From the IMG/VR virus record IMGVR_UViG_3300026076_000002: a stretch of DNA of 64,000 bases. One strand, 5' to 3'. The translations under genes and the position numbers were made by a program. Positions 1-64,000 of this stretch are shown piece after piece. Origin of the DNA: a virus. Numbering within the stretch: the first letter of the stretch is position 1; the number at the start of each line of letters is the position of its first letter. The notes beneath the pieces are model-generated. The model saw only the letters and a list, made by a program, of their open reading frames with translations, was not told the DNA's origin and made no database searches.

Positions 1-2
1 TT

Positions 3-302
3 AAAAAAGCAGTCCAGAATCTTGTTCGTACCCAAATAGGGGAAGTATTCTTTGATGAATTGCTTGGCACTAATGTAACTGGATCATTATTTGAGTTAGC
101 AACAAGGGATCTTATAGATCCACTAGAAACACAGATTCAACTGGTAATACAGAATAATGAACCAAGGGTAGATCTTAAATCAGTAAGGGTTACATCAAAA
201 CCTGATGATAATTTATTAAACATTGAGATACGTTATGACATAGTTGGTCTATCACTTCCTACTCAAACTGTTTCGTTCGTATTAGAACCGACTAGACTAT
301 AA
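3..302 (+). CDS. g25: baseplate wedge subunit gp25 (5'-truncated by window)
   Basis: Frame is open from base 3 (KKAVQNLVRTQIGEVFFDELLG...IQNNEPRV), a gp25-type motif; lies directly before g6 with a TAATG overlap. Confidence 0.9.
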   Translation, partial: KKAVQNLVRTQIGEVFFDELLGTNVTGSLFELATRDLIDPLETQIQLVIQNNEPRVDLKSVRVTSKPDDNLLNIEIRYDIVGLSLPTQTVSFVLEPTRL

Positions 303-2182
303 TGGCACTACAACAGTTCACAAACTTAAACTACGAGGACATTAAGACCTCGATAAAGGATTATCTACGGGAGAACTCCAACTTCACGGATTTCGACTTT
401 GAAGGTTCTAACCTTTCAGTACTTATCAATACTTTAGCGTATAACACATATATTACAGCATATAACACCAACATGGTTGTTAATGAGTCATTTATAGACT
501 CTGCAACGCTCCGTGAGAACGTTGTTTCCCTTGCACGTAACATTGGGTATGTTCCACGTTCTAAACGTGCTGCAAAGGCAACTGTGTCGTTTCAGTTAGC
601 AGGTATATCTTCATCAACTAAGACTATTGAAATACAACCAGGTTTAATATCAAATTCAGACGTACAAGACACAACCTTCTTATTTTCTATTCCTGATAAG
701 ATTACTTTACCAGTATTAGAAGGAGAATCGTTTGGTGAGTTTGATATATTCCAAGGGCAGTATCTAGAAAACGCATGGACAGTAAATAACTCACTTGAGT
801 CTGAAAGATATGTTTTACCGAATGATAGTATTGATACTTCAACGTTAAGAGTAACAGTTCAAGAATCAGGTACATCTACTGTTGAAGAACAGTACACAAT
901 GGTTGATAATATTGTTGGTGTTACTTCTACTTCTAATATCTTCTTGATTCAAGAGACTTCTGATGAAAGATATGAGTTGTTATTTGGAGATGGTGTCTTT
1001 GGTAAGAAACTACCAAATGGTGCAATTGTTAGAGCATCTTATATTAAGACTCAGGGTAGAGCAGCAAATGGTGCTGTTGGATTCAGGTTTGTTGGTCAGA
1101 TAAGGGATGATAACGGTGCTAAGTTAAATAATATCGATCCTTTGTTGGATACTGTATCTCAGGCAGAAAATGGAGATGATATTGAGTCATTACAATCGGT
1201 TAAGTATTATGCACCAAGGTTGTATAGTTCTCAGCATAGAGCAGTTACCGCAACTGACTACGAAGCAATCATTCCTTCAATCTATCCTAATATCCACTCA
1301 GTCAGTGCCTATGGTGGAGAAGAACTTGACCCACCGCAATATGGTAGGGTATTCATTGCTGCAAAACCCAGAAACGGTAGTTACCTGTCCGACTATACTA
1401 AAAAGCAACTATTAAAGTCTTTAAGGAGTTATACCGTTGCTGGTATTGTTCCTATGTTCATAGATCTTAAATTCTTATATGTTGAGATCGATAGTTACGT
1501 TTATTATAATACTAATTTCATTGGAGATCCAGATAGTTTAAAAGCATCCATATATAACAACTTAACTCAGTATGCAGTTGAATCTGAGGTCAACCAGTTT
1601 GGTGGTAGATTCAAATACTCCAAGATTCAGACTCTAATTGATAATGTTAATAGTTCTATCACTTCTAACATTACTATGGTTAGAATGAGGAGGAATTTAG
1701 TTGCAAAAGTTAATCAGTTTGCACAATATGAATTGTGCTTTGGAAATGAGTTCTATTGTGGTAATGATACTTACAATATTAAGTCTACTGGATTTACTGT
1801 TAGTACATTCAGTGGAACTTGCTATTTTTCCGATTCTAAGATAGAAGGAACCTCAAAAGGCAACTTATTCTTGTTTAGAAAGAAGACAGATGATGAAATA
1901 GAGATCTTAAGTACTAAGTTTGGTACTATTGACTATCAGAAGGGTGAAGTGCTTATAGATACTGTCAATATTACATCTACTGTCAAATCCAACAATATCA
2001 TTGAGGTTCAGGCAGTTCCATTATCTAATGATGTACTTGCAAGACAGGAATTGTATTTGCAACTTGATGCATCCAATAGCAACATCTATATGAGGCAAGA
2101 TGTTATTTCTTCTGGTAGAAATACATCTGGTACTAGATTTGATGTTCAATCTTCCTATCAAAACGGCAGCAAAACTCGATAA
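302..2182 (+). CDS. g6: baseplate wedge subunit gp6
   Basis: FTDFDFEGSNLSVLIN, ESFIDSATLRENVVSLARNIGY and RAVTATDYEAI motifs. Confidence 0.95.
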   Translation: MALQQFTNLNYEDIKTSIKDYLRENSNFTDFDFEGSNLSVLINTLAYNTYITAYNTNMVVNESFIDSATLRENVVSLARNIGYVPRSKRAAKATVSFQLAGISSSTKTIEIQPGLISNSDVQDTTFLFSIPDKITLPVLEGESFGEFDIFQGQYLENAWTVNNSLESERYVLPNDSIDTSTLRVTVQESGTSTVEEQYTMVDNIVGVTSTSNIFLIQETSDERYELLFGDGVFGKKLPNGAIVRASYIKTQGRAANGAVGFRFVGQIRDDNGAKLNNIDPLLDTVSQAENGDDIESLQSVKYYAPRLYSSQHRAVTATDYEAIIPSIYPNIHSVSAYGGEELDPPQYGRVFIAAKPRNGSYLSDYTKKQLLKSLRSYTVAGIVPMFIDLKFLYVEIDSYVYYNTNFIGDPDSLKASIYNNLTQYAVESEVNQFGGRFKYSKIQTLIDNVNSSITSNITMVRMRRNLVAKVNQFAQYELCFGNEFYCGNDTYNIKSTGFTVSTFSGTCYFSDSKIEGTSKGNLFLFRKKTDDEIEILSTKFGTIDYQKGEVLIDTVNITSTVKSNNIIEVQAVPLSNDVLARQELYLQLDASNSNIYMRQDVISSGRNTSGTRFDVQSSYQNGSKTR

Positions 2183-5100
2183 TGATAGAAACTTCAATAT
2201 ACAAGGTAAAAATCAATGATGTTGTTCAGAGCCAAATTCCTGAACACATCAATACCGATAATCCATTATTTGCTGAATTTTTAAAGCAATATTACATATC
2301 ACAAGAATTTCAAGGTGGTACTGTAGACATTGCTGATAATTTAGTTGAGTATAAAGGATTATCTCGTATTACTAACGAGAATCTTGTTGGAGTCACCAGT
2401 TTGACTGCATATGTCGATGGTCGTTCTGATACTATCAATGTTCAGTCAACTAAAGGTTGGCCTGAGCAATGGGGTCTTCTAAAGATTAATAATGAGGTAA
2501 TAACCTACACAGGAATCACAACTAACTCCTTTATGGGTTGTGTTCGTGGTTTTAGTGCTATTGAGAAGAATGAGACTACTAATAAACCAGAATTTTTAAC
2601 ATTTACATCAACTGGTATTGGTACTCATGCTAATGAAGCACAAGTTACCAATTTAAGCAATATCTTCCTAAAAGAGTTCTTAAGGAAGTTAAAGATACAA
2701 GTATTACCTGGATTTGAAGAAAGAGGACTATTTGGTGAGTTGGATGAAGCAAATTTCATCAGACAGGCAAAAGACTTCTATGCAACTAAAGGAACACCCG
2801 AAGCATTCGATATTCTCTTCAGAGTTCTCTATAATGAAGATGTTGACTTAGTACAACCACAAAAATACTTATTCAAACCTTCTGATGCCGATTTCATTAG
2901 AAATACGGTTCTTTTGTGTACTTTGGTTAATGGAGACCCACGTAGAATCTCTGGAGAAACATTATTCCAAGATACGACCCCAATACAGTCATCTGCTGCA
3001 ATTTATGATATAGAAGAGTATGTAATCAATAAAAAACGTTATTATAAAGTTTCTTTATCAACAGATACAATAATTGGTAATTTTGAACCAATTAAGAAGA
3101 CTTACATCACAGAATTTGGTGCTTTAAGTACAGACATCTTAAATGTCGATTCTACGGTTGGATTTGCTAGTGAAGGCGTTTTAAAATTTGGTGGAGACAG
3201 ATTAACGTATGGTGCAAAGAGTTATACTCAATTTAGGGATATTAAAGGATTATCAAGCACTGCTGGTATAGGATCGACTGTAAGTTCAGGTTTGAACGTA
3301 TATTCTTATGAAGAAGGTGATTTAAGCAATAGAGTCGAATTACAAGTCGTAGAAGTCTTAAATGACTTTACTGGAGTTGCTCAGAACCAAAATGTCGGAT
3401 CTGAGATTAATGTTAGAAGTTTAGGTCTTGAAAAGGACGAATTGCGTTATAATGCTTGGATTTACAATACACCTTCCAAATATTCTATATTTAAAATTGA
3501 TTTAGTGTCACCTGGCACATATGAGTTAATATTGGAAAATAAGAACCAATTATACGTTGATGACAATATAACTGTATATGACATTAATACTGATACTCCA
3601 GTTCCCGCAAAGGTCACAAGTATCATAAGTGACCTAGTTATTCGGATTAATGCTGGTACACTCGATTTAACCAGAAATCATTACCTTAGAAGAAATTTAA
3701 AGACAACTAACACATATACTGCTGATGTTCAGAATACTTATTCAAAAGGAACTGATTTATACGTTGCATCAAATAGTATTCCACATTGGGAAATAAATGC
3801 CGATAATAAGATAAGAACATTTAATAACAGTCAAACTGGACAAACGATTAATATAAGTCAGCATAATTTCACTACTGGTGAATTAGTCGTATATGAGCAT
3901 ATTAGTGACTGGGATAGTAGTGTAGGTCTGAATACTGCACAAGGTTACTATGTTAAGAAGATAAACGACAATCAGATCAAATTAGCATCTACACAAGAGA
4001 ATGTTAGGAGTGGTGAGTATATTGATGTATTCAGTGTAATAGCTGGTGTATCAACCCATAGACTAACACCGTTTAATCTATATGGTCATACTCTAGGTGG
4101 GCAAAAATTATTCAAGAGAATACCTATACCAACCTATCCACCTATCCCATCTTCTACAGGTAAGAAATCTGTAGCATCTGAAGGTGCTATTGGTTTATTT
4201 GCCAATGGTGTTGAGATTGTATCTTACAAGTCACCAGATAAAGTATACTTTGGTGCTATAGACTCTGTAAGCGTTCTAAACAACGGAGAAGGTTATGATG
4301 TCGTAAATCCACCTAGACTGTCTGTAAGGGAAAATATCAGTGGTGTAGGGGCATCTGTATATGCTCATGTAAGTGGTGAAGTTGTTGATGTTATTGTAGA
4401 TAATGAAGGTGTCGATTACTTAGATACACCTATCGTATCAATCACTGGTGGCGGTGGTCAAGGATACGCTGAAGCAAAGATGAAAAGAGTTCCACATGAA
4501 GCAGTCTTTAATAGTGCTTCTGTTGGTGGGGTTGTTAGTACAGAAGATAATACATTTACCTTTAAAACTCCACATGGATTCCATGTTGGTGAAGAGTTAA
4601 TCTATTCTACTCAAGATACTACACCAATTGGTATAGGCACAACTCCTGGTAATTTGGTAGATAAAGCATCATATTTTGCTATACCAAATCCTAATGATGA
4701 CTTTAAGATGACCATTACTGATAGTAAGAATAATTCTCTTGCTGGTATTGGTACTATAGACATCACACAGAATGGTATTGGATACCATATATTTGAAACT
4801 AGAGAAAGAAGATTGAAGGTTGATAAGGTTAGAATTATAGATGGTGGTAGATTCTATAATAAAGAAAATACATTAAGAGTACCAAATCCAACTGTAGATC
4901 ATAGGATTAATAAGTATACCAATGTAATCTATGTCCCTAATCATGGATATGCTGATAAGGATGAGATCCAGTATGTATGTGACGATCCTATAAGTGGTCT
5001 AGACAATAAAGGTCTTTATACTGTAGAGAAATTAGATGATGATAACTTTAAACTTGGTGTAGATTTTGGTACTGTAACTGCTGGTATTCATACCTTTAGG

Positions 5101-8100
5101 TATGCTCCTATTGAAGTTACTATCAAAGGTAGACAAGGTATATCTACAGACCCTGCATCAGCATCACCTATTATTCGTGGTTCTATAGATCATATTCATA
5201 TCATAGATGGTGGTAAGAACTATGGTTCTACCGTTATGAACGATAACTTTAGAGTTCCTATTGATATTATTAAAGGTAGTGGTGCATTGCTGAGACCATA
5301 TGTTGTTAATGGTAGAATAGAGCAAATCTTTGTTAAGGATGGTGGTAAGGATTGGTATAGTATTCCAGATATCATTATTGAAGGAACTGGATATGGTGCT
5401 AAAGCAAGAGGAAGAGTTAATAATGGAAAATTAGTCGGTGTTGATATTATTGACAAAGGTGGTAACTATCAACAATCTAATACATTCGTAAGAGCAGAAA
5501 CACCAGGTAAGAACAGTATTCTTTCCAGTAATATTAACTCATGGACTCTTGATGAAGTAGATAGACATTATGATATGGTTGGTGATGATGATGGATATAT
5601 TGATACACCAACTAAGAGTGCTTATGGTTCTAAGTATGTTAACTACTATGCTCCTAAGAAATTAAGAGAATTCTTAGGTGATGATAATAATGGACATTCT
5701 CCTATTTTAGGTTATGCCTATGATGGAAACCCAATATATGGTCCTATTGCAAATCATAATGTAGATGGAACTGGTGGATTAAGGTTAATGAAGTCCAGTT
5801 ATGCACTTCAGAATTTTGGAATTAGAATTAATGGACCTGATTATACAGAGTATCCAGCAGGGGCATTTGTAGAAGACTATGCTTATGTTGAAAATTATGG
5901 AGATCTTGATGAGCATAATGGTAGATTCTCTATTACACCAGAGTATCCAAATGGAATCTATGCTTACCATGTGACAGTTAAAGAGTCTCAAGGTGATCTA
6001 GTTCCTGTATTCCCATATGTTATTGGTCATACTTATCATTCAGATCCAGTATTATTCAATTATGGTTTCTTCTCCAATCAGGAAATAGACCCAGGTTCAT
6101 TAGGTCTATTGAAGAATACTCTTCCATATAACCTAAAAGAATATGAGTTCTCAGGTCCTGCTAATCGTGGAACAGAGACTAACTCAAGGATTATTAAGGT
6201 TAGTGAAGGTGGTATTGAGAAACTTGATATATTTGAGTCTGGATTAGATTACACAGTCGGGGATAGGGTAGTATTTGATAATGAAGGTACAAATGGATTT
6301 GGTGCTTTAGCAAAAGTTTCTAGAATAGAAGGTGTTGGTATTACTACCGTAACATCATCTATCAATGAATTGCTTGATGTTGAACTAATACCAATGGGTA
6401 AAAAAGTCCTTGGTATCACTACAATTCCACACGGTCTGAATGATGGATATTATATCAATGTTACAAATACAAACTTCCCTGACCTTGAAGGTAGATTCCA
6501 AATAGATTTAGAGTACGTTTCATCCTTCCTATTGGAAGAAATACAACCTAGTGGTCTTACTACATCTGTATCTACAAGTGATGATGTACATAAGAAGTTT
6601 AGGGTAGATGATATACTACAAATAGATGCTGAGAAATTTAAGGTACTAGATCTAGACCTCAAGAACAATAAGTTAGTATTAGAAAGAACACTTCTAGGTA
6701 CTGCTGGTGCTGCACATACTTATAGATCTAAGATTGAAAGACTAGAAAAAGAATTTACTTATGAAGTACCAAGAAAACTAAACTTTAGTACACCTACAAA
6801 CTACATTAGATACTTTGATGCTGCTAACTCAGTTGGTGTTGGTTTAACTGTTGGTATTTCTACTCTTGGTATTACTAGCACTGGTGTTGGTATAGGAAGT
6901 TATGTTTCTATTGTAGCAGCAGGTAATACTACTAAACCATTCTTTGTACCTGCTGGTGGTATATACATTCCTGGCAACTCATTCCTCAATAATGAGGAAT
7001 GTAAGTATAGTCCTGGTGCTGGTACTTCTTTAACATATTCTCCAGATGGTGTACAGCAACAACCACTACCAAGTACTGTTTATATTTCTCAGATAGGAAA
7101 TAATATCGTTGGTATCAAGACTGAACCTACTGGAAGTCCTGTACTATTCAATGGTAATATTGGTATTGGTAATTCACATAGTCTTAAGACTAATAGAGCA
7201 GTTGGATTAGGAACTGTACAATCATTTGAGATTACAGTTACTACAGACAAAGAACATGGTATGAGACCAGGTGATGATATTGATTTAACCTTGGTTTCTG
7301 CTGCATCAAGTTCTGTATATGCTGGTTATAGTGCTGGATCTAGATTTGTAGATGTTGATGGTGTTAATAACCCTAGAATATCTGTAACTAAGGGTGATAC
7401 ATTAAGATTCTTAACTCATTCACCAACTCTTACAGATACTAAGATTGAATTTTTCTTAGATCCATTCTTTACACAAAGATTCTATGGTTCTGCTTTAGAT
7501 GCTATTGAAATAACCAATGTTGGTGTTGCAGGTGATAATAAAGAATTTGAAACATACACAGATATTCATTTTAGTGAGAATGTACCTGATTTCTTATTCT
7601 ATAAATTTGAATCTAATAATCCTACAAAGATAATTGAAGTAGATGTAGACCAATCCGAATATGGTAAGATTGTTGTTAGTCCAAGTAGGTTCTCTGGTAA
7701 ACATTCTTTATCTACAACTACATCTAACACATTTACTTACAATATATTTGATTGTCAGGAACGTATTGGATATAGTACAGATTCTACAATATCATATACC
7801 ACTACATCAGAAAATACTATAGGACCTATTGCCAAGGTTGATATGCTTAACCAAGGTAAGGGTTATGTTTCTATACCTAACGTAGAAGTTGAATCTGATA
7901 CTGGTAATGGTGCTGACCTTATACCATTTGGTACTAAGATTGGTGATTTACAAAGAGTTGATATTGAAGAGTATGGATATGATTATCCAACTGATAAGAC
8001 AATGCAACCACAGGCAGTTGTTCCTGATGTAATTACATTAAGAGACAATTTCCAGTTAGATTCTGTTGGTATTGTAACAGGTGGTAAGAATTATTTGATA

Positions 8101-10359
8101 GCACCTGATTTAGTTGTATACAACACTAAACAAGACGTATTACAACCTGAAGCAGCAGTAAGATGTGAGTTAGTAGGTAATTCTGTAGGAGAAGTTGAAA
8201 TTACTGCCAATGGTGGATCTATGGAATCCACTGATAATGTACTATTCCCTGTCAATAACAGTAACGGTGTTGGTATTGTATCAGCAGCATATGCAGCACC
8301 ATATGTAACACTACGTCTTAAAACTCCTCAGTCTGGATTTACTACAGAGTTCCCAGTACCATTTACTATAGGTGATAAGGTATTTGTTGAGAATATAGGT
8401 GTATCTTCAGGTCATGGTTATAACTCACAGGATTATGCTTTCCAATACTTTACTCTAACTGGTGTTTCAACAGCATTTGGTATGTTGGATCAAGCAACTG
8501 TAACCTATGAAGTTGATACAGACCCAGGTGATCATGATGCTCAACAGTATGGTTCTGTTGTTAAGAAGAGTGATATGGCATCCTTTGATATAAAATTGAA
8601 GGAAGCACAGTTCTATAATGGTGAAGAAATATACACTAAGAAGGCATCTAATAATTGTATTCGTGGTGATGGAAACTTAACTAATGTTCTTAGAGTTGAT
8701 AGTATAGTAGGTTTTAATACTGGAGATCAAATTAGAGGTAAAGTATCTCAAGCATCTGCATACATTAAGGGTATGCAGTCCTTTACAGGTAATTTTGATA
8801 CAGGTGTTTCTATTATTCGTAATTCTGATTGGGAACGTGATACTGGTAAGTTAAATGAATACTTCCAGAGAATACAAAACAGTGATTACTACCAGCAGTT
8901 TGCATACTCATTGAAGTCTAGAGTTGGTATTAGTAGTTGGGATGAACCAGTTGATTCACTGGCACATATTGCTGGATTTAAAAAGCATAGTGATCTTTTA
9001 ATACCATCTATTGCTGGTGTTGCTGGATCTATCACAATGACAGATCAAGTGAAGACACCATCTACTATCTTCCTTGATAATGAGGCACATATTAACTGCC
9101 ATTACAACTATGATTCAGTATATGAAATTACTAATGATACTGAGACTAAATCTGATGAGATTGTCTTTAAGTCTCTTAAGTTTGGTAATTCATTAATGTG
9201 TGATGGTAACAGGGTTCTTGAGATTGATGACATATCACCTCAGTTCTATAATGACCCTGCTATTAAGAGAAATATTGAAATTGATACTTTAAATTTAGGT
9301 TCATTTAATGCTATCAAATATTTTGCACAAATAGTTGTTACACCATCAACTATGCTTCAGTCTAATGAGACTCAGTATATTGAGTTTGTAATTAGTGCTG
9401 ATGATACAGTTGCTTTCAATAACCAGTATTCAACTTTATCCGATGCATTTAATCTTGGAACATTCTATACAGAAACTATAGGAGATCTAGTATCAGTTAG
9501 ATTTAGTCCATTCAATTCTGTATTAACTTATGATATTACCTTCTATAAGGAGATAATGACTATAGCAACTGGTGTTGGTGCAACATCATTTGGTGGTGCT
9601 CTTAAGTCAGGTAACACTACTAATGTCCCTGCTAATACAAGTCGCAATTTATTGTCCGTAAATGCTATGGACTTTAAGTGTGGTCAGGTATTAGTTGCAG
9701 CATCTGGTAATGGTAAGAAGGAAGTTGTAGAAAGTACCTTTATTGGTATTGGTTCTACAGCACATTTTGTTAACTATGCAGAAATGGATAGTGATGGTAC
9801 TGATCTAGGTGACTTTAGTATTAATATCGATGGTAATAATCAAATCCTATTAGACTGGCAGTCTAATGTAGCATATGCAGCAACTGTATCTGCATTAGCA
9901 TCATTCATAGGAGTTGGACAAACTTATAATAATTCAACAACAGGTATTCAGACTTCTAGGTATCAGGTTGGTGATTCTGTATTACATACTTCATATACAG
10001 AGATAGCACAAAGTCCTTCTAGCAGTATAGAAACCATTGAAACTATGGGATTCAATGATTTCACTTCTTGGAGATTACTTGTTAACATCGAAAACGTAAC
10101 TGATGGTGAACAGTCTGTATTCAATATGGCAGTCAACACCTTTGAAGGTGATGCTAACTGGAATAGGTATGGTTTAGTATCAACTGGTTCGTCAGACCCC
10201 AAGCGTGACCTACTAAATACGGAGATACAGGTCTCTGGTTCAAACTGCCTACTTAGGTTTACTCCAAGAGACAATATTGACTACATTATACGGACATCAC
10301 AGATCAGGATAACTAAACCTGATGGTATACCTTTCGATACTGTAAAAACACTAAGCTAA
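2182..10359 (+). CDS. g7: giant gp7-like baseplate wedge initiator / virion protein with YHYH-type domain (2725 aa)
   Basis: N-terminal FIRQAKDFYATKGT..FDILFRVLY motif; position between g6 and g8; GHSPILGYAYDGNPIYGP..DLDEHNGR..YAYH segment. Confidence 0.75.
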   Translation: MIETSIYKVKINDVVQSQIPEHINTDNPLFAEFLKQYYISQEFQGGTVDIADNLVEYKGLSRITNENLVGVTSLTAYVDGRSDTINVQSTKGWPEQWGLLKINNEVITYTGITTNSFMGCVRGFSAIEKNETTNKPEFLTFTSTGIGTHANEAQVTNLSNIFLKEFLRKLKIQVLPGFEERGLFGELDEANFIRQAKDFYATKGTPEAFDILFRVLYNEDVDLVQPQKYLFKPSDADFIRNTVLLCTLVNGDPRRISGETLFQDTTPIQSSAAIYDIEEYVINKKRYYKVSLSTDTIIGNFEPIKKTYITEFGALSTDILNVDSTVGFASEGVLKFGGDRLTYGAKSYTQFRDIKGLSSTAGIGSTVSSGLNVYSYEEGDLSNRVELQVVEVLNDFTGVAQNQNVGSEINVRSLGLEKDELRYNAWIYNTPSKYSIFKIDLVSPGTYELILENKNQLYVDDNITVYDINTDTPVPAKVTSIISDLVIRINAGTLDLTRNHYLRRNLKTTNTYTADVQNTYSKGTDLYVASNSIPHWEINADNKIRTFNNSQTGQTINISQHNFTTGELVVYEHISDWDSSVGLNTAQGYYVKKINDNQIKLASTQENVRSGEYIDVFSVIAGVSTHRLTPFNLYGHTLGGQKLFKRIPIPTYPPIPSSTGKKSVASEGAIGLFANGVEIVSYKSPDKVYFGAIDSVSVLNNGEGYDVVNPPRLSVRENISGVGASVYAHVSGEVVDVIVDNEGVDYLDTPIVSITGGGGQGYAEAKMKRVPHEAVFNSASVGGVVSTEDNTFTFKTPHGFHVGEELIYSTQDTTPIGIGTTPGNLVDKASYFAIPNPNDDFKMTITDSKNNSLAGIGTIDITQNGIGYHIFETRERRLKVDKVRIIDGGRFYNKENTLRVPNPTVDHRINKYTNVIYVPNHGYADKDEIQYVCDDPISGLDNKGLYTVEKLDDDNFKLGVDFGTVTAGIHTFRYAPIEVTIKGRQGISTDPASASPIIRGSIDHIHIIDGGKNYGSTVMNDNFRVPIDIIKGSGALLRPYVVNGRIEQIFVKDGGKDWYSIPDIIIEGTGYGAKARGRVNNGKLVGVDIIDKGGNYQQSNTFVRAETPGKNSILSSNINSWTLDEVDRHYDMVGDDDGYIDTPTKSAYGSKYVNYYAPKKLREFLGDDNNGHSPILGYAYDGNPIYGPIANHNVDGTGGLRLMKSSYALQNFGIRINGPDYTEYPAGAFVEDYAYVENYGDLDEHNGRFSITPEYPNGIYAYHVTVKESQGDLVPVFPYVIGHTYHSDPVLFNYGFFSNQEIDPGSLGLLKNTLPYNLKEYEFSGPANRGTETNSRIIKVSEGGIEKLDIFESGLDYTVGDRVVFDNEGTNGFGALAKVSRIEGVGITTVTSSINELLDVELIPMGKKVLGITTIPHGLNDGYYINVTNTNFPDLEGRFQIDLEYVSSFLLEEIQPSGLTTSVSTSDDVHKKFRVDDILQIDAEKFKVLDLDLKNNKLVLERTLLGTAGAAHTYRSKIERLEKEFTYEVPRKLNFSTPTNYIRYFDAANSVGVGLTVGISTLGITSTGVGIGSYVSIVAAGNTTKPFFVPAGGIYIPGNSFLNNEECKYSPGAGTSLTYSPDGVQQQPLPSTVYISQIGNNIVGIKTEPTGSPVLFNGNIGIGNSHSLKTNRAVGLGTVQSFEITVTTDKEHGMRPGDDIDLTLVSAASSSVYAGYSAGSRFVDVDGVNNPRISVTKGDTLRFLTHSPTLTDTKIEFFLDPFFTQRFYGSALDAIEITNVGVAGDNKEFETYTDIHFSENVPDFLFYKFESNNPTKIIEVDVDQSEYGKIVVSPSRFSGKHSLSTTTSNTFTYNIFDCQERIGYSTDSTISYTTTSENTIGPIAKVDMLNQGKGYVSIPNVEVESDTGNGADLIPFGTKIGDLQRVDIEEYGYDYPTDKTMQPQAVVPDVITLRDNFQLDSVGIVTGGKNYLIAPDLVVYNTKQDVLQPEAAVRCELVGNSVGEVEITANGGSMESTDNVLFPVNNSNGVGIVSAAYAAPYVTLRLKTPQSGFTTEFPVPFTIGDKVFVENIGVSSGHGYNSQDYAFQYFTLTGVSTAFGMLDQATVTYEVDTDPGDHDAQQYGSVVKKSDMASFDIKLKEAQFYNGEEIYTKKASNNCIRGDGNLTNVLRVDSIVGFNTGDQIRGKVSQASAYIKGMQSFTGNFDTGVSIIRNSDWERDTGKLNEYFQRIQNSDYYQQFAYSLKSRVGISSWDEPVDSLAHIAGFKKHSDLLIPSIAGVAGSITMTDQVKTPSTIFLDNEAHINCHYNYDSVYEITNDTETKSDEIVFKSLKFGNSLMCDGNRVLEIDDISPQFYNDPAIKRNIEIDTLNLGSFNAIKYFAQIVVTPSTMLQSNETQYIEFVISADDTVAFNNQYSTLSDAFNLGTFYTETIGDLVSVRFSPFNSVLTYDITFYKEIMTIATGVGATSFGGALKSGNTTNVPANTSRNLLSVNAMDFKCGQVLVAASGNGKKEVVESTFIGIGSTAHFVNYAEMDSDGTDLGDFSINIDGNNQILLDWQSNVAYAATVSALASFIGVGQTYNNSTTGIQTSRYQVGDSVLHTSYTEIAQSPSSSIETIETMGFNDFTSWRLLVNIENVTDGEQSVFNMAVNTFEGDANWNRYGLVSTGSSDPKRDLLNTEIQVSGSNCLLRFTPRDNIDYIIRTSQIRITKPDGIPFDTVKTLS

Positions 10360-13300
10360 TGGGATTTCAGTTAGGATCTATAAATCGCCAATATAATTCT
10401 TTAACGGAAACCTTTAGGTATTCGTTTAATTTGACACATAAAGGAGATTCTATATTTCATAAGGAATTTGATGGATCCTCTACTTCTGAGGTTTTGTTAG
10501 GTGCTGATACGTTTGTAGTTAATAATCATTTTTATGTAACAGGTGAACCATTACATTACGAAGCAGGTGGTGGTGGAACTGCTATAGGTATAGATCCTAC
10601 TATTGGTATTGGTAACACACTACCTGAAAGAGTATTTGCTATTAAGATTGATGAGAATAAGATAAAGGTTGCAGAGACAGAAGCAGATGCTCATTCAGGA
10701 TCACCAATTAATATTATAACTGTAGGTGCTGGTACTACTCATTCATTTACAGCAGAGAAGCAGAATAGTAAGTGTATAATTGCATTGGATAATATGATCC
10801 AGTCTCCACTATATCAAAGACCTGGATATAATACTGTTTTAACTGGTGTAAACAATAGAATTATCACTGTTGAAAATGCACAGTTATTTAAAAACTATGA
10901 TCTTATAAAGATTGATGATGAAGTTTTAAGGATTTTAGTTGTAGGGTTCCAAGGTAATACTAACGATTTATTATGTGATCGTGGTTGGATGGGAACAAGA
11001 AATGAACCACATGCTGCTGGTTCTACTGTAGAGTTAGTATTGGGTGATTATAATATTGTAGATGATATACTTACTTTTGCTGATGTTCCTTTTGGTGGTA
11101 TTAAATTTAGTGCTGGTATATCATCAGAAGTAGTTGATGTAGCAAGTAATAGTTTTGTTGTATTAACTGATCTATTAGAAACAGGATCCTCTGTAAGGTT
11201 GGAAACTTTAGATCCGCCAGAACCATTAGTTGCTAATGAAGATTATTTCTTAATTAGAAACCAGCAAAATAGTTACTCATGGGCAGAAACACGTGATGAT
11301 GCATTAGCAGGTATTGCTATCACCATGACCAGTTCTGGTATTGGCACACATACTATTAGGTTGATTGATGTAGTAAATGGATCATCATTCCAAGGTAGAT
11401 CATTCATTAGATCTGACTATACTGGAAACATCGTAATGGATGATCTATCCCAAGAGTTTACTGGTATAGGTAAGACATTTACTTTAACAAGTGCTGGTGT
11501 TAATACTGTTGGTATAACAAGTGATTATGGTGTATTGCTAGTTAATAACATATTCCAAAAACCTGATACAGACTATGAGTTTATTGGCGGTCCTGTAACT
11601 GGTATTACATCTATTGAATATACTGGTAATAGTAAAGACCCAGTAGAAAGATATAGTTTAGATGATGTTAATGCTAATAATCTACCTAGAAGAGGATTGA
11701 TTGTTACTCTAGGTAATAGTCAGGGATTTGGATACCAACCACAATATACTGCTATTGGTACTGCTACAGTATCTGCTGCTGGTACTATAAGTAATGTTTG
11801 GGTTAAGTATGATGGTAGTGGTTATATAAACGGTCCTACAACATATGAGTTTAGGGTAGCAGGTGCTGGATCTACTGTTTCTGCTGCTGGTACTTTTAAT
11901 GTTGCAGACGGTCATATAGATCAGACTTGGTTAAATGAAGGTGGACAAGGGTTCTATACAGCAAGGGATATATCAGATTTTGATTATGACCATACAAGTG
12001 GTATTGCTACTATAACTGCTGTAGGTCATGAACTAAAACAAGGTAATACTATTAGTCTTGCAGGTATATCCTTAACATGCTATTACAGTCCAGGTAGAAC
12101 AATTACCAATGCAGACTATGATGGTGGCAGTGGTATTATGACTGTTACTACATCTTCGGATCATGGATTTAGTCTAGGTAAAGATGTTGTATTTGATGAT
12201 ATAAGACTTACTTGTGCATATACAGTATCAGGTGGATCAGATGCTTACCCAAGAACTACTGACCCATACTATAATGGCACTCCAGTATTAGAAATACTTT
12301 CACCTACACAATTTAAGGTTCAGGTAGGTCAGTCTACTATAGAGGCACACAGTTACCATTCAGGTGGTTTTGTGCAGGGAGTTCTATTTGCTCCTAGGGG
12401 TGGTGACTATGCTGGATCTAAGACTAATGTTATTAGAGTTATTGATAATGATACATTCACATGTCAAGTTGGTACTACAACAGAAAGACATTACTACAAA
12501 CGTGGCGGTAAACTATCAAAACCAGTTAAATGTGAGTTTGATGCCCCAGTTCCTTATGATGATCTACAACTCATAAGTTCAAGTACAGGTATAGGTGCAT
12601 CTGTATCAGTTGTCATTAATGATGCTAAACAGTTAGATAAATTTACTCTTGGTAATATAGGATTTGGATATACCTTTAGAGAAGAGTGTACTATTGCAGG
12701 TATTCCAACAACACCTGGTCTAGTATCACATCCAATTCAATCTGGTGGTGCTTATAACCATACCTTTGTTGGTGCTACTCCATATGGAGTTATTAGTGGT
12801 GGTGAGTATGAGCATGAGACTGTCAGTATTGAAGGTAATTCTTTAAGAGACGGTAGTTGGAATGGATCTGCTATTAGTCCTACTGATGTTTCATATAATC
12901 CCACTACAGGTGATGTTGAATATACATTAGCTGGTCATAGTTTAACTACAAGTGATAGTGTAGGTATCAGGACTGGTTCTATGGTCTTGAAATGTAGTAT
13001 GGATGGTAAAGAGACTCTCCATTCTTATCCTAGAGCAAGTGACCCAGTGGCAGGTGTCATCACTTCTATCACAGGTGTTACTACAGACACATTTACAGTT
13101 AATGTAGGTGCATCACAGACTGTAGGTCATCTCGTTAGTGGAGCAACTTACGATGCTACTACTGGTGATATGGTCATGTCTATTGGTTCCCACACATTAC
13201 GTGGTGGATCTACACATTCCTTAACAACTGCTGCATATAATCCTAACACTGGTATAATTACATGTACGATATCCAATCATGGATTCACTGTTGGTGAACG

Positions 13301-15278
13301 AATCAAATTCGTTGATGAGTCATTAACCTTTAAATGTGCAAAGGACAACTATGGTACAGAACACAATTATCCAAGATCTTCTGATCCTTACAGCAACCAG
13401 TGGCTTAGCATATCTAACATCACTGCTAATAGCTTCGAGGTTGAAGTACTCAAGGTAACACCTTCAACTAACGTATCAGATCATATATTCCAAGAGTCAA
13501 GTGCTGACTGTATTATTAAGGGTGGTGAATCTTTAAGATTCATGCCAGAAAGTATCACCTTCACATGTGATATGGATGGTAATGCCAGTGAGCATAGTTA
13601 TCCTAGATCAACAGATCCATTCTACAATACAGCATGTCCTATAGTATCTGTTGCTGGCACTACAGTAACAGTTAATGTAGGAAGATCTCCTCATGTTCAG
13701 CATAGGGTTAATGATGCTACTTATAGTGGTGATACAGGTTTATTAAGTTTAAATATAGGTTCACATAGTCTTAAAACAGGAACTAATGTATTCGTAAGGA
13801 ATAACTCCTTATGGTTTACATGTGCTAAAGATGAGTATGGTAGTGCTCATTCATATCCTAGATCAGGTATAGATCAAATATCTGGTATAGGTACTCAAAT
13901 AACATCTGTAGGTGGATCTACTATAGAATTAGATGTTGGCATGCCAGAAGCAGGTGAAAGGTATACTCATGAGTATCTTGGAAGTGATTTAGAAGAACCT
14001 AAGTTTACTATTAGTGAAGTAAGAGACGATGAGTTTGCTGGATGGGTTCTTGGTAAGTTACAAATATTAGATGACTTCTCACATCAGTTTAACGGTAGAA
14101 GAAGAACCTTTACTATTCATGAAAATGGTAAACCATTATCTATCGAGAAATTAGAAGGTTCTCCAATTAGTTTAGAAGATGTATTATTAATCTTCATTAA
14201 TGATATACTACAGGATCCTGGTGTTGCATATACGTTTGATGGTGGTACTAGATTAACGTTTACTGAACCACCAGTTGCAGGGTCTAGTTTACAAATACTA
14301 TTCTATAGGGGTACTGATTCAGACGTTAGTGACTCAACATCATTACAGACAGTTAAACCTGGTGATAAATTAACTATACAAAAACGTAATGGAACAGTAA
14401 ATCCAGTAAAACAGGATGGTAGAATTATTAGAGATATCATTAGTAGAGATAGTGTATTAACTACTCTATACAATGGTGTTGGTATATCTTCAGAACCTCA
14501 ACCACTTAGACCAGTTACATGGTGTAAGCAAACTGAGGATATGGTTATTTCTGGTATTAAGATACATAAAACCCGTGACATGTTGAGGTCTAGAGTAAGA
14601 CCTGTAACTAGATTGATACAGGGTATTACTTCAAGTACCAATACATTCTATGGTTATGGTGGCAGTTTGGTATTCAGTAAGACTGAAGAACCAGATACTG
14701 CTGAGTTTGATATTAAAATTGTAGATGAAAATGCAGAAGATACATCCACTATTGAGACAGTAACTGGTTGTGAAGTACTTGGTGATGAAGGTATTATTAC
14801 TGGTGTAGGATGTACTGCTGATGCATTACAGTTTGAATTCTATATTCCATTAGAATCTCCATTAAGAATTAATGAGTTTGGTGGAATATTGAAGACTGGT
14901 ATTAGTACAGGTGATTACTTTGTTGTTTCCAACAGTAATGTTGGTTCAGGTGTAACAGCAGTTGGTGTTGGTACTACATCTGTTATTGGAGTCGCTACTT
15001 CATTCCTAGATTCTGTCTATCAAGTTAGTCATCTTGAGGTGGTAGGAACGGGTAAGACTATGCGTATACATACTAATGTCCAAGATAATCATGGACTGTC
15101 CTTTGTAGGACTAAGTTCTGGTGCTGGAAATACTTATGGTTCCTTCAGTTGGGCGAAGTTTACTTCATCCAGAGCTGGTGGATTTGAGCAATCAGTCACC
15201 ACAAATAATGGTCTAGTAGGTCTGTCAACAGCACCGCAGTTGATCAGAACCACACACTTACTAGATTCTTACACATAA
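10359..15278 (+). CDS. large virion structural protein (1639 aa) with C-x2-D...HxYPR repeats
   Basis: Coupled to g7-like by TAATG overlap; Gly/Thr/Ser-rich; internal repeats; lies in the baseplate operon. Confidence 0.75.
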   Translation: MGFQLGSINRQYNSLTETFRYSFNLTHKGDSIFHKEFDGSSTSEVLLGADTFVVNNHFYVTGEPLHYEAGGGGTAIGIDPTIGIGNTLPERVFAIKIDENKIKVAETEADAHSGSPINIITVGAGTTHSFTAEKQNSKCIIALDNMIQSPLYQRPGYNTVLTGVNNRIITVENAQLFKNYDLIKIDDEVLRILVVGFQGNTNDLLCDRGWMGTRNEPHAAGSTVELVLGDYNIVDDILTFADVPFGGIKFSAGISSEVVDVASNSFVVLTDLLETGSSVRLETLDPPEPLVANEDYFLIRNQQNSYSWAETRDDALAGIAITMTSSGIGTHTIRLIDVVNGSSFQGRSFIRSDYTGNIVMDDLSQEFTGIGKTFTLTSAGVNTVGITSDYGVLLVNNIFQKPDTDYEFIGGPVTGITSIEYTGNSKDPVERYSLDDVNANNLPRRGLIVTLGNSQGFGYQPQYTAIGTATVSAAGTISNVWVKYDGSGYINGPTTYEFRVAGAGSTVSAAGTFNVADGHIDQTWLNEGGQGFYTARDISDFDYDHTSGIATITAVGHELKQGNTISLAGISLTCYYSPGRTITNADYDGGSGIMTVTTSSDHGFSLGKDVVFDDIRLTCAYTVSGGSDAYPRTTDPYYNGTPVLEILSPTQFKVQVGQSTIEAHSYHSGGFVQGVLFAPRGGDYAGSKTNVIRVIDNDTFTCQVGTTTERHYYKRGGKLSKPVKCEFDAPVPYDDLQLISSSTGIGASVSVVINDAKQLDKFTLGNIGFGYTFREECTIAGIPTTPGLVSHPIQSGGAYNHTFVGATPYGVISGGEYEHETVSIEGNSLRDGSWNGSAISPTDVSYNPTTGDVEYTLAGHSLTTSDSVGIRTGSMVLKCSMDGKETLHSYPRASDPVAGVITSITGVTTDTFTVNVGASQTVGHLVSGATYDATTGDMVMSIGSHTLRGGSTHSLTTAAYNPNTGIITCTISNHGFTVGERIKFVDESLTFKCAKDNYGTEHNYPRSSDPYSNQWLSISNITANSFEVEVLKVTPSTNVSDHIFQESSADCIIKGGESLRFMPESITFTCDMDGNASEHSYPRSTDPFYNTACPIVSVAGTTVTVNVGRSPHVQHRVNDATYSGDTGLLSLNIGSHSLKTGTNVFVRNNSLWFTCAKDEYGSAHSYPRSGIDQISGIGTQITSVGGSTIELDVGMPEAGERYTHEYLGSDLEEPKFTISEVRDDEFAGWVLGKLQILDDFSHQFNGRRRTFTIHENGKPLSIEKLEGSPISLEDVLLIFINDILQDPGVAYTFDGGTRLTFTEPPVAGSSLQILFYRGTDSDVSDSTSLQTVKPGDKLTIQKRNGTVNPVKQDGRIIRDIISRDSVLTTLYNGVGISSEPQPLRPVTWCKQTEDMVISGIKIHKTRDMLRSRVRPVTRLIQGITSSTNTFYGYGGSLVFSKTEEPDTAEFDIKIVDENAEDTSTIETVTGCEVLGDEGIITGVGCTADALQFEFYIPLESPLRINEFGGILKTGISTGDYFVVSNSNVGSGVTAVGVGTTSVIGVATSFLDSVYQVSHLEVVGTGKTMRIHTNVQDNHGLSFVGLSSGAGNTYGSFSWAKFTSSRAGGFEQSVTTNNGLVGLSTAPQLIRTTHLLDSYT

Positions 15279-15281
15279 ATA
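15274..15281 (+). promoter_or_regulatory. putative T4-type late promoter
   Basis: CATAAATA about 20 nt upstream of the g8 start. Confidence 0.6.
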
Positions 15282-15301
15282 AACAAAAATAGTCTAACGA
15301 G

Positions 15302-16834
15302 ATGCCAGCGATCATAACTGATCAGATTAGAGTTTTGAATGCGTCTAATTTCGTCAGTGGAATTTCAACTGATACTAATAGCTATTACGTCTTCATTGGT
15401 TTGCCAAACGCAACCGATGTAAAAGCGGATTGGAATACTAATACCCCAACACCCGTTGATAATTTTAATAACTCATCAGATTGGTTTGAAACTCTGATTG
15501 CAGCTAAAAAGATTACTTCAACAGATGTTCTTAGAGTTATACCAAAAATAGAATGGACTAATGGTGCAATCTATGACATGTATAGGCATGACTATAGTGT
15601 TGACAATACAGATAGACCAGTCAACTTGTATAAAGCCGCACGTTATTATGTGATGAACTCTGATTACAGAGTATATGAGTGCATATATAACGGTGCTGCC
15701 CCTTCCAATTTGGGCAAGGGTATAGTATCATTAGAAGAACCTACCCACACCGACCTTCAACCAAAACTAGAAAGCGATGGATACATCTGGAAATACCTTT
15801 ATACAATTAAACCAGCTGAAATCGTTAAGTTTGACAGTGTTGAATACATTCCAGTCCCAACTAACTGGGTGGAGAATTCCTCCGTATCAGCTGTTAGAAA
15901 TGCTGCTGTAAATGGTAAGATTGAAGTAATCACCATTGATGACGTATCAAGTGCAGCATACCAGTATGCTGGTGTACTAAACAATGTACCTATAGAAGGT
16001 GATGGTTTTGATGGTATGGCATCTGTTGAGTTTACTGATGGTAAACCAACTAATGTACAAGTAACTGATGGTGGAAGAGATTATACATTTGGAACATTAA
16101 ACTTAAGTAATCTAGTATCTGGATCTGGTGCAGAATTTTCGGTAATCATACCTCCTCCAGGTGGACATGGTGCTGATATATACAGGGAACTTGGCGTTTA
16201 CCACGTACTTGTATATACAAGACTTGAAAATAGTGATGTAACAAACCCTGACTTACCTATTGGTAACCAGTTCTCACGAATTGGTATTATAAAAAATCCC
16301 GAAATTAATGGTACAACTAACCTTCTCACAGATACACTGGCATCAGGCGTTTATGGTCTACGTCTTACTGGATCTTCTGCTGGAAGTTTATCTGTACAGA
16401 CAGATGGTATCGTCACTCAAACGATAGGTATTGGTTCTACTGCTGTTGGAAAAGTAGTTTCATATGACACTACAACGAATATTTTAAAGTTCTGGCAAGA
16501 TAGATCACTTGCTACAGATAGCGTTACTGCTGGAATTCCCGCTTACGGTTACCGTCTAAATAGATTCACGAGCACCCCAGATACGGGTGGTAGCACCAAC
16601 GTTGTTATTACTACAACAACGGGTACTGAAACTCTTGCCATTGATACTAATTACAATGGTGATTCAGGACTTGTGAACTCAAAGACCTATTACTTTGGTC
16701 AAAACTTCACAAAAGGTCTTGCTGAACCTGAGATTAAACAACATTCTGGAGACATTATCTACGTAGATAATAGACCCGAAGTGACTAGAGCAGAAAATCA
16801 GCGAGAAGATATTAAAATCGTTCTAGAATTCTGA
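15302..16834 (+). CDS. g8: baseplate wedge subunit gp8
   Basis: MPAIITDQIR, SDGYIWKYLYTI and C-terminal SGDIIYVDNR..QREDIKIVLEF motifs. Confidence 0.92.
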   Translation: MPAIITDQIRVLNASNFVSGISTDTNSYYVFIGLPNATDVKADWNTNTPTPVDNFNNSSDWFETLIAAKKITSTDVLRVIPKIEWTNGAIYDMYRHDYSVDNTDRPVNLYKAARYYVMNSDYRVYECIYNGAAPSNLGKGIVSLEEPTHTDLQPKLESDGYIWKYLYTIKPAEIVKFDSVEYIPVPTNWVENSSVSAVRNAAVNGKIEVITIDDVSSAAYQYAGVLNNVPIEGDGFDGMASVEFTDGKPTNVQVTDGGRDYTFGTLNLSNLVSGSGAEFSVIIPPPGGHGADIYRELGVYHVLVYTRLENSDVTNPDLPIGNQFSRIGIIKNPEINGTTNLLTDTLASGVYGLRLTGSSAGSLSVQTDGIVTQTIGIGSTAVGKVVSYDTTTNILKFWQDRSLATDSVTAGIPAYGYRLNRFTSTPDTGGSTNVVITTTTGTETLAIDTNYNGDSGLVNSKTYYFGQNFTKGLAEPEIKQHSGDIIYVDNRPEVTRAENQREDIKIVLEF

Positions 16835-19800
16835 TGCCACAGAATACCAACCTAAACGTCAATCCATATTTTGACGATTTTGACAAGGATAAAAACTTTA
16901 GTCGAGTTCTCTTTAAGCCTGGTGTACCAGTTCAGGCAAGGGAACTAAGCACCCTTCAATCTATTCTACAGAATCAGGTTGAACAATTTGGTAAGCATTT
17001 TTTCAAAGAAGGTAGTGTAGTAATTCCAGGATCAGTGGCATATGATCCTAATTTCCATGCTGTCAAGATAGAGCAAACATTTTTTGGTGTACCAGTAGAA
17101 TTATATTACGAAAATATTATAGGAAAGACTATTAAGGGTAAGAGTTCAGGTATTACTGCTATTGTTAAGAAAGTATTACCTAAAGCACAGTCTGTAGAAG
17201 GAGAAACAACGATATATGTTAAGTATCTAAAGTCATCTGAGCAAGATTTTGGAACACAACAGTTCCTAGATGGTGAGAACTTACTTACTTTAGAAGATTT
17301 TACATACGGAACTACAACCATTGAAAATGGTTCTGACTTTGCAACTTGTATTGCTACTAATGCAACTGATACTGGATCAGCATTTAGTGTGACTGCTGGT
17401 GTCTTCTTTGCTAGAGGAACCTTTATTAGTGTAACTTCTGAGACTCTTTTATTAGATCAGTATTCCAATACTCCTTCGTATAGGGTTGGATTCTACGTTA
17501 AAGAAGAAGTTGTAACAGCAGTTGATGATGAATCATTGTATGATAATGCTGCTGGATATAATAACTATACAAGTCCAGGTGCTGATAGATTTAAGATATC
17601 ATTAAGTCTATACAAGAAAGACCTACAAGATTTCCAAGACGAGAACTTCATTGAACTCTTTAGAGTACGTGAAGGTCAGACTAGAAAGTTAATCAATACA
17701 ACCATTTATAATGAACTTGCTAAAGAATTAGCACGTAGGACTTATGATGAGTCTGGTGATTATTATGTTAGAAACTTTGATTTATATGCTAAAGAATCTT
17801 TAAATGATAGACACCAGAAATTTGGTGTGTATTATAAAGATGAGGTAACAGATCAAGGTAATAATCCATCATATGACTTGATGGAAATTCAAGTTGGACC
17901 TGGTAAAGCATATGTTCGTGGATTTGAGGTAGAGAATTTAGGTAACCAATTTATTGATGTACCTAAACCTAGAACTACTGGATTAATAGAACAGGCTGCT
18001 GTTCCATTCCAAGCAGGTAACATGATTCATGTTAACAACTGCTTTGGTGCTCCTCAGATAGGTCTTGCTACAGATGAGTTTATTGATTTACGTGATGAAC
18101 GGTTAGGTTCTACTAAATCAACTGCTGCTGGTAATAGTATTGGTAGAGCAAGGATATATGACTTTAAATCTAATGCTGCTGCATATGCTGACAATGCTTC
18201 AGTATTTGATCTATACCTATTTGATGTTCAGACTGATACTAAACTGACTCTTAATCAGGCAGTAACAGTTAATACCCCTGCTGTTATAGAAGGTAAGAGT
18301 TCAGGTGCTAGAGGATATCTAAGAACTGATGCTGGTGGTGTTGTTGATATCACATTACACCAAATATCTGGATCATTCATAGAGGATGAACAGATTACTA
18401 TTAATGGTGTTAATGATGGACGTACAATTAGTGATATTACAGAGTACGATGTAAGTTCTATTAAGTCTGTAAGATCAGATAATTCTGGTGATATATTTGC
18501 TGCTGATACTGAGTTAGTTGTTAAGCATAACTTTGGTGCTCAAGGATTTACTATTACTGCTGCATCTGGCAGTGAGTCTACAGTTACCAGTGGTGTTAAG
18601 GGTTGGAAGTCACATGCTAAAGTTGGAGATATAATTGCTTATCAAAGTGATGGTGGAGATGCTATTGCCTTTAATAGAGTTAAAGAAATAAGTGCAACTG
18701 GTCAAAGTCTTACTGTAGAAGCAGTTGAGTCTGTTACTAATGTATGTCTTGGTGCTCTTCCTACAAGTGCATTGACTGGTGTTAATCTACAGGTAATGGG
18801 ACCTAGGTTTGACTTATCTAAGAGTGCATACTTATATGCAGATATGCCTAGGGAGTTTATCGAGTCTATTGACTTAACATCTTCTGATATATTTGTAAGG
18901 AAGACTGAAGATGGACTTGCTACCAATTCCCAAGGTGTATTAGATCTACCTAGTTTGTCAGGTGGTGACTTTGTTTATGCAGCATTTGATGAAGAAAGAT
19001 ATGTTCTACATTATTCAGATGGTAGTATAGAACCATTAACACCTGATCAGTTTACGATGGGTGCTAATGCTAAGAGTGCTACTATTTCTGGATTGACTGC
19101 TAGTCAAACTGGTGTAGAAGCTATTGTTACTCTTCAGAAAGGTAAGGTATCTTCTAAAACTAAGACACTTAAGCGTTGTCAGTCTTTAGTAGTTAATAAG
19201 TCTAAGTATAATCATTCTGGTATTACTACAGGTATTACTGATGGTTTAGATTTCAACCCATCATACGGTTTAAGAGTTCAGGACAATGAGATTTCATTAA
19301 ATGTTCCTGATGTTATTAAGGTTCATGGTGTATTTGAATCTTCAGGACCTGGTGATGCAACAGTACCTTCATTGGTTCTTAATAGTTTAAATGGACCTAA
19401 TGCTAATGTTGATGATATATTTGTAGGTGAAATTATTGTTGGTAAGAAGTCTGGTGCTTCTGCTATTGTTGTAGCAAAGACAGGTACTTCTCAAGTATAC
19501 ATCGTTAATAAGAACAAGTATGTGTTCAAAGAGACTGAGGACATTGAGTTCTTAGAATCTGGTGTTACAGGTAATGTTGGTGAATCTAACTTAGGTGATA
19601 GAAACATCTTAAATGCATTTACCTTAGATAATGGACAAAGAACTGATTACTATGACTTCTCCAGATTGATTAGAAAGCGTGGTCAATTAGAACCATCTAA
19701 GAGACTTACAATATTCTATGATGTCTATGTTATAGACTCACTTGATAATGGTGATATTATAACCGTTAATAGTTACGGAAAAGAGAATTATGAATTTAAT

Positions 19801-22800
19801 GTACCATCCTTCCAAGGACGTAGAAACACTGACATACTTGACTTTAGGCCAAGAGTTGCTAATTACACAGGTAGTAAGTCTCCTTTTGAGTTTGAAGCAA
19901 GAGATTTCAGTTCTGGCGGTCAGATACCAAATGTTATTGTATCCGATGAGAACTGCTTATTCGATTACAACTACTATCAACCAAGGATTGATAGACTTTA
20001 TGTTAACAAGAATAAGACCTTCACAGTTAACCAAGGTGAACCATCTGATAAACCAGTTGCACCTGAGAAGATTGACACTTCATTTGAACTTGCTACCATT
20101 GTTTACAAACCTTATGTTATTGACGTAACTAAGGATGTAGTAATACAATTAAAGGCAAACAGACGCTACACCATGAAGGATATTGGTGGTCTGGAAGATC
20201 GTATTGAGAATCTAGAATACTATACATCATTATCTCTACTAGAATCTAAGACAGAATCACTACTTATTCAAGATCCTGATACAGGACTTGATAGGTTTAA
20301 GTCTGGATTTGTAGTTGATAACTTTGATACTAAGCAGTTATCTGATACTGAACCCAAGCATGATGTTGCTAGTGGTGTATTAGTTCCTCAACGTTACTTT
20401 GATACTGTTGACTTATTAGTAGGTTCTGAATCATTAATTGGTGCTACAGGTACACCAGACCTTAGTGTTGACCCTAGATATGCACAAGATTTAGGATCAC
20501 CAAATATCACTAAGGATAATAATAATGTGATGCTGTCATATAGCGAGACAGATGATAGAGTACAACCATTTGCTTCTAGAGTAGAAAATATAAACCCATA
20601 TACTGTCTTTGACTGGAAAGGTGTAATGACCTTGAATCCAGAATCTGATGTATTCATTAGGTCAGAGTCTGTATCATCTGATGGTGGATTTGGATTCAAT
20701 AATACTACTATAACCACAGAACGTAATATTACTGATATGCGTTCTCAGAATATTGCATTTACTGCTTCTAGACTGAAACCTGGCACTGAGCACTTTGCTT
20801 CATTTTCCAACGTAGATCTAAGTGGTGAACGTGCATTAGTAGTTCCTAAGTATCTTGAAGTTACACCTGTACAAGGTGCATTCCAGATTGGAGAAACTAT
20901 TATAGGTAAAGCAATAGGTACTCAAGATAGTAATAGTATTGCTGATATCAGATTTAGACTTGCACAACCAAACCATAAAGATGGTCCTTTTAATGCTCCT
21001 TCATTAACACTTGCCAAGTCTCCTTACAGTGATACTACATTAGCAGCATCTTATAGTGATACATCAACTATTCTCAACATTGATATAAACAGTCTTAACC
21101 AAAAGTCTGATGAAAGATTCTATGGTTTTGTTACTGTTGGCATGCAGTTAGTTGGTGAAACAACTGGTGCAGAAGCAACTATAAGTGCTGTACGTTTAAT
21201 TTCAGATTCTAATGGTGCTTTATTAGGTTCTATACATTTACCACCTGATAATCCATCATTTGAGAATGGTACAAATACTGCTGTATTGGTGTCAACTAAG
21301 GCGAATGATAAGATACCTGGACGTAAGACTTCTAGTGCTACTGCTAACTTTACATCAAGAGGAACTCTTGTTACAGAGACTACGATAGTAAGAACTGCAC
21401 CACCCCCACCTCCACCACCAATTATTATAATAATAGAACCGCCAGCACCCCCCGATCCCCCACCTCCACCACCGCCACCAGAGCCTGAGATAGAGGATGA
21501 TGATGACCCATTGGCACAGAGTTTCCAAGTAGAGGAACCTAATGGTATATTCATGACATCTGTTGACCTTTACTTCCAAAGTAAGGGTGCAACTGCTCCT
21601 GTGGAATTAAGGATAGTTACATTGGAAAATGGATATCCTACAAGGAAGATGATGAAGAATGCTTCTGTAACATTAGAACCTGAAGCAATTGAAGTATCAA
21701 ATGATGCGTCTGTATTAACAAACTTTAAGTTTCCTAATCCAATATACCTCCCTTCTGGTGAGTATGCATTTGTAGTCATCACAACAACTGATGAGTACAA
21801 CTTGTGGATCTCTCAAGTTGGTGAAGAGGATATTAAGACAAGAAACCTACCTGAATTACAGAAGGTTATTATTGACAAGCAACCAACTCTAGGTTCTCTA
21901 TTCAAGGCACAGAATGCTTCCACATGGACTGCATCTCAACTTGAAGACCTTAAGTATACATCACATAAAGCGAAGTTCGTTACAGAAACTGCTGCTTTCA
22001 GATTGTATAACCCAGAACTTAGAACGTTCGCTGATAGAAATAGACTTAAGGAAAATCCAATTGATATCTTCTCTAAGAGGATAACTCTAGGTTTAACCTC
22101 ATCTATAACATATGCTAACAACCCAGATATAGTTGTTGGTACACAAATCAAACAGGAGAATAGATCTTCTACTGGATTTGTTGAAAGAGTTAATGGTCCT
22201 ATGGGACTACATGATACTGGTATCAATATCACTAAGGCTGGTATTGGATACTCAGCAGGTACTTACGGTAGTGTAAACTTCATTACTAAGACAGGTTCTG
22301 GTACTGGTGCTGTTGGTATAGTAACTGTTTCTGCTGGTGGTATAACCAAGGTATGTGTTACCAATTCTGGTACAGGATACAATGTTGGTGATACACTGAC
22401 TGCTGAATTAGGAACAACTGGTGCAAATTCTGTATTAACTGTTGGAGTAGTTACTGCTACTAACCAATTAGTTCTTGCTAATTGTGAAGGAGTTGACTTC
22501 AATAGTTCAGATCAGTTACAGTATGTTGTTGAATCAAGTGGTGCTACAAATACACTAACATCTATAGTTCCAGCAACAATCAATGTTAACTCAGATGAGT
22601 TTGATGGTAAGCACTTCAGGGTATCTCATGATAACCATGGTATGCATGCTGAAAACAATAGAGTTGAAATTATAGGTGTATCTGGTGATTCTATCCCAAC
22701 TAAAATTACTGCTGGTTATGCAGTAAGTTCTACTGATGCTATTGGTATTGGTAATTCTATGGGATTCAACTGGTTTGAAGGGGCACAAGTTGAACCAAGC

Positions 22801-23901
22801 AATCCAGGATTTGCAATCATTGGAGATGAAGTTTTAGCATATACTGGTGTTACTCTTAATACTTTAACAGGTATTACTACACGTGGTATTGATGGTACTA
22901 TACCTAGAACATACAATTCTGATACTCCTATTCAGAAGTATGAGGCAGCAGGTATCTCACTAAGAAAGATTAATACCGAGCATTCATTTGCTAATGTCAC
23001 AAATAACATTGTAGACAAGATTAATCTTGATTCTTATGTTCTGAAGATTGATGGAGATAAGACATTTGATACCAACTACAAAGGTGGTGGTACTGATGTA
23101 CGTGCTTCTCAAAATATTCAGTATGATTCATTAACATCATTCTTAAATTATAGTGTACCAGATGCTACTGAGGTTTCAGGTCAGGTAAGGACAACTACTG
23201 CCACTAGCGTTAGTGGATCAGAAGGATCCTTTAATGATAATGGATATCAAGCAATTTCACTAAATGGTGAAACTGTATTCTCTAAACCACAGATGGTTGC
23301 ATCTAGAGTTAATGAACTTGCTAAGTTAGAAGACCAGCCAGGTGCTAAGTCATTTACCTTAGAGGTATCATTATCAACCACAGATGAAAACGTATCACCT
23401 GTAGTCAACGTATTTGAAAGTTACATTGCTACCAAGTCACATAGAGTTAATGCTCCTATTGCTGACTACACACTTGATAAGCGAGTTAATCTTGATGTAG
23501 ATGATCCACATGATTACAATTATGTGACCAAGACCATTACACTTGAAAACCCTGCTACATCACTGAAGGTATTGATGGGTGCATATAGACCACCTGATTC
23601 TGAAATCAGAGTTCTCTATAGGTTACAAAGAGTTGACGGATCTGAAATAGACAAGGTATTCTCACTCTTCCCTGGATATGATAACATGGATGTGAACGGT
23701 AAGATCATTAGTGCTAAGAGCAATAGTGGATTACCAGATCGCAATATTTCTCCATCACTAACTAACCAATTCACGGAGTATGAGTGGAGTGTAAATGATC
23801 TACCACAATTCAGTGGTTTCCAAGTTAAGGTAGAATGTATTTCTACTAATCAGGCAGATCCAATACAGGTCATAGACTTTAGAACGATAGCATTAGCATG
23901 A
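16834..23901 (+). CDS. VrlC-like (DUF4815-type) virion structural protein (2355 aa)
   Basis: MPQNTNLNVNPYFDDFD..VQARELSTLQS, ELARRTYDESGDY, DRFKSGFVVDNF and DPLAQSF motifs; follows g8 as in cyanomyophages. Confidence 0.85.
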   Translation: MPQNTNLNVNPYFDDFDKDKNFSRVLFKPGVPVQARELSTLQSILQNQVEQFGKHFFKEGSVVIPGSVAYDPNFHAVKIEQTFFGVPVELYYENIIGKTIKGKSSGITAIVKKVLPKAQSVEGETTIYVKYLKSSEQDFGTQQFLDGENLLTLEDFTYGTTTIENGSDFATCIATNATDTGSAFSVTAGVFFARGTFISVTSETLLLDQYSNTPSYRVGFYVKEEVVTAVDDESLYDNAAGYNNYTSPGADRFKISLSLYKKDLQDFQDENFIELFRVREGQTRKLINTTIYNELAKELARRTYDESGDYYVRNFDLYAKESLNDRHQKFGVYYKDEVTDQGNNPSYDLMEIQVGPGKAYVRGFEVENLGNQFIDVPKPRTTGLIEQAAVPFQAGNMIHVNNCFGAPQIGLATDEFIDLRDERLGSTKSTAAGNSIGRARIYDFKSNAAAYADNASVFDLYLFDVQTDTKLTLNQAVTVNTPAVIEGKSSGARGYLRTDAGGVVDITLHQISGSFIEDEQITINGVNDGRTISDITEYDVSSIKSVRSDNSGDIFAADTELVVKHNFGAQGFTITAASGSESTVTSGVKGWKSHAKVGDIIAYQSDGGDAIAFNRVKEISATGQSLTVEAVESVTNVCLGALPTSALTGVNLQVMGPRFDLSKSAYLYADMPREFIESIDLTSSDIFVRKTEDGLATNSQGVLDLPSLSGGDFVYAAFDEERYVLHYSDGSIEPLTPDQFTMGANAKSATISGLTASQTGVEAIVTLQKGKVSSKTKTLKRCQSLVVNKSKYNHSGITTGITDGLDFNPSYGLRVQDNEISLNVPDVIKVHGVFESSGPGDATVPSLVLNSLNGPNANVDDIFVGEIIVGKKSGASAIVVAKTGTSQVYIVNKNKYVFKETEDIEFLESGVTGNVGESNLGDRNILNAFTLDNGQRTDYYDFSRLIRKRGQLEPSKRLTIFYDVYVIDSLDNGDIITVNSYGKENYEFNVPSFQGRRNTDILDFRPRVANYTGSKSPFEFEARDFSSGGQIPNVIVSDENCLFDYNYYQPRIDRLYVNKNKTFTVNQGEPSDKPVAPEKIDTSFELATIVYKPYVIDVTKDVVIQLKANRRYTMKDIGGLEDRIENLEYYTSLSLLESKTESLLIQDPDTGLDRFKSGFVVDNFDTKQLSDTEPKHDVASGVLVPQRYFDTVDLLVGSESLIGATGTPDLSVDPRYAQDLGSPNITKDNNNVMLSYSETDDRVQPFASRVENINPYTVFDWKGVMTLNPESDVFIRSESVSSDGGFGFNNTTITTERNITDMRSQNIAFTASRLKPGTEHFASFSNVDLSGERALVVPKYLEVTPVQGAFQIGETIIGKAIGTQDSNSIADIRFRLAQPNHKDGPFNAPSLTLAKSPYSDTTLAASYSDTSTILNIDINSLNQKSDERFYGFVTVGMQLVGETTGAEATISAVRLISDSNGALLGSIHLPPDNPSFENGTNTAVLVSTKANDKIPGRKTSSATANFTSRGTLVTETTIVRTAPPPPPPPIIIIIEPPAPPDPPPPPPPPEPEIEDDDDPLAQSFQVEEPNGIFMTSVDLYFQSKGATAPVELRIVTLENGYPTRKMMKNASVTLEPEAIEVSNDASVLTNFKFPNPIYLPSGEYAFVVITTTDEYNLWISQVGEEDIKTRNLPELQKVIIDKQPTLGSLFKAQNASTWTASQLEDLKYTSHKAKFVTETAAFRLYNPELRTFADRNRLKENPIDIFSKRITLGLTSSITYANNPDIVVGTQIKQENRSSTGFVERVNGPMGLHDTGINITKAGIGYSAGTYGSVNFITKTGSGTGAVGIVTVSAGGITKVCVTNSGTGYNVGDTLTAELGTTGANSVLTVGVVTATNQLVLANCEGVDFNSSDQLQYVVESSGATNTLTSIVPATINVNSDEFDGKHFRVSHDNHGMHAENNRVEIIGVSGDSIPTKITAGYAVSSTDAIGIGNSMGFNWFEGAQVEPSNPGFAIIGDEVLAYTGVTLNTLTGITTRGIDGTIPRTYNSDTPIQKYEAAGISLRKINTEHSFANVTNNIVDKINLDSYVLKIDGDKTFDTNYKGGGTDVRASQNIQYDSLTSFLNYSVPDATEVSGQVRTTTATSVSGSEGSFNDNGYQAISLNGETVFSKPQMVASRVNELAKLEDQPGAKSFTLEVSLSTTDENVSPVVNVFESYIATKSHRVNAPIADYTLDKRVNLDVDDPHDYNYVTKTITLENPATSLKVLMGAYRPPDSEIRVLYRLQRVDGSEIDKVFSLFPGYDNMDVNGKIISAKSNSGLPDRNISPSLTNQFTEYEWSVNDLPQFSGFQVKVECISTNQADPIQVIDFRTIALA

Positions 23902-24092
23902 AGAAACTGAAGGTTGCCGACTCAAAGTCCCTTTATAGGGACGATGAGACGGGGGCGATTATTAATAGTGACAAAGAAGGTTATGATAAGTATATGGCAC
24001 AAAAAGTATACAGAGAAGATCAGAAAGCAGAACTAGATAACCTTAGATCAGAACTAGATGAGTTGAAGAGACTGATAAATAAAATTACATAG
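23898..24092 (+). CDS. small conserved cyanophage protein with C-terminal coiled coil
   Basis: LYRDDETGAIIN motif; ATGA overlap with the upstream gene. Confidence 0.75.
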   Translation: MKKLKVADSKSLYRDDETGAIINSDKEGYDKYMAQKVYREDQKAELDNLRSELDELKRLINKIT

Positions 24093-24103
24093 GAAATAGT
24101 TTA

Positions 24104-24442
24104 GTGTCAGTTCCAGTAATTAACATAGTACTTGAACAGGGAACAGATTTTTCAAGGGTTTATAACTTGAAAAGATCTGATGGTAACCCATTGGATTTAT
24201 CTAACTATTCATTTGAAGCAAAGATGAAAAAGTGGCCTGGTGCTGCTGGTGCTATTTCATTTGCTACAACATACAATGCTGATCCATCTTTGGGTCAGAT
24301 TACAATGTCATTAGATAATGCTTCTACTGGTATTATTACTTCTGGTAGATATAATTATGACATTGTGTTGAATAATCTTAACAATAACATCAAAACCAAA
24401 GTAATAACAGGACAAGCAACTGTAAATTCTACGGTAACTTGA
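24104..24442 (+). CDS. small structural/adaptor protein (BppU-like beta-sandwich)
   Basis: NIVLEQGTDF..DLSNY..GRYNYDIVL pattern; GATAAATA late box at 24074-24081. Confidence 0.65.
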   Translation: MSVPVINIVLEQGTDFSRVYNLKRSDGNPLDLSNYSFEAKMKKWPGAAGAISFATTYNADPSLGQITMSLDNASTGIITSGRYNYDIVLNNLNNNIKTKVITGQATVNSTVT

Positions 24443-24443
24443 A

Positions 24444-24818
24444 ATGGATGACATCGTTGTCACATCGGAAAATGGTAACGGATTCAACGTTACTAACGTT
24501 ATCGTGGAAGATGATGGTGGAATTTCTGTTACTGTTGGTGCAGCAGGTGGTGGTGTTTCAGGAGTTGGTGACGTGCAAAAATTAACCGAACTACTAGATG
24601 TAGACTCAAGCAATTTGTCTACAAGCACTAACAAATTTGTCCTGACGTATGATTCAGGAGATAGTAAGTTTAAATTTATAAATCCAGATGACGTAATTGA
24701 CAGTGCTGTTGGTATATCAACTACCGATCCAACACCTTCTGGACTAAGCGATGATACAATAGATTACCTAGATGACGTGTTAGATAATAAGATCGATCTT
24801 GATGCTGGAGAATGGTAA
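24444..24818 (+). CDS. acidic fibre-associated protein ending in DLDAGEW
   Basis: LTELLDVD..FVLTYD fibre-type motif; lies just before the long fibre gene. Confidence 0.65.
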   Translation: MDDIVVTSENGNGFNVTNVIVEDDGGISVTVGAAGGGVSGVGDVQKLTELLDVDSSNLSTSTNKFVLTYDSGDSKFKFINPDDVIDSAVGISTTDPTPSGLSDDTIDYLDDVLDNKIDLDAGEW

Positions 24819-24827
24819 GCGTAATTT

Positions 24828-24835
24828 ACTAAATA
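24828..24835 (+). promoter_or_regulatory. putative late promoter
   Basis: ACTAAATA in the intergenic gap before the fibre gene. Confidence 0.6.
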
Positions 24836-24868
24836 TAAATGAAGAAATAATACCCTACTCTTATAAGA

Positions 24869-27800
24869 ATGGCTGCTCCAGTAATTCAATTTAAGAGAGG
24901 TCTGTTTGCCAACCTACCAGGACTCCGTGCAGGTGAGCCTGGTTTTACCACGGACAAATACGATCTCTATGTCGGAATAGACTCGACATCATCAAATAAT
25001 AAATTTTTTGGATCTCATCGATATTGGACAAAGGAAGAGGCTGCTGCTGGTTCTGCTGTCAACCTTGTTGAAGGTTCTGGCAATGGATCTAACTACATCA
25101 GTTTAAAGTCTCCTGCAAGTCTAGCCGAGAATTTAACACTAACTTTTCCATCGACAATAACCACAGACGGATATCTGAAGGTTGCTGCTGATGGAACTTT
25201 AACATGGGACGACACCCTAGATGCAACCAGAGTTAACTCGGTTGGTGTAGGTACTGTCGCATTTTTACAATCAACTACAGTAAATGTCTCTTCAGCAGCT
25301 ACCATTGGTGGTACTCTGACTGCAAGCGGAGGTGTAACTGGAGACCTTACTGGAGATGTCACTGGTGACGTAACTGGAGATGTCACTGGAGACCTTACTG
25401 GTGATGTAACAGGTAATGTAACTGGAAACCTAACAGGTAATGTAACCTCAACAGGTGACAATTCCTTTGGTCAGATTACATCAAACCAGATTAATAATTC
25501 TGGTATCGTTACAACTTCAGCAGTCCATTTGGGTACTGAAGGAAATGCGTTAAGATTAACTACAAGTACTATATCAGGTCCATCTACATTAACACTTGAC
25601 CCTGCTGGTGTTGGAGATAACACAGGTACGGTTGTTATTGCTGGTGACCTTCAAGTTGATGGTACACAAACAATCGTTAACTCAACAACAGTTAACGTAA
25701 CAGATAAGAACATTCAATTATCCACAGGTGCAGCAAACGATGCTGCTGCTGATGGTGCTGGTATTACTGCTGACTCTGGAGATGGTGATAAGACCTTCCA
25801 GTTTGAAGCAACTGGCGACAACTGGGGTTCATCTGAAAACATTAACCTTGCTTCAGGTAAGGTACTTAAAGTTGCTAACACAGAAATCCTTTCAGGAACT
25901 GCTTTAGCCGCTGCTGTTGATGTCTCACTAGAGTCACTTGATATTGACGGTGCTACCGCTATCGGTGCTGACCTAGAGAACGAAGACTTATTCATCGTTG
26001 ATGATGGTGCTGGTGGTACTAACAGAAAGATTAGTGCTGAAGACATCAAGGATTACATGCTTGGTGGTGGTGCTGGTGCAAACTTTGCTGCAATAAACGT
26101 AAGTGGTATTTCAACAGTTGCATTTACAAAGGCAACAACATTAACTGTTGGTGCTGGTGCAACAGTTACTGGAGCATTGGACGTAGATGGAGGTGCTAAC
26201 ATAGCATCTGGTCTAACTGTTACTGGTGGTGCTACAGTAAACTCATTAGGAGTTACTGATTTAACATCTGGTAGAGTCGTACTAGCAGGTACATCAGGAG
26301 AATTAGAGGACAGTGGAAACCTAACATTTAGTTCTGGTACTCTTGCTGTTACTGGTGACGCAACAGTCAGCAATGACCTAACAGTTTCTGGTAACCTTGT
26401 AGTTGATGGTACAACAACCACAATTAACAGTACTACTGTAAGTGTTGATGATAAGAACATTGAACTTGGTTCAACTGCTTCTCCTACAGATGCTTCTGCC
26501 GATGGTGGTGGTATAACTCTGAAGGGTACATCAGACAAGACATTTAACTGGGTAGATTCTACTGATGCTTGGACATCTTCAGAGAAGATGGATCTTGCTA
26601 CTGGTAAGGACTACAACATTGGTGAAACATCAGTTCTTAATGCTACTACTCTTGGTTCAGGAGTTGTTAACTCTAGTTTAACTAGCGTTGGTACTCTTGG
26701 AAGTTTGACTGTATCAGGTGGAATTACTGGAGACTTAACTGGTGACGTAACTGGTGATATCACTGGTTCTCTTGCTGGTGCTACTGCTGGAACTCTTCCA
26801 CTTTCTGCTATCGACATAGATGGTGGTACTGATATCGGTGCTGACATCGTTGATGCTGATGAATTTATTGTAGATGATAGTGGTAACGGTACTAACAGAA
26901 AGGTAGACGCTTCAAGGATAAAAGATTATGTCCTAGGTGGTGGAGACGGTGCTACTTTCACAGCAATCAATGTAACTGGTATCAGTACTGTTGCTTATGT
27001 TGATGCAACACAACTTAAAGTATCTGGAATCACTACATTCAGTGGAGCAGTTAATGCTAACGGTGGTGCTACAGTCCAAGGTGGAGAACTAACTGCTTCT
27101 TCTGCAACTGTTCAAGACTTAACAGACAACCGTGTTGTTATTGCTGGTACAGGTGGTGCTCTTGAAGACAGTGGAAATCTAACCTTTGATGGTTCGACTC
27201 TTGCTGTTACTGGTGCTCAGACATTAAGTGGAGATTTAACTGCTAGTTCAGACGTAAATGTAACTGGTGGATTAGATGTAGACGGTGCTACTACCTTAGA
27301 CGGACTAACCGTTGCTGAAGCTTCAACCTTCAATGCTGCTATAACAGCAAGTGGTGGAGTTGTTGGTGACGTAACTGGAGATCTAACTGGTGACGTAACT
27401 GGAGACGTGACTGGTGATCTTACTGGTAACGTGACTGGTAATGTAACTGGAGACGTAACTGGTGATGTAACTGGAGACCTCACTGGAGACGTAACAGGTT
27501 CAATTTCTGGAGGAACAGTTGCTGGTTCAACTGGTACATTCTCTGGTAATGTTTCAGGTAATCAGTTTGCTACTGGTGCTTCTGGTTCTGCTCTGATTGT
27601 TACATCAGACAGTATCACAGGTCCTGCAACATTCTATCTTGACCCTGCTGGAGTAGGTGATAACACAGGTAGAGTTATAATTAAGGGTGATTTACAGGTT
27701 GACGGTACACAAACAATCGTTAACTCAACATCAGTTACTGTTGATGACCTCAACGTAATGCTTGCTGATGGTGCTGCTAATGATGCTGCTGCTAACGGTG

Positions 27801-29608
27801 GTGGTATTACAGTTCAATCAGGTGACGGAAATAAGACATGGCAATATTCATCATCAGGCGATAACTTCACATCATCTGAGAACATTGACATTCAGTCAGG
27901 TAAAGTTCTTAAGATAGACAATACAGAAGTTCTAAGTGGTACTGAACTTTCTTCATCAATTACTGTTGATGCTGCTTCTGTTGATATTGACGGTGCTACC
28001 GATATCGGTGCTGACATCGTTGATGCTGATTTACTACTAATCGATGACGGTGCTGGTGGTACTAACAGAAAGACCACAGTTGCACGTGTTAAAGACTACG
28101 TATTAGGCGGTGGACAGGGTGCTAACTTCAGTGCCATTAACGTATCTGGAATGACAACATCCCAGAGTGTTGATGCTGAACAGTTAGACGTATCTGGTAT
28201 ATCATCACTTGGTCAGGTTTCTGCTAACACAATTAATGTTACAGGAGTTGCTACTGCTTCTGACTTCAGAGCAGCAAGTATTAAGAAAGTTGACGGTGGA
28301 TTAATTCCTCTAGTTGGTGTTTCTTCTGCTACTCACGCTGGTATTGTTACTGCATTTAAGTTCAACGGTACTGGACTTGAAAACTTTGTTGTTGAAGAAG
28401 AGATGGCAACCATCACCATTAGTGGTGTTGCTGCATCGACTTACACAACAAACCAGACAATAACTGCTGTACAGAACCAAACAACATTTACGTTCGGTGC
28501 TGGATACACAGACGGATTCGTTGATGTATACTTGAACGGTGTTCGCCTAGTTACAGGTACTGACTACACAGCATCAGATGGAGCAACAGTTGTTCTTGCA
28601 TCTGGATCAAATGCTGGTGATGAAGTTGAAATCGTATCATTTAAAGAACTTGGAGATCTAATCCATGTTCAATCAATTAAGACTGCTGGTGATCTTACAG
28701 TTTCAGGAATTGCTACTGCAACAGGATTCAGTGGTAACTTGACTGGTGTTGCTGTAACTGCAACAAACTTTACTGGTGATCTAACTGGTGACACAACTGG
28801 AACACACACGGGTAACGTAACTGGTGCTGTAACTGGTAACGTAACGGGTAACTTAACTGGTGACGTAACTGGAGACGTGACTGGTGATCTAACTGGTGAC
28901 GTAACTGGAGACGTAACTGGTGATGTTACAGGTAACGTAACTGGTAACTTAACTGGTGACGTAACAGGATCTATCACAGACACAGGCGATTCTACAATCG
29001 CTTACCTTAACTCTACAACGGTTAATGTAGGTGCTGGTTTAACTGTAGGTGGTGCTCTTGATGTTAACGGTGGTTCTAGCATTACTGGTGGAGAAACAAC
29101 CTTAAGTTCTGCTACTGTATCCGATTTAACTGCTGGAAGAGTTGTTATTGCTGGAACAAGTGGTGCTCTTGAAGATGACTCAACCTTAACATACTCAGGT
29201 GGTACTCTAAGTGCAACTAACCTGAATGTCTCTGGTAACCTCACAGTTGACGGCACAACAACTCAGATTAATACAACTAACACAACCATCGAGGACGTGT
29301 TACTTGAACTTCAAGTTGTTGACGGTGGTGCTTTAGGTAGTGATACCAACAAGGACGTTGGTATTGTGATGAACTACTATGACGGATCTGCTAAGAAAGC
29401 AGCGATGTTCTGGGATGACTCTGCTGGACGCTTTGTGTTCGGTGATGAAGTCACTGAGACATCTGGAGTCATGAGTTCCATAAGTTACGCTGGTCTAGAA
29501 GTTGGTTCTCTATACTTAAATGACTGTGCTGGTGCTTCACAGGTTATCTCCTGTAGCGGTACTACACGATCACTTGAGAACATAACCATTGACGGTGGAT
29601 CGTTCTAA
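24869..29608 (+). CDS. long tail/virion fibre protein (1579 aa)
   Basis: N-terminal VIQFKRG..GEPGFTTD domain; (TG[DN][VL])n repeats; duplicated modules; ends in IDGGSF. Confidence 0.85.
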   Translation: MAAPVIQFKRGLFANLPGLRAGEPGFTTDKYDLYVGIDSTSSNNKFFGSHRYWTKEEAAAGSAVNLVEGSGNGSNYISLKSPASLAENLTLTFPSTITTDGYLKVAADGTLTWDDTLDATRVNSVGVGTVAFLQSTTVNVSSAATIGGTLTASGGVTGDLTGDVTGDVTGDVTGDLTGDVTGNVTGNLTGNVTSTGDNSFGQITSNQINNSGIVTTSAVHLGTEGNALRLTTSTISGPSTLTLDPAGVGDNTGTVVIAGDLQVDGTQTIVNSTTVNVTDKNIQLSTGAANDAAADGAGITADSGDGDKTFQFEATGDNWGSSENINLASGKVLKVANTEILSGTALAAAVDVSLESLDIDGATAIGADLENEDLFIVDDGAGGTNRKISAEDIKDYMLGGGAGANFAAINVSGISTVAFTKATTLTVGAGATVTGALDVDGGANIASGLTVTGGATVNSLGVTDLTSGRVVLAGTSGELEDSGNLTFSSGTLAVTGDATVSNDLTVSGNLVVDGTTTTINSTTVSVDDKNIELGSTASPTDASADGGGITLKGTSDKTFNWVDSTDAWTSSEKMDLATGKDYNIGETSVLNATTLGSGVVNSSLTSVGTLGSLTVSGGITGDLTGDVTGDITGSLAGATAGTLPLSAIDIDGGTDIGADIVDADEFIVDDSGNGTNRKVDASRIKDYVLGGGDGATFTAINVTGISTVAYVDATQLKVSGITTFSGAVNANGGATVQGGELTASSATVQDLTDNRVVIAGTGGALEDSGNLTFDGSTLAVTGAQTLSGDLTASSDVNVTGGLDVDGATTLDGLTVAEASTFNAAITASGGVVGDVTGDLTGDVTGDVTGDLTGNVTGNVTGDVTGDVTGDLTGDVTGSISGGTVAGSTGTFSGNVSGNQFATGASGSALIVTSDSITGPATFYLDPAGVGDNTGRVIIKGDLQVDGTQTIVNSTSVTVDDLNVMLADGAANDAAANGGGITVQSGDGNKTWQYSSSGDNFTSSENIDIQSGKVLKIDNTEVLSGTELSSSITVDAASVDIDGATDIGADIVDADLLLIDDGAGGTNRKTTVARVKDYVLGGGQGANFSAINVSGMTTSQSVDAEQLDVSGISSLGQVSANTINVTGVATASDFRAASIKKVDGGLIPLVGVSSATHAGIVTAFKFNGTGLENFVVEEEMATITISGVAASTYTTNQTITAVQNQTTFTFGAGYTDGFVDVYLNGVRLVTGTDYTASDGATVVLASGSNAGDEVEIVSFKELGDLIHVQSIKTAGDLTVSGIATATGFSGNLTGVAVTATNFTGDLTGDTTGTHTGNVTGAVTGNVTGNLTGDVTGDVTGDLTGDVTGDVTGDVTGNVTGNLTGDVTGSITDTGDSTIAYLNSTTVNVGAGLTVGGALDVNGGSSITGGETTLSSATVSDLTAGRVVIAGTSGALEDDSTLTYSGGTLSATNLNVSGNLTVDGTTTQINTTNTTIEDVLLELQVVDGGALGSDTNKDVGIVMNYYDGSAKKAAMFWDDSAGRFVFGDEVTETSGVMSSISYAGLEVGSLYLNDCAGASQVISCSGTTRSLENITIDGGSF
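25333..25458 (+). repeat. 12-bp tandem repeat encoding TG[DN][VL]
   Basis: Array of actggtgacgta/actggagacctt-type units. Confidence 0.9.
27355..27498 (+). repeat. 12-bp tandem repeat encoding TG[DN][VL]
   Basis: About 11 consecutive 4-aa units. Confidence 0.9.
28735..28968 (+). repeat. 12-bp tandem repeat encoding TG[DN][VL]
   Basis: Longest array, e.g. actggtgacgtaactggagacgtgactggtgatcta. Confidence 0.9.
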
Positions 29609-29634
29609 AAGACGCTCATAAAACTCACATATAT

Positions 29635-29660
29635 AAGGGGACTACACAGTCCCCTTTTTT
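29635..29660 (+). terminator. intrinsic terminator after the fibre gene
   Basis: aaggggact-acac-agtcccctt followed by a T run. Confidence 0.85.
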
Positions 29661-29663
29661 ATT

Positions 29664-30011
29664 ATGGATCCAGAAGTACAAGCATTATTAAACGTATATC
29701 AGAAACGTTTGAGTGATTCACAAGCACAGTCTATTGCATATGAAGCAAAGATAATGGTGTTGAATACTCAGATACAGCAGATGGGAGAAACAATAACTCA
29801 ATTACAATCAGCACCCCCACCCCCACCAGTACCAGCACCAGTTGCAGTAAGTAGGAGTCCTATTATGCAACCAGAACCTGAACCTACACCTGAACCACCA
29901 AAGGTTAAGGCAGTACCTGCATCTAAGGCAAAGAAAGCACCTAAGAGTAGGACGTTAAGAAATCAAAAACCTGCTGCGAAGAGTGCTGCTGCTAATGCTG
30001 GAGAATTTTAA
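29664..30011 (+). CDS. coiled-coil + Pro/Lys-rich protein ending in NAGEF
   Basis: Heptad-like N-terminal half, then PPPPPVP/EPEPTPEPP, then a basic tail. Confidence 0.7.
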   Translation: MDPEVQALLNVYQKRLSDSQAQSIAYEAKIMVLNTQIQQMGETITQLQSAPPPPPVPAPVAVSRSPIMQPEPEPTPEPPKVKAVPASKAKKAPKSRTLRNQKPAAKSAAANAGEF

Positions 30012-30753
30012 AGAAGAACAATTAATATTTTACGTAGCAATACCTGGCAGTGGTTGGTCAAAACTATCACTGCTACTATCTTGCTGTAAAAAATTAAATC
30101 TTAATAATACTGACAGGTCTATAGAAAGACAGGAATGTGGTAAGAATGGAGTACCTGAAATAATACATCATAAAGGTGCTTACTGGGATCCTATGATGGA
30201 GTTTGGTGATGGGTTTGATGATATTGGTAAGAACTATACTAAGCAAGAGTTTATAGAGGAATGCTTAAAACCATTTAAAGAACATGATGATAGGAACTAT
30301 CTTATCAGATCTCATTTCTTTGCCGAGACTCATAACCTTAATTGGTTAACAGAGAACTTCCCTAACAATAAGATTATATGTGTTCTTAGAGAAAGGCAGT
30401 TAAGTTTAGAAGGTTGGTATTCTGGTATGACCTTTACTGGCAACTATCCTCAGTACAAAGCATGGATGGAATGGGAGCATAGACATGATGATGACCACCC
30501 ATCACATAAAAAGAAACTATGGTCTTTGATACAAAGACATGATAAGATGTTAAGGCAATGGGTATTGGAAAATGATAGTAGGGTATATGTAATAAATCCT
30601 AATAGAAGATTCTTAAATGATCTAGACTATTCTTGGGATAGAGAAGGCATAGAAGAATATAATAAACTGATGCTAATACACCAGTTTTATAAATGTGATT
30701 ATCCACATTACGATTCACCTTTTGTATTATACAACTGTAACGACTTATGGTAA
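29995..30753 (+). CDS. sulfotransferase-fold protein A
   Basis: IFYVAIPGSGWSKL (5'-PSB-like loop), LIRSH, IICVLRE (3'-PB-like); paralog of the next gene; ATG start at 29995 chosen. Confidence 0.6.
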   Translation: MLENFKEEQLIFYVAIPGSGWSKLSLLLSCCKKLNLNNTDRSIERQECGKNGVPEIIHHKGAYWDPMMEFGDGFDDIGKNYTKQEFIEECLKPFKEHDDRNYLIRSHFFAETHNLNWLTENFPNNKIICVLRERQLSLEGWYSGMTFTGNYPQYKAWMEWEHRHDDDHPSHKKKLWSLIQRHDKMLRQWVLENDSRVYVINPNRRFLNDLDYSWDREGIEEYNKLMLIHQFYKCDYPHYDSPFVLYNCNDLW

Positions 30754-31523
30754 GAGATGAGCAATTAGTATTCTTTCTTGGTATACCAGGATCAGGATGG
30801 GCAAAGATAGACTCTTTGTTGAGGTGTTGTAGTAACTTTAAATTTAATATGTCTGACTACAACGAAGATCGTTGTATGAAGCATGAAGGAAGATATTACG
30901 TTGAACATAAGGGTCATTTCATAGGACCTGGTATGACATATGGTGAGAAGTTTGATGATATACCTGAGAATTATACTAAGGAAGAGTTTATACAAGAATG
31001 TATTAGACCGTATGAGGATATTAATGATAATGATAACTATATGATTAAGTGTCACTGGTTCTGTGAGGAACATAATATACGTTGGTTGTTTAAACATTTT
31101 CCCAATAATAAGTACATATGTGTACTAAGGGATAGAGACCTCTGTGATGACCGTTGGCTGACCTCTATGACGTTTGATAAGGATTACCCTAGATATACTG
31201 CTTGGATGGTTAAGGACGATCCTGACGAGTCTGCTGGTGTAGGTAATCACTGTAAGGAGAATGAAGATAACTTTAAAGAGATAAACCATAGACACAATGT
31301 ACAGTTAAGAGCGTTTGTAAGACGTACAAAGAACTCTGTTATTATATCTCCTACTAGGTTTACTTTAGGTAAGATGGGGTTTGTGTGGGATCAGAATGGT
31401 GAGTTTGAATACACTGCATATATAAGAAACTACTGCGTAGATTATTCAATTTATACCAGATCCCCCAGTTGGGATACTGCTATTGCATTTATTAATTGTG
31501 AGGATGAAATTGGTTATGGATAA
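30747..31523 (+). CDS. sulfotransferase-fold protein B (paralog of A)
   Basis: VFFLGIPGSGWAKI, MIKCH, YICVLRD; shares HKG, FDDI..NYTK.EFI.EC and WL..FPNNK motifs with A. Confidence 0.6.
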   Translation: MVRDEQLVFFLGIPGSGWAKIDSLLRCCSNFKFNMSDYNEDRCMKHEGRYYVEHKGHFIGPGMTYGEKFDDIPENYTKEEFIQECIRPYEDINDNDNYMIKCHWFCEEHNIRWLFKHFPNNKYICVLRDRDLCDDRWLTSMTFDKDYPRYTAWMVKDDPDESAGVGNHCKENEDNFKEINHRHNVQLRAFVRRTKNSVIISPTRFTLGKMGFVWDQNGEFEYTAYIRNYCVDYSIYTRSPSWDTAIAFINCEDEIGYG

Positions 31524-32688
31524 ACCAACATTGTTCATGTGTATAGGTACAGGTTGGAGTGGTACAAGTCCACTGTACTATACTTTAGGAGATTGGAATA
31601 GATATTGTCATTGTGGACATTTAAAAGAAAACAAATATCTAGAGCACATATATCATTATAGTATTGGAGATTTTTATACTTTAGATAAAAAGAAGGTAAC
31701 ATTTCGTAGAGTAATGCATGAGACCTTCCGTGATGATCCAGATAATGAAAAATTTATGGGGTTTGGTTTAAGAGATAGACCAGCACAGGTGATGTATACA
31801 TCAGGTGCTAATGCTCATTGGGATAAAGAATTTGTAGATGATTTCTTCACACAACCACATACATGGGAAAAATATATTAACTACTATAAGACGCATTGGG
31901 AGGCAGTAGTTCAGAATGGGGAATATAAAGCAGTATCAGATTTTTCAGTTAATAACATTTATTTTCCAGAAGACTATGTACAGGAAATAGCAAGAGAATT
32001 AAAACCACATTTTAATGTTAAGATAATTATAACGTGTAGGGATCCTGTTAGAAGGGCATGGTCTAAGAATCAATTTAGATGGTTCCAAAGAAAGAAACGT
32101 GCTGGATGTCAAGATCCTTGGCATATGTTTTGGCATGGTATTCTGAGTAAAGATAGACATTTATGTGGTTATCAGATGGATGTTGTAACTTTATATACAG
32201 AAGGTTATAAAAGATGGTCTGAAGCGTTTGGTGAAGAAAATGTCCATATGACAGTGATGGAAGAACTATGGGAACGTAATGGTGACAAATGGGGTGGTAA
32301 GGAAGCGATGGAAAAACTATCAGATTTTATAGGATATAAGATAGATGATATGTTTCCAAATGTTTACGTTCCTGAGATGGGATCTAAAGCACCTAAACTT
32401 AAAAATCTGTCAGACCAGTGGATGAGTGACGTACTAGATCTAAGTTATGATCAACAGCAAGCAGCTAGATGTATAATGAATGAGGCATATACTGAGTGGG
32501 AACGTGTGTTTGGTTCTATACCAAAAGCATGGATGACTATAGATAAAGTTGAAGTTCCTAAGTTAGATGACATGACTACAGAAGAAACTTCAAAAGCACT
32601 TGAAGATATAATGAAAATTGATCCTGGATGTAGACCTACATCCAGTAAAGGTTTACAAATGTTAGCAGACAATGAGTGGCACACCTAA
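31516..32688 (+). CDS. sulfotransferase-family protein C
   Basis: LFMCIGTGWSGTSPLYYTL..KE, DFS and KIIITCRDPVRRAWS match the heparan/LPS-type sulfotransferase PSB and PB motifs. Confidence 0.8.
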   Translation: MDKPTLFMCIGTGWSGTSPLYYTLGDWNRYCHCGHLKENKYLEHIYHYSIGDFYTLDKKKVTFRRVMHETFRDDPDNEKFMGFGLRDRPAQVMYTSGANAHWDKEFVDDFFTQPHTWEKYINYYKTHWEAVVQNGEYKAVSDFSVNNIYFPEDYVQEIARELKPHFNVKIIITCRDPVRRAWSKNQFRWFQRKKRAGCQDPWHMFWHGILSKDRHLCGYQMDVVTLYTEGYKRWSEAFGEENVHMTVMEELWERNGDKWGGKEAMEKLSDFIGYKIDDMFPNVYVPEMGSKAPKLKNLSDQWMSDVLDLSYDQQQAARCIMNEAYTEWERVFGSIPKAWMTIDKVEVPKLDDMTTEETSKALEDIMKIDPGCRPTSSKGLQMLADNEWHT

Positions 32689-33206
32689 TGGATTCGTATT
32701 TTAATGGAGTTTGGCAAGACCAAGATTTTAAATCTCTTAAGTATTCTGGCTATCAGTTGGTCGATTATGTTAATGCTAAAAAACCTACTAGGGTATTAGA
32801 TGTTGGGTGTGGATTTAATAAATTCAAAGGTAAAATAGATCACCTTTGGGGTATAGATCCATACAACGATGCTGCTGATGTTAAGTGTTCTATCGAAGGA
32901 TACGATGGTCCTAGGGTAGATATTGCTTTATGTTTAGGTTCTATTAACTTTGGTGACGAAGAAACTATAGACCATCAGATAGAAATATTAGATAATATAT
33001 GGATGAAAGAATGTATCTTTAGAGTCAATCCTGGTCTAACACATACATGGGTAGACAAGTCAGACATAGATGGAGTTGTTTGGTATCCATGGAATAAGGA
33101 AAAGGTATATGAAATTGCAAAACAATATAAATATAACGTAGACCGCTTTGAAAAGGAATACACCATTCACGGTCATTTACGGTATTATTTTGTTTTTACT
33201 AAATAA
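32688..33206 (+). CDS. class I SAM-dependent methyltransferase
   Basis: RVLDVGCGFN motif I, GIDP, DIALCLGSINF; TAATG overlap with the upstream gene. Confidence 0.8.
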   Translation: MDSYFNGVWQDQDFKSLKYSGYQLVDYVNAKKPTRVLDVGCGFNKFKGKIDHLWGIDPYNDAADVKCSIEGYDGPRVDIALCLGSINFGDEETIDHQIEILDNIWMKECIFRVNPGLTHTWVDKSDIDGVVWYPWNKEKVYEIAKQYKYNVDRFEKEYTIHGHLRYYFVFTK

Positions 33207-33250
33207 TAGCGTAGATACTACATCCCCTGTTTTATAAAACACACGGAGTA
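33198..33250 (+). promoter_or_regulatory. late promoter and leader of the di-iron gene
   Basis: ACTAAATA 33198-33205; TACTACATCCC; palindrome TGTTTTATAAAACA; SD-like ACGGAG 33243-33248. Confidence 0.65.
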
Positions 33251-33257
33251 AAAACAA

Positions 33258-33928
33258 ATGTTATCAGGACAAGAGTTCGTAAAGAAGATCAAAGAAGAGA
33301 ATAAGTCTCTTTTTGATTCATCACGTGAAAACGTACGTAACTTCTTTGCATCAAAGCCTAGCGATGAGTACCTTGTAGAGCACTTCACTGGCCGTATGGT
33401 TAATGAAGCTCAGAACATGAAGGCTATCGCTGCTGAAGTTGCTTCTTCAACACCTGCTACACATAGTGTACAGGATCTTGAGCTTCTTTCAAAGCAAGCA
33501 CAGGACGAAGCTAAGCACTTCCGTATGGTTAAGGAAGTTATCGAGCACATCACAGGATCACCTGTAGATGTTGAAGCTGCATTCGCTGCTGACGCTGCTA
33601 ACCCACAAGCTAAAGGTGCTTCACTTCTTGAGAAGTATTCTGCTTCTACAGACGAAGCTGCACTTGCTGCTTACCAGTTGGTTGCAGAAGGAAGAGCAGA
33701 AGCTGTTTGGCAAGAAATGGCTGAGTGCGTTGAAGATCAGTATATCGCTCACAGATATGCTACAATCGGTAGAGACGAAGGTTTCCACTCTGCTTTAGGT
33801 GGACGTAAGCTTGCTACTCTAGTAGAAGGTGCTTCTGAACTTCAGAGCCGCATTCTTGACATGGTTGCTCAAATGAGAATCGACCTTGCTGAGATTTCTG
33901 CTAAGAACACAGCAATCGCAGAGGTTGG

Positions 33929-33932
<4 letters not shown>
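33258..33932 (+). CDS. ferritin-like di-iron carboxylate protein
   Basis: Ligand pattern MVNE...QDEAKH...VAEGRA...RDEGFH (E, ExxH, E, ExxH); helical Ala/Glu-rich composition. Confidence 0.85.
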
Positions 33933-35304
<1,372 letters not shown>

Positions 35305-35305
35305 G

Positions 35306-36067
35306 CTAACAATGGCATGGTTTATCACCACAGCAATCTAAGTAGTCACCACGTGCAGGTTTCTCCCACAATTCCTTATCTACAGGATTAGTTGGGAATG
35401 GTATTGCTGTTTTATTACCATCATCCAATATTTGTTCTTCTACTGGAGAAATGTATTTAAGGTTAGCATCATATCTTAATATTTCTTCTAACCTTTCATC
35501 ATACCATGCTACAGGAATAGGTAACTCAAGAGTCTTAAGGTACTCTTCTTTGTAAAGATATAACAATTCATAACTTAAGAATATAGGATTCTCGAAATTA
35601 GGTAATTGATCTAGGAAATGTCTGCAAGTATTCTCTTCACGTATTCTAAACTGTTGATGGTCTAATATATTTTGATCTCTTCCTATAACACATATCTGAG
35701 TTTCTAGTCCACACAGTTCACAATTCATGGCAAACTGCATGATATTAGGTGACCACTTAGTTCCTTTAGATTCTATACCTAGTGGTACACTGATACTTGT
35801 AAAGTAGTAGTCACTCTGTGACCAATCAAACTCCTTTAGTGTACTAGGATCTCTCCAGTATGCTGCAAATGGTTCTGTTAACCTATGTGCTTCCCAATAG
35901 TTATCAAGTAAACTCTTCCAACCAAATACATCTTCATGTAGGGAAAAGACTTTTGACCATAGATGATTTCCAGAACCTTGGGGTCCAGTTAAGATAACTA
36001 TTTTCTTCTTTTTATTGGAAGATTTAACTGCCGTTGTTAAGTCGTTAGTTGAGAACACATATTTCAT
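35306..36067 (-). CDS. sulfotransferase/P-loop-fold protein E
   Basis: IVILTGPQGSGNHLWSKVFSLH..GW.SL..NYW..EPFA.YW..VIGRDQNI; paralog of D. Confidence 0.6.
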   Translation of the reverse strand: MKYVFSTNDLTTAVKSSNKKKKIVILTGPQGSGNHLWSKVFSLHEDVFGWKSLLDNYWEAHRLTEPFAAYWRDPSTLKEFDWSQSDYYFTSISVPLGIESKGTKWSPNIMQFAMNCELCGLETQICVIGRDQNILDHQQFRIREENTCRHFLDQLPNFENPIFLSYELLYLYKEEYLKTLELPIPVAWYDERLEEILRYDANLKYISPVEEQILDDGNKTAIPFPTNPVDKELWEKPARGDYLDCCGDKPCHC

Positions 36068-36081
36068 TGTATACACTACTA

Positions 36082-36110
36082 ATTATAACACATAAATAAT
36101 CTCATATCAA
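36082..36110 (-). promoter_or_regulatory. sigma70-type (early) promoter for the E-orf-pebS-D operon
   Basis: Minus strand TTGATA-N17-TATAAT with extended TG. Confidence 0.8.
36091..36098 (+). promoter_or_regulatory. putative late promoter for the second fibre gene
   Basis: CATAAATA, nested in the spacer of the opposite-strand sigma70 promoter. Confidence 0.6.
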
Positions 36111-36159
36111 CGTCTGTCTTTACAGATGGTATGTCTTCTCTTCTTTAAGAGTCTTGTGA

Positions 36160-37374
36160 ATGGCACAACCTGTATTAAAGTTTAAAAGGTCTTCCGTTGA
36201 AGGCAAGGTTCCAGCAGTAAGTAGTATAGAACGTGGTGAATTTGCCATTAATACCTATGATGGTAAGGTCTATATTCTTAGGGATCAGTCATCGGTAGGA
36301 ATTGCTACTACAACTGTATCAGTTAACCCATGGGTAGAAACCTCTGGTGTTGGTGAACTGGTAAGTTATAGTGGTGAGGTGGCTTGTGGTGCAGCATTAT
36401 CAGTTACTGGAGATTTAAGGGTAACTGGTGTTACAACTATAAGTGGTCTAACATACCCTGCAAGTGACGGGAGTGCTTTACAGACTCTTCAGACAGATGG
36501 TAGTGGAAATTTAAGTTTCGGTGATCTAGCAGGGGATTTAACAGGTAATGTGACAGGTAATGTCACAGGAAGATTGATAGGTAATGTAGAAGGTAATATT
36601 TTCTCATCAGGTATATCTACAGTATCAGGGTTTACATTCCCTAGTAGTGACGGTACAACTAATGAAAGTTTAGTTACTGATGGTAATGGTAATTTAAGTT
36701 TTAAGACTATAGAAGGTGGAGGTGGTGCTGGTATAACCACCCACACAGATGCATATTATACAGCAACAGAGTTCCAAGACGAATTCGATACACCACATCC
36801 ATTTGTTGCTGACATAGGTACTAGGACAGTACAGGTATTTCTTAATGGTATTAAGTTAAGAAATAGTCAATTTGTAAATGATCCACCTGCTGACTTTACG
36901 TTATCAGGAACTAAGACAGTTACACTAGCAAGTAGTTGTAATGCTGGTGACAGAGTACAGGTCACTGTATTCTATCATAATGAATTTGAAGAAGATTTAC
37001 TTACTGCAACAACAGAAGGTCAAACTGAATTTGACCTAACTGGTGGTGATAAAACAAATGTGAAATGCTATGTCAATGGTGTTAAATTAAGATCAACTGA
37101 CTTTACTATAACTAGAAAAATAACTCTAGGGCAGGGTTGTAATGCTGGTGATGAGGTGGACATCATATCAGAGACTGCTGAAGATTACTTCACTGCTACT
37201 CAAAACCAAATTGAATTTTCACCTAGTAATGTTGACATACAAGAGCATAACCTAATGGTTTTTGTTAATGGTGTCAGATTGGAAAATAATGATTACACTA
37301 AAAACTCCCCCACAATAACACTAACAGAAGGTTTGAACAAGGGTGATCACCTTGATGTGGTGTACAGGGCATAA
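36160..37374 (+). CDS. short fibre/virion protein (404 aa)
   Basis: N-terminal LKFKRSS..GEFAINTYDG (T4 gp36/gp37-type start); TGNV repeats; three V[FY][LV]NG[IV][KR]L domains. Confidence 0.75.
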   Translation: MAQPVLKFKRSSVEGKVPAVSSIERGEFAINTYDGKVYILRDQSSVGIATTTVSVNPWVETSGVGELVSYSGEVACGAALSVTGDLRVTGVTTISGLTYPASDGSALQTLQTDGSGNLSFGDLAGDLTGNVTGNVTGRLIGNVEGNIFSSGISTVSGFTFPSSDGTTNESLVTDGNGNLSFKTIEGGGGAGITTHTDAYYTATEFQDEFDTPHPFVADIGTRTVQVFLNGIKLRNSQFVNDPPADFTLSGTKTVTLASSCNAGDRVQVTVFYHNEFEEDLLTATTEGQTEFDLTGGDKTNVKCYVNGVKLRSTDFTITRKITLGQGCNAGDEVDIISETAEDYFTATQNQIEFSPSNVDIQEHNLMVFVNGVRLENNDYTKNSPTITLTEGLNKGDHLDVVYRA

Positions 37375-37395
37375 ATACAAAAAAGTAGGCTAACA

Positions 37396-38244
37396 ATGGC
37401 ACAACCGTCTACAAGACAAGAATTAGTTGATTATGCTAAGAGGCAGCTAGGTTATCCTGTCTTGGAGATCAACCTTGCTGATGAACAGATCGAAGATCTG
37501 ATGGATGATGCTATCCAGTTATTTCAGGATAGACACTTTGATGGTATTGAAAAAATATACATGAAGCATAAAGTTACTCAAGACTTTATTGATTCAATTG
37601 AAGCAAGAGGTGGATCTAAAACTATTGGTGTTACTACATCTACAGCAGAAGCACAACTAACTGGACAGGTAGGTATAACTACATTCTCATACGAAGAGAA
37701 CCAAAACTTTATTCAAATACCAGAACAAGTTATAAGTATAGTTAAGGTATGGAAGATTGATAATAGAGCAATTAGCACTAACATGTTTAGTGTTAATTAT
37801 CAGTTATTCTTGAATGAGATATACTGGTTTACTGCTGCTGAGATGATTAACTATGCTATGACAAAGACGTTCTTGGAAGATATTAACTTCCTACTACGTC
37901 CTGAGAAGCAGATTAGATATAACAGAAGACAAAATAGATTGTATATTGATACTGATTATTCCAGTATGCAAGTAGATGACTATATTATTATTGAATGTTA
38001 TAGAGCATTAGATCCTAATATGTACCCTAATGTATACAGGGATCCATTCTTGAAGAAGTACTTTACTTCTCTTATGAAGAAGCAATGGGGTCAAAACCTT
38101 ATTAAGTTCCAAGGAGTTAAACTTCCTGGTGGAGTAGAACTTAATGGAAGACAGATATATGACGATGCATTAGGAGAAATAGAAAAAATTGAAGAGAAGA
38201 TGGCATGGGAGTATGAGATCCCTGCACTTGATACGATTGGATAA
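37396..38244 (+). CDS. g13: neck protein gp13
   Basis: LGYPVLEINLADEQIED and KQWGQNLIKFQGVKLPGGVELNG motifs; CATAAATA at 37370. Confidence 0.95.
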   Translation: MAQPSTRQELVDYAKRQLGYPVLEINLADEQIEDLMDDAIQLFQDRHFDGIEKIYMKHKVTQDFIDSIEARGGSKTIGVTTSTAEAQLTGQVGITTFSYEENQNFIQIPEQVISIVKVWKIDNRAISTNMFSVNYQLFLNEIYWFTAAEMINYAMTKTFLEDINFLLRPEKQIRYNRRQNRLYIDTDYSSMQVDDYIIIECYRALDPNMYPNVYRDPFLKKYFTSLMKKQWGQNLIKFQGVKLPGGVELNGRQIYDDALGEIEKIEEKMAWEYEIPALDTIG

Positions 38245-39650
38245 TGGCATTAAATCCCTTTTTTACTCAAGGCAATCAGTCTGAGCAATCACTTGTTCAA
38301 GAATTGATTGACGAACATATTAAGATGCATGGCATAGAGTTTACCTATATGCCTAGAATCTATGTGAATACAAAGACTATAATAAGGGAAGTCAGTTCAT
38401 CTAAGTTTGATAAAGCATTTCCTATTGAAGGATATATTGAGAACTACCAAGGGTTTGGAGACAATTATAATATACTTACTAAGTTTGGTGTAAGGTCAAC
38501 TGCTGAGATTAGTATTGTTATATCTCAGGCAAGATTTGAAGAGTATATAACACCGTTGTTAACTGGTGGTGTTACTGGATTAAGTAACGATCCTGTTAGA
38601 CCTTTGGAGGGAGACTTAATCTATTTCCCATTGGGAGACATGCTTTTTGAGATTAAGTATGTTGAACATGAGCAACCATCATTCTACCAGTTACAAAAGA
38701 ACTATACTTATAAGTTAAAATGTGAACTCTTCGAGTACGAGGACGAGCAAATCGATACTGGTATTGGTTCTATTGATGATGACTTTGAGACTATAGGATA
38801 CAATGCAACAATGCAGTTGCTAGGAATAGGTACACAAAGTGAAGCTACTGCAACTATAGTTAACGGTGGTCTGTCACAAATCAACTTAGTATCTGGTGGT
38901 ACAGGATATACCAGAGCACCAAATATAGTAATACAACCACCTAGCTGGGGAATAGGTCATACTGCAACTGCTGTTGCAATAACTACCCAGATGTCAGATG
39001 GTAAGTATTCACTAACGGATATACAAATAACTGATTCTGGATCTGGTTATTCTACTTCTTCAAATCCACCAACTATTCAAATTGTAACTGATGATGGTGA
39101 AGGTGCTGGAGCACAAGCACAAGCTATTGTTAGTAATGGGACTGTTGGTAAGGTTGTTATGACTGAACATGGTTCAGACTATGTACTAACACCAGTTGTT
39201 ACGTTTAGTTCTCCACCATCACCAGGCGTTACTGCTGAAGGTTTTGCTAATCTTGATGCTAATGGTAAGGTAGGATCTATTAGTATTGTTAATTCTGGAT
39301 CAGGATATGCCAGTGCTCCAACTGTCACAGTGTCTGCTGCTGGAACTATAGGAGTGGGTACATATTTCAGTGGTGATCTTATAACTGGTAGTCTTAGTAA
39401 TAACAAGGCATTTGTTACTAATTGGAACAATCCTACTATGACTTTAACTATTAAGAGTCTCAGTGGACACTTCACTCCTGGTGAATTAATTGTAGGTACA
39501 TCTAAGACAACAGGTGAGTCTATAGCATATAGACTAAATACCATCAACTATGATGATGACGATGTTATTGACAACAACCAAGAAATTGAGGTTGCTGGTG
39601 AAGAGATCATTGATTGGTCTGAACAGAACCCATTTAGTGAGAGACCATAA
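38244..39650 (+). CDS. g14: neck protein gp14
   Basis: MALNPFF..EQSLVQELI, RPLEGDLIYFP and C-terminal WSEQNPF motifs; Gly-rich insertion. Confidence 0.93.
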   Translation: MALNPFFTQGNQSEQSLVQELIDEHIKMHGIEFTYMPRIYVNTKTIIREVSSSKFDKAFPIEGYIENYQGFGDNYNILTKFGVRSTAEISIVISQARFEEYITPLLTGGVTGLSNDPVRPLEGDLIYFPLGDMLFEIKYVEHEQPSFYQLQKNYTYKLKCELFEYEDEQIDTGIGSIDDDFETIGYNATMQLLGIGTQSEATATIVNGGLSQINLVSGGTGYTRAPNIVIQPPSWGIGHTATAVAITTQMSDGKYSLTDIQITDSGSGYSTSSNPPTIQIVTDDGEGAGAQAQAIVSNGTVGKVVMTEHGSDYVLTPVVTFSSPPSPGVTAEGFANLDANGKVGSISIVNSGSGYASAPTVTVSAAGTIGVGTYFSGDLITGSLSNNKAFVTNWNNPTMTLTIKSLSGHFTPGELIVGTSKTTGESIAYRLNTINYDDDDVIDNNQEIEVAGEEIIDWSEQNPFSERP

Positions 39651-40699
39651 TGTTAGGTAATTATTTTTATCATAGTACGGTAAGAAAGTCAGTTATTGCT
39701 TTCGGTACACTGTTTAATAACATCAGTATACAGCATACTAATGATGCTACTGGTGAAGTTATCAGTAAGATCAAGGTTCCTATTGCCTATGGTCCTATTC
39801 AGAAGTTCTTAGCAAGAGTAGAACAGCAGCCAAATTTCGCTAGAGATGCTGCTATCACACTTCCAAGGATGTCTTTTGAAATTGTAAATTATAAGTATGA
39901 TGCTTCTAGAAAGACTGCCCCTATTACAAAATTCTGTCTACTTACTCCAACAGAGAAGACAAAAATTAAGAAAGTTTTTATGCCAACCCCCTACACCATT
40001 GGGTTTAGGTTGAGTTTTGCTGCAAAGATACAGGATGATTCGCTACAAATATTAGAACAGATACTACCTCATTTCCAACCATCATATAAGGTTAGTATTA
40101 ATATGCTGGAAGATGCTGAAGAGATTAAAGATATTCCAATTACACTAACTAATATAACCTTTAGGGATGAGTATGAAGGTGACTTTACTGAACGTAGAGC
40201 AATTGTATATGAGTTGGACTTTGACTTAAAAACATTCTTCTATAGCGAAGTACCTACAGATGAGAGTGGTGGCATTATTAAGAAGGTTAAGATTGATTAT
40301 GCTTCTGCTATTAGAGCACCTAGAGAACAAAGGTATGTAGTTACACCAGCGGCTGTCAAGGATTATAACCAAGATCAAACGCAGTCATTGGCAGCAAATC
40401 TTGATATGAATAAGACTTTGATGGAAGTTACTACTAACACTGGTTTAACAGTTGGAAGATATATACAAATAGGTGACGAAGTTTTACGCATCAATGAGGT
40501 GAATGGTACTAATGTATTAGTATCACGAGCACAGTATGGTTCTACTATGAGAGAACACTACCAAGGTGACGTTATTAATCAAATCACTATACAAGATGAT
40601 GCCCTAATTGAAATTGGTGATGATTTCGGATTCAACGAAACCAGAACTTTCTATCAAGACGGTAAAGTCTATAGCAGTTCGCAAGGAATAGATGTCTGA
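39650..40699 (+). CDS. g15: tail sheath stabilizer gp15
   Basis: YFYH..RKSVIAFGTLFNNI, KVPIAYGPIQKFLAR, ITLPRMSFE and QILEQILPHFQP motifs. Confidence 0.95.
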   Translation: MLGNYFYHSTVRKSVIAFGTLFNNISIQHTNDATGEVISKIKVPIAYGPIQKFLARVEQQPNFARDAAITLPRMSFEIVNYKYDASRKTAPITKFCLLTPTEKTKIKKVFMPTPYTIGFRLSFAAKIQDDSLQILEQILPHFQPSYKVSINMLEDAEEIKDIPITLTNITFRDEYEGDFTERRAIVYELDFDLKTFFYSEVPTDESGGIIKKVKIDYASAIRAPREQRYVVTPAAVKDYNQDQTQSLAANLDMNKTLMEVTTNTGLTVGRYIQIGDEVLRINEVNGTNVLVSRAQYGSTMREHYQGDVINQITIQDDALIEIGDDFGFNETRTFYQDGKVYSSSQGIDV

Positions 40700-41120
40700 T
40701 AACAAAGGATTTGATGCAATTAATAGAGCACTTGACGTAAAAGCAGAGATCGTCAAGGAAGGTGGTTGTGTCAAAAAATCTGATAAAGCACAACGTATAG
40801 AGAAAGATGATCCCACTAAGGATTACGAATATACCAGAGCACAACTGTATAATCTAATCGAGAAAGGACATGAAGCACTTAACGGTATTCTAGATGTTGC
40901 TGCTGATAGTCAGCATCCTAGAGCATATGAGGTTGCTGGTCAGTTAATCAAAAGTGTTGGAGATGTAACAGACAAGTTACTTGATTCTCAGAAAAAAATG
41001 AAAGACATGGATGAGGATAAGTCAGGTCCAAAACAGGTTACAAACAATTCTTTGTTCGTTGGTAGTACATCCGACCTACAAAAAATGTTAAAGGAGATGA
41101 GTAAGAAGGATAATAAATAA
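40692..41120 (+). CDS. g16: terminase small subunit gp16
   Basis: DYEYTRAQLY, HPRAYEVAGQLIK and NNSLFVGSTSDLQK motifs. Confidence 0.95.
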   Translation: MSDNKGFDAINRALDVKAEIVKEGGCVKKSDKAQRIEKDDPTKDYEYTRAQLYNLIEKGHEALNGILDVAADSQHPRAYEVAGQLIKSVGDVTDKLLDSQKKMKDMDEDKSGPKQVTNNSLFVGSTSDLQKMLKEMSKKDNK

Positions 41121-41141
41121 AGAACAGTCTGATTTACTATC

Positions 41142-41489
41142 ATGTTTAATAAGGGGATTATTAAAGTTCTACAAATAGTGGATCAGAAAAATATTTCGGA
41201 GGATTTAGTATCAGAAAAATTTGGGATCGTATCGACTGGACGAGCAGGTAGTTTCTCTGCCCAAAAGATGCCGTCTGCTGCTGATACAGCAGCAGCGACT
41301 GCGGCTGAAAAGAATGCTAAACAAAAGCAAAGGGCAGCTGGAGCCAGTAAACTGATGGGAAGAGCAAAGGCTGCATTAGATGTAGTCAGGACTGTCAATC
41401 AGAATATCTCTAGAGTCTACGAACCGAAAGAGTCGTTTACTTTTAAAAATTTTAGATGGATAACAAAGAAAGAGGACATGACGAATTAA
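41142..41489 (+). CDS. hypothetical basic Ala-rich protein
   Basis: 115-aa ORF after AATAAATA (41112-41119) in the g16-g17 gap. Confidence 0.6.
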   Translation: MFNKGIIKVLQIVDQKNISEDLVSEKFGIVSTGRAGSFSAQKMPSAADTAAATAAEKNAKQKQRAAGASKLMGRAKAALDVVRTVNQNISRVYEPKESFTFKNFRWITKKEDMTN

Positions 41490-41575
41490 AACGTCAGTCT
41501 GAAATCAACCGTTTATCTGATTTAACTAGACAACATGATGCTAAATACTTGACCAATCCAGCAAAATATAAGTGA
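41456..41575 (+). CDS. possible 39-aa protein (MDNKERGHDELKRQ...)
   Basis: Read manually; below the ORF track cutoff. Confidence 0.4.
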   Translation: MDNKERGHDELKRQSEINRLSDLTRQHDAKYLTNPAKYK

Positions 41576-41704
41576 TCTATACTGCCAACCCAAAGGTTTC
41601 TTTTATAATAGACCCTTTGGGTTCTGGCAAACTAATCAAATTCGTTCATCCTATTGACTTAAGGAGTGCGAGTCAGAAACTAGAATCTTTACAGAGAAAA
41701 GTTA

Positions 41705-43357
41705 ATGCCTCAGTCAAATGACATTTACCTTGGTAACCCCAACCTAAAGAAAGCAAATACACAGGTTGAGTTTACTAAAGAACATATAGAAGAGTATTTG
41801 AAGTGTAAGGATGATCCTGTATACTTCACCCAAAGTCATATTAAGATCGTTTCTCTTGATGAAGGTTTGGTTCCATTTAAAATGTGGGACTTTCAGGAGA
41901 AATTAATTAGAAACTTCCACGGAAATAGATTTAATATCTGTAAGATGCCTCGTCAGACTGGTAAGTCTACAACTGTGGTATCTTATCTTCTACACTATGC
42001 TATCTTTAATGATAACGTAAACATTGCTATACTAGCAAACAAGGCACAAACTGCTAGAGACCTATTGGGCAGACTACAACTTGCCTATGAAAACCTACCC
42101 AAGTGGATGCAACAAGGAATTATTGCATGGAACAAGGGTTCTATGGAATTAGAAAATGGATCCAAAATTATCGCTGCATCTACTTCTGCATCTGCTGTCA
42201 GGGGTGGATCTTACAATATTATCTTCCTCGATGAGTTTGCGTTCGTTGCAAACCACCTCGCAGACGACTTTTTTGCGTCTGTTTATCCTACTATATCTTC
42301 AGGTCAGAAGACCAAGGTAATCATAGTATCTACTCCACATGGTATGAATCACTTCTACCGTATGTGGCATGATAGTGAACGTGGTAAAAATGAATATTGC
42401 CCTACAGAAGTTCATTGGTCTGAAGTACCAGGTAGGGATGCTAAATGGAAAGAACAAACTATATCAAACACATCTAAGTCTCAGTTCCAAGTTGAGTTTG
42501 AATGTGAGTTTCTAGGATCTGTTGATACATTGATAGCACCATCAAAGTTAAAGACGTTAGTATACGAAGATCCAATAATGCAGAATGGTAGTCTGTATGT
42601 ATATGAACATTGTAGACCAAATCATGATTATATTGTAACAGTTGACGTTGCACGTGGTGTGTCGAAAGATTACAGTGCCTTTATAGTTTTTGATATTACA
42701 GAATTTCCATATAAAGCAGTAGCACGATACCGTAATAACAGTATCAAACCTATGCTGTTTCCATCTATCATACATGAAGTAGCATGTGCATATAATATGG
42801 CATGGATACTATGTGAGGTAAATGATATAGGAGATCAGGTTGCGTCAATCTTAAACTTTGATCTGGAATATGAAAATGTTTTAATGTGTGCTATGCGTGG
42901 TAGAGCAGGTCAGGTAGTTGGTCAAGGGTTCTCTGGCAACAAGACTCAGTTAGGAGTCAAGATGTCAGTGACAACAAAGAAAGTCGGGTGTTCTAACCTT
43001 AAAACTTTGATAGAAGAAGACAAACTTATACTATGCGATTATGATATGATAAGTGAACTTACTACGTTTATACAGAAGAAACAATCCTTTGAAGCAGAGG
43101 AAGGATGTAACGATGACCTTGCTATGTGTATGGTTATTTTCTCTTGGTTAGTTGCTCAAGATTACTTCAAAGAGATGACAGATCAGGACGTAAGAAGACG
43201 CATTTATGATGAACAAAAGAATCAAATAGAACAAGATATGGCCCCATTTGGGTTCGTTACTGATGGTTTAGAGGAGGAAATAACCGTTGATACCAACGGT
43301 GATGAGTGGCATTTGGATGAATATGGAGACATGTCATACATGTGGGATTACAAGTAA
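41705..43357 (+). CDS. g17: terminase large subunit gp17
   Basis: YLGNPNLKKAN, PRQTGKST (Walker A), IIFLDEFAF (Walker B), nuclease DDLAM. Confidence 0.97.
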   Translation: MPQSNDIYLGNPNLKKANTQVEFTKEHIEEYLKCKDDPVYFTQSHIKIVSLDEGLVPFKMWDFQEKLIRNFHGNRFNICKMPRQTGKSTTVVSYLLHYAIFNDNVNIAILANKAQTARDLLGRLQLAYENLPKWMQQGIIAWNKGSMELENGSKIIAASTSASAVRGGSYNIIFLDEFAFVANHLADDFFASVYPTISSGQKTKVIIVSTPHGMNHFYRMWHDSERGKNEYCPTEVHWSEVPGRDAKWKEQTISNTSKSQFQVEFECEFLGSVDTLIAPSKLKTLVYEDPIMQNGSLYVYEHCRPNHDYIVTVDVARGVSKDYSAFIVFDITEFPYKAVARYRNNSIKPMLFPSIIHEVACAYNMAWILCEVNDIGDQVASILNFDLEYENVLMCAMRGRAGQVVGQGFSGNKTQLGVKMSVTTKKVGCSNLKTLIEEDKLILCDYDMISELTTFIQKKQSFEAEEGCNDDLAMCMVIFSWLVAQDYFKEMTDQDVRRRIYDEQKNQIEQDMAPFGFVTDGLEEEITVDTNGDEWHLDEYGDMSYMWDYK

Positions 43358-43369
43358 TAACGCATTTTT

Positions 43370-43377
43370 ACTAAATA
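43370..43377 (+). promoter_or_regulatory. putative late promoter
   Basis: ACTAAATA upstream of g18; GGGAG SD before the start. Confidence 0.65.
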
Positions 43378-43414
43378 ATTTATAGTCAAAATAGGGTTAC
43401 CGCAGGGAGTTAGA

Positions 43415-45628
43415 ATGGCACTTCAGTTAGCATCCCCAGGAATTAATGTACGTGAGGTTGATCTAACACGTGGTGGCGTTAATGCATCATTAAACGTTGC
43501 TGCTGGTCTAGCAGGTCCTTTTCAAAAAGGTCCTGTTAACGAGATCATTAGAATCACAAACGAGAACGAACTCGTAGAAACCTTTGGTGGTCCTGGTGCA
43601 GGGATCACTGATTTCCATTATGAAACCTGGTATGCTGCATCAAATTACCTATCATATGGTGGACAACTAGAGGTTGTCCGTGCTGGTGGTGGAGAACTAA
43701 ACAACGCAAATGCTGCACCTTCGGGTACACCATCTACTGCGTTGCTTATAGAAAATTATGATGATTACAGCAACAACCATAGCACATCGTCTGATTGGTA
43801 TTTCGCAGCAAAAAACCCAGGTTACTGGGGAGAAAACATTAAGGTTGCAGTCATAGATGCTGCTGCCGATCAAATAATTAACGGAGTATCCGTTAACCAA
43901 GTATCCACATACGGCAATTCAGTCAGCAGTGGGTTCACCTATAACGTAGGTTATGGTGTTACTCAGAAGTTAACTGGAAACATTATCGGTGTTGGAACAG
44001 TTACCTCACCTGGTGACAACGATTACATTAAAGGAATCGTCACTGAGGTTGGTACAGACAGTATTTCAGTCAAGGTAGTTTCGGTTGTACAATCTGGTAC
44101 AGAGACTGCTGTTAGATACCAAGAAAATTCACAGTACTCATTCAATACCTCCAACCCTATTGGTATTGCATCTGCTTCTGTGGGTGATGATAAGAAAGTA
44201 TATGGTACTTCTTTATCAGTTTCTGATTGGTACAATAATCAAGACATTCTTACTTCTGCTGCTGATGGTGGATCAGATCTACTTACACTTAAGTGGAGAT
44301 CTGTACTACCTAAACCAAGAGTAAATGGATACTCTGCTGACAGGGGTGGAGACAATGACTCCCTTAACGTAGTTGTTATTGACGTTGACGGTAATGTCAA
44401 CGGTACACCTGCTACTATCCTAGAGAAGTTCCCGAACTTATCTAAGGCAAGTGATTCAGAGGTGTCACCACAGAAGTCAATATACTATAAACAGTTCTTG
44501 GCAGATAACTCAGCATATGTTTATGCTGGTACATCACCTGCGGTAACTGATTCCCATTATGAAACATCACCTATACCTAACGGGTTCTCCTCTGGAGTTA
44601 CACCACTAGGATCTGGGGTTGGTGCATGGGGTCAAGCAGCAAAAGATATTAATTTCAATTCACTAGGAAACGTTAAGTATAGTCTTACTGCTGGTAAGGA
44701 TTATCAAGGCATAGGAAACTTCAATGCTCCATTAGGAGATATTCTTACTGCTTACGATAAACTACAAGATCCAGTTAACTCTGATATCAGATTCTTGTTA
44801 CAGGGTGGAGCACATAAGACTAAGGAAGAAGAGCAAGCAAAGGCACAGAAACTTATATCCATCTGCGAATTCCGTAAAGATTGTATAACATTCATATCAC
44901 CTGATAGGGGATCTGTTGTTAACATCACGAGTGAATCACAACAGACAGAGAATGTACTTTCATTCTTCAGTCCATTAAGTTCATCTTCTTATGCAGTCTT
45001 CGATAGTGGTTATCAATACACTTACGACAGATTCAATAAGAAGTTCTGCTACTTACCAATATCAAATGATATCGGTGGACTCTGCGTTAGAACAGATAGA
45101 AACCAGTTCCCATGGTTCTCACCTGCTGGAACATCTAGAGGTTCATTAAACTTCGCAGTTAAATTAGCATACAATCCTGGTCAGGATGCAAGAGATAGGT
45201 TGTATTCAAATAGAATCAACCCAGTTATTGCAAGTCCTGGTGCAGGTATTATTTTATTCGGTGACAAGACTGGTCTTGCTTATGAGTCTGCATTTGACAG
45301 AATCAACGTAAGAAGATTATTCATCACCATTGAAAAGGCAATTGAACATGCTGCTAAAGCACAACTCTTTGAACTTAACGATCCAGGTACAAGATCTAAC
45401 TTCTTGAACATCGTTGAACCATACCTCAGAGATGTACAAGCTAAGCGAGGCATCAATGAGTTCCTAGTTGTTTGTGACGAATCAAACAACACACCAGACG
45501 TTATTGATCGCAACGAATTTGTTGCTGACATTTTCGTCAAACCAGCAAGATCAATCAACTTCATTGGTCTAACATTCGTTGCTACGAGAACTGGCATCAG
45601 TTTCTCCGAAGTAGTCGGCACTGTGTAA
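43415..45628 (+). CDS. g18: tail sheath protein gp18
   Basis: SPGINVREVDLT, PWFSPAG, AFDRINVRRLF and KPARSINFI motifs. Confidence 0.97.
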   Translation: MALQLASPGINVREVDLTRGGVNASLNVAAGLAGPFQKGPVNEIIRITNENELVETFGGPGAGITDFHYETWYAASNYLSYGGQLEVVRAGGGELNNANAAPSGTPSTALLIENYDDYSNNHSTSSDWYFAAKNPGYWGENIKVAVIDAAADQIINGVSVNQVSTYGNSVSSGFTYNVGYGVTQKLTGNIIGVGTVTSPGDNDYIKGIVTEVGTDSISVKVVSVVQSGTETAVRYQENSQYSFNTSNPIGIASASVGDDKKVYGTSLSVSDWYNNQDILTSAADGGSDLLTLKWRSVLPKPRVNGYSADRGGDNDSLNVVVIDVDGNVNGTPATILEKFPNLSKASDSEVSPQKSIYYKQFLADNSAYVYAGTSPAVTDSHYETSPIPNGFSSGVTPLGSGVGAWGQAAKDINFNSLGNVKYSLTAGKDYQGIGNFNAPLGDILTAYDKLQDPVNSDIRFLLQGGAHKTKEEEQAKAQKLISICEFRKDCITFISPDRGSVVNITSESQQTENVLSFFSPLSSSSYAVFDSGYQYTYDRFNKKFCYLPISNDIGGLCVRTDRNQFPWFSPAGTSRGSLNFAVKLAYNPGQDARDRLYSNRINPVIASPGAGIILFGDKTGLAYESAFDRINVRRLFITIEKAIEHAAKAQLFELNDPGTRSNFLNIVEPYLRDVQAKRGINEFLVVCDESNNTPDVIDRNEFVADIFVKPARSINFIGLTFVATRTGISFSEVVGTV

Positions 45629-45643
45629 TAGGAGGAACTACTA

Positions 45644-46270
45644 ATGCCACTAGATCAAAACTCATTTCAAATAGGTAACAACAAGAGAACCATTAATTCT
45701 TTCAAGGATAGGTTACAGTTTGGCGGTGCTAGACCTAACCTCTTTGAAGTTAAAATGGTTTTCCCTAATGTCGATATCTTTGACGGTAGGGAAGAAGAGT
45801 ACAGAATGATGGTTAAAGGTGCTCAGTTACCAGCATCTAACATCGCTGAAGTTGTAGTACCTTTTAGGGGAAGACAACTTAAGGTTGCTGGTGATCGTAG
45901 ATTCGATCCATGGACTCTTACAGTACTTAATGACGCTGACTTCAAACTAAGAGAAGCATTCGAGCGTTGGGCTAACTATATCATCAAGGTATCTGACGGA
46001 TCTGGTACAATCAATCCATCTGACTACTTTGCTGAGTGGGAAGTATACCAGTTAGGTCGTGCAAACACAGATCTTAACGTAACTGGAGACAAGAACCCTG
46101 CTAATCTTCCTATCCTTCGTGGATATAAGATGTGGGGATGCTGGCCTTCTGTTGTGTCTGGTATGGAGTTATCATACGATACTCAAGATACTATAGAAGA
46201 GTTCCAAGTCACTATGCAAGTCCAGTACTGGGAAGCATTTGACAAGGATAACAGCGATTCTGTGGTATAA
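45644..46270 (+). CDS. g19: tail tube protein gp19
   Basis: GGARPNLFEV, PFRGRQLKVAGDRRF and IEEFQVT motifs. Confidence 0.96.
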   Translation: MPLDQNSFQIGNNKRTINSFKDRLQFGGARPNLFEVKMVFPNVDIFDGREEEYRMMVKGAQLPASNIAEVVVPFRGRQLKVAGDRRFDPWTLTVLNDADFKLREAFERWANYIIKVSDGSGTINPSDYFAEWEVYQLGRANTDLNVTGDKNPANLPILRGYKMWGCWPSVVSGMELSYDTQDTIEEFQVTMQVQYWEAFDKDNSDSVV

Positions 46271-46294
46271 TAAATATCAGAAAGGATAATATGA

Positions 46295-47965
46295 ATGGCT
46301 AAACTTTTTGGTTTTTCAATTGATGATGAAGAAAAGAAGTCGAAATCGGTAGTCAGTCCTGTTCCTCCCAACCAAGAGGACGGTGCTGATTACTATTTGA
46401 CTTCTGGTTTTTATGGCCAGTACGTAGACATCGAAGGTGTTTTCCGTACTGAGTTTGATATTATCAAGAAGTATAGAAATATGGCATTACACCCTGAGTG
46501 TGATACTGCCATTGAGCATGTTGTTAATGAAGCTATTGTATCAGATCTTAATGATAGTCCTGTAGAAATAGATTTAGATAATTTAAAAACAGGTCAGAGT
46601 CTAAAGAACGTCATAAGGGAAGAGTTTAAATACGTCAAAGACCTCCTACATTTTGATAAGAAGTCCCACGAGATCTTTAGAAACTGGTATGTCGATGGTA
46701 GACTTTACTACCATAAAGTAATTGACTTAGAGAAACCTGATGAAGGTTTAAAAGAAGTAAGACATATTGATGCATTAAAACTTAAGTTAATGAGGATCAA
46801 GCCTAAACCCACACGTGGGCAACCTATGGCTCCTCTTGAAGACCAGATAATGAAGGTTGGTAAGGACGCTGAGATATCAGAATTCTATACATACTACCCA
46901 CAAGGTACTGCTCAGAAATATGGATCTATAGCAGGTAAGGGTATTAAGATTGCAAAGGATTCTATATGTCATATATCATCTGGTCTAGTTGATCGTAACA
47001 GACACATTGGTCTCTCTTATCTCCATAAGGCAATCAAAGGTCTGAACCAGTTGAGAATGATTGAAGACTCATTGGTTATCTACAGACTATCAAGAGCACC
47101 CGAAAGAAGAATATTCTATATTGATGTTGGTAATTTACCTAAGATTAAAGCAGAGCAATACCTAAGAGATGTGATGTCTCGCTATAGAAATAAGTTGGTA
47201 TACGATGCTAACACTGGTGAGATCAAGGATGATAAGAAGTATATGGCAATGCTAGAGGACTTCTGGTTACCACGTAGAGAAGGAGGAAGAGGAACAGAGA
47301 TATCTACTTTACCTGGTGGTCAGAACTTAGGAGAACTAGCAGATATAGAATACTTCCAGAAGAAACTATATCGTGCATTGAACGTACCAGATAGTAGAGT
47401 TGCAGATGATCAAGGATTTAACCTAGGTAGATCATCAGAAATCTTAAGAGACGAGTTGATGTTCTCTAAGTTTGTTGGCAGACTACGTAAACGATTCAGT
47501 GCATTATTCTTAGATCTACTTAAGACTCAGTTAATCCTCAAGAACATCGTTACCCCAGAAGACTGGGAACAGATGGCAGAGCATATACAATTCGATTACT
47601 TATATGATAACCACTTCGCAGAACTTAAAGAAACGGAGTTGATGAATGAAAGACTCAATGTTATGGTACAAATAGAACCTTACATCGGAACCTACTATTC
47701 AAGAGACTATGTTAAACGCAAGATTCTCCGTCAAACGGATGAAGAGATCATTGAGATGGAATCTGAGATGGATAAAGAAAACGAGGCGGGCGTTGGTGTA
47801 CCGTTGGAAACTCAGAATATGATTATGCAAGGTCAGATGGAAGCAGACCCAGGAATGGCTCCTAATTTACCACAGTCAAAGACTACGGCAATGGGACAAA
47901 CTCCTAAGAATCCAGAGGTAAGTAAGGCTAAGACAGGGTTAGATATTAAAAAAGCAAAGATATAA
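46295..47965 (+). CDS. g20: portal protein gp20
   Basis: RAPERRIFYIDVGNLPK and EDFWLPRREGGRGTEI motifs; AATAAATA at 46269. Confidence 0.98.
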   Translation: MAKLFGFSIDDEEKKSKSVVSPVPPNQEDGADYYLTSGFYGQYVDIEGVFRTEFDIIKKYRNMALHPECDTAIEHVVNEAIVSDLNDSPVEIDLDNLKTGQSLKNVIREEFKYVKDLLHFDKKSHEIFRNWYVDGRLYYHKVIDLEKPDEGLKEVRHIDALKLKLMRIKPKPTRGQPMAPLEDQIMKVGKDAEISEFYTYYPQGTAQKYGSIAGKGIKIAKDSICHISSGLVDRNRHIGLSYLHKAIKGLNQLRMIEDSLVIYRLSRAPERRIFYIDVGNLPKIKAEQYLRDVMSRYRNKLVYDANTGEIKDDKKYMAMLEDFWLPRREGGRGTEISTLPGGQNLGELADIEYFQKKLYRALNVPDSRVADDQGFNLGRSSEILRDELMFSKFVGRLRKRFSALFLDLLKTQLILKNIVTPEDWEQMAEHIQFDYLYDNHFAELKETELMNERLNVMVQIEPYIGTYYSRDYVKRKILRQTDEEIIEMESEMDKENEAGVGVPLETQNMIMQGQMEADPGMAPNLPQSKTTAMGQTPKNPEVSKAKTGLDIKKAKI

Positions 47966-47999
47966 GCTAAATATATAATATACACTTCAATAGTATATT

Positions 48000-48188
48000 A
48001 TGGAATCTGCCGACATAGTAGATATGATTGCGACTGGTACTCCTTCATCGGAGGTATCAGATGCAATTAAGGATCTACTGTATGTAAAAAGTAGTGCGAA
48101 GGTTGATGCTATGAAACCTTCTGCTGCCCAATCGCTGTTTGATGCTGAACCTGAAGTTGAAGAAGAACCAACGGAAACAGAAGAATGA
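48000..48188 (+). CDS. small acidic prohead-core-type protein
   Basis: Position between g20 and g21; acidic C-terminus; GCTAAATA at 47966. Confidence 0.65.
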   Translation: MESADIVDMIATGTPSSEVSDAIKDLLYVKSSAKVDAMKPSAAQSLFDAEPEVEEEPTETEE

Positions 48189-48751
48189 GTGCATCTCAGC
48201 CATTAAAATTAGTATCTGATGTTGGGTCGGTATCCTCTGCAAATGCTACATCTGCTGTATCATCTGCTCAGATAGTTCGATCTGGTGTCGTACATGTAAC
48301 TGCTAGTTCTGATAAGGCTGGTGGTTCTATTGCAGCATGTAATACTTCCACCCAAACTGGTGTAGGTAGCATGTTTGTAGATAAGGGTAGTAACATCCTT
48401 TATCGTTATGCTCATCCAGCTAACGCTAATGTTACTAATATCACTGCTACTAATCCAGCAGTTATAACTCTTGACCATCCAGACACAAAACTAAGTGTAG
48501 GTGATTATGTCACCTTAGTTGGTTCTACTGTTAGTGGATACAATACTCAAATAGCACACGTAGAGGTTACTGCTAAGTCACAACCTCAACAGTTCAACGA
48601 GTATATACAGACTATAACTGTGAGTGCAGACTGTTCATCACTAGCAGCGTTTAGTGGTACAGCAACTGCATACAAATCTGTTATCTTTAGACTTGCTCCT
48701 GAGACATCATCAGGATGTACACTTCATATCAAAGAGGTAGGAATAGGATGA
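48185..48751 (+). CDS. hypothetical head-region structural protein
   Basis: ATGA-coupled on both sides; ITATNPAVIT beta-rich domain. Confidence 0.7.
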   Translation: MSASQPLKLVSDVGSVSSANATSAVSSAQIVRSGVVHVTASSDKAGGSIAACNTSTQTGVGSMFVDKGSNILYRYAHPANANVTNITATNPAVITLDHPDTKLSVGDYVTLVGSTVSGYNTQIAHVEVTAKSQPQQFNEYIQTITVSADCSSLAAFSGTATAYKSVIFRLAPETSSGCTLHIKEVGIG

Positions 48752-49395
48752 AATTAATTGCAGAAGAAATTGAATCCGTAGATATTCTTACCGAAGAAAA
48801 AGATGGTAAGAAGACTTTATACATTCAAGGACCATTTTTACAAGCAGAAGTTGTGAATAGGAACAAACGTTTCTATCCAATTGATACAATGGTTAATGAG
48901 GTCAGTAATTATAATAAGAAGTTCGTTTCATCAGGTAGAGCACTTGGAGAACTCGGACATCCTGATGGACCTTCTATAAATCTTGATCGAGTTTCACATA
49001 AAATTGTGTCACTTAAGCAAGAAGGAAACAACTTTATTGGTAAAGCACAGATACTATCAACCCCTATGGGTAAGATAGCAGAATCACTTTTAAGTGATGG
49101 TGTAAAACTTGGAGTTTCCAGTCGTGGTATGGGTTCTATGTACCAAAAGGATGGGGTAAACATAGTAGGAGAAGACTTCATGTTAGCAACTGCTGCTGAC
49201 ATTGTTGCGGATCCTAGTGCTCCCGATGCTTTTGTAGATGGAGTTATGGAAGGTAAGGAATGGGTCTGGGAAGGATCTATCTTGCGTGAGAAAAAATGTG
49301 AAGAGGTCAAGAAGTCAATAAATACGTTAGTGAGTCAAGAAGTATTAGATGAGCATAAACTTGCGTTATTCTCAAACTTCTTGCGTAGTCTATAG
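48748..49395 (+). CDS. g21: prohead protease gp21
   Basis: RALGELGHP, LGVSSRGMGS and ADPSAPDAFV motifs; start set at MKLIAEE. Confidence 0.96.
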   Translation: MKLIAEEIESVDILTEEKDGKKTLYIQGPFLQAEVVNRNKRFYPIDTMVNEVSNYNKKFVSSGRALGELGHPDGPSINLDRVSHKIVSLKQEGNNFIGKAQILSTPMGKIAESLLSDGVKLGVSSRGMGSMYQKDGVNIVGEDFMLATAADIVADPSAPDAFVDGVMEGKEWVWEGSILREKKCEEVKKSINTLVSQEVLDEHKLALFSNFLRSL

Positions 49396-49405
49396 TTTAT
49401 AGATT

Positions 49406-49413
49406 TATAAATA
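49406..49413 (+). promoter_or_regulatory. late promoter
   Basis: Perfect T4 consensus TATAAATA upstream of g22. Confidence 0.8.
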
Positions 49414-49448
49414 ATAATATCATTTTCTAGAATTTTTCGGATCTAAAA

Positions 49449-50552
49449 ATGTCAGACGAACAATTACATGAGATGGATAATCAGGTAACGAAGGGAGCTT
49501 CTGCTGCCGAGCCTATGCCTAAGGCTCCAAATTACGTTCCTGATGCGGGTTCAGTCGAGGTTCTTGGTGGACCAACTCCAACCAATTCTAAACCTACAGA
49601 CGATAGCAACAAGCTAAAAACTCCATCGGCCACTTTGGCACAAACAGGCGATCCTCATTTTCGCCACGCTGGTGCTAAGACCACTCTACCAGGCCCTGCT
49701 GCTTTAAAAGCAACTGGATATGGTAAGGGTGCTAACGAAGAAACAGCTAAGGAGGAAGAAGTTGTTGCAGAAACTCCAGCAGTAGAAACAGAAACTACCG
49801 TTTCTGAAACTGAAACTGTTGAAGCTCCTGTAGTAACAGAAGAACCATTGGACATTGATGCAGATGTTAAGGCACTTCTCGAAGGAGAAGAACTATCTGA
49901 GAAATTCCAAGAGAAGGCTAAGACAATCTTTGAAGCAGTCATCAAGTCTAGGCTTGCTGATGCTAAAGAAGCAATGTCTAAGCAGTACGATACAATGCTT
50001 GCTGAAGAAGTAGGTAAAGTACGTACAGAACTTACAGAGCATATTGACTCATACCTTGAGTACGTTGCTAACGAGTGGATTAATGAAAATGCACTTGCTG
50101 TAGAATCAGGAATCAGAGGTGAACTATCTGAATCCTTTATGACTGGTCTTAAGGGTCTCTTTGAAGAGCACTACGTAACTATCCCAGATGATAAGTACGA
50201 TGTCCTTGAGGCAATGGTCACAAAACTAGATGAAATGGAGAGTAAACTCAACGAACAGATTGATGGTAATATCGCTTTAACTAAGCGTCTATCTGATTCT
50301 GTCTCCGACAACATCCTTGATGAGGTTAGCGAAGGACTAGCACTTTCTCAAAAAGAAAAGCTTAGTTCATTAGCCGAAGGTGTTGAGTTTGAAAGCGAGG
50401 AACAATACCGTGAGAAACTTGTAACTCTTAAAGAGTCATATTTCTCTAATAAGCCAGTTACTGACTCACAAGAAGTCATATCCGAAGATGCTGTAGAGGA
50501 GAATTCTTCTACTATGTCAAAGTATCTCGAAGCGTTGACTAAGTTCAACTAG
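49449..50552 (+). CDS. g22: prohead scaffold gp22
   Basis: ELSEKFQEKAKTIFEA, DSYLEYVANEW and LKESYF motifs. Confidence 0.95.
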   Translation: MSDEQLHEMDNQVTKGASAAEPMPKAPNYVPDAGSVEVLGGPTPTNSKPTDDSNKLKTPSATLAQTGDPHFRHAGAKTTLPGPAALKATGYGKGANEETAKEEEVVAETPAVETETTVSETETVEAPVVTEEPLDIDADVKALLEGEELSEKFQEKAKTIFEAVIKSRLADAKEAMSKQYDTMLAEEVGKVRTELTEHIDSYLEYVANEWINENALAVESGIRGELSESFMTGLKGLFEEHYVTIPDDKYDVLEAMVTKLDEMESKLNEQIDGNIALTKRLSDSVSDNILDEVSEGLALSQKEKLSSLAEGVEFESEEQYREKLVTLKESYFSNKPVTDSQEVISEDAVEENSSTMSKYLEALTKFN

Positions 50553-50593
50553 ATTAAATTTAAACTTACTACATCCCGAAACGGAGACCCAAA

Positions 50594-52021
50594 ATGTTTA
50601 ACTCTGCTCAATTGCAGAAGAAGTGGGGACCTCTTTTAGAAGCGGAAGGTCTTGATAGTATCAAGGACAACCACAGAAAAGCGGTTACAGCCCAACTTCT
50701 CGAAAACCAAGAAAGATTTTTACGTGAAGAACGTGCCTTCTTGACAGAAGCACCTCCTACAGTTAACACTGACCCTGCTGGCACTGGTGCTGCTGGTTTC
50801 AGTGGTGGTGCTACTGATGCTGGCCCAGTTGCTGGTTTCGACCCCGTACTGATTTCTTTGATCAGACGTTCGATGCCTAACTTGGTCGCATATGACCTAG
50901 CTGGCGTTCAGCCAATGAACGGACCTACTGGTTTGATCTTTGCGATGAGAACTCGCTACGACAATCAGCAAGGAACAGAAGCATTCTTCAACGAACCAGA
51001 TACTGCCTTCTCAGCACAAAACTCTGCTGCATCACTTAACCAAGGTGATTACACAGGTGCTGTTGATGGTGGAACAGATGTTGGTTTCGGTACTACTGCA
51101 CAGGGTACAGACCCAAGCAGTGATGCTACAAACCCATCAATCCTTAACGGTGGCGATCAAAACGCTTATCCTACAGGACAAGGTTTCAAGACCCAAGATT
51201 TAGAAGCATTAGGTGACGATACAGCCACTAATGACTTCCGTGAGATGGCATTCAGTATCGAGAAAGTCTCGGTTACTGCTAAGTCTCGTGCTTTGAAAGC
51301 TGAGTACAGTTTAGAACTTGCTCAAGACCTTAAGGCAATCCACGGTCTAGATGCTGAAGCTGAATTAGCAAATATCCTTTCAACAGAGATACTTGCTGAG
51401 ATCAACAGAGAAATCATCAGAACTATCTACAAGGCTGCTGAGCCTGGTGCTCAGACGAACGTTGCTTCAACTGGAGTCTTCGACTTAGACGTTGACAGTA
51501 ATGGTCGTTGGATGGTTGAGAAGTTCAAAGGTATGATGTTCCAGCTAGAGCGTGATTCAAACGCTATCGCTCAGAGAACAAGAAGAGGAAAGGGCAACGT
51601 TATCCTTTGCTCTGCTGACGTAGCATCTGCTCTTGCTGCTGCTGGTCAACTTGACTACACACCTGCTATCTCTGCTAACCTAACAGTTGATGATACTGGT
51701 AATACATTTGCTGGAGTACTTAACGGACGCTTCAAGGTCTACATTGACCCATTTGCTGCTAACCTAAGTGCTAATCAGTACTACGTCATGGGTTATAAGG
51801 GATCTAACCCTTATGATGCTGGACTGTTCTACTGCCCATACGTTCCTCTACAGATGGTTCGTGCAGTTGGTCAGGACACCTTCCAACCAAAAATTGGATT
51901 CAAGACCAGATATGGTATGGTTTCCAACCCTTATGCAGAAGGTACAACCCAAGGACTTGGACGTATTACTGCTAATAGCAACCGCTATTACAGACGTGTT
52001 AAGGTTCAGAACCTAATGTAA
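50594..52021 (+). CDS. g23: major capsid protein gp23
   Basis: GVQPMNGPTGLIFAMR, KSRALKAEYSLELAQDLKAIHG and FQPKIGFKTRYG motifs. Confidence 0.99.
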   Translation: MFNSAQLQKKWGPLLEAEGLDSIKDNHRKAVTAQLLENQERFLREERAFLTEAPPTVNTDPAGTGAAGFSGGATDAGPVAGFDPVLISLIRRSMPNLVAYDLAGVQPMNGPTGLIFAMRTRYDNQQGTEAFFNEPDTAFSAQNSAASLNQGDYTGAVDGGTDVGFGTTAQGTDPSSDATNPSILNGGDQNAYPTGQGFKTQDLEALGDDTATNDFREMAFSIEKVSVTAKSRALKAEYSLELAQDLKAIHGLDAEAELANILSTEILAEINREIIRTIYKAAEPGAQTNVASTGVFDLDVDSNGRWMVEKFKGMMFQLERDSNAIAQRTRRGKGNVILCSADVASALAAAGQLDYTPAISANLTVDDTGNTFAGVLNGRFKVYIDPFAANLSANQYYVMGYKGSNPYDAGLFYCPYVPLQMVRAVGQDTFQPKIGFKTRYGMVSNPYAEGTTQGLGRITANSNRYYRRVKVQNLM

Positions 52022-52045
52022 GACAGAAGTTTATACTTCTTTATC

Positions 52046-52076
52046 AAGACCTCCACACAAGTGGGGGTCTTTTTTT
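52046..52076 (+). terminator. intrinsic terminator after g23
   Basis: aagacctccac-acaa-gtgggggtctt followed by a T run. Confidence 0.9.
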
Positions 52077-52114
52077 ATGCTAATGTTAAATAGTATACAC
52101 TATCAGATAATCTA

Positions 52115-52279
52115 ATGAACGGTAGACTATCTAAGGTTGACATGACAAATAGACTCATGCAACTTAAACGAGAACTAGATTACAAATGTGAAATTGGAGA
52201 TATGGGACAGTGGGAATGTACTGGAGCTAATAAGTATATGCATAAAGTCTTTGATGTGCTTGATGAGTATTGGCAATAA
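52115..52279 (+). CDS. 54-aa hypothetical protein (MNGRLSKVDMTNRL...)
   Basis: Read manually; preceded by GTTAAATA at 52085; fills the g23-g3 gap. Confidence 0.7.
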   Translation: MNGRLSKVDMTNRLMQLKRELDYKCEIGDMGQWECTGANKYMHKVFDVLDEYWQ

Positions 52280-52301
52280 ATAGATATAGCTTGGGAAGCT
52301 G

Positions 52302-52862
52302 ATGTCAAACAATCCAATGGCCTTGCAAGAAGTTTCTAATAGGAATTTCTTAGCATTAGGTGGTTTCAAACTCAAGTTGAATAGATGTCCAAAGGTAGAC
52401 TTTCTTTGCAATAAAGCAAATCTGCCTACCATTACTTTGGGTGTTGCTCAACAAACTTCTTACCTTAAGAACATTCCTGTTCCTGGGGATAAGATGTCGT
52501 TTGATGATTTGGTTGTTAGTTTTATCGTTGATGAAAACCTTGAGAATTACTTACAAATATATGACTGGATGACTGGTTTAGGTTTTCCAGAAAGTTTACA
52601 ACAGTTTGAGGACATCAAGAGAAAGTCAAGATACTTCCCAGAGTTCAACGAAGGTTTCAATGAAAGGTCAGACGGAACATTAATGGTTCTTAATAGCAAC
52701 TACAATACTGTTGCACAAGTTAAGTTCAAAGACTTGTTCCCATTTGCTTTGACTGGTATACCATTTGATGCGACACTAACTCAAGAGCAGTATTTTACTG
52801 CAACTGTGAGTTTTAAATATACTATCTTTGATATGATTGACAATGAAGGAGACAAAGTTTGA
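52302..52862 (+). CDS. g3: tail completion protein gp3
   Basis: NRNFL..GFK, PVPGDK and FIVDENLENY motifs; synteny before uvsY. Confidence 0.85.
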   Translation: MSNNPMALQEVSNRNFLALGGFKLKLNRCPKVDFLCNKANLPTITLGVAQQTSYLKNIPVPGDKMSFDDLVVSFIVDENLENYLQIYDWMTGLGFPESLQQFEDIKRKSRYFPEFNEGFNERSDGTLMVLNSNYNTVAQVKFKDLFPFALTGIPFDATLTQEQYFTATVSFKYTIFDMIDNEGDKV

Positions 52863-53289
52863 TCTAGAAAAGATCCAACGAATGTGGGATGAGGATAGCA
52901 AACTGAATCAAGATGAACTTGATACTGAGTCTTTAAAAGTTCCCCAATTACACGCCAAATATTTCAACATATATAATATGACTTTAGCACTTCGTAAGAA
53001 TGCTGAGTCACAATATGCTTCTGTCATATTAGAAAGACGGAAGTATTATAAAGGTCAAGCAACAGCAGACATATATGCTGAAGAACCTTTCCCTATGAAA
53101 ATACGGGATAAGGATGACCTTAAACTTCATCTTGATGCCGACAAGAAAGTCGAGATTATCAGGTTGAAAATTGAGTACTATGACATGATGCTTAGATATC
53201 TTGAGGATATCTTAAAGCAAGTTTCTAATAGAACTTACCAAATTAAAAACGCTATTGAGTGGCGTAGGTTCTCTTCTGGTTATGGCTAA
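52843..53289 (+). CDS. uvsY: recombination mediator UvsY
   Basis: ESLKVPQLHAKY and NRTYQIKNAIEWRRF motifs. Confidence 0.92.
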   Translation: MKETKFDLEKIQRMWDEDSKLNQDELDTESLKVPQLHAKYFNIYNMTLALRKNAESQYASVILERRKYYKGQATADIYAEEPFPMKIRDKDDLKLHLDADKKVEIIRLKIEYYDMMLRYLEDILKQVSNRTYQIKNAIEWRRFSSGYG

Positions 53290-54742
53290 CATTGTTATCC
53301 AAAAAAAGAATGAGGTATTCTTAAAGGTTGAATGTGAACCTCATATCAAATATGAGTTAGCAGATCAGTTTACCTTTGATGTACCAAATGCAAAGTTTAT
53401 GCCACAGTATCGTAATAGGTACTGGGATGGAAAGATACGTCTATTCAATACTGAGAAAGGAGAAATATATGTTGGGTTATTAGACAAGGTAGAACAGTTC
53501 TGTAAGAATCACGATTACTCTTTTGAATTTAGTGATAATAAACATTATGGTTTACCTTATGAAGAGAATGATGGAGTATCTAAAGAAGGTGTAAAAGATT
53601 ATCTTACTAATATATCTAAGGTTAAACCAAGAGACTACCAGATAGAAGGAGTCTTTGATGCTTTAAAAAAGAATAGAAGATTATTAATATCACCTACTGG
53701 ATCTGGTAAGTCCTTGATGATATATGCTGTAACAAGATATCATGTACAGGCAAAGAGAAAAGTGTTGATTGTCGTACCAACAACATCTTTAGTAGAGCAG
53801 ATGTATAAAGACTTTGTAGATTATGGTTGGGATGCTAGTAAATTTTGTCACAGAATATATGGGGGTCGTGATTTATTGTCAGATTTACCTGTTACTATAT
53901 CTACTTGGCAATCTATATACAAACAGGATCGTAAATGGTTCAGACAATATGGTGTTGTTATAGGAGACGAAGCACACCAATATAAATCCAAATCATTGGT
54001 CACATTGATGACCAAATTAGATAATGCAAAATACAGATACGGATTCACGGGTACGCTTGACGGTACACAAACTCATAAGTGGGTATTGGAAGGTCTTTTC
54101 GGACCGTCATACAAAATTATTAATACAAGAGATCTACAGGAAGCGGGATACCTTGCTAGATTAAATATCCGTTGTCTTCTTTTAAAACATGATCCTCGTA
54201 AGTTTGATACCTATGAGGATGAAGTACAGTATCTTATTAGTCACGATAGTAGAAATAAATTCATTAAAAACTTAGCACTAGACTTGAAAGGTAATACTTT
54301 AATACTCTATAGTCGGGTTGCCCAACATGGGGAACGTCTGTATGACCTCATAAATACTAATAACCGAAAGGTTTTCTTTGTTCACGGAGGTGTTGATACA
54401 GAGGAACGTGAGTCTGTTAGACAGATTACCGAGGAGGAAAACGATGCGATTATTGTTGCCTCTTACGGCACTTTCAGTACTGGTATTAACATTAAGCGTC
54501 TTCACAACGTCATCTTTGCAAGTCCATCCAAATCGAGGATTAGGAATCTCCAATCCATCGGCAGGGTATTAAGAACTGGTAAGGATAAAGTTAAAGCAAC
54601 CCTTTATGATATAGCAGATGATTGTACAAAAGGTAGTAGGTCGAACTACACTCTTAATCATCTAGTCGAACGTATCAAATACTATAACGAAGAGAAATTT
54701 AATTATGACATCATCACCATCAAATTCGGAACCATACGATGA
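53282..54742 (+). CDS. uvsW: RNA-DNA helicase UvsW
   Basis: SPTGSGKS, DEAH, GFTGTL and QSIGRVLR SF2 helicase motifs. Confidence 0.96.
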   Translation: MANIVIQKKNEVFLKVECEPHIKYELADQFTFDVPNAKFMPQYRNRYWDGKIRLFNTEKGEIYVGLLDKVEQFCKNHDYSFEFSDNKHYGLPYEENDGVSKEGVKDYLTNISKVKPRDYQIEGVFDALKKNRRLLISPTGSGKSLMIYAVTRYHVQAKRKVLIVVPTTSLVEQMYKDFVDYGWDASKFCHRIYGGRDLLSDLPVTISTWQSIYKQDRKWFRQYGVVIGDEAHQYKSKSLVTLMTKLDNAKYRYGFTGTLDGTQTHKWVLEGLFGPSYKIINTRDLQEAGYLARLNIRCLLLKHDPRKFDTYEDEVQYLISHDSRNKFIKNLALDLKGNTLILYSRVAQHGERLYDLINTNNRKVFFVHGGVDTEERESVRQITEEENDAIIVASYGTFSTGINIKRLHNVIFASPSKSRIRNLQSIGRVLRTGKDKVKATLYDIADDCTKGSRSNYTLNHLVERIKYYNEEKFNYDIITIKFGTIR

Positions 54743-55142
54743 GTTCTATGCCAGTGTTAAACTGGTCTCAGGTGAAGAAGTGCTTTGTGTGGTTATGATT
54801 GATGAACCTAAAAGTCAACCTGATAAGATAATTATAGATAATCCTGTTCTATGTAAAGAAGTTCGTGCACCTGGAACTAATATTCCTATGGGATTTAAGT
54901 TTGAACCATGGATGAAAATGACTGACGACAATACTTTTGTTTTATCTATGGATCGTGTAGTAACTATAAGTCAGATTCAGTCTAAAGAAATTATTGATAC
55001 TTATAAAAGTATGATAGACCTTGGTATGCGTGGTGCATCTCATCCTGATATTACTAAGCAAATGGGATATATATCTTCTGTAGATAGAGCTAGAAAGGTT
55101 TTAGAAAAGATGTATAGAGATGAGCCTAAAGGAACCCCTTGA
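54705..55142 (+). CDS. conserved T4-like cyanophage protein (Sm-like KLVSGEE type)
   Basis: FYASVKLVSGEEV..PWM; occupies the usual uvsW-g55 position. Confidence 0.75.
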   Translation: MTSSPSNSEPYDEFYASVKLVSGEEVLCVVMIDEPKSQPDKIIIDNPVLCKEVRAPGTNIPMGFKFEPWMKMTDDNTFVLSMDRVVTISQIQSKEIIDTYKSMIDLGMRGASHPDITKQMGYISSVDRARKVLEKMYRDEPKGTP

Positions 55143-55156
55143 ACCCTTACAGAGTT

Positions 55157-55185
55157 ATTCTACATAGATTTGCCTATTCTGTCAA
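55157..55185 (-). promoter_or_regulatory. antisense sigma70-type promoter
   Basis: Minus strand TTGACA-N17-TAGAAT. Confidence 0.6.
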
Positions 55186-55198
55186 GCTATGCTATACT
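55170..55198 (+). promoter_or_regulatory. sigma70-type promoter for g55
   Basis: TTGCCT-N17-TATACT with extended TG. Confidence 0.7.
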
Positions 55199-55220
55199 GT
55201 TCACATAGGATTGATACAAG

Positions 55221-55688
55221 ATGAAAAGGAAACGCTCTGAACACTACGTTAATAACAAGGAGTTTCTTGCTGCAATAGTAGCATATAAACAATCTATTGT
55301 AGACGCTGAAGGTCTTGGTCAACCCAAGCCTAGGATAACAAACTACCTAGGAGAGTGCTTCTTAAAGATAGCAACACATTTATCATATAAACCAAACTTT
55401 GTCAACTACATGTTCAAGGATGACATGATCTGTGATGGCATAGAAAATTGTGTACAGTACATTAATAATTTTAATCCTGAGAAATCATCTAATCCATTTG
55501 CCTATTTTACTCAGATAATACATTATGCATTTCTTAGAAGAATACAAAAAGAAAAGAAACAACTAGAGATAAGACAAAAGATTATTGAAAGATCTGGTTT
55601 TGAAGAGGTTATGCATTCTGATGACCAAGATAGATACTCTGAGAATAATCAGATTAAAGATGCTGTACAGTATCGTAATAACCGATGA
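55221..55688 (+). CDS. g55: late-transcription sigma factor gp55
   Basis: HYVNNKEFL, DMICDGIENC and NPFAYFTQIIHYAFLRRIQKEK motifs. Confidence 0.97.
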   Translation: MKRKRSEHYVNNKEFLAAIVAYKQSIVDAEGLGQPKPRITNYLGECFLKIATHLSYKPNFVNYMFKDDMICDGIENCVQYINNFNPEKSSNPFAYFTQIIHYAFLRRIQKEKKQLEIRQKIIERSGFEEVMHSDDQDRYSENNQIKDAVQYRNNR

Positions 55689-56725
55689 AAGTTGCTGTTA
55701 TCACTGATCAGCATATTGGATTTAAGAAAGGGTCAAAGTTATATCACGATTACTTCTTAAAGTTCTATGATGAAGTCTTTTTTCCAACGCTGCAAGAACG
55801 TAATATCACCACTGTACTTGACCTTGGTGACACTTTTGACAATAGGAAGGGTATTGATTTATATTCTTTGGACTGGGCGAAGCAAAATTATTTTGATAGG
55901 TTACAAGCTCTTGGCATTAGTGTCATCAGCATTGTGGGAAACCATACAGCATTCTATAAGAATACGAACCACCTTAATACCATTAATCTGCTCCTACGAG
56001 AGTACGATAATATTACAACTCTTCGTGAGACCACAGAGTTAGAAATTGGTGGATGTAAGATACTGTTTGTCCCTTGGATTAACCCAGAAAATAAAGAAGA
56101 GACATATAGTAAGATAGAACAAACAACTGCTAAGATGTGTATGGGTCACCTTGAACTCAATGGGTTCACTGCTACTCATGGACATGTCATGGAGAATGGA
56201 GATGATGTAGTTAAGTATAACAAGTTTACTAAGGTGTTCTCTGGACATTACCATACTAGATCTAGTAATGGTAAGATCTTCTACTTAGGTAATCCATATG
56301 AGATGTTCTGGAATGATGTGAATGATTCTAGAGGATTTCATCTGTTTGATACTGAGACATTAGAAACTGAGACTATAAACAATCCTTTCCAGTTGTATAA
56401 AATTATTGTATATGATAATACACCTAGACAATTGTTTAAGTTCAATGAGTATAAGGATAAGATAGTTAAACTCGTAGTTAAAGAGAAAGATAATGAAAAA
56501 GAATATGAACGTTTCCTTGAGGCATTGATCAATGCTAACCCTTATGATCTAAAAGTAATAGAAAAGATACAAGGTGTTAATTTTGATAGTGGTTTAGTGG
56601 AGCATACCGAGGACACAGTGACGTTATTGGATTCATATGTTGACGATATGGAGACTGACTTGGAGAAATCTAGGATCAAGTCTATAGTATCTGAACTCTA
56701 TAGGGAAGCATGTGAGGTAGGTTAA
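55685..56725 (+). CDS. g47: recombination endonuclease subunit gp47 (Mre11-like)
   Basis: TDQH, LGDTFD, VGNH and SGHYH phosphoesterase motifs. Confidence 0.96.
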   Translation: MKVAVITDQHIGFKKGSKLYHDYFLKFYDEVFFPTLQERNITTVLDLGDTFDNRKGIDLYSLDWAKQNYFDRLQALGISVISIVGNHTAFYKNTNHLNTINLLLREYDNITTLRETTELEIGGCKILFVPWINPENKEETYSKIEQTTAKMCMGHLELNGFTATHGHVMENGDDVVKYNKFTKVFSGHYHTRSSNGKIFYLGNPYEMFWNDVNDSRGFHLFDTETLETETINNPFQLYKIIVYDNTPRQLFKFNEYKDKIVKLVVKEKDNEKEYERFLEALINANPYDLKVIEKIQGVNFDSGLVEHTEDTVTLLDSYVDDMETDLEKSRIKSIVSELYREACEVG

Positions 56726-56988
56726 TGTTTATCATTACACTCAAGGGTATGGAGGATGCTGGTGCTTATTCAGTTAAGGATGAATTGGGAGACAAGGTAG
56801 TTTTCATGTTTGAGGAAGAGGATGATGCTGATAGGTATGCTATGATGATGAAGGAAGAAGGCAACAAAGATATGGTTGTCATTGAAGTCCAAGACTCAGT
56901 TGCCATCACAGCATGTGAACGTGCTAAAATCAGGTATACCATCATTACTAAAAATGATATAGTCATTCCACCACAAGAAGATGATTGA
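56725..56988 (+). CDS. conserved cyanophage hypothetical protein
   Basis: GAYSV..FEEEDDADRYA..DIVIPP; TAATG overlap with g47. Confidence 0.8.
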   Translation: MFIITLKGMEDAGAYSVKDELGDKVVFMFEEEDDADRYAMMMKEEGNKDMVVIEVQDSVAITACERAKIRYTIITKNDIVIPPQEDD

Positions 56989-57076
56989 CACATCCCCAGA
57001 TTCCATTAGAATATTCGCCATAATAGTATTGGCATTACTCTGGTTGATTATTTTTAACACTCCTACTAATGATTGA
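56981..57076 (+). CDS. 31-aa single-TM peptide (MIDTSPDSIRIFAIIVLALLWLIIFN...)
   Basis: Read manually; fills the gap and overlaps both neighbours. Confidence 0.55.
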   Translation: MIDTSPDSIRIFAIIVLALLWLIIFNTPTND

Positions 57077-58778
57077 GTTTCAACGAATTCGTTATAAAAA
57101 TTTCTTAGCAGCAGGTAACTATTTCACTGAGATAGAACTGAATGCTGAACCTAATACCTTGATCATTGGTGGCAATGGTTCAGGTAAGAGTACTTTATTG
57201 GATGCTTTGTGCTTTGCTTTGTTCAATAAACCATTCAGACAGGTCAATAGAAGTCAATTAGTTAATAGTACTAACGAAAGGGATGCAATAGTTGAGTTAG
57301 AGTTTGCTGTAAACGCCCATGAGTACAAAATTGTACGTGGAATTAAACCAAATAGGTTTGAAATCTTCAGAAATGGTAAGAAACTCAATGAAGATTCGTC
57401 AGCACAGGAGCAACAGAAGACATTAGAAGGACAAATTTTAAAATTAAACTATAAATCGTTCACACAAATTGTAATTTTAGGTTCTGCATCGTTCGTTCCC
57501 TTCATGCAGTTGTCTACTGCACACCGTAGGGAGGTTATAGAGGACTTATTAGACATAAAAGTGTTCTCAAGTATGAAAGATATACTTAAGACACGTCTGA
57601 AGGCATCTAGAGACGAGTTAAAGGTGCTAGAATTAAAAAAACAATCGACTGCTGACAAGATTGTCATGCAGCAAAACTTTATTAGAACCATTGAGGAGGA
57701 TTCTAACAATGATATCAATGAAAAACAAGAGCAAATCGAGAATATCTATAAAGATATCTCAAGGTATCAAGAATGTGTTGAGGATATCTTGGTTAAGGTT
57801 TCCTCAAAAGAAGATGAAGTAGAAAAGTATTCTGATGCAACGGATACCATTCGGAAACTTGAAACATTTCAGACTAAACTTCAGACTAAACGGCACAACA
57901 GTTGCAAGGACTTGGATTTCTTTGAAGAAAACAGTAATTGTCCTACTTGTACCCAAGTTATTGATGAAGCTTTTAGGTTAAATAAAACAGAACAACTCCA
58001 GAAGTCTATATCAAAATCAGAAAAGAGCCTGTCTGAAATAAAACAGGCAATTTCTGATGAGCAATCACGGGAACGTGAGTTCTCAACACTTCAAAGGGAG
58101 ATTACGAAACTAAACAATGAGGTTTCTCAAACCAACATTAGAATTTCTGAGTCCAATAAGTTACGAAGACAAATTGAACAAGAAATTCAAGCAATTACCG
58201 ACAAACTTGAAAATAGAAATACTGAAGATGAAAAGTTAACTAAGTTTAAACAGGATTTGAAGGGTGTATTGGATGATCTAGCAGATCTTACCAAGACATA
58301 TGAGTATGACAGTCAAGCAAACCTTCTACTTTCTGATGAAGGGGTAAAGAGAAACATTATCAAGAAGTATCTACCTTTAATCAACCAGCAAGCGAACAGA
58401 TACTTGCAGATGATGGACTTTTACATCAACTTTAACCTTGATGAAGAGTTCAAAGAGAAGATAGAGTCTCCTATCCACGAAAACTTCTCATATTCTTCCT
58501 TCTCTGAAGGTGAAAAGATGAGGATAGACCTTTCATTGATGTTTAGTTGGCGAGAAATTGCACGTATGAAGAATAGTGTTAGTACTAACCTACTGATCAT
58601 GGATGAAGTGTTCGATTCTTCCTTGGATGGGTTCGGTACTGACGAATTTATGAAGATCATTAGGTTTGTGGTCAAGGATGCTAACATATTTGTGATCTCA
58701 CACAAGAATGAACTGCATGATAAGTTCGAGAAGTGCATTGAATTCAAAAGAACTAAGGGGTTTTCACGAATAGCTTGA
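57069..58778 (+). CDS. g46: recombination ATPase gp46 (Rad50-like)
   Basis: GGNGSGKST, CPTC zinc hook, FSEGE signature, MDEVFD. Confidence 0.97.
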   Translation: MIEFQRIRYKNFLAAGNYFTEIELNAEPNTLIIGGNGSGKSTLLDALCFALFNKPFRQVNRSQLVNSTNERDAIVELEFAVNAHEYKIVRGIKPNRFEIFRNGKKLNEDSSAQEQQKTLEGQILKLNYKSFTQIVILGSASFVPFMQLSTAHRREVIEDLLDIKVFSSMKDILKTRLKASRDELKVLELKKQSTADKIVMQQNFIRTIEEDSNNDINEKQEQIENIYKDISRYQECVEDILVKVSSKEDEVEKYSDATDTIRKLETFQTKLQTKRHNSCKDLDFFEENSNCPTCTQVIDEAFRLNKTEQLQKSISKSEKSLSEIKQAISDEQSREREFSTLQREITKLNNEVSQTNIRISESNKLRRQIEQEIQAITDKLENRNTEDEKLTKFKQDLKGVLDDLADLTKTYEYDSQANLLLSDEGVKRNIIKKYLPLINQQANRYLQMMDFYINFNLDEEFKEKIESPIHENFSYSSFSEGEKMRIDLSLMFSWREIARMKNSVSTNLLIMDEVFDSSLDGFGTDEFMKIIRFVVKDANIFVISHKNELHDKFEKCIEFKRTKGFSRIA

Positions 58779-58809
58779 CATATAACTAAACCTTATGGTA
58801 CTATAAATA
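58775..58809 (+). promoter_or_regulatory. overlapping sigma70-type and late promoters
   Basis: TTGACA-N18-TACTAT with extended TG; TATAAATA at 58802-58809. Confidence 0.7.
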
Positions 58810-58814
58810 GATCA

Positions 58815-58912
58815 TACAAAGGAATCGAAATAATCGTGCCCCTGCGTAGTATGTAAATCATCCCATGTCGGGGGTGGTATCATCCGTAGGGTTTTTTAAT
58901 GCCTTACGAGAT
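58815..58912 (+). ncRNA. candidate structured 5'-leader RNA
   Basis: Nested stems 58840-58846/58885-58891 and 58857-58864/58871-58878 with G-U pairs, followed by T6. Confidence 0.55.
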
Positions 58913-58925
58913 ATTTAAAACAATC

Positions 58926-59300
58926 ATGTCTATCAAATCAACAATCGCAGCTGCTTTTGCTGCACCTTTCCTTCTATCTTCAGCTGCTTTTGCTGGTCCT
59001 TACGTGAACGTAGAGACTAACAGCAATTGGGATGGAGACAACTACACAGGAAACACAACTGATCTTCACATCGGTTTTGAAGGTTCTACAGAAGGTGGCG
59101 TTGGCTACTATGTTCAAGGTGGTCCTTCAGTAATCGCTCTTGATGGCGTTGACTCTGAAACTCAGTTCTCTGGTAAAGCTGGTGGTTCTGCTACCCTTAC
59201 AGATACTGTTGGAGTATATGGTGAGCTTGCTTTCACTTCAGATGACGATGACCTAATCGCTGATTCTGCTGCTAAGCTTGGTCTTACTTACAAGTTCTAG
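58926..59300 (+). CDS. cyanophage small outer-membrane beta-barrel protein
   Basis: Signal peptide ending AAFA-GPYVNVE; amphipathic strands; C-terminal GLTYKF barrel signature. Confidence 0.85.
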   Translation: MSIKSTIAAAFAAPFLLSSAAFAGPYVNVETNSNWDGDNYTGNTTDLHIGFEGSTEGGVGYYVQGGPSVIALDGVDSETQFSGKAGGSATLTDTVGVYGELAFTSDDDDLIADSAAKLGLTYKF

Positions 59301-59333
59301 TTCTCTTAAATAGTTAAGAGTTCGAGATGGATT

Positions 59334-59360
59334 AGGGACTCCTTACGGAGTCCCTTTTTT
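59334..59360 (+). terminator. intrinsic terminator
   Basis: agggactcc-ttac-ggagtccct followed by a T run. Confidence 0.9.
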
Positions 59361-59366
59361 ATTGCC

Positions 59367-59540
59367 ATGAAAAAAACTTCTGACTTAGTAATGCATCCAC
59401 TTTGGATCATTCCAGTGATGCTTTTATCAACTATGATACTTATTGAAACGTTACATACTGTAACACATTGGCGTATGGAAATAGATGCTAATGCTTATTG
59501 TAGAAATAATGCCGAATGGATCAATGATAATCAAAACTAA
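59367..59540 (+). CDS. 57-aa membrane-anchored hypothetical protein
   Basis: MKKTSDLVMHPLWIIPVMLL..HWRMEIDANAYC; read manually. Confidence 0.6.
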   Translation: MKKTSDLVMHPLWIIPVMLLSTMILIETLHTVTHWRMEIDANAYCRNNAEWINDNQN

Positions 59541-59593
59541 TGGGAGTCATAAGACCCCTTTAATTCTGTTCGGGTTTCCTAGGTATTAATACT

Positions 59594-59622
59594 TTGACAG
59601 GTCTTAATTATTCCTATATAAT
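59594..59622 (+). promoter_or_regulatory. consensus sigma70 promoter for the hli operon
   Basis: TTGACA-N17-TATAAT, perfect match. Confidence 0.9.
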
Positions 59623-59649
59623 ATTGTTATCATTCTTTACATTTCTTAA

Positions 59650-59835
59650 ATGACTGTAACAACAGAGTATGGCAAGCAAAACATCTTTGCTAAAGAACCA
59701 AAGATCGAAGTTATCGATTCTGCACCACATTTTGAAATCGCTGAAACAGTGAATGGACAAATGGCAATGATCGGAATTATCGCAGCAGTCGGTGCTTACG
59801 CCACAACAGGTCAGATTATTCCTGGCATATTTTAA
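59650..59835 (+). CDS. hli: high-light-inducible protein
   Basis: AETVNGQMAMIG..TGQIIPGIF. Confidence 0.92.
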   Translation: MTVTTEYGKQNIFAKEPKIEVIDSAPHFEIAETVNGQMAMIGIIAAVGAYATTGQIIPGIF

Positions 59836-59880
59836 GAGATAAGGTCTCTTACATCTTCTACCCCTAATAAATCTAAGAAA

Positions 59881-59988
59881 ATGACTCCAGAAGCAGAAAA
59901 GTTTAACGGTTGGATGGCAATGATCGGTTTTGTAGCCGCAGTCGGAGCATACGCAACCACAGGTCAAATCATACCTGGTATATTCTAA
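59881..59988 (+). CDS. hli: high-light-inducible protein (35 aa)
   Basis: MTPEAEKFNGWMAMIGFVAAVGAYATTGQIIPGIF; read manually. Confidence 0.93.
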   Translation: MTPEAEKFNGWMAMIGFVAAVGAYATTGQIIPGIF

Positions 59989-60083
59989 TGAATCAATCCA
60001 TTTTTTTCAGAGCAAATGGCAGAGCATCTATGATGCTTTTTGTCTCAGGTGTTTTGTTATACACAGTCTCTAACTACTTCTAA
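59988..60083 (+). CDS. degenerate hli-like peptide (31 aa)
   Basis: MNQSIFFRANGRASMMLFVSGVLLY..; TAATG-coupled to the upstream hli. Confidence 0.6.
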   Translation: MNQSIFFRANGRASMMLFVSGVLLYTVSNYF

Positions 60084-60251
60084 ATGGATCTTCTATCAAC
60101 TTCAGAAATTTCACCATTCATGGCTATCATGTGGTGCTTCTATCCAATAGGTGCTTTAGTATTTGTTGAGTTGCTGCTACGTGCTGTAAATGATAATGAT
60201 GACGATGATGAAGATGGTGGTAAGATGATTCCAGCATATAATGGGGCTTGA
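60084..60251 (+). CDS. 55-aa membrane protein with poly-Asp tail
   Basis: AIMWCFYPIGALVFVELLLR..DDDDEDGGKMIPA; read manually. Confidence 0.75.
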   Translation: MDLLSTSEISPFMAIMWCFYPIGALVFVELLLRAVNDNDDDDEDGGKMIPAYNGA

Positions 60252-60276
60252 CATAGAGTATTAATACCTATATACT
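60248..60276 (+). promoter_or_regulatory. sigma70 promoter
   Basis: TTGACA-N17-TATACT. Confidence 0.85.
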
Positions 60277-60298
60277 TGTAGAGTATTTTTACCTAGTC

Positions 60299-60376
60299 AT
60301 GCCTCAACTTATATTCCTGATAGGTCTATCTTTTTTCGCAACACATCCTGAGATTGTAAACGTAGCATTTCAATGA
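60299..60376 (+). CDS. 25-aa hydrophobic peptide (MPQLIFLIGLSFF...)
   Basis: First ORF after the promoter; ATGA overlap with the next gene. Confidence 0.5.
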   Translation: MPQLIFLIGLSFFATHPEIVNVAFQ

Positions 60377-60654
60377 ATAGTTTAATTTTTTTCTTATTAA
60401 ACTTTTTAGACTTTTGGTTCTTACCATTAGTCATAGCACTTATAGTATCAGTTGTAGTAGAGCAAGTCATCAGAAGGAAAGGTTCTGATGCTGCTATATT
60501 CACAGCAATGAGGATACGTAAGTTCCTTTACACACAAAACGTCATATTAAATTTCGTTTGGTTCTTGTCATATTTCATCTTTGTTGTTATAATGAGGCCA
60601 TCTATGCCAGTGGGAGATCCCATGGCAAGTCCTGACCTCCTTTGGAACTTTTGA
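60373..60654 (+). CDS. two-TM hypothetical membrane protein
   Basis: Two hydrophobic segments with a basic loop between them. Confidence 0.75.
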   Translation: MNSLIFFLLNFLDFWFLPLVIALIVSVVVEQVIRRKGSDAAIFTAMRIRKFLYTQNVILNFVWFLSYFIFVVIMRPSMPVGDPMASPDLLWNF

Positions 60655-61208
60655 TGAAAGACTTTATAGGTGTGTATGATAACGCATTCACACCTGACCA
60701 ATGTGCTGATATGATTGAATATATTGAGTCTCTCCAAGAGAATCATTTATTATTCCAAGACAAAGAAAAAAAACATGACACAGACCACCAAGCAGTAGGT
60801 CTGTTTTATCATAACTTGTTAGGAACTTCCCCCTTTGGGGCGAAGTTCCTTCCTTGTATTCAGCAGTATGTTGATTCCTACCTTAATGAATACTCGGTAC
60901 TATCAAGACAAAGGTTTTTAATATATGATGTCAAGGTTAAGAAGATACCTGACGGTGGTGGCTTCCATTCTTGGCACTACGAAGCAAATAATTTTGTGTA
61001 TGCTACCAGAGCATTTGTAGTTCAGTTATACCTTAATGATATAGAAGAAGGTGGTGAAACAGAATTCTTGTACATAGGTAAAAGAATACCAGCAAGAGCA
61101 GGTAGACTCATTATCTTCCCTGCTGGTTTTACTCATGCACATAGAGGAAACCCACCACTAGGACAGACAAAATATATTTGTTCTTCATGGGGTATCGTTC
61201 AGGAATAG
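60654..61208 (+). CDS. 2OG-Fe(II) oxygenase
   Basis: FHSWHYE (HxE), LYLNDIEEGGETEF, IFPAGFTHAHRG and KYI motifs. Confidence 0.92.
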   Translation: MKDFIGVYDNAFTPDQCADMIEYIESLQENHLLFQDKEKKHDTDHQAVGLFYHNLLGTSPFGAKFLPCIQQYVDSYLNEYSVLSRQRFLIYDVKVKKIPDGGGFHSWHYEANNFVYATRAFVVQLYLNDIEEGGETEFLYIGKRIPARAGRLIIFPAGFTHAHRGNPPLGQTKYICSSWGIVQE

Positions 61209-61212
61209 TATG

Positions 61213-61221
61213 TGCTATAAT
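61213..61221 (+). promoter_or_regulatory. extended -10 promoter
   Basis: TGcTATAAT before the replication gene block. Confidence 0.6.
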
Positions 61222-61243
61222 ATAAACGAACATATTATTGATA

Positions 61244-61567
61244 ATGGTTTGGAAGTATCGTGAATTGAGTACCCTGACATTGATTCAGGAGTACATTGCC
61301 AAAACCTATGAAGCACACTATGCTCAAGGTAAGACACAGACATTAGATCTGATAGAATCTCTAGGTGATGCTGAGTCATTCACCAAGTGCAATGCTATCA
61401 AGTACCTTTCTAGGTTCGGTGCTAAGAATGGCAAGAACCCAGATGACGTTTTAAAAGCAATTCACTATTGCATCCTCTTATACCATTTTGCTGACTTACA
61501 TGATGAAAATTTCAAAAAAGACAACCGAAATTCTAGCAAACTTCACGAGCATAAATCAGTCTCTTAG
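61244..61567 (+). CDS. DUF3310-type protein
   Basis: TYEAHY..NAIKYLSRFGAKNG..DVLKAIHY. Confidence 0.8.
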   Translation: MVWKYRELSTLTLIQEYIAKTYEAHYAQGKTQTLDLIESLGDAESFTKCNAIKYLSRFGAKNGKNPDDVLKAIHYCILLYHFADLHDENFKKDNRNSSKLHEHKSVS

Positions 61568-62177
61568 TTTTAGAGAAGGTAGGCAACTAAGGACTATTTC
61601 TCCTATGCAGAATGTTCTTGCACAGGCAGAGATTGAGGAGTATATACCAAAGGATTTTGCAATCTACGATCTACCACAGTTCTTGAATACTGTTGGTCTA
61701 TATTCTGATCCAGATATAGATGTTAAGACTAATGAATCTTATGCATCTATTAAGGAAGGTAATGCTAATCGTTCAAAGTATTTCTTTTCAGATCCTAGTG
61801 TAATCATTGCACCACCTGAAAAGGAAATGAAACTACCTAGTGAAGAAGTTTCCTTCACACTGGATAAGGATACATTAACTAAGATTCTTAAGTCTTCAGC
61901 AATTCTAAACCTACCAGACTTAGCAGTAGTGGGTGGTGAAGGTGTAGTTAAGTTGGTAGTTAATGACAGAAAGAACGATACATCTAATGAGTATAGTATT
62001 GTTGTAGGTCAAACTGATAAGGAATTTAGTTTCAACTTTAAGATTGAGAATCTTAAATTGATTAATGGTACTTATGAAGTAAACATATCAGAAAGAAAAC
62101 TTGCTAAGTTTTATAATGCTGATTACAAATTAACTTACTTTATTGCCTTGGAGCCTGATTCTGTTTATGAAGGATGA
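61500..62177 (+). CDS. g45: sliding clamp gp45
   Basis: ILANFTSINQSL, FAIYDLPQFL, FNFKIENLK and YFIALEPDS motifs. Confidence 0.95.
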   Translation: MMKISKKTTEILANFTSINQSLSFREGRQLRTISPMQNVLAQAEIEEYIPKDFAIYDLPQFLNTVGLYSDPDIDVKTNESYASIKEGNANRSKYFFSDPSVIIAPPEKEMKLPSEEVSFTLDKDTLTKILKSSAILNLPDLAVVGGEGVVKLVVNDRKNDTSNEYSIVVGQTDKEFSFNFKIENLKLINGTYEVNISERKLAKFYNADYKLTYFIALEPDSVYEG

Positions 62178-63111
62178 TTTTTTATGGGTTGAAAAATATA
62201 GACCCAAGACAATTGAAGACTGTATCCTCCCAGATGATCTTAAGAAAACACTTAGTGCTTTTATAGATAAAGGAGAACTGCCTAACCTTTTGTTAGCAGG
62301 ACCGCCAGGCATCGGTAAGACTACCGTTGCCAAGGCATTGTGTCATCAAATAGGAGCAGACTATTATGTCATCAACGGATCAGATGAAGGCAGGTTTCTC
62401 GACACCGTGCGTAATCAGGCTAAGAACTTCGCCTCTACTGTTTCCCTTACGTCAGGGAGCAAGCATAAGGTTATCATCATTGACGAGGCAGATAATACCA
62501 CCCATGATGTTCAGTTACTTCTTCGGGCAAACATAGAGGCGTTTTATAACAACTGTAGATTTATTTTTACATGTAACTACAAAAATAAAATTATAGAACC
62601 ACTGCATTCTAGATGTGCTGTAGTTGATTTTAGTATAGGTAAGAAAGAGAAGCAACAAATTGCTGCTACATTTTTTAGGAGGTTAGTTGAGATACTAGAT
62701 AAGGAAGGAATTACTGCTGATAAGAAAGTATTAGTTGAGGTAATCCAAAAGCACTTCCCAGATTGGCGAAGAGTGCTTAATGAGTGTCAGAGGTATAGTG
62801 CATCAGGATCTATTGATACTGGTATACTTACAGTATTCAACAATACTAATACCACTGAACTGGTAGGGTTTCTACAGAAGAAAGAGTTTGGTAATGTACG
62901 TAAGTGGGTGGTTCAGAATCTGGACAATGACCCTAACGTGATATTACGGAACATCTATGATATAATGTATGAAACATTAAAACCAAAGTCTATCCCAGAG
63001 GCAGTCTTGGTCATCGCAAGATACCAATATCAAACTGCTTTCGTTGCTGATCAGGAAATAAACCTAATGGCAGCGTTGACTGAACTAATGTGTAATTGTG
63101 AATTCAAATGA
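62167..63111 (+). CDS. g44: clamp loader large subunit gp44
   Basis: FLWVEKYRP, GPPGIGKT, IIIDEAD and LHSRC motifs. Confidence 0.97.
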   Translation: MKDDFLWVEKYRPKTIEDCILPDDLKKTLSAFIDKGELPNLLLAGPPGIGKTTVAKALCHQIGADYYVINGSDEGRFLDTVRNQAKNFASTVSLTSGSKHKVIIIDEADNTTHDVQLLLRANIEAFYNNCRFIFTCNYKNKIIEPLHSRCAVVDFSIGKKEKQQIAATFFRRLVEILDKEGITADKKVLVEVIQKHFPDWRRVLNECQRYSASGSIDTGILTVFNNTNTTELVGFLQKKEFGNVRKWVVQNLDNDPNVILRNIYDIMYETLKPKSIPEAVLVIARYQYQTAFVADQEINLMAALTELMCNCEFK

Positions 63112-63371
63112 CTAAATCATCACGACCTGCAAAAAAAGCAACGGTCACCAATCGTGAGATCAAAGACTCAGTTGAAGAACTGAAGATCTCTTTGCCTAGG
63201 CAAAAGAAAAGTAGATTCTACTATCAGTTCTGGAGTGTTGCTGCATTGTCAGTACTTGCTGGACAACTATACGTAGGCACTGGATACCGTCAGATGTCAA
63301 GATCTTTTGATCGTATTGTAGACAGTATCATAGTTGAAATAACTGAAGACTCTGGACCTAAGTTCTATTAA
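63108..63371 (+). CDS. hypothetical single-TM protein
   Basis: Coupled by overlaps on both sides; basic N-terminus followed by a hydrophobic stretch. Confidence 0.65.
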   Translation: MTKSSRPAKKATVTNREIKDSVEELKISLPRQKKSRFYYQFWSVAALSVLAGQLYVGTGYRQMSRSFDRIVDSIIVEITEDSGPKFY

Positions 63372-64000
63372 TGAAAGCATTGAAAACACCACTCAGATAT
63401 CCTGGTGGTAAGTCACGTGCTATTACAAAAATTAGTCCTTGTTTTCCTAACTTAAAAAACTACAAGGAGTTTAGAGAACCGTTCCTAGGGGGTGGTTCTG
63501 TTGCTTTGTATGTCAGTAAATCTTTTCCCCATTTAGATATCTGGGTTAATGACTTATACAAACCGTTGGCAAATTTTTGGCAACAACTTCAGGAAAAACC
63601 TGACGAAATTACGAAAGAACTTGCGAGACTCAAAGGTCGATACGACACACCCGAACGAGCGAGACACTTGTTTGCTGAATGCAAGGAATGTCTTAATCAT
63701 ACTAACAGTGGGAAGAGTTCTAGGGCCGTTAGTTTTTATATCGTTAACAAGTGCTCATTTTCTGGACTTTCGGAATCTAGTTCCTTCAGTTCTCAGGCAT
63801 CAGACTCCAATTTCTCAATGCGAGGAATTGAAAAATTGCCAGGATACTCAGAAATAATAAGAGACTGGAAGATTACTAATCTATCCTATACTGATCTCAT
63901 GGATAACAGTAAGGATTGTTTTATGTATCTTGATCCTCCTTATATGATTAAGGATAAGTTGTATGGTAAAAATGGTAGTATGCATGGTAAATTTTCTCAT
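63371..64000 (+). CDS. dam: DNA adenine methyltransferase (3'-truncated by window)
   Basis: MKALKTPLRYPGGKSR, EPFLGGGS and in-frame YLDPPY at about 63926-63943; absent from the ORF track because the stop lies outside the window. Confidence 0.93.
   Translation, partial: MKALKTPLRYPGGKSRAITKISPCFPNLKNYKEFREPFLGGGSVALYVSKSFPHLDIWVNDLYKPLANFWQQLQEKPDEITKELARLKGRYDTPERARHLFAECKECLNHTNSGKSSRAVSFYIVNKCSFSGLSESSSFSSQASDSNFSMRGIEKLPGYSEIIRDWKITNLSYTDLMDNSKDCFMYLDPPYMIKDKLYGKNGSMHGKFSH

Follow-up and report, generated by a model that had tools for sequence, protein, structure and literature searches.

Organization of the locus

The sequence analysed here is one stretch of 64,000 nucleotides (hereafter the window) from a marine T4-like phage, in which the same 11-mer, TACTACATCCC, stands in the leaders of two genes. 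Both copies lie on the + strand and both are followed by ACGGAG and then by an ATG, at 33258 for a gene predicted to encode a di-iron protein and at 50594 for g23, the gene of the major capsid protein. The features of the two regions are as follows.

33198-33205, + strand: late-promoter box ACTAAATA, T4-type (N-A/C-TAAATA)
33212-33257, + strand: predicted 5′ UTR of the late di-iron mRNA, about 46 nt, its start placed by the T4 rule about 6 nt after the box
33216-33226, + strand: 11-mer TACTACATCCC, copy 1, in the di-iron leader, window lineage only
33228-33241, + strand: perfect 14-bp A/T-rich palindrome TGTTTTATAAAACA, between the 11-mer and ACGGAG
33243-33248, + strand: ACGGAG of the di-iron leader, with the Shine-Dalgarno GGAG at 33245-33248, 9 nt before the ATG
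33258-33932, + strand: ORF of a putative 224-aa di-iron carboxylate protein of an unclassified, apparently phage-restricted family, with conserved ligands, an AlphaFold2 model, the top codon adaptation index (CAI) and RNA-library contigs
49449-50552, + strand: g22 scaffold gene, with a canonical late box, TTTATAAATAA, upstream
50553-50560, + strand: ATTAAATT, a non-canonical late-like box directly after the g22 stop
50567-50577, + strand: 11-mer TACTACATCCC, copy 2, in the g22-g23 intercistronic region
50581-50586, + strand: ACGGAG of the g23 leader, with the Shine-Dalgarno GGAG 7 nt before the g23 ATG
50594-52021, + strand: g23 major capsid protein (Pfam Gp23, 1.2e-148; PHROG major head protein)
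55221-55688, + strand: gp55 late sigma factor, which reads the late box (phrog_234, late sigma transcription factor, 5e-66)

The 11-mer has no third exact copy in the window; a single copy with one mismatch lies inside a coding region on the − strand (20132-20142). An earlier note on this DNA had placed the 11-mer, the palindrome and ACGGAG exactly to the base and had named the downstream gene g23, which the Pfam Gp23 match bears out. The late box that it put upstream of the di-iron gene is present as well, one base away from the position implied there. This box overlaps the stop codon of the upstream ORF (33204-33206), and the GTAGATA that directly follows it is common to most relatives.

A phage family of predicted di-iron proteins

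The 224-aa protein carries the ligand set E50, E84-x-x-H87, E144 and E174-x-x-H177. Across 15 family members, down to 23% identity, E50, E84, H87 and E144 never change, and E174 and H177 are kept in at least 90%. AlphaFold2 predicts with confidence a helical bundle, with nine helices in all (pLDDT 91.7). Because the ligand set is conserved and the bundle is modelled with confidence, the predicted product is a di-iron protein, as the earlier note had it, yet no Pfam, PHROG or NCBIfam family model matches it at threshold. Family members match Pfam only below threshold, at PaaA_PaaC, DUF455, Rubrerythrin, MiaE and AurF, and the Foldseek matches of the model are all weak (E-values of 0.009 or weaker). 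With VIA-align, Z is 15–17 against the HO-like TenA, CADD, HrmI and UndA and 13–15 against the ferritin-like ADO-like proteins, PaaA and R2lox.

As a comparison set we used ferritin-like (aldehyde-deformylating oxygenase, PaaA, MiaE, AurF) and heme-oxygenase-like (CADD, UndA, HrmI, BesC) di-iron oxygenases. The window protein has in common with these the E...EXXH...E...EXXH ligands on what are predicted to be four core helices and a single domain of about 220–230 aa, with Z-scores of 14–17 over 170–210 residues. It differs from solved structures in its sequence, which is at most 18% identical to any of them and meets no family threshold, and from the oxygenases as a group in its capsid-grade expression signals, which an enzyme would not usually carry.

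Homologues are encoded on well over a hundred contigs of T4-like phages, of marine and freshwater origin. Viral contigs and metagenomes are the sources of those recovered, the closest Atlas clusters being 84–100% viral, and tblastn of the protein against the GenBank phage records searched found no homologue. The automatic Atlas name, 'ribonucleoside-diphosphate reductase family protein', is unsupported, with a Pfam RNR small-chain match of E = 0.11 over about 40 residues.

The earlier note had suggested that the protein may be virion cargo, for which T4 internal proteins offer a comparison: they carry a conserved N-terminal targeting peptide that ends in a prohead-protease L/I-x-E site. A resemblance to such a peptide at the start of the window protein (QEFV...IKE) is not conserved in the family: I-K-E occupies residues 11–13, where family members have Q, T, A, K and others, and residues 4–14 are a confidently modelled helix that belongs to the fold. 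For the 209-aa ORF at 33929-34558 (− strand), heme oxygenase, next to a bilin reductase, was considered and dropped, with no match in Pfam, NCBIfam or PDB sequences.

Late promoter and codon usage

The late box is a conserved part of the locus: of 78 IMG/VR relatives, 76 have TAAATA in the 50 nt before the homologue, a hexamer that 3.2% of background windows of that length contain. Within the window the hexamer occurs 29 times on the + strand and 5 times on the − strand, and 16 of the 29 fall within 70 nt upstream of a called start. The element resembles T4-type late promoters (gp55/gp33/gp45; TATAAATA in T4) in being an 8-bp A/T box with TAAATA at its end, a short distance upstream of the gene. 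Relatives keep it at the orthologous position, such boxes strongly favour the strand that carries the structural genes, and the window also encodes gp55. The box departs from the T4-type late consensus in the C at the second position of ACTAAATA in this lineage and in its distance of 52 nt from the ATG, at the long end of the 17–61 nt found for 16 box-to-start distances in the window. A late motif, NATAAATA, is established for cyanomyoviruses, for example S-PM2 and Syn9 (PMC2984593). Since the box is conserved and gp55 is encoded in the window, a late assignment of the di-iron gene is supported, its timing being predicted from these elements. The g23 leaders of relatives have TAAATA within 50 nt in none of 80 cases and TAAAT in 53.

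Codon usage sets the gene apart from its surroundings, as the earlier note had judged by eye. With g23 as reference, the di-iron ORF has a CAI of 0.784, the highest of 44 ORFs, with neighbours at 0.50–0.59, and a z of 7.6 relative to the same protein recoded with window-wide codon usage; the di-iron gene and g23 rank first and third on this scale. The shares of single codons, compared with the window, are 0.78 against 0.30 for GCT, 0.80 against 0.12 for ATC and 0 against 0.57 for ATA. The same bias recurs in five other phages, where the homologue has a CAI of 0.62–0.76 and most flanking ORFs 0.39–0.56; in three of the five, one large flanking ORF reaches 0.63–0.74.

Contigs in marine RNA libraries

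The di-iron gene is contained in 13 runs that are on record as RNA, from at least six studies (marine RNA libraries); this evidence consists of assembled contigs from runs picked for holding the gene, with DNA carry-over possible. In three RNA libraries, contigs with 0–3 differences span the whole di-iron gene at word depths of 13.8, 16.7 and 405, and g22-g23 contigs in the same three stand at similar depths, 11.6–13.3, 17.1 and 41–235, figures that are a poor measure of abundance because of the way in which the runs were picked. High transcript abundance of the di-iron gene is hinted at by these libraries. The contigs at the gene begin at 33155, 33174 and 33208, positions that are ends of contigs and not mapped ends of RNA. 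The g22-g23 junction is bridged by contigs in three RNA libraries; a bridging contig is no proof of a single transcript, and g22 and g23 are probably co-transcribed.

Between the di-iron gene and g22, libraries X1, X2 and X5 leave most of the 20 kb with no contig or with only short ones at low depth, and we do not use these gaps as evidence because missing cover proves nothing. Library X3 covers the whole stretch from the di-iron gene to g22 at an even depth and with about 2% differences, a pattern that resembles DNA or another strain, and it says nothing on expression.

The conserved late box, gp55, the GGAG site, the conserved g23-like codons and the RNA-library contigs are our reasons for proposing strong late expression, and from these features the di-iron gene is very probably strongly expressed. 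The earlier note had gone further, in that the protein was to be made late at capsid-like levels by way of an element shared with g23. Its late and strong expression is supported by the evidence just listed (box, gp55, GGAG, CAI and RNA contigs); the shared enhancer or processing route is not supported by the conservation of the motif.

The 11-mer in relatives

Among the 77 IMG/VR relatives with readable sequence upstream of the di-iron gene, the 11-mer is found only in L002, which is 99% identical. Among di-iron leaders from metagenomes it is found only in L221 and L222 (98–99%), the next relatives being at most 79% identical and without it, and a scan for variant leaders returned the known contig only. 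The motif is confined on this side to the lineage of the window (L002/L206, L221 and L222) and absent from about 75 other distinct relatives. The leader stretch is identical in L002, L221 and L222. The four lineage copies show no change within the 46-nt leader, although their overall divergence is too low for this to mean much. Neither IMG/VR nor the metagenome contigs hold a relative between 98% and 79% identity to the di-iron gene.

On the g23 side, the 11-mer is present in only L082 and L083 (99%) among 80 leaders and is also kept in L199; it is absent from 75 further g23 leaders. The leaders of L001 and L084, whose gp23 is 97–99.6% identical, read TTACACATCCCGAACACGGAG instead, a 1-nt deletion and a 1-nt insertion having destroyed the 11-mer. 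The variant can be written TACACATCCC...CACGGAG; AG-345-D19 (L001) does not extend to the di-iron gene. A search with the composite motif matched 59 IMG/VR stretches, in four of which it lies in a leader, all of this lineage; the remaining matches are coincidences of coding sequence (TAC-TAC-ATC-CC). Within the window, none of the other late structural genes (sheath, tube, portal, scaffold) has the 11-mer before it. ACGGAG stands at the same leader position in the long di-iron leaders of L036 and L075, both without the 11-mer, so the ribosome-binding site is no evidence of a link to g23; it also occurs in an unrelated group of g23 leaders (for example L125, L127, L132 and L135).

This distribution bears on the proposal that UACUACAUCCC and the ribosome-binding site together act as a translational enhancer, a processing or stabiliser site, or a site for a phage or host factor, and couple the di-iron protein to capsid output, with a palindrome hairpin restoring the spacing. 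The two leaders are identical over the 11-mer, with the elements in the same order and on the same strand before the first- and third-ranked genes by CAI, and the di-iron leader does not vary within its lineage. However, the motif is conserved before neither gene in relatives, and indels break the g23 copy in relatives as close as 97–99.6%. Nor do the two leaders co-vary in five other phages: the longest substring common to the g23 and di-iron leaders of one phage is 5–8 nt, and that of mismatched pairs is 5–10 nt. The contexts of the two copies also differ, the first standing at about +5 of a predicted monocistronic late mRNA and the second 15 nt after the g22 stop, in a junction bridged by contigs. 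A shared control site is on these grounds quite improbable, and with it goes the translational enhancer or processing site of the earlier note.

A related reading, in which the 11-mer and ribosome-binding site would form a portable high-output leader module, taken from g23 or recognised by a common factor, that sets the di-iron protein to capsid-like stoichiometry, is improbable as well. If it were true, an abundant group of marine T4-like phages would make the protein in bulk as a late product, either associated with the virion or as a major iron-binding pool inside the cell.

Chance and copying

How rare the match is depends on the question asked. For this particular pair of leaders, an 11-mer is shared in 3% of shuffles, and when real di-iron leaders are paired with real g23 leaders across phages, 0.2% of the 2989 pairings reach 11 bases. 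Taken over all 55 leaders in the window, some 11-mer common to two of them appears in 69% of shuffles and one with at least five G/C in 8.7%. The chance is thus about 0.2–3% for the specific pair and 9–70% for any pair of leaders in the window.

The low pair-specific figure is one of several observations that run against coincidence. The 11-mer is C-rich and the equivalent spacer in di-iron relatives is A/T-rich, for which reason the 11-mer looks imported or selected, not drifted, and the genes that it links are those ranked first and third by CAI. The di-iron leader also reads CACGGAG, as does the g23-leader form of L001 and L084, and it is invariant over 46 nt in its four copies. A hypothetical g23-like ancestor with both the 11-mer and CACGGAG would match the di-iron leader at 18 of 21 bases.

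Two of these observations, the low pair-specific chance and the C-rich tract in an otherwise A/T-rich position, would also fit a recent short-patch copy, in which a piece of a g23 leader (TACTACATCCC, perhaps with CACGGAG) recombined into the variable di-iron spacer in an ancestor of the lineage, with the palindrome arising or being inserted between its halves afterwards; translation might be helped modestly by the C-rich, G-poor tract, without a dedicated factor. If there was a copy, g23 would be its source, because ACATCC-like, G-poor tracts are common in the g23 leaders of relatives (for example ACCACATCCAATTAAGG in L110/L111). Copying would further account for the combined match of 11 and 7 bases to two g23-leader variants, and recombination is known to move short regulatory cassettes around in T4-type phages (PMC2839356, PMC4122927). 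However, the identity spans 11 nt, with no similarity in the 5′ flank, far below the usual tracts of homologous recombination; relatives without the box already have ACGGAG in their di-iron leaders; no intermediate relatives (98% to 79% identity) are there to show the event; and after correction for looking elsewhere the chance of the match is p of about 0.09. We regard such a copy as unlikely.

Among the known elements close to this situation are the PeSLs of T4-type phages, composites of an early promoter and a stem-loop that occur in many copies in hyperplastic regions (PMC2839356, PMC4122927). In both cases a short sequence is repeated before different genes of one T4-type genome, and PeSLs are able to mediate recombination. 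The window differs from them in having two 11-nt copies in 64 kb, downstream of late-type boxes instead of sigma-70 promoters, and in lacking a promoter-terminator architecture.

Folding of the leaders

The earlier note had suggested that the palindrome, once folded, restores a spacing like that of g23. With the palindrome folded, the 11-mer does adjoin the ribosome-binding site in the minimum-energy structure, which would favour a shared site, but the local fold is no more stable than shuffled sequence (−2.5 kcal/mol, z = −0.15), and the suggestion is not supported. The fold of the 45-nt di-iron leader has −5.4 kcal/mol (z = −1.5). Rfam has no credible family in either leader, the one match being to SNORD126 at E = 0.14, far below the gathering score. 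In T4 genes 38 and 25, a hairpin between the Shine-Dalgarno sequence and the AUG is needed because the spacing is 22–27 nt (PMC3014915). The idea of an intervening hairpin that brings leader elements to a working distance is common to these split translation-initiation regions and to the di-iron leader; in the latter, unlike T4, the palindrome is 5′ of GGAG and A/T-only, and the GGAG-ATG spacing of 9 nt is already normal.

Pairing of another kind was also weighed, in which CAUCC of the 11-mer pairs with GGAG(UA) and a hairpin masks the ribosome-binding site so as to tune or delay translation, the T4 precedents being genes e, soc and 49; these leaders would then have a pyrimidine box as a general feature. 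The minimum-energy folds of both leaders do pair UCC with GGA, and by eye CCTT, ACCT or TCC stands shortly upstream of AAGG, AGGT or GGA in many g23 leaders. However, a stem of 4 bp or more involving GG is found in 14 of 35 g23 leaders, compared with 10.6 ± 2.6 for shuffled upstream sequence, and in 4 of 74 di-iron leaders, compared with 7.9 ± 2.5, and the z-scores of the folds are only −0.1 to −1.5. Because its 5′ arm lies inside the late transcript, such a hairpin cannot distinguish early from late transcripts as that of T4 gene e does (PMC3014915). We consider masking very improbable. As a general feature of leaders, an anti-Shine-Dalgarno box is not enriched over shuffled upstream sequence.

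A probable late unit with a probably incidental match

The box, the ribosome-binding site and the codon bias are directly visible at the locus, and the box and the bias are conserved across relatives. With a probability of roughly 60%, we read 33198-33932 as an ordinary T4-type high-output late unit, in which the 11-mer stands outside the conserved design and is most likely a coincidence. The gp55-type late box ACTAAATA would direct late transcription of the di-iron gene, with the timing and transcript start as predicted; the 5′ UTR of about 46 nt, with GGAG 9 nt before the ATG, would serve translation; and a coding sequence in the 'capsid-grade' codons of the phage would give high output. The 11-mer would sit in a fast-evolving leader spacer, in one lineage only, and the G-poor composition of both leaders may have helped the coincidence. 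Whether by chance or through a recent small copy, the 11-mer probably arose with no shared control element behind it, as its distribution among relatives suggests.

The leader match itself matters little, and an exact 11-mer between two prominent genes misleads easily when relatives are not checked. More useful is the uncurated di-iron family that it drew attention to, with its late promoter and strong codon adaptation and its presence in marine RNA libraries. Should the protein indeed be made in capsid-like amounts, infected cells in iron-poor ocean water would contain a substantial iron-binding product, one well suited to expression, metal analysis and structural study.

The palindrome was also considered as a repeated element and set aside: TGTTTTATAAAACA has no other copy in the window with up to two mismatches, and palindromes of its length are common there, with 12 perfect 14-bp palindromes against about 5 expected.

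Setting of the di-iron gene

The window comes from the genome of a marine T4-like myovirus and has genes for gp23 (Pfam Gp23, 1e-148), gp22 scaffold, prohead protease, portal, sheath, tube, both terminase subunits, head-tail adaptor and the late sigma factor gp55. By gp23 identity, the closest public record, obtained from a single cell, is 'Marine virus AG-345-D19' (99.6%), and the second closest is Synechococcus phage ACG-2014f (72%). A bilin reductase and an outer-membrane-protein-like gene point towards a cyanobacterium as candidate host. The features discussed here are:

29983-33206, +, four ORFs 5′ of the di-iron gene
30747-31523, +, one of these, matching Sulfotransfer_3 and Sulfotransfer_4 (E = 0.2-0.3)
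31483-32688, +, another of these, matching Sulfotransfer_1 (E = 0.001)
33216-33226, +, 11-mer TACTACATCCC in the di-iron leader
33228-33241, 14-bp palindrome
33243-33248, +, ACGGAG of the di-iron leader
33258-33932, +, di-iron gene (224 aa)
33929-34558, −, 209-aa ORF without assignment
34551-35192, −, PebS/PebA-like ferredoxin-dependent bilin reductase (PF05996, 1e-17)
50567-50577, +, 11-mer in the g23 leader
50581-50586, +, ACGGAG of the g23 leader
50594-52021, +, g23
58899-59300, +, cyanophage outer-membrane-protein-like beta-barrel gene (PF24653, 5e-43)

The di-iron protein belongs to a small family (71 cluster representatives at 50% identity among 1.8 billion proteins), whose closest Atlas clusters are 84-100% viral. 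In the searched collection, none of the GenBank phage records carries the gene, and no curated family matches the protein at threshold. Residues E50, D83, E84, H87, E144 and Y167 are invariant, and D173, E174 and H177 are kept in at least 90% of members. The confident AlphaFold2 model (pLDDT 91.7) aligns over its full length with heme-oxygenase-like proteins (TenA, CADD, HrmI and UndA; Z 15-17), some of them di-iron enzymes. With ferritin-like enzymes (ADO-like proteins, PaaA and R2lox; Z 13-15), the class that shares its EXXH-type ligand pattern, the alignment covers approximately 170-190 residues. Most likely, it is an oxygen-activating or iron-handling protein. With regard to the suggested packaging in virions, the N terminus resembles the targeting peptide of T4 internal proteins, but this likeness is not kept across the family. 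Family members come from freshwater and marine contigs. In IMG/VR and in metagenome contigs alike, their identity to the window protein falls from 98-99% directly to 79% or below, leaving the window lineage as an isolated branch within an otherwise dense family.

Probable strong late expression

The earlier note had proposed that the di-iron gene is made late and at capsid-like levels through a leader motif shared with g23. Evidence other than that motif, namely a late box, a GGAG site and codon bias, supports strong late expression as a prediction from sequence. A late box lies upstream of the gene in 76 of 78 relatives, against a background of 3.2%, and the window itself encodes gp55. TAAATA occurs in the window 29 times on the + strand versus 5 times on the − strand, with 16 of the 29 within 70 nt 5′ of a called start, and NATAAATA is an established cyanomyovirus late motif (PMC2984593). 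The GGAG site is 9 nt ahead of the ATG, a position at which, by eye, few window leaders carry the full motif. With g23 as reference, the codon adaptation index (CAI) of the gene is 0.784, first of 44 ORFs, compared with 0.737 for g23 against itself and 0.50-0.59 for its neighbours, and stands at z = 7.6 relative to recodings of the identical protein with the codon usage of the whole window. When five other phages are scored, each with its own g23 as reference, the homologue reaches 0.62-0.76 and flanking ORFs mostly 0.39-0.56, with one large flanking ORF at 0.63-0.74 in three of them.

Most of an 801-nt stretch is present in thirteen runs recorded as RNA; they come from six or more studies, and some contain as little as 44-115 million letters. 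Four (X1, X2, X3 and X5) were compared over 32500-52400; the di-iron contigs of X1, X2 and X5 differ from the window at 0-3 positions.

Word depth of contigs in three RNA-library runs
Run; di-iron contig; its depth; depth of g22-g23 contigs
X1; 33155-33982; 13.8; 11.6-13.3
X2; 33208-34137; 16.7; 17.1
X5; 33174-34027; 405; 41-235

These depths, a poor expression measure from runs picked for holding the di-iron gene and possibly including DNA, are a hint in line with the box, ribosome-binding site and codon evidence. Unlike the other three libraries, X3, labelled a metatranscriptome, covers the entire 20 kb with an even word depth of about 10 and about 2% differences, as if a related strain were present as DNA or were uniformly represented.

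The shared 11-mer

All the leader elements described in the earlier note are present in the window at the positions it gave. The 11-mer has two exact copies, both on the + strand, beginning 42 nt (di-iron) and 27 nt (g23) ahead of the start codon, each followed by ACGGAG and AAATG; only the di-iron leader has the palindrome between box and ribosome-binding site. How far this match exceeds chance depends on the question posed. For the di-iron/g23 pair specifically, the chance is 3% by shuffling and 0.2% among 2,989 cross-phage pairings of real leaders, which is suggestive for this pair. Some 11-mer is common to two of 55 shuffled leaders in 69% of trials (8.7% for one with G+C as high as that observed), so the match is not compelling once a free choice of any pair is allowed. 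The real leaders share three strings of at least 11 nt: a terminator tail, the late promoter and the di-iron/g23 11-mer.

The decisive evidence comes from conservation. Of 126 di-iron relatives in IMG/VR, the upstream region was examined for 77. In nearly all, the upstream ORF terminates in a late box (ACTAAATAA, TATAAATAA or similar) followed by (C)GTAGATAGG or similar, with 21-29 nt from box to ATG. Seven (L030, L036, L041, L064, L065, L067 and L078) have a leader as long as that of the window, in which the spacer is rich in A/T and a GGAG site is present, and ACGGAG occupies the equivalent position in L036 and L075. The 11-mer itself occurs in only one of the 77 (L002, 99% identical) and, in a metagenome scan, in L221 and L222 (98-99%); all other metagenome relatives, at 79% identity or less, are without it.

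Among 80 relatives, the g23 leader carries the 11-mer only in L082 and L083 (99%). L001 (AG-345-D19) and L084 (gp23 97-99.6%) have CTTACACATCCCGAACACGGAG, the box minus one base and plus one before the ribosome-binding site; compared with the window at 50562-50586 (CTTACTACATCCCGAAACGGAG versus CTTACACATCCCGAACACGGAG), one nucleotide is deleted and another inserted 10 nt away, with length unchanged. Flanking polymorphisms occur in mixed combinations across the two leader types, a pattern suggestive of recombination in the population. Farther g23 leaders are G-poor, C-rich and otherwise dissimilar. Across all of IMG/VR, 59 stretches match TACTACATCCC, 1-25 nt and ACGGAG; four are in leaders, every one from the window lineage, and the rest lie inside coding sequence for Tyr-Tyr-Ile-Pro.

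Related phages thus do not conserve the motif ahead of the two genes, an outcome that the earlier note had named as refuting its reading, and in five other phages with both genes the phage's own leader pair shares 5-8 nt, no closer than mismatched pairs (5-10 nt). The observation of the earlier note stands, its expression inference draws support from other evidence, and the proposed enhancer or processing site is unsupported: coincidence is the most likely origin of the 11-mer, a recent copy from the g23 leader is less likely, and a working shared element is the least likely.

Folding and transcript context

The 45-nt di-iron leader folds at −5.4 kcal/mol, equalled in 16 of 200 shuffles, and the palindrome hairpin by itself at −2.5 kcal/mol (z = −0.15). 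Neither leader matches an Rfam family. In the minimum-energy fold, UAC-UCC of the box pairs with GGA-GUA of the ribosome-binding site; a binding-site complement was therefore tested across these leaders and is not a general feature. The window has 12 perfect palindromes of at least 14 bp, where 60 first-order Markov simulations give 5.2 on average and 11 at most. Several of the 12 have restriction-site-like cores (CTTAAG, CATATG, TCATGA, TACGTA, AGATCT, TGATCA and CCTAGG).

With a start point placed by T4 geometry, the di-iron copy of the box would begin about 5 nt into the predicted late-box transcript. The g23 copy lies 15 nt past the g22 stop codon, where the window has no canonical TAAATA. 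Canonical TAAATA is absent within 50 nt of g23 in all 80 relatives' leaders; TAAAT(T) occurs in 53 of the 80, usually overlapping the g22 stop (CAATAAATTAA, CAGTAAATTAA, TAGATTAAATT; window 50553-50593). Candidate promoters for g23 are that of g22 and a variant late box, alone or together. In three RNA libraries, contigs run across the g22-g23 junction; this fits, without proving, transcription from the late promoter of g22.

In composition, the di-iron gene (GC 0.447) is distinct from the four upstream ORFs (GC 0.34-0.36; CAI 0.51-0.54), two of which have the weak sulfotransferase-type matches and two no Pfam match. The bilin reductase and the 209-aa ORF (33929-35192, −) are convergent toward the di-iron gene, whose stop codon overlaps that of the 209-aa ORF (33929-33932); no terminator separates the two genes, and the di-iron RNA-library contigs extend 50-200 nt into the 209-aa ORF, antisense. 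The beta-barrel gene at 58899-59300 ranks second in the window for CAI against g23 (0.753), likewise far above adjoining genes.
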